From contig NIVC01000905.1 of the NCBI GenBank assembly GCA_002269645.1, positions 310,162 to 374,161 of the forward strand: a stretch of 64,000 nt of DNA, given 5' to 3'. The notes under the pieces are model-generated. The model was not told where the DNA came from and did not search any database. It worked only from the letters and a program-made list of their open reading frames with translations. The position numbers were made by a program, and so were the translations under genes. Source of the DNA: Macrostomum lignano (Eukaryota). Positions 1-64,000 of this stretch are shown piece by piece (the first letter of the stretch is position 1; every line of letters begins with the position of its first letter).

Positions 1-2640
1 GAAAAATCAGGCCCGATGCTGTCCATCGATTCCAAGCGAAGGTACGGCGGTTCTTGCGCCAAAGGATTCTGAGTCCTTGGGGGTTGCCTGGAAAGGGTTG
101 CGAGACGGAGAGTTACGGCGAGTGTCTGCTAGTTTACAGCTAGGAGCTTAATACTTATAATAATGACTTATAATACTTATAATAATACTTAATACTTAGA
201 TTCATCTAAGAGCGTATTGCATGTAGAAGTCGTACAGAAGCGTACCGTGGCCTCAATGCCGCCCGTTTAGACAAGCTTTAGACAAGCTTGTTTAGACAAT
301 TAAGTCATATTAAAGCTACCCAATGTTGGCTTAGTCTTCATCATTTATTAATTTATCACTTAACCAATTGTCCAATTGATCCCACAACTAGGGAAACGCT
401 GTGAGAGAATATGTCGACTGAACTGCATTTTCTTGTGAGATATTTGACGTAAACTGCTGTACATGGCAAAAGTTTTATTACCGACTAAAAAACTGACCAG
501 TGGCTAAGAAGGCACACGCTGGCATATCCACCAGTCACAGCTGAGACAGGTCAGGACATTAGATAGTCAAGACATGGAGACATGGTCTGACAGGTTTATC
601 ACCCAGGTGTATGAGACATCTACATCTACCCACTCAATGGATCTATTGGAGCGTCTGAAGTGATAAGGAGTTTCTACTCGTACTGCTATAGTTCACAACT
701 CAAGCCATTCATTCCCGAAGCCGCAACTTCTTTATTCACGGGAAACTGTCACTAGTTCCTTGTTCGTTTGAGTGTTTTTCCGCTTTACTTTTAGTGAGTC
801 ACGAATTCTATATCTATTAAGAATGAGCAGGTCCTCTGGTATGCTGCCATGTATAATTCTTCTGCCAGAGTTTCATTCTCTTTCCAGTCCAACTCCCCAA
901 ATTTTCCTGCTCTTAATGTACATTGGGTTTAGGGTTCTGCAACTTCTGCAGAATGGAACGGCAGAGAACAATGTACTAGGAGCGTAGGAGAGAAAAACTC
1001 GCGGCAAAGCCCGATCTATCCACCCCAAAGCCCTAAAATGATAGAAGCAGGAACGATTTGACCAGCAGCAGAAGACGCGACGCACCGTAGATGACGGCAC
1101 CGAGAAGGCACGATTCGTCAGACTACCTGAGCGCTGCGAGGCCGCACTCGCCCCAGTCGGCGGGAGATTCATCGCAGTCGTCTTTGTCGGGTCAGCAGCC
1201 GCTGGAGCAGCATGGCGGCAGGTTGCCGCATCAGGTTCGGAGCACCAGCGGCAGCTGCCTCAGCCTGCGCAGCAACCGGAGGACGCCGGGCTTTGGACTG
1301 TCTTCGCTGAACCTCCCGGAGAACGCAGCGCCAGAGGCCTTTTCGCCTCTGGGACGAAGTCACGAAGAATCCCATTGGGTTTCAGGTAGACTGGAGAGCA
1401 GACATGGTTCTTCCATGGTCAGTAATGATTATCTGGATTCTGGTCTGGTGCGTGAGAAAGCAGGTGAGTCAGATGATTTTTCTCGTTTGGGATCTTTGCG
1501 AGGATTATGCAATTAAAATGAGCTACCTGGGAATGCACCTGGGAATGCAATGAATTGGAGCTGGTAGTGAAGATCTTCAAGTCGACAGCCTCGAGTATTC
1601 ACCGGATGCCGTCTCGATGCTCAGATCCTAGCAAAGTCAACTGGTAAAAAATCACCTAGTCAAAGTTACAAGCGACATGGTAAGCACCGTCAGCGCTACA
1701 GTTCCTTACTACCAAGACTTTCTTAGTAATCAAGGAACAATCACTTCTAGCTACGGTTAGGCAACCCAGTAATCAAATGAAGGTATCTATTACCTTGAGT
1801 CCGGATTAGTCATCGATATCTCGTCGTCAGGATATCCTCAGTAGATCAGTAGATCAGACGCCTTGCTTCCGAGATTCTGGTTCAAGTCCTTTGTACGTCT
1901 TCGAGATTGTTCCGGTCGGTATCTGTCGTGTGGACCAATAGGAAGCTTCAAATCAACAATGGGATCCCTGCGCCGCGCTGCGGTTTCAATAAGCCTTCTC
2001 CTTCTAGCGGTGTCTTAGTGCACCCTAGGTATAGCTCCGGTATTCACTGATAGTCTTCTGATGGCTATCAGGGTAGTCCTTCTGGAGACTACAACCAATG
2101 GAGTCTCAATTGACTCAACAACAACTATAATGAGTCGACTCAAACACCTGGCGCAAATGAGCAAGGCTTACCGCAAATAACTCAGCCGAGTCCTGGTTGT
2201 CTTGGTCTGAAGGAAGTCCTTCTAAGGCTTCCTCTTCGGAGCTCTTCTTCCTTCTGGAAGGCAAAATCTTTAGGCTCCGGTCCGCTCCGGACCACTTGTA
2301 TTTATGGAGAATCGGACCCCTCGCGAGGTCGTTGGGTACATTTTCTTAAATGTCAATGGGTCATGCTTTGGTTGCTGTCAGGCTTGACAGGATAGAAAGT
2401 TAAGCAACTAGTCTACTGCAAACGCACATGATTGGTTACCGTAGCTGGGTTATTTTTTATTGGTTCATTCGGTGCTGACCGAATGATGAATCGCTGATGG
2501 GGTCTGAACTGACAATTGTAGGTCACGCATGATTGGTCGGTTGATAAAAATAACATGTTTTGACTTTACTCTCTAGTGATTGGTTGACTAAAATATACTT
2601 GTGATTCAGTACTTAATTTTATACATGCTACTTATTTTAC
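1..2640 (-). mobile_element. Possible decayed LTR/retroelement-like segment
   Basis: GC-richer than its flanks with no long ORF. A cluster of ATTGG (minus-strand CCAAT) boxes lies at about 2430-2585 and a minus-strand CATAAATA at about 2300. No pol motifs were recognised. Confidence 0.25.
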
Positions 2641-3574
2641 CACTGAATAAAAATGTATAAGTAGTATGCTAACAATTTGCATAACTTTTCTGGGAGGTAT
2701 AACACTCTACAACGGCTATTGGTTCAACTCCAGCGTCTCCTTGTGCATCGAAGGTTTCCAACTCGACAAATCCGTCAAACTTAAGGCCGACTGCAAACAT
2801 TTGCTATCGGCTTGTCAGCAGCGGTGCAGACAGCTGCACTTGCTGGTGCCAGTGACGCTAATGCTACTAAGGAATCAACTGTTTGACTGTTTGAAGGTTC
2901 TAGCCAAAATCGCTTGAACAGCAGTTCCAGATCTACAGAATCTCTAGCACCCAGTTCCGAGACTGATTCCAGATTACCGAATCGTACTATGACCCAGATT
3001 TTCTATCAGGAGACCGTTTATCTAGCGCCTTTTCTATGCATGTAATCATCGCAAAACTTGTATATTTCATTCGTATCGTTGATTGTAGAGCCTTTAAGAT
3101 CGACTTTGAGAATGTCACGGCACGGCACGGCACGGCACATCATCCGAGCCGAGCTAGTCCTACTAGCAGCCAGTGCAGGCGGTGCGGCCTGCGTTCGCAC
3201 CCAGGCCTTAAAACGCGCCACATGTGACGTTGTCTTTGCCTCTCATAAACACGCGAGACTGACAACGCGGTTGCTCGTATTTCGTTTGTTGTTTTGTTGT
3301 TGTATTAAGCTGTTTCGTGCAAATAAGTTGGCACCTAGAACTACATTACAATGCCACAACCTCACTTTCTACATCTTTCTCATGTTTCGATCTATGCCCA
3401 TATGCATAATATCCGTTCCTGACTGTTTTAGTAAGCTCTGCTTGATGATGCCTTGATGCTGTATGGTTGATTTTCCCACAATTCCCAATTTTCCCGAACA
3501 ACCATTTGCATGAACTTCAATAAACAGCTTTTATTCAGGTTTTTTCGGACATTGAAACTCCGATTGATGATTGC

Positions 3575-3850
3575 GGGGGTTGCAGCCTAGAGGTTAGAGC
3601 GTCGACTCACGACTTGAAGGTCGGGGGTTCGATTCTCGACCAACTTGAAACAATTTGTGTCCTGGAGCAAGACAACTAACTCTTCAATGCTTCAGTTCAC
3701 CCATCTGTAAAATGGGTGCCAGCATTAGCTGGGGTAATTGAGGCTGTGTGGCGACCGCCAGTCCTTGGACTGAACAGCCGTACGCAGCAATAGCTGCGGC
3801 TGAGCTGTCGGTTGCACATCTGCTCAATTGGGGCAGTTGTAATCAATTAT
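3575..3850 (+). mobile_element. tRNA-derived SINE, family A
   Basis: A-box-like CCTAGAGGTTAGAGC and B-box GGTTCGATTC, then a conserved body (GAGCAAGACA...TGCTTCAGTTCACCCA.CTGTAAAATGGGTGCCAGC) shared with copies near 7.4, 51.2 and 51.4 kb. Confidence 0.8.
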
Positions 3851-4696
3851 TATTATTTCGGAGATTATTAGTCGAGCTGAACTTAAAGAAACTAAAAAAG
3901 ATAAAAGCAACGAAGAAATATATTTTGAAAGATTTTTGGAGAACTGCCAGTCCGCTCCACCAGCTCACGAATGCTGTCTTCCAAACACTTGATGAAGGTA
4001 CAAATGCAGACAGTCAGAATGGCTACTGGAGAGAATCGGGAATGAATCGAGAGCCTTTTGATAAAGGATCTACACGTAACTTATTTTCATTGCATATTAC
4101 AAGAAGGGATTGAGTAGCTCTACTTGAGAATGGATTGGCTCTCAGGTGTGTGAAAGGAATCGAACCAGTGGTCGTGACCCGACACACTTTACCTTTTTAT
4201 TGTAATTTAAAAAAGATAAAGCTATAGTTTTGTTAAAACGTACTTAAAGTTTTCAGCGTAGAGAATTTTTTATTTGTTTCAAGCATTACGCTCGTAATAG
4301 AGGGATAATTGTAGCATTTTTTTCAGGTTAAAACTTTTCCAGATAGCTGAGTTGTATGCTTACGCTGGATAAAATAAAAACATTGTGAGATCAATTCTCG
4401 GTGAGTCTTACTCAAAGTAGAATTGTGAGAATGTTTCTCAGAATTCGAGAATTAATAATTAAATTTACAGAGACTCGAAATTCAACTTAAAAAATTGAAT
4501 GGCGTTACTTGACCGTATAACTTATCGAACAGTACAACAAAAATTGAAAGAATAACAATTGAAAGTAAATTGAAAGTAAAAAAGTAGATCGCCTCTCATC
4601 ATAAATAGCCTTTTTTCATTGATTACTGGGTGAACCAACCGTAGGCTCCCTGAACCATTGTCACTGACAACCAAACCACACCTGCTACAGTCGAAG

Positions 4697-5451
4697 TCAA
4701 GGCACTGATCCAGCCGCCAGTTGCAGGTTTGCAGTGTCTGAAAATGTTATTCAGTACCTATCTATATATAGCTGCGTATTGAGCTCTCAGCTAACCAACA
4801 GTAACCGACTTACTCAGAATTTGGATGACGGCAGCAGCCGGTCGATTGAGGGCGTGAAGTTCGTCTGAAAGACACAGCATGAAGATCTCCTCATATCAGA
4901 TATTGAAGTAAGTTTGCAGTGAGGAATTCAGGATGAATTAGAGGAACCAGAGGGATGCAATCGGTATGCTGAATGACAGGTTCGACTGATACTGAGAGAT
5001 TCAGAGTGGTTAATGGAGAGTCGGGGTGGCTACTGGAGAGTCGGAGTGGCTACTGGAGAGTCGGAGTGGCTACTGGAGAGTCGGGGTGGCTACTGGAGAG
5101 TCGGGGTGGCTACTGGAGAGTCGGGGTGGCTACTGGAGAGTCGGAGTGGCTACTGCCTACTGGAGAGTCGGGGTGGCTACTGGAGAGTCGGGGTGGCTAC
5201 TGGAGAGTCAGAGTGCTAGGCGGTCAGAATGGCTATTGAAGAATTACAATGGCCTAACACCTGAAAAAATATAGAATACTTTTTAGGGATGCTTCATTGG
5301 TAATGATAATATTTTCGAGACTTACAGCCTTTGGCAATCAGAGCAGTTCTGCACTTGGCAACACTCCATGATGGATGGAAATGGTCCATGAACCTCTCGT
5401 GAGAGTTAGTTGTCAAAGGTAAAAATTCGATTTTGTTGCACTGTACAGGTA
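4697..5451 (-). CDS. Putative 3' exons of an unknown gene
   Basis: Exons 5451-5326, 4864-4814 and 4737-4697 have GT(AAGT)/AG sites in matching phase 1 and read PVQCNKIEF...IAKG-Y-ELHALNRPAAAVIQIL-N-TANLQLAAGSVP*. Upstream exons are unresolved and no homology was recognised. Confidence 0.35.
5015..5210. repeat. 20-bp minisatellite (ACTGGAGAGTCGGGGTGGCT)n
   Basis: About 9 tandem copies seen directly. Confidence 0.95.
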
Positions 5452-5799
5452 CTGAATTTGCTGTACAACAATAAATATTGCCTTTGATGGACCCCATACG
5501 GTAGTACCTCAGCGTTATGTTGTCGAGTCCTATTTTTACTAGATCGTCTTCATTCGATGCTCATCATTTTGCAGCAATGCAAACCGAGTGAGTTGGCTGC
5601 CATGAATAACCGACACGTAACCGACGGCCAATTTGCTTCTTCTCCATCAAAGCAATGAGTACTTCGAGTGTATTCTGTGAAAATCTTTATTTAGAGCACA
5701 CGTTTTGTTAAATTATAACTTGATCAACAAGGTCGTGGAAATAGAATGAATCTTGAATAGTCTTGAGTCTTGAGTAGCGCTCTCCTGCTTATAGGACAG

Positions 5800-6360
5800 T
5801 CAAACTGACACTGTGAGAGTCACACTGACACTGGGAGAGTCACACTGACACTGGGAGAGTCACACTGACACTGGGAGAGTCACACTGACACTGGGAGAGT
5901 CACACTGACACTGGGAGAGTCACACTGACACTGGCAGAGTCACACTGGCACTGGGAGAGTCACACTGGCACTGGGAGAGTCTCACTGACACTGGTAGAGT
6001 CTCACTACTGACACTGTGAGAGTCACAATGACACTGTGAGAGTCACACTAACACTGTGAGAGTCACACTACTGACACTGTGAGAGTCACACTAACACTGA
6101 GAGAGTCACACTGACACTGGGAGAGTCACACTGACACTGAGAGAGTCACACTGACACTGGGAGAATCTCACTGACACTGAGAGAGTCACACTGACACTGG
6201 TAGAGTCTCACTGACACTGGGAGAGTCACACTGACACTGGGAGAGTCACACTGACACTGGGAGAATCTCACTGACACTGGGAGAGTCACACTGACACTGG
6301 GAGAATCTCACTGACACTGGGAGAGTCACACTGACACTGGTAGAGTCACACTACTGACAC
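5800..6360. repeat. 20-bp minisatellite (ACTGGGAGAGTCACACTGAC)n
   Basis: About 27 degenerate tandem copies. Confidence 0.95.
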
Positions 6361-7120
6361 CTCATGAAAACACTCATGAAAACACCTCATGAAAATGCAG
6401 TTGAGCTACATTGTAGAACGGTAAATGTATGCGATAGTTACAGGTACACATAGCCCCTACAAGGCAGTACCTTACTTTTTGCTGGTGGAATCTAACTTGT
6501 AAATGCCAGATTCATCATCTTGCAGCAATACAAACTAGTGAGCCGACTAAATTGCTTATTTTGGTCATTCGAGCTCGCAATTATGCACTTGTATGGTTGC
6601 CACATTTATGCGACATTTCAATTTGGTCTATTGCAGCTTTAGTCTGATCTTAATTTATAACTGACGTCTTCTCAAATTTTCGACAAACGAAGCTCTTGGA
6701 AAAGAGGAAATACATTGAAAGGCATTGGATAGATCATAAATCCATCAGTTTTACTGAGATTCTGATTAGGAGTAGGTAATAACATCCATGTATTTTAAGA
6801 ATCTGATACCAAATTAAAAATGATCGGCCCCCTAGAGCAGTAGAAAGTTTACTCAGGCTAAATCACAGAAACAATGAAAAATAGTTCACGAACATATATG
6901 TCAGGTTTCTATTAAATGAATTTTTATTGTTTTAAAGATAAAATAATTGAAGATTGTTTTAGCACCTAAGGCACTTTTAAGCTAAATAGAATATTACCGC
7001 AGACTCTTTTAGATGGTGTTTTCAGTAGAACTGAAAAACTGAATTACAGGGTTGAAAAAAACCGTTTAATGTTGATTGGGAAACAAAGTGTTACTTTGCT
7101 TTCGAGAAAGTGAGTTATTA

Positions 7121-8375
7121 TTATTTTTTCTCTGATTTTGAAACACCGAAAAGAACAGCTGCTCCAGCTGCTATAAGAACGCCGGAAATAATCTCAAACG
7201 TAGTAGAGTTGGATTCTTGGCCACTGCAGCCTCTGAAAAAATATCGGAACAGACGAGATCCTTTGGGGAAACATACTCGTGTAGAAACGCTCTTGACCTT
7301 TCTTAGAACTTTATTCGTAATTAATGCACTCTATTAAAACAGATCAGATAAAATAGGGGTTGCACGAGGTACATGCAGCCTAGTGGTTAGAACGTCAGAC
7401 TTACGACTGAAAGATCGGGGGTTCGATTCTCGACACCACTCAGAACAATTTATGTCCTTGAGCAAGACACTTAACTCTGCATTCTTGGACTGAACAGCAG
7501 TAAGCAGCCTCTATATCTGAATCGTCTATGGGCAGAATAGCTTCGGCTGAGCTATTATTTGCCCATCTGCTCATAAAGACAGGTGCATATTCAATTATTA
7601 TTATCATTAATTACTAAAACAAATGATCGACTTACCCGTCGGTTGGGTGGCGGCAGCACACATTAGTATAGAGTCTTCTTCTGTCAGAAAAGAAAAAAAA
7701 AATTTTTATTAAATAACAAGTCAAAATATCCTCAATAAAGCGGGAAGGAAGTCGATTGGTAAGTTAATTGGTAAGTCGATTGGTAAGTATCATGCTTTGG
7801 CCCTAATTCAGATAGCGGATATCAGTATGTAACAAGCTGTAGCTACCACAGATACTTGAACACTAGATGGGTCACCTAATGCAAATTCGCTCGATGTCTG
7901 AATAGACTACTCTCTTCTGGGCAAGACTATCGATTTTTGTGCTTCCACGTCAGTGCTATAGTTTAAGCCATAGACAAAAGTTTCAAGCATCGAAATCAAG
8001 CTAACTAGTAAAGGGGTTCATCATGGCTTTCCTTTTAGATTGAAAAATTGATTGAAATTGGTTGATTGATTGATTGATTAAAAAATGAGGCACTGAAATG
8101 TCAACTTTTTTGTCTACATCATAATCTAAATATAAAATAATAAAAATACCCAGTGCCTGCAGCAGCACCTTCCTTCGCTCCAAGCAATCCTATAAACAAA
8201 TTGCGTTAAAATTTATTCACTATGACTATACTGAGACTGAATAAAATTATTAACTTCCGTACTTACCAAAAATGAAGGCAGCACAGATCTCATCCATTCT
8301 ACCTACGTGATTTTAAAAGCATGTATTCTGTCCACCTGCCCCTACTCGTACCTTACACCAAAACTTGCTTTTCAT
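7121..8375 (-). CDS. Small 5-exon Cys-motif/hydrophobic-tail protein, 83 aa
   Basis: Exons 8375-8357, 8302-8267, 8189-8150, 7680-7636 and 7232-7121 are all GT-AG and join in one open frame: MKSKFWCRMDEICAAFIFGLLGAKEGAAAGTGRRLYTNVCCRHPTDGGCSGQESNSTTFEIISGVLIAAGAAVLFGVSKSEKK*. Confidence 0.55.
7366..7610 (+). mobile_element. tRNA-derived SINE, family A (in an intron of the 83-aa gene)
   Basis: CCTAGTGGTTAGAACG A box, GGTTCGATTC B box and GTCCTTGAGCAAGACACTTAACTCT body. Confidence 0.8.
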
Positions 8376-8704
8376 CTGTGCAAACTACAGCCTATGAGTG
8401 TAAAAAACGATTAAGAAATCAATTCAAATCAGAGAACGAGTAATGCCTACTATCAATAGTTTGTCCGTTGGTTGGTTATCAAGCACTGAAATTTGATGAC
8501 AATAAAAGTTTAATTGTAGCAAGGATACCCCCAAGAATCTTAACCAAATGCTGCTAACTTTAACTACCACTGAATCATCTTGTAGAAAGTGCTTTACGAT
8601 TCAACAATGCTTTAGCGTACCTCTCATACTAAATAGTATACCCTCGTATTTTACCACAAATTGGTATTTCTACAGAGTTAAACATTGAGTATTGCTGCTA
8701 ATGA

Positions 8705-10841
8705 TGTAACCACGCTCTGGTCGCGGGATAGGGCAGGGGAACTTTTTCGAAAGTGCCGCCTATCGCCATGCACCCCCTGCACAGAGCTGTTGAGACTCGG
8801 CCAGGTCTCCGACCAGGCCTGGAGACCCCCGCTCTGCTGCACCCCCCTACTGCCTTGGCTCCGTCTCCCCTGCCGCCACACTTGCCTTTCCGGAGCTCCC
8901 CCTCCCTCTTTGTACTTCCCCCTCTACCCTATCTGCTCTGCGCTCCGCCCTATTCTTCATGCAATTTTCCTGTCTCCCCTCTTTTTGCCCCTTTTCGCAC
9001 TATTTTCCTGCGCTGTCCCCCCTTTCTCTGCGTCTACTTCCAGTATTTTGTGCGCTCACCGTGTCCCCATCCCTTCTCAAACTCCCAAACGGTGACGCAA
9101 GTCGTGTGACCCCTTCTTCCCCTCGATGACTCATCGATGACTCATCCCCTTCTCTTGCGCAACCTTTTCTCATACTATTGTTCTCCTCCCCAAATTTCTC
9201 ATGCGACACCCACCCCACCTCCGCTTCTATTGTTCTCGTTTTTGATTCTTTTGTTCTCTTTATCCCTACCAATTATCACATGTTCTCCGATTTTCTCTTT
9301 CTATTGTTCTCGTTTTCGCACCTAATTATCACCTTTTCTCCAATGTTTGCTTTTCTATTGTTCTCGATTCTCCCCCAATTATCCCTGATTTCCAATTCCT
9401 TTGTTCTCGACCCCCGCCCCATTGTTCTCAATGTTTGCTTGCGCAACACTTTCGCGACCACCCGCTGCGCCAATTATCCCCCCACCCCACCTCCGGATTG
9501 CGCAATTTCCCGATTTCTCATGTTGCTAGGCCGTTCTCATGCTTCTAATCATGACTCATTCTGACGTCATTCTGCCGGCATCCAATCAGAGAGAGGGAGT
9601 CATGGAAACGGCCTTGGAGCGGCGGCTGGGAAGGCTATATAAGGAAGCGGTTTTCGGCATGAGAATCCTCAACTTTCGCGTTTTCTCAAGCGTCCTATTG
9701 TGGACTTGCTGTCAGACGTTGCTCTGACCTAGTTATCTTCAGCTCCCCAAGTGAGCTCATCTGCCGGCCCGCGGTCTGTTACCGCTAATCATCATCAGCA
9801 ACGCCTGATCTACACCAGCGCCTCGCCGCTTCAGCGCATCGCCGCTTCATCGTCTGCCTAACTGCAGCCTACAGCCGCCCTCGGCCACTCCGTCGCTCTC
9901 TCTCTTTGTGCAGCTGCCGGTAAGTTCCTGTTACTAATTTGTGCTCTCATTGCCTTGCTTATCCGGGGTTTGCCTATTTTCCATTGCTTGATTAGAGAGC
10001 TGAGCCGATTGTGATACCGTATCTTTTGCTGTACTTTATTCAATAGTGAAGCCGCGTAATTGCCTAATTATTTGCCTAAGGGCCTAATTATTAACTATTA
10101 ACTAACCTCATCATTATTCACTCTTTCACCATCATTTCACTCATGGCTTGCTGAAGCCTTTCTCCCTGGGTGGCAAAGCATAAGGAAGTTTGGGTAAGCT
10201 AACGGCTGTGTGCGCGTGCTGCGGGCCGAGTATGCGTGCAGTAGAGGGGATTAGCGAGTCTTGGCACAGAATGGCAGTAGGAAGGTTGCAACCCCATGCT
10301 GACGCGTCCCTTCGCTCTGAGCAATCTAAACTATAGACAGTACATGTTCATCTCACTCTACTCTTAGTAATTAAAGCCGCAAGTCAGCCTCGCTCACAGC
10401 CACAAAGGATCCCCTGCTGAGAAATCCTCCAGATTGAGCCCAGAGTTCCCGATCATGCTCCAAGCAGAGGCCCTGTACTCGGCTGCATGTGTCTCCCCTG
10501 TTAGCCTAAATCCCCTGGTAACCAATCCAGGCAGGGCTCTAGCCTCGAGAGGTCTGGTAATAAGATCTAGGTGCGCCAGGTCACATAGAGTGGTGGCAGC
10601 CACTCGGTCATGCTGTGACCGAGTGACCAACTATTGCACCTTGGCTACAGGTGGGGTCCATGTGGGTCCTTGGCCCTCTGGTCACGAAAGCGCTACCGAA
10701 ACTATCAATCATGTGGGCGGGACAGTCTGGTGCTGGAGGTCCGTCAGGTCATTGCCCGGTCGTAGGCAGCCTACGGTCATTGCCCTTTCTGGTCATGCGT
10801 TCGTTTCTCAACGGAGCGGACGGGCGACAAGGGCGGTTACA
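8705..10841 (+). mobile_element. Solo-LTR-like element (about 2.1 kb)
   Basis: Ends are TGTAACC...GGTTACA. Internally there is CCAATCAG at about 9581, TATATAAG at about 9636 and ATTAAA at about 10369. There is no coding capacity and no direct TSD was found. Confidence 0.55.
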
Positions 10842-11511
10842 TCAATAGCTGGAATGAAGTTTTTGGTGCGTCATATAAAACATTATTTATTTAAACGGAC
10901 AATTAAAAATAACAAATTTAATCAAAAGCGGGATTTGGGTAATCTTTTTGAAAAAAACGGCGTAGTTAGCTAACTAATGTACGAACCGAGTTCCACTAGG
11001 GCTTGTACGCAGCGAAATTAAAAACGGTAAATCTATATGCGAGCGTACACAAGTAGAATCCAACGCCTTTAAACTGGAGATATTTTCCAGTCTATAGTGG
11101 TCAGTTACTTTGTAGTTCATGGAGCTTATTTCGCATAGTAACTAGGACTACAATGCATAGACCTGACTGGATCTTGATTTATTTTACATTTATTTTCTGC
11201 AGATTAAAGTACACAGATTACAGCTTCGAAGTTTCAAATCAGGCCGAGAGAACAAGTATCTTTGTCTGTTTGTAAAACAGACAGCTATTTGAAATAATTT
11301 TATCTCATAGGAGTAACAGTTTTTGGGAAGACGATGTTCACACTTTTTAATCGATATATCGAATTGTCAGCTTAACAGATATTATTATACGAGCTATAAA
11401 TGTCCATAAAACATGATTTAAATTAAATATAGGCCCAAAAATAGCAATTTATTTTGATGTTCTGCACATAATAAATTCACATTCTGTGCATGTAATTAGA
11501 CTTACGAACTT

Positions 11512-11685
11512 TCAAATTGACGTCACAGCTTTCTTGACGTCTAGTGCGACAACCGACAGCGCAGCTGCTGCTGCAGCAACCGCAAGAAACAGATGAACTC
11601 TCGAGCTTCCCCAATGTACGCAGCAGCAAAATCCATCTCTCTGGGCCGCTCTGAGTAGTGCACAGATAAAATTGACTGCCTGACT

Positions 11686-11716
<31 letters not shown>

Positions 11717-11725
11717 AGACTGACT

Positions 11726-11756
<31 letters not shown>

Positions 11757-11789
11757 AGACTGACTGACTGACTGACTGACTGCCTGACT

Positions 11790-11829
<40 letters not shown>

Positions 11830-12347
11830 AACTGACTGACTGACTGACTGACTGACTGACTGACTGACTGACTGACTGACTGACTTGAGTGAGTGGGTGA
11901 CTGACTGACTGACTGACTTGAGTGTGTGGGTGACAAGACTGACTGACTGACTTGAGTGAGTGGGTGACTGACTGACTGACTGACTGATTGACTGACTGAC
12001 TGACTGACTGACTGACTGACTGACTGACTGACTGACTGACTGACTGACTGACTGAATTGAGTCAGTGAGTGAGTGAGTGACTGACTGACTGACTGACTGA
12101 ATTGAGTGAGTGAGTGACTGACTGAAGCATTGCTGCTGAAGTGCTTGCAACACTTGCAAGTCAGTCTCCATTTTTGTCACTGAACTTTACCTTACTAAAA
12201 GTTAGCAGGAAATCTCTAGGCGCTAAATAGTACCTAAAATTACATGGTGATTCATGTTAAATTAATTTCAGCTGCTGGCTAAAGGACTTACTTGCATTTG
12301 CCACATGGAAAAATTATCCAGGATTTACGTCTGCAGCAGTCCACCAT
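11512..12347 (-). CDS. Small Cys-rich/hydrophobic-tail protein (64 aa), paralogue of the 7-8 kb gene; possibly a pseudogene
   Basis: Exon 12347-12292 (GTAAGT donor) plus exon 11650-11512 reads MVDCCRRKSWIIFPCGKCKAAQRDGFCCCVHWGSSRVHLFLAVAAAAAALSVVALDVKKAVTSI*. Sequence at 12619-12960 aligns by eye with 8255-8435. Confidence 0.4.
11675..12125. repeat. (GACT)n microsatellite
   Basis: Seen directly, inside the intron of the 64-aa model. Confidence 0.97.
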
Positions 12348-14377
12348 TCTTAGGCCTTTTATCTAGTAACAAACAGTAATTCTTCGAAGCAGCTACTATA
12401 GCATTAAAGCAAACTAAAAATACATCCCAAAAATACACATCAGTTTACACGGTACTGCATTGTGTAAGTTTAAGCAGCTACTTAGAGATAAGGCATTATG
12501 ATTTCAAGAAGGGGGTTGATATCTTAAGGCTTGTGGGGGGAATTGCTGAGATGTCAAGGCTTACAAGGGATTGCTGAAGTTATTGCAAAGAGACGCTACA
12601 TGTAGTTTATAAAATGACTTCCGTACTTACCAACAATTACGGCACTAAATACCCCAAGGACAACATGGTGTCAATATTATGTCGGTCAGTTATAAAAGAA
12701 ATTACCGAAATCAACTTACAAAAAGTAAAAAAGCCCAGTCAGGGGCTGTGCTTCATTAAATGCATCATCTGTCCATGAAGACGTCATTGCAGTATTGTAA
12801 CGCCAGAACCTTCTGTTCTACATGGATCTACCCTGTTCTAAACAGAGATCTCATTTATCTAGATATTCTACGTGGACTCATTCTGACCAATAAATCTGCC
12901 CTCAATCGTACCTTACACTGGAATTTGCTCTGCATCTGGGCGAATCAATTCAAATCAGATATTAAGTCAAGTATCTATGCTAGTCTGTCTGTTGATTGTA
13001 ATTAAGGCCTAAAAATTAATTACAATAAAAGTTCTAGTAGCACATTTACAACCAAAAATCCTCTTATAGGAAGTGCCTTAACAGTCGGATGACGAAGCTA
13101 TTTTTCCATTGCACGGATGCCGATGGGGGGGGGTTATTTCAAATACCCAAAAAGTTATCCACGCCATAACTCTTGAACCCGACGATGGATTCGTCTGAAA
13201 ATTCACAGTACGGGCTAAAATTTATCGAGGAATCTGATGAAGCTATCGCCGACTCTCTCCGACATCGAGATCGTCGAGATATTCAGCGATTCTCAAGGAG
13301 GTCCCCCTGTTTTTGAAGGCAAACCGTCGAATTCAGTGGCTAGGTCTTGACACCAGGCAGTAAGGTGCACAAAATGATCCCAAACCTCATTTCAGCCATT
13401 GGTGAGGTAACCCAGAACACTTGTAGTGCGCTACAACAATGCCCCGTGGCCACCGTCGACCATCGTCAGCACATTCAACGAGCACATTCTGACATCATCG
13501 GAATTTGAGATCCGAAACAAATTTCGGTCAAATATTTATCATGAAATCTTGTCAATGAGCAACCTACGACTCATTGCACTCACTATACTTCCTGCACCAT
13601 CCCGACCGTCTGGACGACCGTCGGGACCTTCAACGGATGTGTCCATCGGACTTCTGGCAGTCTAGCATATACTTTGGCTAGAAATTCTTGATCAAGCCTC
13701 ACCAATGAGCACCCTAGCACTCTAAGCGCGCAACTAAACTAATGAGCAATCTGCGAACCACTGCAGTCACGCCTAGTTATTTTGCACCGTTTCGCTTATC
13801 GATCGTTAGGAAAAATGTCCAAGGATCAATTTGAAAAAAAAACAGAGTCGCACGAAGTTTTGAATTGTTCATAAAGATGACGCAGCAATTTTCTTTTTTT
13901 AGCACACAGAAAGTGCTTGTGAATTGTTCTTAAAACTGGCGCAACAGAGTAAAGTCGCTATGGAACGGTGTCATTGAATAAACAGTCTAATAAACATGGA
14001 ATAAACAGTTGTAAAGGAATAAACAGTCTGCAATGATCTAAAATAAACAGCATGCAATGGACGCATGAACCAAAAGTGTACACAGCAAGGCCTCCACTTT
14101 TTCATTCACCGCCATGTCTTGTCCCACCGAAACTCATAAACCTGCCTTTGTGCCTGTCATTAAATGTGCAAGTTGCACAGTAAAAGAATTGTTTCCGCTG
14201 TGACAACAATCAAAAATTCAGTCCGAAATTAGACCATAACCGTTATGAGAGCATTTCGAATTTCTACTGCAAATCTATGTCAGCAATTTTAAGCATAAAG
14301 CTTTCCAGTAAAACATGATTACTATTATTTCTGCGTTTATCCGCTACTTTCTCAGATTCCTTGGAAATTTTGGAATA

Positions 14378-15150
14378 CTGTGGGGATTAGAGGGATTCTG
14401 TGGGGTTTGAGGGATGCTGTGGGGATTAGAGGGATTCTGTGGGGTTTGAGGGATGCTGTGGGGATTAGAGGGATTCTGTGGGGTTTGAGGGATGCTGTGG
14501 GGATTAGAGGGATTCTGTGGGGTTTGAGGGATGCTGTGGGGATTAGAGGGATTCTGTGGGGTTTGAGGGATGCTGTGGGGATTAGAGGGATTCTGTGGGG
14601 TTTGAGGGATGCTGTGGGGATTAGAGGGATGCTGTGGGGTTTGAGGGATGCTGTGGGGATTAGAGGGATGCTGTGGGGATTAGAGGGATTCTGTGGGGTT
14701 TGAGGGATGCTGTGGGGATTAGAGGGATTCTGTGGGGTTTGAGGGATGCTGTGGGGATTAGAGGGATGCTGTGGGGTTTGAGGGATGCTGTGGGGATTAG
14801 AGGGATTCTGTGGGGTTTGAGGGATGCTGTGGGGATTAGAGGGATGCTGTGGGGTTTGAGGGATGCTGTGGGGATTAGAGGGATGCTGTGGGGTTTGAGG
14901 GATGCTGTGGGGATTAGAGGGATGCTGTGGGGTTTGAGGGATGCTGTGGGGATTAGAGGGATGCTGTGGGGATTAGAGGGATGCTGTGGGGATTAGAGGG
15001 ATGCTGTGGGGATTAGAGGGATGCTCTGGGGATTAGAGGGATTCTGTGGGGTTTGAGGGATGCTGTGGGGATTAGAGGGATTCTGTGGGGTTTGAGGGAT
15101 GCTGTGGGGATTAGAGGGATGCTGTGGGGTTTGAGGGATGCTGTGGGGAT
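14378..15150. repeat. 39-bp minisatellite built from 20+19 bp subunits
   Basis: GGGATTAGAGGGATTCTGTG/GGGTTTGAGGGATGCTGTG units; explains the GIRGILWGLRDAV ORFs. Confidence 0.95.
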
Positions 15151-15227
15151 TTCTTCGGTGCTGAGGATCAGGCACCTCAGCCCGAAGATTCCCCAGCGCC
15201 AGCAGCACCGCCACCCGCTCCCCGCAG

Positions 15228-15511
15228 GTACTAGAAGTTCAAGACGGCAGTCGCCAACTCCGTGGTGAACGCAGACAACGCCAGCGTGGAGTCGCTCGGC
15301 ACCGAGCAGCTGCTGGACCCGTTCGAGTTCTCCTCCGGCTCAGCAGCTCCGGGCAAGTCGGCGGCAGACAGCAGGGACTCGGCCTCCAGGCAGAGAGCCA
15401 AGCAGGCGATGTCCAAGACGCTGGGCTCGGTGCTCAGCTGCGGGGGCTGAGCTGACTGTGGACTACGAGGAGGAGTTCGACATGAGCCAGTTCGTGCAGC
15501 TGCTGTCCTGA
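15228..15511 (+). pseudogene. BTAF1: BTAF1/Mot1 C-terminal exon fragment
   Basis: After a CCCCGCAG acceptor it reads *KFKTAVANSVVNADNASVESLGTEQLLDPF...; after a frameshift it reads ELTVDYEEEFDMSQFVQLLS*. This matches the recalled Mot1/BTAF1 tail (QKFKMNIANTVISQENSSLQSMGTDQLLDLF...YDSEYSLENF). It has an in-frame TAG and a frameshift, and no other BTAF1 exons were seen. Confidence 0.75.
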
Positions 15512-15519
15512 TGCTCCAC

Positions 15520-15830
15520 GGCTTTGAGCTCTTCAGCTGCCAGACTCCTGCATCTCCAGACTCCTGCATCTCCAGACTCCTGCATGTCTGGACTCCTCAT
15601 CTTCAGACTCCTTTATCTCCAGACCCTGCATCTCCAGACTCCTGCATCTCCAGACTCCTGCATCTCCAGACTCCTGCATCTCCAGACTCCTGCATCTCCA
15701 GACTCCTGCATCTCCAGACTCCTGCATCTCCAGACTCCTGCATCTCCAGACTCCTGCATCTCCAGACTCCTGCATCTCCAGACTCCTGCATCTCCGGACT
15801 CCTGCATCTCCAGACTCCATCTCTTGTCTC
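15520..15830. repeat. 16-bp minisatellite (GACTCCTGCATCTCCA)n
   Basis: Seen directly. Confidence 0.95.
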
Positions 15831-17242
15831 CTTCATGTCCTGACTCCTTCACCCCAGTCTCAATTTACAATATTTCTGCTTTCTTATTGAACTGTCTCGG
15901 TGCATTCAGCCGTGTCGAATCCAATGTAAACAGTCCTGTTGCTAGGGTTCATTGAAGATGCCGCATGGTTTACGATCTGTACTGAACTTTGTTACAAAAA
16001 TGTTGATTAGAGCTCAACTCTCATCATACTCATTAAGAAGTGCTCATCTACTATGTACTTTACAATGCGTGCATGACGGCTGAGCAGCCAGTAGTGACAT
16101 TGTGCCACGCTGTGCCAGCCGCATTCATACTGATTAGCCATTGTCCTGCTGCTAAGGTAAAAATACAATTTATCAATAATATTTTCAAGCAGTTTTTTTA
16201 TCATTGCTCAGTTTCTGATTGATGGAATTTGCTGCTCACAAATATTTTATACTAATATATTAAGGTGACCAAATGTTGGAGTGAGAAATCCACGAGTAGG
16301 TGACTCTCTAACGTGTTCTCTCTCTCGTTCTCTAACGTGTGACAGTGGAGGCCAGCACGCAAGGTGTGCACCCTGCCTGACAGCGAGACAGTCAGGCCCG
16401 ATGTACACCCTGCGTGAGCGTCTGCGTGCTCAGGAGTCACCAGAGCTGGCATGACTGCTGGCTGCCGGGTTGACTGTCGCTTTGCATTGCGGCAGCGGCC
16501 AAAGAATCCCTTAAGCGAACTTCAGTGACTGACTCGAATATTACCGGCTAGATGGTGTCTATTAGTAGTATGTGTAGTATATTTTAAGTAGGCAGAATTT
16601 AAAGACAGAATTTCTAATTAAGATACCTACAGTTATAGGCACATACAGCAGATCATGCTCAACGACAGATCAGCTTTGCTTTGGCAAAGATAGTTCAGAA
16701 ATATTGGTAACTTTGTGTTGCATAGATATTGTAAACAGCAAACTCTACCAAATTACCGTATTGCTAACAGCTATAGGAAAAATAATTACACACTTTGAGA
16801 GTCTACAGTGTTAAACGTATAATGGGTTGTGCACAAGGACCACTAGCGGTATATCAGGGCGCTACACTCAGATCAAAGATTGTATGCTAATAAAAAATGA
16901 GCTATAGATCTGAGATAGAAAAGCAAACAATTGTTTTTCATCACAAAATTGATGATTGCATTTTGCATCTCGGCATCTGGGTTAGAGAAGATTGCCATTC
17001 TTTTAATTTAGTATGCACAGCATTTTGCTCTGCTGTATTTTATACTCGTATTGTTGTGCCCTGAAAGTTTCATTTTTCTTATTGCTTTTTATTTTATAAG
17101 CCCAAGTTGTCAATACTCGCCGCGTACATGTGTCATTAGCTAAACTTTTATTTTGTTCCTTGATTGATTTTGAGGTAAAAAAAATTTTCCTACCTCCGAA
17201 GGTAGGAACAAATCATTCTCATAGCGTCCTGATATGCTGCTA

Positions 17243-18212
17243 CTTCGGGTGTGTCATAAGTAATGTCACTGCAGGCTTCTGTCTAAAATATGTAGGCACA
17301 TGGACTTGTGGGTAGCGTAGCTGCAAAGTATACTTAGTGAAACAATAGCAGTGCATTTGAGACGTGCATAGGTTGTTTATGGCCCAAGCTATCGCAAGAA
17401 TACGCCAAGCAGATTTAGCAAGTGCAACGCGATGAAAAATCGTCTATGCAGCGAACAAAAATCACCATGAATCTCGACAAGACGCCTGCATCAAGCAGAT
17501 CCGCAAGGTGTTCAGCAGCCGGGGCTTGAATGACATCCTAAACTGCCTGGTTGCTGAGGATGAAAGCTGGCTCCACCTGGATGGCAAGGGCAGCAAGGCA
17601 GACAATCGCTGCTGGCTGGGAGCTGGGGACTCCAGGGCGACTGTGACCAGGAAGTCCATCTTGGACAAGAAGACCATGCTGCTGGTAGCCTTCACGCCAA
17701 ATGAACGAGTCTCCATCTGCACAACTCCACCGAACACCAAGGTCGATGGCCAGTATTTTATTGACTTTTTCCGGCACACTGGGGACCTCTGGCGCAATCT
17801 CCGGTCAAATCCATGTCACCTGGACGAGGTTCTGTGGCAGATGGACACCGCACGGCTGCAAACCTGTAAGGCTGTTTCGAACTTTCTGCCTGCACGGCGA
17901 GTGAATCTGCTCTGACAGTCCCTACAGCCCGGACTTCAACTTGTGCAAGAGATTCCTGTTCAAATGGCTGAAGGCTGACTTTTCCAAGAAGAGTTTCGCA
18001 AACCATGAAGAGGTAAAACAGGCCGCGTTGCACTGGTTATGGCAGTTGGAGGAAAAACACCTGCAGGCTGAGGTGGACAAGCTGTATGAGCACTGCCAGA
18101 GGGTGATTGATATTGGGGGACTCTATGCTGTTGAGTGGTACAGTTTTGTTCATCTGCGATTGCAAGTTCGTCTGTTTTCACATCAGTGACATTACTTATG
18201 ACACACCCGAAG
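17243..18212 (+). mobile_element. Internally deleted mariner (Tc1/mariner) transposon
   Basis: Perfect 29-bp TIRs CTTCGGGTGTGTCATAAGTAATGTCACTG (17243-17271 and 18184-18212) with TA on both sides. Transposase remnants are LVAEDESW, WQMDTAR and a frameshifted SPDFNLC..FLFKWLK-like segment; the N-terminal HTH is missing. Confidence 0.93.
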
Positions 18213-18437
18213 TACGTACATGGTCCTTGGTCGTACAATGGCAAAGGGGCAGATTACATTTACGTGAATGTAAGTCACATCCGGAGCTGACACAGTTTTT
18301 CACATAAACTTAAATTTTACAGTTATGGTTTCTCGATATAAATTTTAGGTTAGCGATAGAAAGTGAAAATAGCTAAAGTCCATATAGCTACTGCATGCAA
18401 TCAGTAAATCAAATCGAGTATCATTCGAAAATTACAT

Positions 18438-20345
18438 TCAATTCTCGCGCCAAGTGTAAAAGGCGGGACTTTCACCGGCTCTCCGGATTGCTTCACAAAA
18501 GTCTGCTCTGTCATCGTGTCGAGTCTTCCAGAGCGCCAAGACGACTCGAAACCAGCACTCCGCAGCGACCATGTGCCGTTCCCAATTAGTTTGCTGCCAT
18601 GTCTGAGCCCTGGGACTCAGAATCAGAGCCTCAGTTCTGCCGCGAACAATGGCAGCGGCCAGCTGCAGCAGCAGCGAGTGGTCTTCGCCACTGCAGCGGC
18701 CTTCGGAAATTTCTGTGGCAAGAGTCTGCAAAATGTTTTTGTATTCGCCATCAAATGCGTCACCTGTGCAAATTTTTTCAAGCGCATCTTTTCTTGTCTT
18801 GATAAATTTTTTGTCGTTCCAGTCTTTAAAGATAAGTCTAACAGCTTCGTCCTGATAGCGGTGATACTGTTTGTTAAGCCTCTTCAAAACGATTCGTCTT
18901 CCACAGAGGCTCTTATGTTGATGCCGAGTCTGCCTCAGCTGCAGATAGGTCAATCCGCTCTTTGCTTCTGGCTCAAGATCATCACGTGTCTCCATTGGAA
19001 GGTCTTCGCCCCAGATATCGTGCGTTCTTTGCGGATCATCGTCCTCACTGTAGATTTGGCCAAGTCTGCGTAACTTAGGAACAAGAATTGTTAAGCCTTT
19101 CGTGCTCATACGACTACCTGAAATCTCGCGCAACCTGCGAATGACTTCATTGACTACTGGTTCGATTGAGCACCTGGGTTGAAGCGAAACAAAATTTCTT
19201 TTTTTTAGATTACATATTTCAATTATAAATACGGAGAACGGCTCCAGTGGAACTTGGAGGCGTGAAATTGTACATGTTTTTGGCCAAGGCGCCTCTTGTT
19301 GCTTTTTGAAATGAAGCAGCACTTCAAATCGAAAGTCTTTCAGATCAAACGTCTTGAAAAGCTTTGATCCCTCAACTTCCACAACTGCCGCAGCCACCCA
19401 TAGCGGCTTTTTGCGTTCGTTTTCGATCTCAAATTTAAGAGGCTTTTCCCATAAGCCGAACTCACCGCAGTTTCCCCGAAACTCGAAGAATTCGACATCC
19501 CGAAGCTCGCATTCAAAATGCAGCTCAATGTGAGTGACTGCGTACACTCTGGGCTGAGCTTGAGGGTCCAGTTTGATTAGATACGTTTGCGTTGGATTTG
19601 CATAATCGACAGGCAGATTGATGTCGCAAAACTCTGTGAAAGGTACCATAGGCTCTTGAGCTTGAGCTTTCACAACTCTAACTCTCAGAGGCTCTTTGGT
19701 AGGCAGTCTCATGAAGTTGTTATAATTGGCCATTTGCAGATCATCGATCGTCAGCGTCCAGACCTGTGCGTCTCCGTGATCTTGCTTTGCAGCATCGCAT
19801 TGCATGCACTTTGTGCAAACTTTACGAGACTTCTCAAATCGCTTATGGCTATTATGTTCAATTTCAAGCTGAAAATTAGTGTTAAAATTTTCCAACTCCG
19901 TTTGAAATTCGAAGATAAGGCAGATCGGTGCCATCGGAATGACTCGGAAATTGCTATTTGTCAGGTCACAGTAAATAACAAACTCCACCTGTTTGTCCTT
20001 GACAAAGTGAGGCACAAACCGGGTCCCTTCGCCAAACTCTATCTTATAGTCGAGTACTTCCTGTTCCATGGTAGCACTCAGTCGGAATTGCAGAATGTTT
20101 TTGGTTTCGGCTGTCTTGATTTTGCCGTGTTCCGTCACTTTTATATTTTCCAATCTTCTATCGCCGTCAGTATCCAGTTTTGAGTACCATATTTGCTCAC
20201 CTGTTTCAAGTGTCTTTTGTTTCAGTTCGTGCGGCTTAGTCTCCGTGGAATCGTAAATGTTGAGATGAATTCTCGATGCTCGCTCACCGCCCTTTACGAC
20301 AATGTGCAAAACTGCATTCGGTTTTTGTTGTGGCTGCTCTTGCAT
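18438..20345 (-). CDS. Intronless 635-aa protein of unknown function (beta-rich N-terminus, helical C-terminus)
   Basis: A long stop-free ORF with a splice acceptor (CTCTCAG) about 27 nt upstream of the ATG. FRGNCGEFGLWEKPLK...PLWVA weakly resembles CBM20 G-x4-LG-x-W. The C-terminus aligns with the neighbouring 256-aa ORF. Confidence 0.8.
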   Translation of the reverse strand: MQEQPQQKPNAVLHIVVKGGERASRIHLNIYDSTETKPHELKQKTLETGEQIWYSKLDTDGDRRLENIKVTEHGKIKTAETKNILQFRLSATMEQEVLDYKIEFGEGTRFVPHFVKDKQVEFVIYCDLTNSNFRVIPMAPICLIFEFQTELENFNTNFQLEIEHNSHKRFEKSRKVCTKCMQCDAAKQDHGDAQVWTLTIDDLQMANYNNFMRLPTKEPLRVRVVKAQAQEPMVPFTEFCDINLPVDYANPTQTYLIKLDPQAQPRVYAVTHIELHFECELRDVEFFEFRGNCGEFGLWEKPLKFEIENERKKPLWVAAAVVEVEGSKLFKTFDLKDFRFEVLLHFKKQQEAPWPKTCTISRLQVPLEPFSVFIIEICNLKKRNFVSLQPRCSIEPVVNEVIRRLREISGSRMSTKGLTILVPKLRRLGQIYSEDDDPQRTHDIWGEDLPMETRDDLEPEAKSGLTYLQLRQTRHQHKSLCGRRIVLKRLNKQYHRYQDEAVRLIFKDWNDKKFIKTRKDALEKICTGDAFDGEYKNILQTLATEISEGRCSGEDHSLLLQLAAAIVRGRTEALILSPRAQTWQQTNWERHMVAAECWFRVVLALWKTRHDDRADFCEAIRRAGESPAFYTWREN

Positions 20346-21185
20346 TTGTTATTTTTCTGCTGCTGCTGGAACTGAGAGTTAGGAACAGTCACGTTAATTC
20401 AAAATTAAACCACAGCTAGCTGAATTAATTGATGCGATTTAATTTGGGTTCAAATTCTCAGGAAACTAAAAGCTATTGTTCTGCTAAAATATCAATTTTT
20501 GTTGTTCTAATAAATGTTTTTGCTTCTATAGCTAGCAATAAAAGTAAATCATATAAAATGCATTTTATAAGTTTTTGAAATACATCACAATGCATTGATT
20601 TTGGTGTGCGATCACTATCATAAATTGAGAAAAGAATTTAGCAAGAGAGGCACAGCAAAGTGGCGCTTAAGTACCGAGTTTTTTATTCGAAAAAGTTTTT
20701 GTTAATAAAAAGCCAAAAATATATGGATTTGACAGCTTTAGCGACCGAAATACTCATTAAAAATATGTAGAAAAAGTGGTCATGGTAATAAAAAATTGTA
20801 CTTAACTTAAAAAAATTATGTAAACAAGTAGCTTCAAACTTTAATGACTATACAAGGTTCAAGAAAAATAAAGAACAATAATTTTATTCGTCAAAATATT
20901 TTAGGCCCTTGCCACAACCTGAAAAACAGAATCATCTATCATAATTTGTAGAAAAAAATAAACTGGAATGAACGGAAATAACAAAATTTTGAACGGGTGG
21001 CGCAAAGTACTGCGGTATACGTGTACTCGTATCTACGAGTATATATCACGTAAATGTTTTATAAGTTCTACATGTTATTCGTATGAATTAATATTATAAA
21101 ATATCTGGGAGACAAAAACTTGGTCCTCACACATTCAAATACGATCGAGTTCAGATTCCAGAGCGTGCCGAACAAGCCAAAAGGC

Positions 21186-21956
21186 TCAACTCACAGTCCT
21201 GTTGCCCATACATGCTTTGAACTTCTCAGCCTCGTCCTCAGGCTCGGTCACGACAGTCCTGAGGCGGCTCCACACGGTCACCATGAAGCAGAACCAGGCC
21301 TCCGCCACTGGGCAGCGGTCCCGAGGCTGATCGGTACTCAGTTTCAGGGCTTGCAGGTGACTGCGAACGATTTCAGCTGAGTTCTGAAGCAAGCTTTTCG
21401 CTTCCTCATCTTCAAACGCCCACTCGCCGTCTGCAATGCTGATTGCCAGCTCAGTTACACACAGCTTTTCATCTTCACGGAATTCTTCTTCCGTGAAAAC
21501 TTCACGCAGATTGGCAGGCAGCATCTGCCTAACTGACTGTTTCTTCTCTTCCAAATCAGTGGTCTTCCTCTCTGCCTCATCTGGCATCAAGTACCGAGCG
21601 TAAATGCCTCTGACGCTGTGGTAACTGGTCAGTCTAACTGGCAGGTTGGGAATGCAGCATAGAGAGTACGTTAAGTCTGTGAGCACCGTGTTCTTGTCGA
21701 ATAGGGGGTTGGCTGCAACTTTTTCAACCATATTCGTAGCTGCATTCTTGAAGCCGTAAATACTGCCAGTAGGTTTCGCAAGTTTCCTAAATTTCGTAGA
21801 AACCATGATCTCAGGAATTGGACATTCATCCAAGTGTGACTTCAGATGTGCAGTAGTTGCTGATGATTTTGAAGGCGACTCTGGTGACTTTGACGGTCGT
21901 GTCACAATGGGTTGGAAATGAAGGCTTGGTCCTTGTTCGTCCATCAAGCTTTTCAT
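21186..21956 (-). CDS. 256-aa ORF, paralogue of the 635-aa ORF C-terminus (possibly truncated or frameshifted)
   Basis: LAISIADGEWAFEDEEAKSLLQNSAEIVRSHLQALKLS...AEAWF.F...W aligns with LATEISEGRCSGEDHSLLLQLAAAIVRGRTEALILS...AECWF.V...W. Confidence 0.65.
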   Translation of the reverse strand: MKSLMDEQGPSLHFQPIVTRPSKSPESPSKSSATTAHLKSHLDECPIPEIMVSTKFRKLAKPTGSIYGFKNAATNMVEKVAANPLFDKNTVLTDLTYSLCCIPNLPVRLTSYHSVRGIYARYLMPDEAERKTTDLEEKKQSVRQMLPANLREVFTEEEFREDEKLCVTELAISIADGEWAFEDEEAKSLLQNSAEIVRSHLQALKLSTDQPRDRCPVAEAWFCFMVTVWSRLRTVVTEPEDEAEKFKACMGNRTVS

Positions 21957-24404
21957 CGCTCTGCAGTAGAATTTGTTTGTGATTATCAGATTCGAAGCTT
22001 ACAAGATCGAAAAGCAGAATTTTTCCAAGTGGGAAATGTACGAGGAGGTTTCAATAAGTTTCTGGATGCACAAAGTCTAGACGTAGAAAGATGATGTACT
22101 CAATTTGGAATTAGCTGGGCTGGTTAAAGCAGGTTCTCATTAACTTAAAGTAAGCTCCTAGGTTCGAATATTGCCCACATTAATGTGCTGTTGAAATTGA
22201 TTTTAAAACTGATTTCAACAATCTTTGACCCACGGAAATACGAGCTACTAACGATAATTTGAATCGGCCTGATGAGAGATGAGACCACGAGTTGAATACT
22301 TAATTTAATCTGGGGAGCAAACTCACAACTAGTGAAAATAAATTTAAAAGATAATATTCTCTGATGAAGCCAGCCATGTACCGCTACATTTTAGCTCTTG
22401 TCATTCCTCTGCAGCCCAGACTGGTAGTGCAGTCCTGCTTCAGTTTTCAAACATTTTTGACGATTTCTTTGGCGATATTACAAATCGAATTAATAGGTTT
22501 GACGGGGAAGTGGAAAATTGTGTCCTGAAAGGCCCGTCACAGCAGCTATACCAATTGATCAATAATTCGTCAGCTATGGCGCATGGCACAAAGCTTTAAA
22601 ACTCAAGCCTACACAATGGAGAGTTGTTGGCCATTTCGTCGGTTCGTCGAAGTTGAATGAGCCTCTTACCTTTTACGGATTCGTTTCCTGTATTCGTAAA
22701 AGTTGTTTCTAGCACTCAGGCTTCGTGCTACATACATAGTAAAAATACAAGTCAAGCATGAAATCATAAATTTATAAATATAAGTAGATAGTTTGCTGTT
22801 TTCTGAGCCAAAGAGGAATTTAAATGCTAACACCGATAAAAACTAGCAAGGTGGAACTCGGAAAAGAATCGTAGGATTTGGCGGATGCCATTCTAAAACT
22901 TGATCACGTAAAAATTAATGACATGACTTTTATCCATTCAGAAACTTATGTTTGCACCCTGTACGAGCTATCATCCTGTTCAAAGCGTATTCTAGGGGAA
23001 ATTACCTACTTCAATGGCCTAGCACATCAAAGGCCTACCATCCACTTTCGCGCTGATCCTGACAGCAGCAAAATATCGAAATTCAGCTTTGTGTCAGAAG
23101 GTCACCACCAGTAAAGGCAGGTTCACATGAACTTCCCGTAGTTGGCAGGGTCAAGTATCATCATAAAAATTTATCATAAACTTCATATAGCTCGTACTTG
23201 TAATCCATTTGAACCATCAGGCTATTTTGTGACTATAAGTTGAGGATTTACTATGAGCTCGAGCAAAGTCATAATTACTCATAAAAATACTAAAAACAAT
23301 ACGATCCTATACTCCCTAATGAAGGCTGCTTCCAGCCGCTACATTTTAGCTCTTGTCAGTGTCCTCTGCAGACTTTTATACACTACATGTATAGTGTATC
23401 CTCGTATCTCTAGTAGTGCAGTCTGCAGTCAGTTCTTAGACTCCATGAAACCAAGTGGTTTCAGGAGAAGCAAAATCGTTCTTTAGAATTGGAATCCCTA
23501 GAAGCTGAGAAATGAGAAATTAAAGATAAAAACGGAATTGCCATAACTGAATTAAAGAAAACTTATCGGTGTCGGAGTTCAGAGATCGAATGGGTCTTAA
23601 AGATCTCAAGATTTGGCGGATCCCATTCTGAAACTAACCAAAAATTTTATTACGACTTTCGTTTTTCAGAAATTTATGTTCGCAACTTCTATTCTCTTGT
23701 TTAACGTGTATTTTAGGGGCAATGACGCACCTCCATGGCCTAGCACATCAAAAGCCCACTTTAGTGCCGAACCCGACAGCAGCAAAGTATTGAAATGCAA
23801 TTTTTTGAAAGAACTAACCAGTTAAGGTAGATTCTCATTAACTTCCTGTAGTTTCCTTGTTCAAATTTTTTATACTTTTTATTTATTTATTTATTATACT
23901 AATTTATTTTATTTAATATTTATATTTATTTACTTATTTTTATCTTTAATTGCTCACTTTCATGTACTGTTGAAATTGATTTTTAAAACTAATTTTCTAC
24001 AATCTCTGACCCACGGAACTGCAATTGCTACTAACGATAACTTGAACCGACCGTAACGGAGAGCTTAACGTAGGTATTAGTTTCCTTATAAAACTTCATA
24101 CTTGTAACTCATCTGAACCATGAGACTATTATACTCGTGCGAGACCTTTTTTAATCCTAATCCTAATCCTAATCCTATTAATAAAATAAGACTATTTATT
24201 AAAAATCATTTTCCGTTTTTTCTGGAGTTTTCCTAGCCATTGACCTGAAAGCTGTGGATCCAGCTAGGTTACCCATTGACCTGAATTTGAGAAAAAAGTT
24301 GGCAGTTATAGCTATGATTCATTTGCCCTATATCTGGCAGCTGGAAATAACTAAGCAATGATGATGATGCACTAAATTCATGATGAGTACAATGAGGGGT
24401 ACAG

Positions 24405-24472
24405 CGGGGACTACTCAAACATCTCAAACATTACTCAAACATCAAACATCAAAGATGTTTGAGTAGTCCCTG
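24405..24472. mobile_element. 68-bp hAT-type micro-MITE
   Basis: Arms GGGACTACTCAAACATCT (24407-24424) and AGATGTTTGAGTAGTCCC (24453-24470), with 8-bp direct flanks GGGTACAG at 24397-24404 and 24473-24480. Confidence 0.75.
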
Positions 24473-24489
24473 GGGTACAGGTTGAAAGC

Positions 24490-24660
24490 AAATGAGTTAA
24501 AAGCACAAGACAATAGAGCGATTTCATACCTTGATTGCCTTGGCGAGTGCAGGACCGGCAGTGACGTCATCCGTGCTGGCAGCCGTCCGGACGGTCCAAG
24601 GCGGCATCGCACTGGCGTCGCTCTTGTCACTCGGATAGCCGAACTGATGCGGGATCAGGG
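24490..24660 (+). mobile_element. LINE (RTE-like) endonuclease fragment
   Basis: CLGECRTGSDVIRAGSRPDGPRRHRTGVALV resembles the APE E-x-R...G...H..GVA segment. Confidence 0.35.
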
Positions 24661-26805
24661 ATTGCAGTTTTAACTCATCAGAAACTGGGACTTGACAAAA
24701 TGGCTAAGGGAGGATTAAAGGTGATCTTGTGGGTCTGTTCAATCTCGTGGGAGAACTCACCACTTAAGGCAGGTTCTTCCCGTGGCTCTGAGGTTCAAAT
24801 ATTGCTCACATTAATGTGCGTGTTTACTACTTATACGACTAAAATGGTAGACTATTCCATTCTGAATAGTAGACTATTCTACTCGTATAAGACCATGAGT
24901 TAAATATTTACTCTAACCTGGAGCAAAGCCGTAATTACTACTTCTTATATAATCAGCATGTAAAATATATATATATATATATATACTCTCCGATGAAGCC
25001 TGCTACGAGCCAACATCCTCTGCAGCCCATTTTATTGATATTCCGGTAATAGTGCGGCCCTGCTTCAGTTTTTAGACTTCTTTTTGGCAATAGCTCGTAT
25101 AGAACTAGCTAATGAGATAACGGGGCGGTGAAAAATACGCTCGTACCATCCTGAAAACCCGTCACAACAGTTACCAATTGATCAATAATTTACCAGCTAT
25201 CGGGGTGGATGGCACAAAACATTCAAACCTACACAACGTCTTGTATTGAGTGAGCATCGTATAAATCACCGTGCCGCATGGGAATCGAAATCCTCTGATT
25301 CCTCTGAATCCTCTGTAGACTGTATCCTCTGAACATCTCTAGTACTCAAGCTACGCTACTTATAATAAAAAAAACTTGCTAAATGAAGCATGCATTACTC
25401 AAGTTATGAATTTCCATGTAAGTCGATACAAGTAGTTGCTGTGTTCTGAAGCAACGAGGAATTTTAATGACTACTTTGAAGCGCTCATGCGAGTGTATTT
25501 AGCAGCTGGATATCGCTAACATGCTAACACCGATAAAACTAAAAAAATGGAACTCGATCTGAAGCAAAATAAAATCTTACGATTTGACGGATTCCATTCT
25601 GAAACTCACTTTGAATTTTATAGCACATGAACTTAATTCTTTATGAAACTTACGTTCGCACCGTTTCATCTTCTTATTTATTTATTATATATCTCAATAG
25701 TGCAGTCCCGCTTCAGTTTTGTGACCAAATGAAGTCAATTAGTTTCAGAAAAAGCAAAATTGTCTTATAGAATTGGAATGAGCGACATGAGAAATAAGAA
25801 ATGAACGACAAAAACTGAATTACCTGGATGGTATGATGGTACACGTATGGCTTGCTGAAGACCGGTATGCAGAAGCTTGATGGTGTTCGATTGAATAGGT
25901 CTGGATCGATTTGAGCTTTTTGTGCTCCTTTTTTCCCGAACTGTCAGAAGTTTTTGCATCCATAGACCTGCACAGGAAAAGGTGTTGGCAGTTATACGCT
26001 CGTAGTTATCTGTAGGTTCAAAAGACTCAGCCAGGATTTAGTTTCGTGTGGGGGTACAATAAAAATTTTGTTTAATGATGTTGCAAATAAAGCCATAACA
26101 CAAAATGAATGTACAACAAAACTTTTTGGCATGATTGGAAGGGGGCAGGGCCCTGGCTGCGCTATTTAAACATTTCAAGAATTGTGAAAATGTGAAAAAT
26201 GGCGCTAATTTAAAAAATGTCGCAAGTAGCGAGTAAAAGTACAGTACTGTTGACAGTTTTAAAACACACATTAGGATTGGTTTTCCTTCTGGCAGAAAGG
26301 AAAGAAAGGACAGAAAAAATTTAAGAAAAGTCAAAATACGAGTACCTTCAATAGGAAAGAAGTGGATTGATAAGATCAGTATCATGCATTGCCTCTAATT
26401 GAGATACCGAATAGCAGTATGTAGCACTGTAGCTACCGGCAATAAAATCAAATCACTTACACATTCGCACATGCTTTGCAATTTGACTTCTGACAGCACT
26501 GGTTTGCCATTCGATCTTATACGATGGATGATAAAAAATTTCAAGCTTCTTAAGACAGATTCTTAACAATATGCTAGCATCTTTCGCTGTGTCTTGACAC
26601 ATATACGAGCGTATATTCCTTAACCAGGAGCCTGTACCTTGTTCAATTTTTGAGTCCAGCATCATTTTCAGATTTAAACATGGGTCGTTCAAAATCGTAG
26701 CAATAATTTTTAGAAATTTTGGCACACAATTTATAATATACAAATGAGACAGGCAGTCATTATGCATGATCGAACATCCTTTCGGGTTACTTACTTTTTG
26801 AGGTA

Positions 26806-27345
26806 CTACGAATAGCAGCGCGATCTCACAAGGCTCTGCGACGAGGGTGCCCGTGTTGGGCTGCTGGTGAACGCTCGCAAGACGGAGGCGCTGCACGTGG
26901 GCACAAATACCGCCCCAACTCTCACGCTGCCCAATGGAGACCGTATCGCGGTGTGCGAGGACTTCTGGTACCTCGGCGCCCTGGTGATGAGCCCCGATGC
27001 GATTGTCTCCGACAGGAGGAACCAGGCCTGGCGTGCCGCGCACCTCCTCAGGAACGCCTTCAATCCAGCTGCCAGAGACGACCTGAAGATGCGCCTGTTC
27101 CGCGCGGCCGTAGAGCCGATCCTGCTGTACGGCATGGAGGCTGTGCCGCTGACCGAAACGCGAGAGCGAGCCTTGGACGCGCTTTACCGATCGCTGCTAC
27201 CGGCCCCGCCTCCACAAATATCGCCACCGCATCGGACTGGAGCTATCTGCGACCTGCCCAGAATGCGGCAAAGCCGAGGAGGATCTCGAACACCTCATAA
27301 TGCCCGACACACGCAGACATCCGGGCGGACGTCCTCAGACCAAAC
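26806..27345 (+). mobile_element. RTE-like LINE reverse-transcriptase C-terminal remnant
   Basis: GLLVNARKTE, DFWYLGA and KMRLFRAAVEPILLYGMEAVPLT..ERALD are RTE-type RT C-terminal motifs. Confidence 0.85.
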
Positions 27346-27348
27346 CCC

Positions 27349-27470
27349 GCATGCTCCATCGCAGACGACGGCCCCCGCATGCTCCATCGCAGACGACGGC
27401 CCCCGCATGCTCCATCGCAGACGACGGCCCCCGCATGCTCCATCGCAGACGACGGCCCCCGCATGCTCCA
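27349..27470. repeat. 28-bp tandem repeat (GCATGCTCCATCGCAGACGACGGCCCCC)x4+
   Basis: Seen directly. Confidence 0.95.
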
Positions 27471-27740
27471 CTTCCGCTTCCTGGTGAAGATAATGGCCAC
27501 AGTCTTATCGGGTGCTGATAGTTAGGCCATGCCGGGTGGCCTAGGTTTGCGCCTTATCGGCGAACTGCTGCATCAGGTTCCGGAGAGTGCTTGTGTTGGG
27601 GCCACTGACAATAGCTGCAACATCATCAGCGTAACCAGCAAAATCGGCTTTTTACGATGCTGCTGGGGACGTCAGCCGTCAGGAGTTCGTCTATCACGAG
27701 GTTCCAGAGCAGTGGGGTGAGTAACCCGCCTTAGGTGAAA

Positions 27741-27782
27741 CAAGGACTACTTAAGAACTTAAGTGTTCTTAAGTAGTCCTTG
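27741..27782. mobile_element. 42-bp palindromic hAT-type micro-MITE
   Basis: Perfect 18-bp arms CAAGGACTACTTAAGAAC/GTTCTTAAGTAGTCCTTG, with 8-bp direct flanks AGGTGAAA at 27733-27740 and 27783-27790. Confidence 0.75.
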
Positions 27783-28254
27783 AGGTGAAATCCAAGAGGG
27801 TAGAGGTCACCGTTTTGTTTCGGATCATGAACGAGTCTATTCATCGTACAATACTGGGTCTGACCTTTTTCTATAAAAGGGAATCTCTGAAGGAGCCAAA
27901 CTCTCGTTTCGAGTTAACAGAAAAGCCTAAGTCACTGACACCCCAGAACAGCTTCTGATTGGCGACCTGGCCCAGAAGTGCGCCCAGTGACGCAGCTTTC
28001 TAGAAATCATGACAGCGTATTTTGTTGCTGTTGTTGTTGTTATTGTTGTTGTTGACACAAGCAACAGATACAAACCGCAGAATACAACAGCGTTTGTAAC
28101 AGCAGTGAGTGTCTCTCTTGGGGTCACTAAAATGAGTTGATGGTACGTTTGTCAGTTACAACACAGTGGCGATGGGTCTTTAAAAAGGCACTTGTCTGCG
28201 ATTCGGGCAAAACCACTCAAAAGAATTTTTTAAGTCTTAATAGCACTCGCTCAA

Positions 28255-28425
28255 GGTTTTTGTCTCTTCTCAGCCCTCTTCTCTCCTCTCCTCTCCTCTC
28301 CCCTTTTTCGGTTTCGATTCCTCCTCTCGTCTCCTCTCTTCTCTCTTCTTCTTTATTCTCTCACCTGTCTCATATCTCTCTTCCCTCTTCTCTATCCCTT
28401 CTACTCCTCCCCCTTCTCTGACCCC
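28255..28425. repeat. CT-rich low-complexity tract
   Basis: Seen directly. Confidence 0.85.
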
Positions 28426-29236
28426 CTGATCTATGGTAATTAAATAATTAGAGTTGAACTTCTTCGTTTCCTTTGCAAGCTTGTTTTCAAGCTTCACGAA
28501 AGACTATGAGAGAGACGGCATTATCGCTGGGAAATACAAACACGATGAATTTTAACCTGGTTTTTCCTTATCTAAAAATAAAGCAGACGCCGCCTCTAAA
28601 AATATTGGACACAATGAAGAAAGTGTTGTTTCCTGTGAGTACAATGTGAGTGTAATAGTTTGGCTCTTCTTTCAGCTTGTGCTCAATTGCATTTCCATAA
28701 GCGCGTATTACGCCCAGCTCGTTTTTGGAGAGCAAATACTCCACGAGTAATTTGTACACAATGATGCGAATTAGCATTTTTTACTGCTGTATTATTAGCT
28801 ACTTGGTTATAAATCGCTAACTACACTACTGCTCGATGTTTTAGTAGAGTAACAAGGACATTAAAGTCGTTGAAGACAATATTTTTGAAACAAATTCTAA
28901 CTTTATTGCGATATAAGAAAGAGCAAATCAAAGCAAAACATATTCTTACCTGTAAGCTACAAAATTTTTGTTGTGAACCTCTCATTGGTGCATTTTAAGA
29001 TTAATGTACTGTAGTACCCGTTACAAACGTTATAATAGGGTTTATGTATTTATTTACGTAAAGTTCTAGAAAAGATGTGTTTTCATCAAAATATTTTCAT
29101 TTGTTATTTTAAAGTCCCACCACATTGTACCGTAGACTTCAATAGCAAAGTAGGTTTTTCTTCAAGAATAAGAGTACTTTGAAAAATCCAACATTATTTT
29201 TCGGAAATGTTATTAAACAGTTAATCTCATCATCCA

Positions 29237-29876
29237 TCAAAGGCTGTATTTGACCCAGTTGGCTCCAGTCTCGATCCACTGCTCCACCTGAGCATCCGTG
29301 AACAGCAGCAGACGGCACTTGTTCGTCTTGGTGTTGTACAACACGCGCCTCGCGCTTCGATCAGCAGTCGCGGCCATTATGCACTGCGCCAGGGTGTCCA
29401 CCGGGACATCCTTGAAGCAGTACTTGCCGCTCGGGTTGTAGCTGGTCCGCCTAAACTCAGTCTGCTTCCATTTGGCCTTGCAGAAATCCACCGCTGGTGA
29501 CGCCTCCGGGTCCACGTACTCGCAGACGAATCCGCGCAAGTTCGAGCAGTCATTATCAATGAATTTCACTGTGTACGAGGAGCTGGCGATGCAGTCTTGG
29601 TTGCCAACGCTGCTAGGCATGCCAGTGTACCACAGAAGATTGGCTTAGAAGTATCTCTACTTCGTGTCTTACGGGACTCTTATAGTGTCATATATGACTC
29701 AAACAATCAATATACCGCAAGCCTGTCACAGGAATGTTTTGTTAAGTTAAAAGAACTTTTGAAACCGAAAAAATCTGCAGCAAATTATTTTTAGTTTTTA
29801 TGGTGAAGTATTGTTCTAGGCAATTCGAACGTACGCTCGTAGCTAGTGACTCACCAGGTACAACCGTGTTTTGACC
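29237..29876 (-). CDS. C-type lectin plus PAN/Apple-like protein, 3' part
   Basis: Exon 29643-29237 reads NLLWYTGMPSSVGNQDC...DNDCSNLRGFVCEY (CTLD W..G.P...DC / C...FVCE), then C-x-x-A...LYN....KCRL (PAN-like). A 22-nt micro-exon 29876-29855 (GQNTVVP) joins in phase. The 5' exons were not found. Confidence 0.7.
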
Positions 29877-29975
29877 CTAGAAAAACAGTAGCTCTAATTG
29901 AGACGGAGATATAGAAATGAATTCGAAGTACAAGCCTGAGTTATCTCGGTTTGTTTAACTGATTAAACGATCATC

Positions 29976-30725
29976 ATGAGTCAGTGCTGTGAAGTGGAAA
30001 ATTGTAAAGATTGCCAGATGGCGTAAGTGAATTTCAATTTTTCGAATTCAAACTTATTGGCTATTAGTCACATAATTAACTCGTAGCTGTTTCATTGCTG
30101 GCTGCCCCAGAATCAAATGCAATCTTTGATTTTGTGATGAAAAAACATTTTCCGTCTCCACGGTGCATTAGCCTTCAAAAATTGCACGAACTTGGAGTTT
30201 TTACGTCATGTTATACTACAGTGGGTCGGTCCTTGTCTCAGAGGGGGCATACATGAGTTGATCATTTGATTTGGCACTTTCTTAGCACAATAGTAAAAAT
30301 TAATTACTTCCGATGTAGTATGGTAGAAATGATACCTCTCAGAGAATTCCTAGATAAATGATTGAAAAAGCAGTATCTGATGCTCTATGATATTGTCGTT
30401 GTTCGTTTCTAAACACTCTCTCCAGACAGCCCCTCTGCGGCAAACGACAGTGTTGTAAGCACACGGATGGGAGGTACGAAGCCAATTTGTTGCCGTGTTG
30501 GATGCGTTTAACCTTTTATCACTCTTTTTTAATATCACAATTATTTATTTTACTATTTCACTAAGGGACTGCGAGGACCAGACGGTGTCGCAGGGCTGCG
30601 ATAGAGTTGGCATTGCTCTGGCTGCTGGAGGGGTGACCTTCGTTGGAGCCGTCGTGCTCGGGTCCTCAACTTTCGGTCTTGGAGCGGCGCTGGTTGTTGC
30701 TGGATTTGTCGCTTGTGTCCGATGA
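29976..30725 (+). CDS. Small 3-exon Cys-rich protein with a Gly-rich hydrophobic C-terminus, 84 aa
   Basis: Exons 29976-30022 (GTAAGT donor), 30426-30473 and 30566-30725, both introns phase 2, give MSQCCEVENCKDCQMAQPLCGKRQCCKHTDGRDCEDQTVSQGCDRVGIALAAGGVTFVGAVVLGSSTFGLGAALVVAGFVACVR*. Confidence 0.7.
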
Positions 30726-31859
30726 AAATTGTTTTTTCTGAAGACAATAACACATTTTTAATTCAATGTGTAAGTACTTGTACGTCAGCTGTATTTTCAT
30801 AACTAAAAAACTGCTAAAGATCTGCATGCTGTTTTAAATTTCATTTCAAATTCTTTTTAACGGATTAGAATTTTTTGTTTAAATCGTTAAACCTGAATCC
30901 GTAGATTCAAAATCAGTTTCTTTTTTTATTGAAACTGCACTATTTCAATTCAATAATGCGAGCGTAGAATTGCTTTTATTAGATATTTTAGCGACAGGAA
31001 ATGTTTTTTCGTTAAATTAAATTTTACCAAAGTCGCTATACTCGTTATTGATTTTTGAGACTGCAAATTGACATCTTAGTCCGTACATCGTTAAACTAAC
31101 ATTACTTTGAGATTTCTTTGCCCTAAAGCAGCTTATTCGCTAAAATAAGCACTTCTTGTATGAACCACAGTTTGATAAATAATAATTTTGGTTAGTATTT
31201 AATAAAAAAATGACCGTAGGAACTCGTAAGGTAAATCACGATTGAATATCGACAGCACAGAAAACTGAAGTCGACACATAAGAGCAGAAAATGTGTATTT
31301 TTCACCACACTGAAAAACAGCTTAAATGGGGGAATGTAGTATGTCCCACGTACTACTAGTAGCATAGTAGCAGTATAGCAGACTACTAAAGTAGAAGGAC
31401 GCAACACTAAATCTATGGTAAATGTTTTGAAGGCCACTTTTCCAAACAATGTCACATTTGAATGGATGCACGTGGAAATGTCTTTTTTCCCCTGGGACCT
31501 TCGAAATTTATCCCCCTATAAGATAAAATAGCATTCGCGGCTTTGGCTTAACTTAATTTTTTATTTCACTTTTCTTAAGGCAACCCATTTTTTTCAACAA
31601 GGTACCAGGTATGCCTTACCATCTAAAATTATTTACGTGCCTTAAACTCCATTTATAACTCTTCGAAGGATAAATAAGATAATTAAGTGTTAATAGCAAA
31701 ACGGTAGTATCCAGCAAAATATTTATCTAAAGTGGCTTTCAAAACTTTTTTTAAACGTGAGTGTCGCGTCCTGTATATACGTTGCTTTAGTTGTCCTTGG
31801 GTACTTTCTATCACAAGCTTCCTACATTGCTAATGCATTTTGCAGCGAATATTTGCTTC

Positions 31860-32430
31860 ACGAGCTTCCCGTTAAAATGAAAACCGTGAAAAGAATAGCA
31901 AAAGATCCGCTGCAAACTACTCTCCAGTGACCCTAGCGACTCTGGGGCGACTCTTCTGTGACTTTTTAACGACTCAAACGCGTCTAATGCGACGGAGAGG
32001 CGACTGCTGCGTCACAAGTGCGTCGCGTGAGTTAATTGTAGAATAGCAAAAGAGTCGCGAGAGAGTAGTTTGCTCAAAAATAGTTGTGTTGGCGCTTAAC
32101 TTTCGTGGAGATGACTTTAGTTCATCAAGCGACGAAAATGCGCTTCAAAACACAACTCAGTGACTCAACAGCGACTCTGGCGCGCTCGCTACTCGATACT
32201 CTACGGCCCCAGAGTCGCTATACCGTCGCGCCAATGAGTTACTTGTGTCGCCCTCAAAGTTGCAGACAATAAAACGCTGCACAGTGTCACTCTCGGGAAA
32301 CTCATTGGCGACTTTTTAGCGACTTGTGCCGTGACATCTCGTCGCTTGCTTCCTACTCTACTGATGTTACCTGCAACGACTCTGGGGCGACGCAAGTGAC
32401 TCTTGGACGCTTGTTGACCCAGCTACCGCT
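31860..32430. mobile_element. Probable non-autonomous element rich in GCGACTC/GAGTCGC motifs
   Basis: TAGCGACTCTGGGGC at 31936, its reverse complement at 32206 and a further copy at 32376, plus many GCGAC submotifs. Termini are not defined. Confidence 0.35.
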
Positions 32431-32489
32431 TTCATCAGGTTTATTTTGTTAAAGTACATTTTGGCATTTAATTACAGCAACCCGACAAA

Positions 32490-36777
<4,288 letters not shown>

Positions 36778-37589
36778 GCTTGAAGTTTCCTGAGGGAATA
36801 ATTGACAACTAATCTGGTGACACTACAGAAGATTTGAGAGCCAACAAGATGTGCTACAGGTAAAAATCGATGGCACTTTACAGTGCAGTGATAGGGAAAG
36901 CAAAGATGGAAATAACGAACGCTCTGCTCTGAAGGCCAGTTTGGGAGGAAGTCTTGTAAATTTTAGCTCTGCATGGGAGCTATACGACAAGGAATTGAAT
37001 GGGTGAGGCCGAGAAAGGGAGGGGAAGAGTTTGTTTGTTCCGCATTGGGAGGCTGGAATGCGTTTCTCTATCCCTCTCCCTCCCCAAATTGGAGCATGCG
37101 ACTATTGGAGCGGGGTTTTTTTGAGCAGCCATTGAATGCCACGTGGAGGATGCAGGTGGAGGTGCAGGTGGGGCAAGTACAACGTACAGCATCGGCCCGC
37201 GCATTCACAGACCCCCTCCGCAGTAGCCCAGCTCTGCACATGGGAAAAACACAGGCTCATTACAGCCAGAGCTAGCTAGCTTCTACATAAAATTGGCAAT
37301 GTCTTGTAGCAAGAAGGCTGCATAAACGTGTATCTTTAGCAGTATCTTACCAGTATGCGTCGCATTTTTATGTCAATCTTTTACCCAGTCATCAAAAGGG
37401 AATTTGAATGTCTCGTTAAAATTGTCCGATCATTCGTGTACATGTACACATGTATATGCATGTATGCATTCCGACGATCGTGCTTTATGAATATCAGCCT
37501 TTATAGATTTGGAATCGAATTTTACCTCAGTTCGGTGTACATACATGTATGCACATGTACACATGTGTATCAACAGCAACAAAAACAAA

Positions 37590-38720
37590 ATACGGCGTCA
37601 TAGCGCGCCTCAGGGCCAGGTCACAAACGAACGCCAAGCCGCCGGCCGAATCCGGGGCGCCGGCGTCAGTCAACAGACAGTCGACGAAACGCCGAGTGCG
37701 GGTCTGACCCACCGGAAGGATGCCTCTGCTGCGTCAGCAGTAGCACCTCCTGCACCGGCTGTGGGCAGGACGTCTCGGCGCAGATAATGTGGTCTGCCAG
37801 TTGTAGTCGCCGACGGCACAGCAATTCTCGAGTAAATAGAGTAGGGCCTCGGACTGCAGGACTGCCCTCACAGAACGAAAGGCAGCCTAGGCAAGCCCGC
37901 TGCGATCGACGCCGCAAATCCTCGCGGACGAACTGCTTACAACGCGGGAGCTCCGTCGCCTGTCCATCAGCTCCTCGTCACAAAATCGCAGCCTCGATGT
38001 CGTCCGGCACGCAAAGCATAATGGTTTTCTGCGTGTTGACCACCAGGCCGACACTCGCCGCAACAGCAACTAGCTTGTCATATTGTCTCTTGGCACCCTG
38101 GACATTCATCACTCCGGCGCCCTCACTGGCCACACGGTAAACGCGCAGCGCCTCAATGAGCACCTCGTCCGGACCCAGCGCGCGCTTTCCCGCCCGGTGA
38201 ATGTTTGGGCGAGACGTCACAACGTCGGCTGTGCTGACTGGTGCTAGACTGATGAAACTCTCCTCTGCCGGCAACAACATCTCTGGCGGCAGAGTCAGAC
38301 TGTCTGGCAGCTGGCTGGGTGGCGACGCGTTGACAATGGCGGCGAAGAACTGACGCAGCTCGTTCCTGCGCTCGTCCGCAGAGTTGCGGCCTGCCAGGTT
38401 TAGCGGAATGCGCCGCTTTCCAGTCAGAGTGTTGATGGCCGACCAGTGCAGGCCACGCGACCTCTCGCATCGGGCCGAGCGACAGAGACGGCCTGAAAGG
38501 GCGTCATCAACGGCAAAATTCTCACGCTGCAGATACTGTAGATCGACAGCCGCTAGGCCTCCTCGATCCGCGGGTTGGTCGCCTGCTCAAATGAAGCCTT
38601 CCCAGCTCTTCCCTCGCTTGCCGAATCGCGGGGTCTTCCTGCCATACCGGCTGCCTCCGCTGCAGGGCCTAGCTGTTGCTGGCTGTTGTTGGTGGCCGCT
38701 TCGAGACAGACGGTAGAGCA
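37590..38720 (-). mobile_element. Internally deleted, frameshifted RTE-like LINE remnant
   Basis: WSAINTLTGK and ALGPDEV..EALR are joined directly to VAASVGLVVNTQKT, so the RT core is missing. C-terminal GQTRTRRFVDCLLTDAG follows. Confidence 0.75.
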
Positions 38721-39276
38721 GCAGTACAGAGCGGATATTTTTATGTATGTGTGTACATAATTACCTCCAGAAAGTTTAAAGCCACATATGTAACATTAAT
38801 GGTACATGAAATATCTCTCGACGACCTTGACAACAAAGTTATGAAAAGCGTAAGTCACCGTAAGTCGTCATTGACTTGTATTTATCTACCTATGAAATAC
38901 GCGTAAGCTTTATGAATGACAATTCATGTACGCGCATGTATACAAATCAAAAACACACAGATGTAACGTAGAAATACGTTAATGATTATTTTTTCAATTT
39001 GTATTAGTTTTAGCATTAGTATTCGCATTATTTATGCTTTCTAAAGTAAATTAATTTGAAGAATAGTTACACAACCCACCTGTTTAAAACGATAAAGTTT
39101 TGAAAATATTTCTCATGCTTTTCGCCAAAATTAACAAGAAGCAGTGTTAATTAACGGCAACTTGATCCCTTTAATTATAAATTAAAAGTATTTATTTTCG
39201 ATTCCTGTTGTGGTTTGTTTTAAGATAATAACTATGCAGATATTCAAATGCGAAATTAGTTGTACAAAAAAAGTAG

Positions 39277-42200
39277 TTGAGGCCCCTGGTTGTTTGCCTT
39301 GCAAACGAAAGTGACAAAGCAGCTTTCTTCGGCAACCTAAAAAACCTGCGGGAAACTGGTTCTGCCTATCAAAGAGTCAGAATAGAGAACGACCTAACAG
39401 AGAAGGAACGTACGTACAAGCAGAAGGTCATCAAAGAGCTGAAAAAACGGAAAGAAGATGGTGAGAAAAACATTCGAATTGCATATAAGAAGGGAGTCCC
39501 CTTCATCAAAGCTTTTTGAACTTCATTGACTTCCGACCTTTTTGATACTAGATGTATTAATAAATCTACTGATGCTAATAGGACTAAAAAGAAGCGGATT
39601 CAGTACACTAGAGATTATCTTATCTTGATTAATAATAGTATCACTCATAGGAACATAAAAATATCTCAAAATGCTAAATCAAAACTCTCTGAACTCAATA
39701 TTAAAAAGATTAAACAAAATTTCACAATTAGCAGTTGGAATATTACAGGACTTTATACTATAAAAGACTCAGTGATGATTCCCAAGCTTGAATTGTTAGA
39801 AGCTGAACCAATTTTTAAGCATGATATTTTCTGCCTTCAAGAAACTTGGATAATTGACACAAAAAGCAATGATAGGCTTCTCAGCACTGACAAATTGCGT
39901 GACAACTACACAATTTTCCAAAAGTCTGCAAACAAAAAAGGAAGCAGTTCTACTGGTAGGGCATCTGGCGGCCTACTGACTGCTTATAAAAAATCACTAG
40001 AAACACACTTCAATGTGACTGAGTCATTCAATAATTACAACAATTTTTTGACATTAAACTTTAAAAACAAAAAGGACAAAAGCAAAAATTTCACTGTTAT
40101 CAACTCTTACATACCACCAACATCTTCAAAATACTATGAAGAAGAGTCTTGGGAACAGTTAGCACTAATACTTGATGCACATCATTCTGAAGAAAACATA
40201 ATCCTGGTGGGAGATTTTAATGCACATACTTACAATACTGATCATATAGATTTGCATAGAATAAGCACTTTAAAGGCAAAAAATATCTCACTCTATAGGC
40301 AAAGCCAAGACAAAAAAACCTGTAAAAGTGGTAGATTATTAAACCAAATCACAAACTCATATAACTTGCATATAATCAATGGTAGATCCCTATCTGATGC
40401 AACTGGAACACTTACCTTTATCTCCAAAACTGGTTCATCTGTAATTGACCTCTGTTTTGTCTCTAGCAACTTACTTGAGCACTTTGAAGACTTTAAAGTA
40501 AGAAACCATACTTACCTTAGTGACCACAATCAAATTATACTCTCATTATCATGTAAATTCACAGCAGAGATTACAGAAACAAAACAAGCAACCAATAACC
40601 AAAGAACAAAATTCCGGATATTAAGAAAACTAGATAAACCCACCCCACAACAAGAAAAACATATCAATTGCTTCTCAGATGATCTAAAGGATCTGGAGAA
40701 TAAAATCCCAAATCTCGACATGCAAAACCCAGCTTTCATCCATAATTTAAGCAAGAAAGTTCAGCAAATCCAAAGTAAAATCACAGTAGAAACAAAAAAC
40801 CCTCTCTGTTCAGCATTGCCACAATTTCTTAAAGACCTGAGAAATGCCACCAGGCATGCCAGCAGAAGATATAAGATGTTCCCCACAAGTAGCAACCTCG
40901 CATCCAAAATACAGCTTAAAAAAACATATGAAAAAAGCTTGATTTCTTGGAAACATGAATCAATACTGTGTGCAGAAAACATGATCAACCAGGCTTATAT
41001 TCAAAATGATACAAGACAGCTTTGGCAATTACTGAAACCACATAACCGCCCCAATAACAATGCAGCAATTGACAAAAAATTTGTCATACACTTTCAAAAT
41101 CTTGTAACTGAACAAGACAGCAGCATTAGACTAGCATACAATCTTCACCTTGACAACCCTATTCTGACTAATTTAGAGGATTTCAATGCCCCATTCACCA
41201 AAGAAGAAGTTATAAAACATATTAAAAAGCTCAAAACCGACAAAGCACCTGGGCATGATAAAGTATATGTAGAAACACTCAAATACCTTGAAAACGAACT
41301 TACTGACCTCCTATGCTCACTTTTCAACGAAGCACTCAAACAAGGAACCTTTCCAACTAGTTGGATTACAAATACTCTTCATCCGATTTATAAAAACAAA
41401 GGCAGCAGTGCCGACCCCAACAATTACAGAGGAATCTGCATTCAACCAATTTTTGGCAAGCTCTTTTGCCAAATTATTAAATCCAGACTTGAAAACCTAG
41501 CATACGCTAACAATCTTATATCAAAATACCAATACGGTTTCAAGCCCAATCACAGCACAATCGACCAATGTTTTAATCTTTACAACATTATAAACCAGTC
41601 CATCTACAACAAAAATGAACTCTTTATCGGTTTTGTTGACTATGAAAAAGCCTTCGATAGCTTAAATCAACCGACCCTTTGGCACAAAACGGATAACCAA
41701 GGTATTAAAGGTCAAATGACAGAACTTATCAAGAACATGCATAAAAATGCCTGTTTCATTCTAAAGAAAGATGATGATGATGATGAAACCCAGCCAATCC
41801 CAATATCTAAAGGTGTTCTTCAAGGTAACCCTCTCTCTACCATCCTTTTTGAACTATATATTGACGACATTGTTGAATATCTTGAACTCTCTAGCGCTAG
41901 GCGCTCTCTTACGAGATCTGCTTTCCCACTCATCCTGCTCTTTGCGGACGATCAAGCCATTCTAGCTAAAAACAAAGATGAACTTCAAGACACATTTACA
42001 ACTATGGAAAATTACTGCAAGCAAAACTACTTGAAAGTTAATGCAAGCAAAACAAAGTTTATGCAGGGCAGTACCAGACAAAAAAATGACACCGAAAGTT
42101 TTGCTACAAAAATAATCTACGACAACCAAGAAATAGAGGAAGTAAATGAATTTAAATACCTGGGAATTATTTTTGAACCAAAAAACAGCTTTAAAAAATG

Positions 42201-43540
42201 TATTGAACATCAAACTAAGCAGGGTTATTCAGCTATGTTTTCCCTACTCCACAAGGTAAAAAATACGTCCCTGGACATCACACTCATCCGCAGACTATTC
42301 GACGCGCTTGTCACCCCCGTTATCACGTACGGCTGTGAGCTCTGGGGCCCTCTGGCTACCATTTCTGAAACAAAAGCTATTGATAACATTCAGCTGAAAT
42401 TCTACAAATATCTCCTCAATCTACCAAAATTTGCTAGCAACAGTGTGATATCATCAGAACTTGAGCTTACTCCAATCTCCCAACGAATTGCTAAAACCTA
42501 TCTTACCTACTGGCTGAAGATTAGACATCAAAAACTTTGCCAAACGACACTAGAAATTTTCTACTCAAACACCAGCCAAAAAAATCCATGGAAAACAAAT
42601 ATACTAAAGAAACTGGAAAGTATAGACTTAAAAGCACTAACTGAAGATAAACTTTCCCAAAGCTTTAATAACGAGAAATACCTAGTGAAAAAGCACCTCA
42701 AGATACACAGAGAAAGAGAACTTAGCCAAAAGCTAGAGAATCAGCAACATATTAAACTCTATAAAAACGCCTATCTCTACAAAAAAATCTGCAGGCCTGA
42801 CCTTTCAGATTACTTTCCATGCACTTTTAGAAACAAAAAATTCCTAACAACCCTCCTAAAACTGAAATGCGAAATTACACCCAACATTTTCTCTCATGAA
42901 CCATGTAGACTGTGTGGAGCGAGAAATGGTTCCGATATCCTACACTACTTGACCGAATGTCCACAAACCGAAAAGTTCAGAAAAAATACTTCTGTCAGTA
43001 CCTCCTAAATGACAAGCAAGTACACAAGTTAGGATATGCTACAAATGAAAAAAGAGTCAGAAAAGAGCTCACTGGTGTAGCTAAAATATATGAAGTCATG
43101 AATAGCTAAAACAGTTATGCAAACTGAAACAGACATATCAGCAGTGAAATAAATCCGCCTTTCCCATTTTTAATTTCCTACTTAATTAGCACTTAATTAG
43201 TATTTAATTAGTTTCCTATCTAATACCTATTTAAATCGTCGTCATTCGCTTAACGTAAAGTCCCTTCGAAGTTCGTTTTTGTTCATTTTTCTTTCGTTTT
43301 TACTTTTATTAACTGCAATACTTTTTTTAACTCCTTGCTTTTTCTTTCGCTTCGTTAGTCGTCCAAGTATCGTTAATAACTTTTCCGCGTTCTTTCAAAT
43401 ACCATTTTGCAAAACCCGTACTAATCATAATTAAATAACTAGTGCTAAAATATTGTCTCCTATTCCTGAAGCAATCTTAAATACATAGAAATATATTGGC
43501 CAAACAGGCTTCTTGCCTGAGCCAACTTACTACTACTAAA
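39277..43540 (+). mobile_element. 5'-truncated non-LTR retrotransposon (CR1/L2-group-like): ORF1 tail, ORF2 and 3' UTR
   Basis: The ORF1 end (39277-39519, RPLVV...VRIENDLT.KER) is followed by ORF2, then a 3' stem-loop TTGGC-caaa-CAGGC-ttctt-GCCTG-a-GCCAA (43496-43525) and a (TAC)n tail. Confidence 0.92.
39526..43008 (+). CDS. LINE ORF2: APE endonuclease plus reverse transcriptase, 1160 aa
   Basis: Endonuclease motifs SWN, CLQETW, YIPP, GDFNAH, IDLCF and SDH; RT motifs KAPGHD, NYRGI, QYGFK, FVDYEKAFDS, GVLQG..LS..LF.LYID, LLFADD and FKYLG; C-terminal C-x2-C-x8-H-x4-C. A 1-nt frameshift near 42980 removes the last about 40 codons. Confidence 0.95.
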   Translation: MTSDLFDTRCINKSTDANRTKKKRIQYTRDYLILINNSITHRNIKISQNAKSKLSELNIKKIKQNFTISSWNITGLYTIKDSVMIPKLELLEAEPIFKHDIFCLQETWIIDTKSNDRLLSTDKLRDNYTIFQKSANKKGSSSTGRASGGLLTAYKKSLETHFNVTESFNNYNNFLTLNFKNKKDKSKNFTVINSYIPPTSSKYYEEESWEQLALILDAHHSEENIILVGDFNAHTYNTDHIDLHRISTLKAKNISLYRQSQDKKTCKSGRLLNQITNSYNLHIINGRSLSDATGTLTFISKTGSSVIDLCFVSSNLLEHFEDFKVRNHTYLSDHNQIILSLSCKFTAEITETKQATNNQRTKFRILRKLDKPTPQQEKHINCFSDDLKDLENKIPNLDMQNPAFIHNLSKKVQQIQSKITVETKNPLCSALPQFLKDLRNATRHASRRYKMFPTSSNLASKIQLKKTYEKSLISWKHESILCAENMINQAYIQNDTRQLWQLLKPHNRPNNNAAIDKKFVIHFQNLVTEQDSSIRLAYNLHLDNPILTNLEDFNAPFTKEEVIKHIKKLKTDKAPGHDKVYVETLKYLENELTDLLCSLFNEALKQGTFPTSWITNTLHPIYKNKGSSADPNNYRGICIQPIFGKLFCQIIKSRLENLAYANNLISKYQYGFKPNHSTIDQCFNLYNIINQSIYNKNELFIGFVDYEKAFDSLNQPTLWHKTDNQGIKGQMTELIKNMHKNACFILKKDDDDDETQPIPISKGVLQGNPLSTILFELYIDDIVEYLELSSARRSLTRSAFPLILLFADDQAILAKNKDELQDTFTTMENYCKQNYLKVNASKTKFMQGSTRQKNDTESFATKIIYDNQEIEEVNEFKYLGIIFEPKNSFKKCIEHQTKQGYSAMFSLLHKVKNTSLDITLIRRLFDALVTPVITYGCELWGPLATISETKAIDNIQLKFYKYLLNLPKFASNSVISSELELTPISQRIAKTYLTYWLKIRHQKLCQTTLEIFYSNTSQKNPWKTNILKKLESIDLKALTEDKLSQSFNNEKYLVKKHLKIHRERELSQKLENQQHIKLYKNAYLYKKICRPDLSDYFPCTFRNKKFLTTLLKLKCEITPNIFSHEPCRLCGARNGSDILHYLTECPQTEKFRKNTSVSTS

Positions 43541-44187
43541 ATCACTGCCCCGCCGCCCCCCAAAGTAATAATGCTAGATTGCTAGGGCCTAGCGACACCA
43601 CAAAAATTTTACTAAACTGTGAATAGACAGATAAAATATGCATATTCGTCGATATAAAAATATGCTGCTTGCCGGCGCTTAACATGCTTAACATGTATAA
43701 ATGGATATCATGCTGTTTTTTGTTAGTAGAGTAGTGTAGTAGTAGGCCTAGTACTAGTAGACAGGAATCATAGTAGCCTACTGCTAATGCAATGCAACTG
43801 GAAGCTTAGCTTTTTAATTTTTAGCCCAATAAGCATGCTTCTAGCTTTTTATCTCGTTAATTCACTGTGATAGGCATGGCATAGATATTAGGCCTAGCCA
43901 ATAGATGGTATACTATATAGACATAGACCTGTAGTAGCCATATAGGCCTACTCTGGTCTCTAGAATCCTGGATCGTGTTAAATGCATGCTGCCGCTGGGA
44001 AACACAAACCTGGTGTATGGAATGCTTATCAAGCGGTCAAGCCTTTATCTTCATCATGCTTTTATCATTTTAGTATATCTTTAATTTTTTTTGTTTAATA
44101 GATAGTATAATTATTAAATACATTTTACATTTATAATTTTAACAAAAAAGTATAAAACATAGTCCACAGGCCTAGTCTGGTCTGGAC

Positions 44188-45861
44188 TCTGGATCATGCT
44201 TGGTGCACACTTAAACAAAAATTGAATGTGAATAGTTAGGGCCTACAAATAAATACATACATATGCAACCTCCAAAATTTGATCAGCTATGCAAATTAGT
44301 TTTAACAAAAAATTCAACTTAGTTTTTAGCCAAAAAATCAAAAATGCAACTTATATGTAAAAGAAACCCTAAAGCATGCTTTAACGCAACTTTGGGTAAA
44401 CAGCAGGAGTAAATATGACTGTCTTATAAAGGCAAAATGCCTCATTATTGACTTAGTATTAGGCTACTTAGGTATTTATTTGGGTGGACATAGTTGCAAG
44501 TTGCAACTTACCTTGGTTAGCCGCCAAATTAGTTGGTTGGATTGGCTGATTTGGCTGACTGTTGCTTATGTATAAATGGATATCAAAAAAATTTAAGTGC
44601 ACACCTACGCTTTTCAAATCCATGATGCTATTGTGATAATAAATAGGCCTAACTTTTTACGTTGCAACAGTAAATGACTTTTTTGTATTATATAAAGAAT
44701 TCTTTTTGGCAGATTATTTGTTTTTTTTATCTTTTTTGCCTAAACTTTCTATAATGGAAATCAATATTTACAAACATTTGTTTAAATACTTTATTATCAG
44801 CTTGAAAATGAAATCTAAAAGCTTGAAATTTACATTAGGCCTAAAAAACTTTTCAATCTTTTTCCACTTAATAGGCCTACTAACTCTTCTACTTAATACT
44901 AACTCTTCCACTTAATTCTATTAAGTGCATGCCATGTGTGCATAGATACTATTTTCTTAATCTTAGGATTAAGAAAGGATTTAGGATCTAAGATCTTAGG
45001 ATCTTAGGATGCCAACTATGCATGCCTTACTATTGGTAGGCCTATGCAAAGCCAATGCATACCTAAATTTTAAAGCATAGACCTATATTATATGATCTAT
45101 AGTATAGTGTAGCATAGAATAGATATAACTTAGATTCTAATTTTCTAGGCATTATTTGTGTTCTCTAGGATTTTATTTGGTAACATTTAAAAAAAGCCCT
45201 AAAGTCTTTTTGTCTATTCTGTTTTGTCATATTTTATGACAAATTTTATGTTTTGTCATATTTTATAAAAGATTAAACAATTTAAGCATGTCTTGTCTTT
45301 AGGCTTGGCCCTTATGATTTATTCAAATAGCTCCCTCAAATGACATGCCACACTCCAAATCATGTAATATACACCTAAAAATTTAGGTATACATTAGCCT
45401 TGCATGCCAAACATTGGCATGCACAGTTGGTGTGAAGGACTCCTAAGAAAATGGTATTCGTGCATACCTAGCATGCACTTCATAAAATTCACAAAAAAGA
45501 TAGTGTTACTTATAACTAGAAAAATAATCATTCCAAAAAGTTTATTTTTAAGCATAAATTTCAAGCTTTCCAGTTTTTAAGCTTATAATATAGCAATTAA
45601 ATAAATGTTTTACCTATCAATTTTCTACCAAAGATAGCCCAGTATAGGCAAAAAAGATTAAAAAGCAAATTATTTGCTAAAAATATTCTTTACACAGCAC
45701 AAAAAGGTCATTAACTATCACAACACAAAAAAGGCCATTTATTGTTGCAATAAATAAATACTCCTATAATTAAGAGTATGGGTAGGCCTATGCACAATTT
45801 TTTTGGTATGCATTTGTCATTATTCAATTTTTGTTCAGGTGTGCACCAAGCATGATCCAGA
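44188..45861. repeat. 40-bp inverted repeat pair flanking about 1.6 kb of AT-rich DNA
   Basis: 44188-44227 TCTGGATCATGCTTGGTGCACACTTAAACAAAAATTGAAT matches the reverse complement of 45822-45861 with 2 mismatches. Confidence 0.8.
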
Positions 45862-46447
45862 CTATAGAAGTCATGCTTAATCTTTCTTCTATTTAATATG
45901 CCTATAATTATTGAAATATAATATTCCTAATTGCCAAATAAGGGTTTTATGGCATTTTTGTTTAAATAAGCAACATTTTTCTCAAAACATATGCAAAAAT
46001 ATATAACTTTGACTAACTATTACTTTTTAATACTTTTAGCCTTTGCCTTAAAACTTTAACAAAAGAACAATAGAAATCTCTTTTATTGAATACAATAAAG
46101 ATAAAGCCAAGATAAAACTAAATTTTTCAATTTCATTCATTGAAAAATTGGAAGACATCTATTACATTTAAGATGTTGTGACTAGGATATTAGAAAAGTA
46201 AAATAATAGTAGCCATAGACTTAAAAATGATGATCCGTCTCTTTAAAACAGTTTAATTAATTGTTTACTATAAATATTCTACTTTTTTATTTATATACTT
46301 GTTATATTTAGAAATGTAGAAGAAAAACTTTTTGTAATGGTTCCTAGAATTTTTTAGTTATGACTAGGATCATGATTAGTTAAGCTTTAGTTTATTTAAA
46401 AAGTAACAAAACAGTTCCTTTTTCTAAATAAACTTTGAATTGACAAC

Positions 46448-46686
46448 TAGTGGCATCACTTCCAATTATGGGAGGGGGGGGGGCAGTGGTTGGGTTGTCA
46501 CCCCCTCTAATTTCAAGAATTAGAGCAGTGCATTATGCTAAAATCTTACAAAAAAGCATAGCAAGCTCGTACTAAAAATTATAGTGGGTCACTTCATAAA
46601 AGGATGGGAATGGTCATCCCCTAGAGGGTAGGATGGTAGTCACCAAGGGGCAGAATCCCTCTTTGCCCCCACCTGCACCACCATTG
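46448..46686. mobile_element. hAT-type MITE, 239 bp
   Basis: 8-bp direct flanks TTGACAAC at 46440-46447 and 46687-46694; imperfect ends TAGTGGC...ACCATTG; GC-rich subtermini. Confidence 0.7.
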
Positions 46687-47440
46687 TTGACAACTTTATT
46701 TTCTGTGTCATAAGTAAGAAAATACAACATATATTTATACTCAGCAACATTGTAAAGCTGCCACTCTATGCGCCAGTGAGCAGTTTCTCTTGGACTATTC
46801 TGAAATAAAAGTTACAAGAAAACTGATTGGTGTAGCTTTAATCCATTCAACCCTTGCAAACCGCTCCCCCCACTTCATTCCTAAACTCAAGTCCGCCATG
46901 GCGTAGCTGAGTTATGTCACTCAGAAAGATGAGAGGCTTTACCTGCACTTTCAAAAGTGGCGACCACAGAAAGAACCTTCTGTGATGGCGACTTTTTGAT
47001 GTTGCTGAGTACAAGCATATATATACCTTACACATATATGCAATACATGTACTTAAGATCATGCAATTACTGATGTACTGTATATTGCATAGGGCATAAT
47101 GTATATGCACAATAATAATATTCTTTGTCCTTAAGTTGTAAATCATTGCAAAAACACATTTTGCTGCCATAGGCTAAGATCCTTGCCTAGATCAATGAAA
47201 TAGCTCAGATAAAAGAAGTTAATAAGGCATGCCAATGAAATGCTCCAATAGGTACTCGTAAATGTTTATTATGGTATGTGCAATTTCTCTTTGAATACTT
47301 TCTCATTGTTATTTGATAGTACTTGTAGTAGACTTGTTTGCATTTTTTCAACTTTTTTAATTATATTATTTTTACAGATAAATTTGACAACAGTTTTGTA
47401 TTTAAATTAAACTTGAACAGAAACTAAAAAAGCATTAGCA

Positions 47441-52052
<4,612 letters not shown>

Positions 52053-52539
52053 GGATGAGAGCTTTTAAGAGAGCTTCTCCGGATGTTTGAGTTGTCTGGG
52101 TGTGAAAATTATTGAATGAAGCCGACAGCAGAAAAACTACAAAAAACCAAACCATTTTATCGTCCCACTCGCATAATATTGTTTTGAAGTAATTGTATTT
52201 GCATTAGTAATGATAATCTATATGATATAGCTGATGTAGCAGCAGAATTGCAGATCAGTTCTTTTTTCCTGAATTTGGTTCGCTTGATTCACTCACTCTG
52301 CGCGCGAATTTATTTATTTATTTATAGATTGATAGACTTTTCTCAATTCAATAGTCTCTTTGTGGGTTCTGTGTGTCTATTCCGGCATGCACAATTTAAG
52401 GTTTTTATTGTTTTCCAGATCACTGCTGTTCAATCTATTGTTTATTTAATTTGTATTTTTGTCCTGTTTTTGTTACCTGCTTTAAATCCTGAGCTTTGCT
52501 GCTGGTTTGCGATTAATTCTAATTAATATTCTCCTCTTT

Positions 52540-53490
52540 GTTGCTGGCCCAGCCTCACAGATCCCCAGTTGCTGGGCCAGCCTCCCAGATCCTCAGTTGC
52601 TGGGCCAGCCTCCCAGATCCTCAGTTGCTGGGCCAGCCTCACAGATCCTCAGTTGCTGGGCCAGCCTCCCAGATCCTCAGTTTCTGGGCCAGCCTCCCAG
52701 ATCCTCAGTTGCTGGGCCAGCCTCCCAGATGCTCGGTTGCTGGGCCAGCCTCCCAGATCCTCAGTTGCTGGGCCAGCCTCCCAGATCCTCAGTTGCTGGG
52801 CCAGCCTCCCAGATCCTCAGTTTCTGGGCCAGCCTCCCAGATCCTCAGTTGCTGGGCCAGCCTCCCAGATGCTCGGTTGCTGGGCCAGCCTCCCAGATCC
52901 TCAGTTGCTTTGCCAGCCTCCCAGATCCTCAGTTGCTGGGCCAGCCTCCCAGATCCTCAGTTACTGGGCCAGCCTCCCAGATCCTCAGTTGCTGGGCCAG
53001 CCTCCCAGATCCTCAGTTACTGGGCCAGCCTCCCAGATCCTCAGTTGCTGGGCCAGCCTCCCAGATCCTCAGTTGCTGGGCCAGCCTCCCAGATCCTCAG
53101 TTGCTGGGCCAGCCTCCCAGATCCTCAGTTGCTGGGCCAGCCTCCCAGATGCTCGGTTGCTGGGCCAGCCTCCCAGATGCTCGGTTGCTGGGCCAGCCTC
53201 CCAGATCCTCAGTTGCTTTGCCAGCCTCCCAGATCCTCAGTTGCTGGGCCAGCCTCCCAGATCCTCAGCTGCTGGGCCAGCCTCCCAGATCCTCAGTTGC
53301 TGGGCCAGCCTCCCAGATCCTCAGTTGCTGGGCCAGCCTCCCAGATCCTCAGTTACTGGGCCAGCCTCCCAGATCCTCAGTTGCTGGGCCAGCCTCCCAG
53401 ATCCTCAGTTGCTGGGCCAGCCTCCCAGATCCTCAGTTGCTGAGCCAGCCTCCCAGATCCTCAGCTGCTGAGCCAGCCTCCCAGATTTTC
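52540..53490. repeat. 28-bp minisatellite (GGGCCAGCCTCCCAGATCCTCAGTTGCT)n
   Basis: About 33 copies; explains three overlapping 300-aa ORFs. Confidence 0.97.
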
Positions 53491-54244
53491 AGTTGCACAA
53501 AAGCAGCAACTCAGAAAAATAAACAAGGTTAAAGCAGAACCTGCCATTGTTATTTAACCTGGGATTGCTACATTAACTTTTCTGATTAATATTCATTTAG
53601 AATGCTACACACACGTATATATTCAGTTATGCTGTCATTCAAACGAACTTAGTGTCCAATGGATTATTCAGCAGCAGAAGACACAAATTATGAATTAATT
53701 AGTTTATCAATGATGTTTTTCTTCATATTCCAGTTTTTGTCCTCAGTAACTAGTGATTTGCCAGCAGAGAATCTTTAGTGATAATTATTTATTACAATTA
53801 TTGCAATAAGCAGGTTTTTGATGATTGCCATATTCTGATTCAGAATGCAGACTTTTTCATTACGGTTCAAACCCCAACGCTATTACTGTTGTTGCGATGA
53901 TATGAGTAGTATACTCTAGAGAGTTGCTGTCAAAATATTTATTTGTTGTGATTAGCATTCCTTTTGTTGTGGTTCAGTTTATTTTTAATAAAGTCAATAT
54001 ATAAATCGTTCATTATTATAGGTAGTATAGTGAAATCTGCACACGAATAATGCTATTGTTAGTAGTTAATTTAATAATTATTATTGCTTTAGATGAACAC
54101 TTTCGATTCCAATGAACAACCTGCTATAATTAATCTGATAAAATTATAATAAAAATCTGATATCTCGAAGCGACAGTTAAAAATCTTTCATTTAGTAAAT
54201 TTCTTTTAGGATCCTGTTTTTCAAGATTATTTCATCCCCATTTG

Positions 54245-54930
54245 GCAGGTCGCCCCTGCATCTGCTATGAGATTCGTCCCTGCATCTGCTATGAGATTCG
54301 TCCCTGTATCTACTATGAGATTCGCCCCTTGTACCGTATGAGATTTCCCCCTGTATCGACTATGAGATTTGCCCCTGTACCCTCTGAGATTCGTCCCTGT
54401 AGCCACTATGAGATTCGTCCCTGTAGCCACTATGAGATTTGTCTCTGTATCTGCTATGAGATTCGTCTCTGTATCCACTATGAGATTCGTCTCTGTATCT
54501 GCTATGAGATTCGTCTCTGTATCCACTATGAGTTTTGTCCCTGTATCCACTGAGATTCGCCCCTGAATCTGCTATGAGATTCGCCTCTGTATCTGCTGAG
54601 ATTCGTCCCTATATCCAGTATGACATGCGTCTATGTTTCTTAAATGAGATTTGTCACTATCTGCTAGGAGATTCGCCCTGTATCTACTATGAGATTCGCC
54701 CCTGTACCCTATGAGATTCGCCCCTGTACCCTATGAGATTCGCCCCTGTACCCTATGAGATTCGCCCCTGTACCCTATGAGATTTCCCCCTGTATCGACT
54801 ATGGGATTCGCCCCTGTACCCTCTGAGATTCGCCCCTGTATCCTATGAGATTCGCCCCTGTATCCTATGAGATTCGCCCCTGTATCCTATGAGATTCGCC
54901 CCTGTATCCTATGAGATTCGCCCCTACATC
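54245..54930. repeat. About 22-bp minisatellite (TATGAGATTCGCCCCTGTATCC)n
   Basis: Seen directly; ends about 45 nt upstream of the ankyrin gene ATG. Confidence 0.93.
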
Positions 54931-54974
54931 TACTGAGATTCATTCTTTACACCAGCTAAGGCCTACGAGATGCT

Positions 54975-56440
54975 ATGAGCTCAGTAAATTTCGCAGCTTC
55001 CAGCGGCCCCATCATGCCGGACTGGTCGGGAATCACCCTGAAGTCGACACTGAAAGACGCCTACGCCGATTGCATCTTGCGGCTGTTCCAGCCATTCAAA
55101 AGCAAATCCTGGGACGTCGCCTTCGATGCCGGCACTTTTAAATCGTCGCTGGTGAACAGCTGCGAATTGCGCGACTCGCCCGAGGTGGAACCGTCGGGGT
55201 GGACGCCGCTGCACTATGCGGCCAGTGCCGGTGCCCCGGCCTGGGTGGCCGAGCGGCTGGTTGAAGCCGGTGCGGCTCGGTGCGCCAAGGACTGGCTGGG
55301 CAGGACTCCGCTGGATTTGGCTAAAAGTGTGCCAGGATGCGGACAGGTGAGAGGCCAAAGTGCAGGGGTAATTCTTTGGTTATTCGCATATTTTTAGATA
55401 ACTCTCCCATTAGCATATGTGATCCTTAGTTTTGGGATATTTCTCCCATTAGCTTATGGGATCCTCAGTTTTGGGATATTTCTCCCATTAGCTTATGGAA
55501 TCCTCAGTTTTGGGATATTTCTCCCATTAGCATATGGGATCCTTAGGTTTGGGATATTTCTCCCATTAGCATATGTGATCCTCAGTTTTGGGATATTTCT
55601 CCCATTAGCATATGGGATCCTTTGGTTTGGGATATTTCTCCCATTAGCTTATGGGATCCTCAGTTTTGGGATATTTCTCCCATTAGCTTATGGGATCCTT
55701 AGGTTTGGGATATTTCTCCCATTAGCATATGGGATCCTTAGGTTTGGGATATTTCTCCCATTAGCATATGTGATCCTTAGGTTTGGGATATTTCTCCCAT
55801 TAGCTTATGGGATCCTCAGTTTTGGGATATTTCTCCCATTAGCATATGGGATCCTTAGGTTTGGGATATTTCTCCCATTAGCATATGTGATCCTTAGGTT
55901 TGGGATATTTCTCCCATTAGCTTTTAGGATCCCCAGTTTTGGGATATTTTTTTCATTAGCTTATAGAAAACTCAGTTTATGGGATAATTCTCCCATCTGT
56001 ATTGTCCCTCAATATTCGCCTACTTATATTTCCCATAATTCCCTCGAATTACCTTCCTTCAGGACCTCCTGGCAGCCCTGACGCCAAGTTTTCACCTGCC
56101 AGCTGAACAGCTCGACAACTCTCAGCTAGACGCCATGGAGAGCCATTTCCACGGCCTAATCAAAGAAGCATCTATGGGTCTGTCCGATAAAGGTCACCTC
56201 AGTATGCTCCCAGTTCGAGTCCTGCTCGAATCTCACCTGACATCCGGCTTAAACGATTGCTGGAATTTTCCTATACCGGGCATGTACGGCGGGTTCTATA
56301 ATATTCACCTGGTGCTGGGCGGCGATGGCCGGGTGTCGCATCTGCAGTGCGAGAGCTGGTGTCGCGTCTCCGGAGGCTCCGGTCGGAGGGACAAGGTCAC
56401 CGCCGACGGGGTGGAACTGCTTGAGTCCGGGTTTGTGTGA
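54975..56440 (+). CDS. Ankyrin-repeat protein with a conserved PGMYGGF/SWCRVxGGSG C-terminal domain, 249 aa
   Basis: Exons 54975-55346 and 56063-56440 (phase 0, GT-AG). Ankyrin motifs GWTPLHYAASAG and KDWLGRTPLDLA; C-terminus FPIPGMYGGF...ESWCRVSGGSGRRDKVTADGVELLESGFV*. Confidence 0.85.
55410..55975. repeat. 39-bp minisatellite in the ankyrin gene intron
   Basis: (GGGATCCTCAGTTTTGGGATATTTCTCCCATTAGCTTAT)n seen directly. Confidence 0.95.
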
Positions 56441-56524
56441 CCAAGTTTGAAAATTTATGTCTGTTAAACCTCTGACTGAAATATGGAATGCCTTTAGGCA
56501 ATGTTTTACTAAAATAATTTGTAC

Positions 56525-58150
56525 CTTTCGGGGAATTATATACCTATAAGCCAGTAGGATTATTGGGGGAATTTTGTATCCTCATTAGCCAGTAGGATTA
56601 TTGGGGGAATTTTGTATCCTCATTAGCCAGTAGGATTATTGGGGGAATTGTATCCTCATTAGCCAGTAGGATTATTGGGGGAATTGTATCCTCATTAGCC
56701 AGTAGGATTATTGGGGGAATTGTATCCTCATTAGCCAGTAGGATTATTGGGGGGATTGTATCCCTATTAGCCAGTAGGATTATTGGGGGAATTATATCCT
56801 CATGAGCCAGTAGGATTATTGTGGGAATTATATCCTCATGAGCCAGTAGGATTATTGGGGGAATTATATCCACATGAGCCAGTAGGATTATTGTGGGAAT
56901 TATATCCTCATGAGCCAGTAGGATTATTGTGGGAATTATATCCTCATGAGACAGTAGGATTATTGGGGGAATTTTATCCTCATGAGCCAGTAGGATTATT
57001 GGGGGAATTGTATCCTCATTAGCCAGTAGGATTATTGGGGGGATTGTATCCCTATTAGCCAGTAGGATTATTGGGGGAATTATATCCTCATGAGCCAGTA
57101 GGATTATTGTGGGAATTATATCCTCATGAGCCAGTAGGATTATTGGGGGAATTATATCCACATGAGCCAGTAGGATTATTGTGGGAATTATATCCTCATG
57201 AGCCAGTAGGATTATTGTGGGAATTATATCCTCATGAGCCAGTAGGATTATTGGGGGAATTTTATCCTCATGAGCCAGTAGGATTATTGGGGGAATTGTA
57301 TCCACATGAGCCAGTAGGATTATTGTGGGAATTATATCCTCATGAGCCAGTAGGATTATTGTGGGAATTATATCCTCATGAGCCAGTAGGATTATTGGGG
57401 GGGATTGTATCCTCATGAGCCAGTAGGATTATTGGGGGGATTGTATCCCTATTAGCCAGTAGGATTATTGGGGGAATTATATCCTCATGAGCCAGTAGGA
57501 TTATTGTGGGAATTATATCCTCATGAGCCAGTAGGATTATTGGGGGAAGTATATCCTCATGAGCCAGTAGGATTATTGGGGGAAGTATATCCTCATGAGC
57601 CAGTAGGATTATTGGGGTAATTATATCCTCATGAGCCAGTAGGATTATTGTGGGAATTATATCCTCATGAGCCAGTAGGATTATTGGGGGAATTGTATCC
57701 TCATGATCCAGTAGGATTATTGGGGAATTTTATCCTCATGAGCCAGTAGGATTATTGTGGGAATTATATCCTCATGAGCCAGTAGGATTATTGTGGGAAT
57801 TATATCCTCATGAGCCAGTAGGATTATTGGGGGGGATTGTATCCTCATGAGCCAGTAGGATTATTGGAGGAATTATATCCTCATGAGCCAGTAGGATTAT
57901 TGGGGGAATTATATCCTCATGAGCCAGTAGGATTATTGTGGGAATTATATCCTCATGATCCAGTAGGATTATTGGGGAATTTTATCCTCATGAGCCAGTA
58001 GGATTATTGGGGGAATTTTATCCTCATGATCCAGTAGGATTATTGGGGAATTTTATCCTCATGATCCAGTAGGATTATTGGGGAATTATATCCTCATGAG
58101 CCAGTAGGATTATTGGGGAATTTTATCCTCATGAGCCAGTAGGATTATTG
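56525..58150. repeat. 36-bp minisatellite (GGAATTATATCCTCATGAGCCAGTAGGATTATTGTG)n
   Basis: About 45 copies seen directly. Confidence 0.97.
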
Positions 58151-58640
58151 AAGCAATCCTTAATTATCAATTTAAGTCCTAATAGATTTTAATTTAGTAT
58201 ATTTAGATTGTTCTATACAGGTGTGTCCGAATGCAGATTACGGAGTTCTGTCTGCATGTATTTTATTCCGTTAATGCTCACGTTTTTATATTAATAGAAT
58301 ATTTATTTTTGTTATCTACTCAAGATGTATTTTCAGTATACGAGCGTATTGATAAGTATACACATTTTTAGATAACTTTCCTAAATCCAGTCTGTGATTA
58401 CACCGAAATTCCCCTGTGCATCTTGTGATTCTTTCTGCTTTTATTGACACATTTTTTATTCTTAATGTGCTATCCTATAAACATATCAATATCTTATTGA
58501 AATAGACTTGACAAAAATTTTAAAAAGCTTTAGACAACTTGCATAATCTTTGTTGTATTGTCAGGCAAAAATAATTTTCTGAATCTCTCGCTTCTTGTAC
58601 TTCATGCCTTGAAAATGTCTGGCGTTTCAAATGCAGTCTG

Positions 58641-62600
<3,960 letters not shown>

Positions 62601-62919
62601 TAAATACGAGCTCGTAGATACACAGCTAGATAGATCTATAGATAGGTAGTTTTTTTACAGTAAATTCTTATTGACTGAAGCAATAGCAGAAACCCTTTGA
62701 ATTCTGTCTGTCTGTCTGTCTGTCTGAAACATCGTTTTATGGCAGAAATAATAAACGTGTGGACTCTGTCAACAGCCAGACCGGCAGGTAGCAAATGTAA
62801 TTCAAAGGGGAATGCATCGCATTAATTCAGAAGAGTCATTTTGCATAATAGCGTGTGACGGAGCAGCTGTACCAGTCTATAAAGCTGCTAGAGCGGACAA
62901 GTCCTACAGTGTTGTCTTG

Positions 62920-64000
62920 ATGGAATTGCACACCATGAAAGAGGGCAACAGGCCGTCTATTTCGAATTTAGTCAGAGAATTAGTCTCCGAGAGCACAGCT
63001 CACGGAATCAGCCGAGTGACTTCAAGCTGGCGCGATGTGATACTCAGAGTCCTTTGGCTGGCTTGTTTCGTCGGCTTCCTCATCCTGATGATCAACACGT
63101 CGAGGACCTTCGTTCATCGGCTGAGACACCCTGGCGTTAAATCTGAACTTAGAGCGACGACGTGAATGTGGCTTTCGAGTTTCGGATTTGTACTTTTGCA
63201 ACACAATGCTAGCTGCTGGCTCGTCAATTTATCTGCTAAATGAGACCGAGTTAGATCAGGTGACGATTGCGATTGTCAACCTTCAACTGGTCAGCAGTGA
63301 GTCGACCCGCCTGAGTTCGTTGTTCCGTTGGTTTTTTTTAGAGGCATGGGGATTGTGTGCACCCTGGCGCACTTTAAGCCAATAGGCACACAACCGGCGA
63401 GAGGCATTACTGCCCATTCCGCCGACTCCCTGAGCAGGCATACAAGCGCGCGATACGCTACGCAGGCACACACTCACACAGGAGTGTACAGCGGCCCTAA
63501 CTTTATATTATCATTAGGCATGTACACTTCACTTCGCCTTGGGGGGTTGGCTCTCAAGGCCGTTAATTGCACAAGCGAGCCAAGCCGAAATTCCAATTCA
63601 GCTCCAAATTAATGTGGCTGCACTTGGAATCGAGCCTGGGTCGCTGGCACACCAGAGCAGCTGGGCTACCGCTGGGCTACGGCCCCCCTGGTTCCGTTGG
63701 TTATCATTCAGTCCATGCCGTACGGTCTCCTAGCGGATCTCGTCGGCCAGAGGAAGAGCAGACATTCTACAGGAACTATGGCATATTCAGTGCCGGCTCG
63801 AGGCAGTCTCTGGACTCGCCAGTGAAGATTGAAACTCTGCATCATCCGGAGCACCTGTGTATTTCATTACAATGGACGTGTACCACTTGTACTCGACGAA
63901 AAGAATCAGTTCCTGGATGGTAGAAAGGCAGTCGGTTTATCTCACGACTGGGATTTAGCTGATCGTTCGCTACTATGCCAGGGGCAGCGGCATGCTGCTG
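62920..64000 (+). pseudogene. DEG/ENaC (ASIC-like) channel, 5' part, frameshifted
   Basis: ESTAHGISRV (HG motif), TM1 RVLWLACFVGFLILMIN, then DLYFCN (FPxxTxCN-like) in another frame; donor at 63260. Downstream sequence from 63710 has no continuous frame. Confidence 0.75.
63345..63688 (-). mobile_element. tRNA-derived SINE, family B
   Basis: The reverse complement has GGGGCCGTAGCCCAGCGGTAG (A box) and GGCTCGATTCC (B box); the body matches 35873-36190. Confidence 0.75.

What the first reader, a model, noticed from the sequence alone, without database searches (positions are those of the whole stretch)
29976..30725. 84-aa protein: metallothionein-like Cys N-terminus fused to a Gly-zipper-like hydrophobic hairpin
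There are nine Cys (CC, CxxC, CC) in the first 43 residues and no signal peptide. These are followed by about 38 hydrophobic Gly/Ala-rich residues (GIALAAGG...GAVVLG...GLGAALVVAG) long enough for two membrane passes, ending in C-V-R. Three exons join with matching phase-2 introns. The exon structure and CC[KR]H..DG motif match the 7-8 kb gene. Possible roles include a metal-binding or palmitoylated membrane microprotein or a pore-forming peptide; this is the clearest member of an apparently undescribed family.
Basis: partly seen in the sequence, partly recalled or inferred. Interest (0 to 1): 0.72.

Follow-up and report, generated by a model that had tools for sequence, protein, structure and literature searches.

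The report
Orphan Cys-rich membrane-anchored flatworm microproteins
A small three-exon gene in a Macrostomum flatworm genome encodes an 84-residue protein with a cysteine-packed head and a greasy membrane-anchoring tail; it belongs to a small local gene family that shows signs of selection but matches nothing described so far, and its function and expression are still untested.

Summary
Exons 29976-30022, 30426-30473 and 30566-30725 (+) join through GT..AG, phase-2 introns into a 255-nt ORF. It encodes 84 aa with nine Cys in residues 1-43, no N-terminal hydrophobic segment and a 39-residue hydrophobic tail ending CVR. The window comes from a Macrostomum flatworm close to, but probably not, M. 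lignano. Three paralogs lie in the same window: B (5369-4623, -) is intact, C lacks exon 1, and D is decayed after exon 1. Both intron positions and phases are identical in all copies. Paralog differences fall mainly on third codon positions (40 against 23 and 23), and all six conserved Cys codons switch between TGC and TGT while staying Cys. This is therefore a real coding family under constraint. No relative was found in Pfam, 5.8 billion and 1.84 billion protein sets, PDB sequences or JGI metagenomes. Metallothionein, glycine-zipper, CYSTM and tetraspanin membership all fail. A sub-threshold tetraspanin hit is confined to paralog B. The best reading is a post-translationally inserted, C-terminally anchored microprotein whose cytosolic head carries two four-ligand Cys/His clusters, probably for metal binding and possibly S-acylated. 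Expression and function could not be tested here.

The parts
29976..30022 (+). Gene A exon 1: ATG plus first Cys cluster (MSQCCEVENCKDCQM, split codon GC|A). Ends in a phase-2 GTAAGT donor. An in-frame TAA lies 4 codons upstream of the ATG.
30023..30425 (+). Gene A intron 1, 403 nt, GT..AG, phase 2, GC 0.37
30426..30473 (+). Gene A exon 2 (48 nt, symmetric phase 2/2): QPLCGKRQCCKHTDG plus split codon; carries the conserved CC[KR]H
30474..30565 (+). Gene A intron 2, 92 nt, GTACGA..AAG, phase 2, GC 0.30
30566..30725 (+). Gene A exon 3: conserved Cys34, linker, 39-residue hydrophobic tail (46-84), Cys82, stop TGA; GC 0.61
4623..5369 (-). Paralog B, intact three-exon gene (exons 5369-5326, 4864-4814, 4737-4623; introns 461 and 76 nt, both phase 2). 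69 aa: MECCQVQNCSDCQRLRTSRPQSTGCCRHPNSEHCKPATGGWISALTSTVAGVVWLSVTMVQGAYGWFTQ
7121..7680 (-). Paralog C, exons 2-3 only (7680-7636, 7232-7121; intron 403 nt, phase 2): RRLYTNVCCRHPTDG|GCSGQESNSTTFEIISGVLIAAGAAVLFGVSKSEKK*. The stretch aligned to D's exon 1 (about 7850-7900) has lost the ATG, the Cys codons and the donor.
26265..26510 (-). Paralog D: intact exon 1 (26510-26461, MANQCCQKSNCKACAN+GT, GTAAGT donor). Intron 1 and the first half of exon 2 are homologous to C (about 79%). It diverges after ...AATGTGTG, so no CC[KR]H and no family exon 3: a decayed or partial copy.

Best explanation
Gene A is a genuine protein-coding member of a small gene family that looks restricted to Macrostomum and evolves by gene birth and death. 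It encodes C-terminally anchored membrane microproteins. Shown: three exons with exactly conserved intron positions and phases. The head carries two four-ligand Cys/His clusters: CC-x4-C-x2-C on exon 1, and CC-x-H-x5-C across the exon 2/3 junction. There is no N-terminal signal, and a hydrophobic helix lies within a few residues of the C-terminus. Inferred: at 69-84 residues the hydrophobic segment is still inside the ribosome when translation ends. The protein would therefore be inserted after translation, like a tail-anchored protein, with the Cys/His head in the reducing cytosol. There the eight conserved ligands (7 Cys + 1 His) most plausibly hold two Zn(II) ions or a small metal-thiolate cluster at the membrane surface. 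The N-terminal M-x-CC pair and Cys82 are candidate S-acylation sites. In A the anchor carries a second, A-specific hydrophobic segment (65-84), so it may form a helical hairpin with both ends on the same side of the membrane.
For: The gene model is exact. The exon-1 motif occurs three times against 0 in shuffles, always with a phase-2 GTAAGT donor. Intron positions are identical in A, B, C and D: CxxC + 2 residues + split codon, and CC + 5 residues + split codon + 1 residue + Cys. Coding constraint is visible: paralog differences by codon position are 23/23/40, 6 of 6 conserved Cys columns vary TGC/TGT but never leave Cys, His is CAC/CAT and Arg is CGT/CGC. Amino-acid identity in the annotated frame is 0.54 and 0.46 against 0.19-0.36 in the other frames. 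A's exons have GC 0.43-0.61 against 0.30-0.37 in its introns. Each copy has its own start: an ATG 1-3 codons before CC in all three exon-1 copies, in-frame stops just upstream in A and D, no polypyrimidine tract before the AG next to TGYTGY, and no upstream TM-type exons. Invariant columns in the alignment are C25, C26, H28, C34, G47, A52, G59 and S65. The only hydrophobic block is C-terminal, and AlphaFold predicts helices at 43-61 and 71-83, at low confidence. A conserved His among an odd number (7) of conserved Cys fits metal ligation better than an all-disulfide fold (inference).
Against: No expression evidence of any kind could be obtained. No ortholog was found, so constraint rests on 2 intact and 2 partial paralogs within a single window. 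The four M. lignano loci examined hold no family member, though synteny with them covers only window 15.0-21.7 kb. Two of the four copies are degenerate, so the family is at least partly decaying. AlphaFold confidence is poor (pLDDT 49.5). Charge distribution argues against a cytosolic head in copy C: its N-flank is acidic, its tail is SKSEKK, and an NST sequon lies next to the helix, all of which favour head-out, tail-in. Adjacent Cys-Cys pairs are unusual in classical zinc fingers. Metal binding, acylation and topology are all inferred.
Confidence: 0.4

Rival explanations
1. The head faces the outside or the lumen and is disulfide-bonded: a miniature ectodomain held by one helix, possibly descended from the Cys-rich variable region plus TM4 of a tetraspanin.
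For: Paralog B gives a Pfam Tetraspanin match (E 7.8e-4, 19.6 bits) with residues 1-60 on profile positions 141-213 of 225. Five full shuffles of B give no hit, and the best of five Cys-fixed shuffles gives only 10.4 bits. The Cys order CC-C-C-CC-C(-GC) followed by a helix resembles the 8-Cys tetraspanin loop pattern CCG-C-C-PxxCC-C-GC (PMC2965184, Table 1). In copy C the flanking charges (acidic before the helix, SKSEKK after it) and an NST sequon favour head-out. A possible alternative 5' exon pair for C (8297-8267, 8190-8151) would be in frame and would add a hydrophobic, signal-like N-terminus.
Against: The hit is below Pfam's cutoff (32.1) and confined to B. A, C, a D-exon1+C-exon2-3 chimera and single-helix versions of A give nothing at E<=10. 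The family profile and B alone find no solved tetraspanin at E<=10, although CD81, CD9, CD53, TSPAN7 and TSPAN15 are in that set. The CCG glycine, [DN][WY] and the Pro of PxxCC are absent. No TM1-TM3 exons lie upstream. A and B have no signal peptide, and proteins this short cannot engage co-translational targeting. The number of conserved Cys is odd and includes a conserved His.
Confidence: 0.15
2. The cysteines are lipid-attachment sites rather than metal ligands: a multiply S-palmitoylated 'cysteine-string' head lying flat on the cytosolic face of the membrane, organising membrane microdomains or trafficking.
For: All three exon-1 copies have a CC pair 1-3 residues after the start Met, as in proteins known to be doubly palmitoylated at an N-terminal Cys pair (GAP-43-type; from general knowledge). 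A membrane anchor would bring the cysteines close to membrane-bound acyltransferases. Cys82 sits at the end of A's hydrophobic segment.
Against: The strictly conserved His and the fixed spacings (C-x2-C; CC-x-H-x5-C) are not expected for acylation sites, which tolerate positional drift. The head is acidic and polar rather than basic or hydrophobic around most of its Cys.
Confidence: 0.15
3. The locus is not a functional gene: it is an untranscribed or decaying relic of a once-coding family, and the intact ORF in A is residual.
For: Two of four copies are visibly degenerate. No homolog exists in any protein collection, including the annotated M. lignano proteins that are in it. None lies in the syntenic or paralogous M. 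lignano loci. There is no canonical AATAAA in the 200 nt after the stop. No expression data are available.
Against: A and B keep intact ORFs, start codons, four good splice sites each and all conserved Cys/His. Meanwhile their introns have diverged beyond alignment and synonymous sites are heavily substituted, which is not expected without purifying selection. The collections evidently lack this species, since its 635-aa neighbour ORF is also absent.
Confidence: 0.2
4. It is a pore-forming or membrane-disrupting peptide whose Gly/Ala-rich hairpin oligomerises through glycine-zipper packing.
For: A's tail is rich in Gly, Ala and Val and has seven small-xxx-small pairs. Two helices are predicted at low confidence.
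Against: No GxxxGxxxG is present, and no glycine-zipper Pfam family matches the tail at E<=10. The second helix is specific to A and is not a duplication of the first. B and C have a single, different helix, so the hairpin is not the conserved feature of the family. There is no secretion signal.
Confidence: 0.05

Closest known systems
Tail-anchored (C-terminally anchored) membrane proteins, as a biogenesis class
   Same: No signal peptide. A single hydrophobic segment lies within a few residues of the C-terminus (1 residue after it in A, about 4-8 in B, 6 in C). The total length is too short for co-translational targeting.
   Different: This is a topological class, not a homologous family. A's anchor is about 39 residues long, which could make a hairpin rather than a single span. 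Insertion pathway and orientation are untested.
CYSTM (cysteine-rich transmembrane module, Pfam PF12734) tail-anchored stress proteins
   Same: Small eukaryotic proteins, cysteine-rich, with a C-terminal membrane anchor.
   Different: In CYSTM the cysteines sit inside the TM helix and the head is Pro/Gln/Tyr-rich. Here the cysteines are in the soluble head and the helix has 0-1 Cys. There is no Pfam match.
Metallothioneins
   Same: High Cys density (9 of 43 residues), CC and CxxC motifs, no aromatic residues in the head, and a low-confidence (probably metal-dependent) fold.
   Different: No metallothionein Pfam family matches at E<=10. Cys make up about 21% rather than about 30%. There is a conserved His, a membrane anchor and fixed two-cluster spacing split across exons.
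Tetraspanin large extracellular loop (variable region) plus TM4
   Same: The order of cysteines (CC...C...C...CC...C) is followed closely by a TM helix, with a Cys near the helix end in A. Paralog B scores 19.6 bits on Pfam PF00335 positions 141-213.
   Different: There is one (or two) hydrophobic segments instead of four. CCG, [DN][WY] and PxxCC are absent. The score is below threshold and confined to one paralog. No solved tetraspanin is matched.
Glycine-zipper membrane peptides (Pfam Gly-zipper families, GxxxGxxxG)
   Same: A's anchor is Gly/Ala-rich, with small-xxx-small pairs.
   Different: There is no GxxxGxxxG register and no Pfam match. The feature is not conserved in B or C.

Membership tests
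Tetraspanin (PF00335) | Four transmembrane helices | tested here: not met
   Only a C-terminal hydrophobic block is present. No TM-type exons lie upstream of A, B, C or D on the same strand. In-frame stops sit just upstream of the ATG in A and D.
Tetraspanin (PF00335) | CCG signature and further conserved Cys motifs ([DN][WY], PxxCC, GC) in the large loop (PMC2965184, PMC2278132) | tested here: not met
   The copies read CCE, CCQ and CCQ instead of CCG. There is no [DN][WY], and no Pro precedes the second CC (KRQCC, STGCC, TNVCC). GC is present in A and C only.
Tetraspanin (PF00335) | Score at or above Pfam's gathering threshold (32.1 bits) | tested here: not met
   B scores 19.6 bits. A, C, the D+C chimera and truncated A give no hit at E<=10. 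A Cys-fixed shuffle of B reaches 10.4 bits.
Metallothionein (Pfam metallothionein families) | Match to a metallothionein profile; about 30% Cys in CxC/CC/CxxC arrays; metal-thiolate clusters | tested here: not met
   The head alone (residues 1-45) and the full protein give no Pfam match at E<=10. Cys are 21% of the head. Metal binding cannot be tested with these tools.
Glycine-zipper membrane domains (Gly-zipper_Omp/YMGG/OmpA, Rick_17kDa_Anti) | (G/A/S)xxxGxxxG register and a profile match | tested here: not met
   No GxxxGxxxG is present. The tail alone (44-84) gives no Pfam family at E<=10.
CYSTM (PF12734) | Cys-rich C-terminal TM helix and a profile match | tested here: not met
   There is no Pfam match. 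The helix holds 0-1 Cys.
Tail-anchored protein class | No signal peptide; single TM segment within about 30 residues of the C-terminus | tested here: met
   The hydropathy profiles of A and C, and more weakly B (maximum KD15 1.57), show only a C-terminal hydrophobic block.
Tail-anchored protein class | Post-translational insertion with a cytosolic N-terminus | not testable with these tools
   This needs in vitro insertion, protease-protection or glycosylation-tag assays.
The local family itself (A, B, C, D) | Exon-1 M-x(1-3)-CC-x4-C-x2-C with a phase-2 donor two codons after CxxC; symmetric exon 2 with CC[KR]H; phase-2 intron in the 6th codon after CC; Cys two codons later; C-terminal helix | tested here: met
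   A and B meet all of these. C meets the exon 2-3 features and D meets the exon 1 features.

The most novel reading that the evidence does not exclude
A flatworm-restricted class of membrane-tethered metal-thiolate microproteins. Each of two four-ligand Cys/His clusters is encoded by its own exon. Exon 2 is symmetric (phase 2/2, 45-51 nt), so skipping it would give in-frame one-cluster isoforms. The clusters would sit on a tail anchor or hairpin, giving a membrane-bound counterpart of metallothioneins for buffering or sensing metal or redox state at an organelle or plasma-membrane surface.
Probability: 0.15. Interest if true: 0.6.

Novelty: new variant of a known kind. Interest (0 to 1): 0.38.

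Why it matters
If the gene is expressed, this family would be an unannotated, taxonomically restricted set of membrane microproteins in Macrostomum, a laboratory model genus for regeneration, stem cells and reproduction. Gene finders and protein databases routinely miss proteins of this size: none of the 5.8 or 1.84 billion sequences searched resembles it. A membrane-anchored module with two Cys/His clusters would be a compact new way to place metal- or redox-reactive thiols at a membrane. The tandem intact and decayed copies also give a small, tractable example of birth-and-death evolution of microprotein genes. If it is not expressed, it is an ordinary decaying orphan.

Tried and rejected
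2. The neighbouring 635-aa ORF is not on record either, so the source assembly is not in the collection.
3. The synteny route failed on both sides.
   - M. lignano loci around the homologs of the 635-aa ORF are colinear with the window only over 15.0-21.7 kb and contain no family member.
   - The last homolog search, on the first exon of the convergent neighbour gene, found nothing.
4. A full tblastx of loci against the window timed out because of simple repeats.
5. The tetraspanin idea was followed through shuffles, upstream-exon scans, PDB profile searches, literature motifs and a chimera test, and was rejected as a membership claim.
6. Animal tetraspanin intron phases could not be obtained from the papers read, so the intron-position comparison was not done.
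8. The AlphaFold model was too poor (pLDDT 49.5, pTM 0.22) to justify a fold search, so none was run.
9. Internal duplication as the origin of A's long tail was rejected.
10. Extra CC.H hits at 8164, 8283, 11625, 12152 and 14087 (-) were not accepted as family members. About 4-5 such hits are expected by chance, and none has the family's exon structure.
11. The Rfam scan of the window found nothing.
12. The JGI metagenome scan with the family alignment found nothing.

Full report
**What is there**

- Exons are 29976-30022, 30426-30473 and 30566-30725 on the + strand, 255 nt in all.
- Intron 1 is 403 nt (GTAAGT...CTCTCCAG) and intron 2 is 92 nt (GTACGA...CACTAAG). Both are phase 2.
- The product is 84 aa: MSQCCEVENCKDCQMAQPLCGKRQCCKHTDGRDCEDQTVSQGCDRVGIALAAGGVTFVGAVVLGSSTFGLGAALVVAGFVACVR.
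- Nine Cys lie in residues 1-43, and a tenth (Cys82) lies near the end.
- The only hydrophobic block spans residues 46-84, so there is no signal peptide.
- The only AG in intron 2 other than the acceptor lies 4-5 nt after the donor, so the exon-3 boundary is unambiguous.
- Exons are GC-richer (0.43, 0.58, 0.61) than introns (0.37, 0.30) and flanks (0.36, 0.26).
- The locus is single-copy in the window at DNA level.

**Source organism**

The window is animal DNA.
- V-ATPase subunit A exons at about 48.9-52.05 kb are closest to the vertebrate subunit.
- A 635-aa ORF at 18438-20345 (-) is 79%, 60% and 60% identical to three hypothetical proteins of the flatworm Macrostomum lignano.
- The window is colinear with M. 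lignano scaffold NIVC01000095.1 (locus L001) over 15.0-21.7 kb at 81-92% DNA identity, non-coding DNA and minisatellites included.
- M. lignano's own subgenome copies differ by only about 2% at small scale (PMC10733133, read).
- The window is therefore most likely from another, closely related Macrostomum species. Neither the 635-aa ORF nor anything else from this assembly is in the public gene index.

**A local gene family**

The exon-1 pattern M-x(0-4)-CC-x(2-5)-C-x2-C occurs three times in the window (29976 +, 5369 -, 26510 -) and never in 30 shuffles. Each time a GTAAGT donor follows in phase 2.
- **Paralog B** (exons 5369-5326, 4864-4814, 4737-4623, -) is an intact 69-aa gene of the same design.
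- **Paralog C** has exons 2 and 3 (7680-7636, 7232-7121)...NVCCRHPTDG|GCSGQESNSTTFEIISGVLIAAGAAVLFGVSKSEKK*. The DNA aligned to D's exon 1 has lost the ATG, the Cys codons and the donor.
- **Paralog D** has an intact exon 1 (26510-26461). It shares intron 1 and the first half of exon 2 with C at about 79% identity, then diverges.
- Both intron positions are identical to the codon in all copies. The first falls at CxxC + 2 residues + split codon. The second falls at CC + 5 residues + split codon, then one residue, then Cys.
- Exon 2 is always a multiple of three (48, 51 and 45 nt).

**Is it coding and constrained?**

The introns of A and B no longer align, yet the reading frame is preserved.
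- Over the aligned cores of exons 1 and 2, paralog differences by codon position are 23, 23 and 40.
- All six conserved Cys columns alternate TGC/TGT without ever leaving Cys. His is CAC/CAT and Arg is CGT/CGC.
- Mean amino-acid identity is 0.54 and 0.46 in the annotated frame, against 0.19-0.36 in the other frames.
- Each exon-1 copy keeps an ATG 1-3 codons before CC.
- A and D have in-frame stops 3-4 codons upstream of the ATG.
- The AG immediately before TGYTGY lacks the polypyrimidine tract that every accepted acceptor in these genes has.

These are therefore stand-alone small genes, not the 3' ends of larger ones. Scans for hydrophobic exons upstream of every copy found none. I put the probability that A is, or recently was, a real coding gene at about 0.75-0.8. 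That it is expressed today remains unproven.

**Comparison with what is known**

No relative was found in any search:
- Pfam for the full protein, the head alone or the tail alone, even at E<=10;
- the 5.8-billion-protein word-indexed search at E<=1;
- the exhaustive phmmer search of 1.84 billion representatives at E<=0.001;
- PDB sequences, apart from low-complexity RecA and alcohol dehydrogenase noise;
- the JGI metagenome scan.

Short queries need roughly 45 bits or more to be significant in such databases. Paralog-level similarity (A against B is 35% identical) would therefore be invisible, and only close orthologs are excluded. Metallothionein, glycine-zipper and CYSTM membership are not met. 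There is no GxxxGxxxG in the tail, and the Gly spacing is mostly five.

**The tetraspanin lead**

Paralog B alone scores 19.6 bits (E 7.8e-4, cutoff 32.1) on Pfam Tetraspanin. Its residues 1-60 align to profile positions 141-213 of 225, which is the Cys-rich loop plus TM4.
- For the lead: five composition-preserving shuffles give nothing, and five Cys-position-preserving shuffles give one 10.4-bit hit at the same place. About half the score is therefore Cys spacing.
- For the lead: the Cys order resembles the 8-Cys tetraspanin loop pattern CCG-C-C-PxxCC-C-GC (PMC2965184).
- Against: the signature Gly, [DN][WY] and Pro are absent.
- Against: A, C, a D-exon1+C-exon2-3 chimera and single-helix versions of A give no hit.
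- Against: the family profile finds none of the solved tetraspanins at E<=10.
- Against: no TM1-3 exons exist upstream.

I reject membership. Remote derivation stays as a low-probability rival.

**Anatomy and likely mechanism**

The invariant positions in the A/B/C alignment are C25, C26, H28, C34, G47, A52, G59 and S65. Exon 1 adds CC-x4-C-x2-C, shared by A, B and D.
- The conserved head therefore offers eight potential ligands in two groups of four: CC...CxxC on exon 1, and CC-x-H...C across exons 2/3.
- The conserved anchor is a single helix. A's first half (46-64) resembles C's helix (p about 0.02).
- A's second half (65-84) is an A-specific extension, not an internal duplication.
- AlphaFold gives only a low-confidence model (pLDDT 49.5) with helices at 43-61 and 71-83.

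The following is inference.
- At 69-84 residues the hydrophobic segment cannot leave the ribosome before termination, so insertion should be post-translational (tail-anchor-like) with the head in the cytosol.
- A conserved His within an odd number of conserved Cys then points to metal coordination, either two Zn sites or a small thiolate cluster.
- S-acylation of the N-terminal CC pair and of Cys82 is possible.
- Counter-evidence comes from copy C: its acidic N-flank, SKSEKK tail and NST sequon would favour a head-out orientation.
- None of this can be settled without experiments.

**Verdict**

This is a real, apparently undescribed, lineage-restricted microprotein family, and A and B are its intact members. 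'Metallothionein-like' and 'Gly-zipper-like' are compositional analogies, the hairpin is peculiar to A, and function and expression are unknown. Orphan small genes are common in flatworm genomes, so interest is moderate.

Noticed in passing
window 48860-52052 (+): Exons of the V-type ATPase catalytic subunit A gene. The last exon, 51621-52052, scores 198 bits against human and rat subunit A. The introns are filled with (ATCT)n-like and (TGTC)n microsatellites (49173-49533, 50161-50780).
   Followed up: partly
window 39526-43008 (+): An intact 1160-aa ORF of a non-LTR retrotransposon with apurinic-type endonuclease and reverse transcriptase domains (Pfam Exo_endo_phos, RVT_1). It is markedly AT-rich (GC 0.30-0.36) compared with its surroundings. 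A further RT-like fragment near 26.8-27.5 kb matches L001 2664-2999.
   Followed up: partly
window 18438-20345 (-) and 21186-21956 (-): A 635-aa single-exon ORF with no Pfam domain, 79/60/60% identical to three M. lignano hypothetical proteins (BOX15_Mlig021936g1, 031750g1, 033770g2). The 256-aa ORF upstream of it is homologous to the called M. lignano gene next to those paralogs. This appears to be a conserved Macrostomum-specific gene pair of unknown function.
   Followed up: partly
window 32500-36777 (-): A convergent neighbour gene. Its first exon, 36229-36777, has an N-terminal hydrophobic segment. Exons near 35.1 and 34.1 kb look cupin/JmjC-like by eye, but Pfam did not confirm this. An exon at 32706-32906 carries a TPR repeat (TPR_17, E 5.7e-6). 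Its introns hold an 805-bp (TAC)n array and a 692-bp 15-mer minisatellite. A search with the first exon found no homolog.
   Followed up: partly
window 29240-29644 (-): An open segment only about 330 nt upstream of gene A on the opposite strand: ...WYTGMPSSVGNQDCIASSSYTVKFIDNDCSNLRGFVCEY... followed by a C...C...C...C pattern. By eye it looks like the end of a C-type lectin domain plus a PAN/apple-like module. Pfam gave no supporting hit. If its upstream exons lie beyond 30.7 kb, gene A would be nested in its intron.
   Followed up: partly
window 8151-8297 (-), 11512-11640 (-), 12617-13033 (-), 14087 (-): Recurrent CC(C).H(F)W-type strings: GRCCCRHW, DLCCLHFW, GFCCCVHW...HLFLAVAAAAAALSVVALDVKKAVTSI* and PCCVHFW. 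Also a DNA duplication, 8253-8510 similar to 12617-13033. Exons 8297-8267 and 8190-8151 would join in frame (phase 2) to paralog C's exon 2, giving MDEICAAFIFGLLGAKEGAAAGTG + C. It is unclear whether this is a second gene type or chance.
   Followed up: partly
window 7374-7483, 3581-3686, 51395-51501; L002 2-208: A short interspersed repeat of about 107 nt at 84-87% identity, also present in M. lignano loci. One copy lies in intron 2 of paralog C. It contains a tRNA T-arm-like GGTTCGATTC motif by eye, but Rfam at gathering threshold reported nothing.
   Followed up: no
window 58642-62600; 52540-53496; 14378-15151; 56530-58150: Very large simple repeats: about 4 kb of (GATA)n, a 28-bp minisatellite (34 copies), a 39-bp minisatellite and a 36-bp minisatellite (45 copies). 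The 28-bp and 39-bp arrays are shared with M. lignano loci at about 89-92% identity (L001 17791-18542, L001 13771-13857).
   Followed up: partly
window 22425-23650 and 25149-25824: A segmental duplication (70-80% identity) of the 5' part of the gene lying upstream of the 635-aa ORF. Pieces match the called M. lignano gene at L004 5167-9442. Paralog D's exon 1 sits just upstream of the second copy and would join in frame to its first coding exon (about 25.97-25.82 kb).
   Followed up: no
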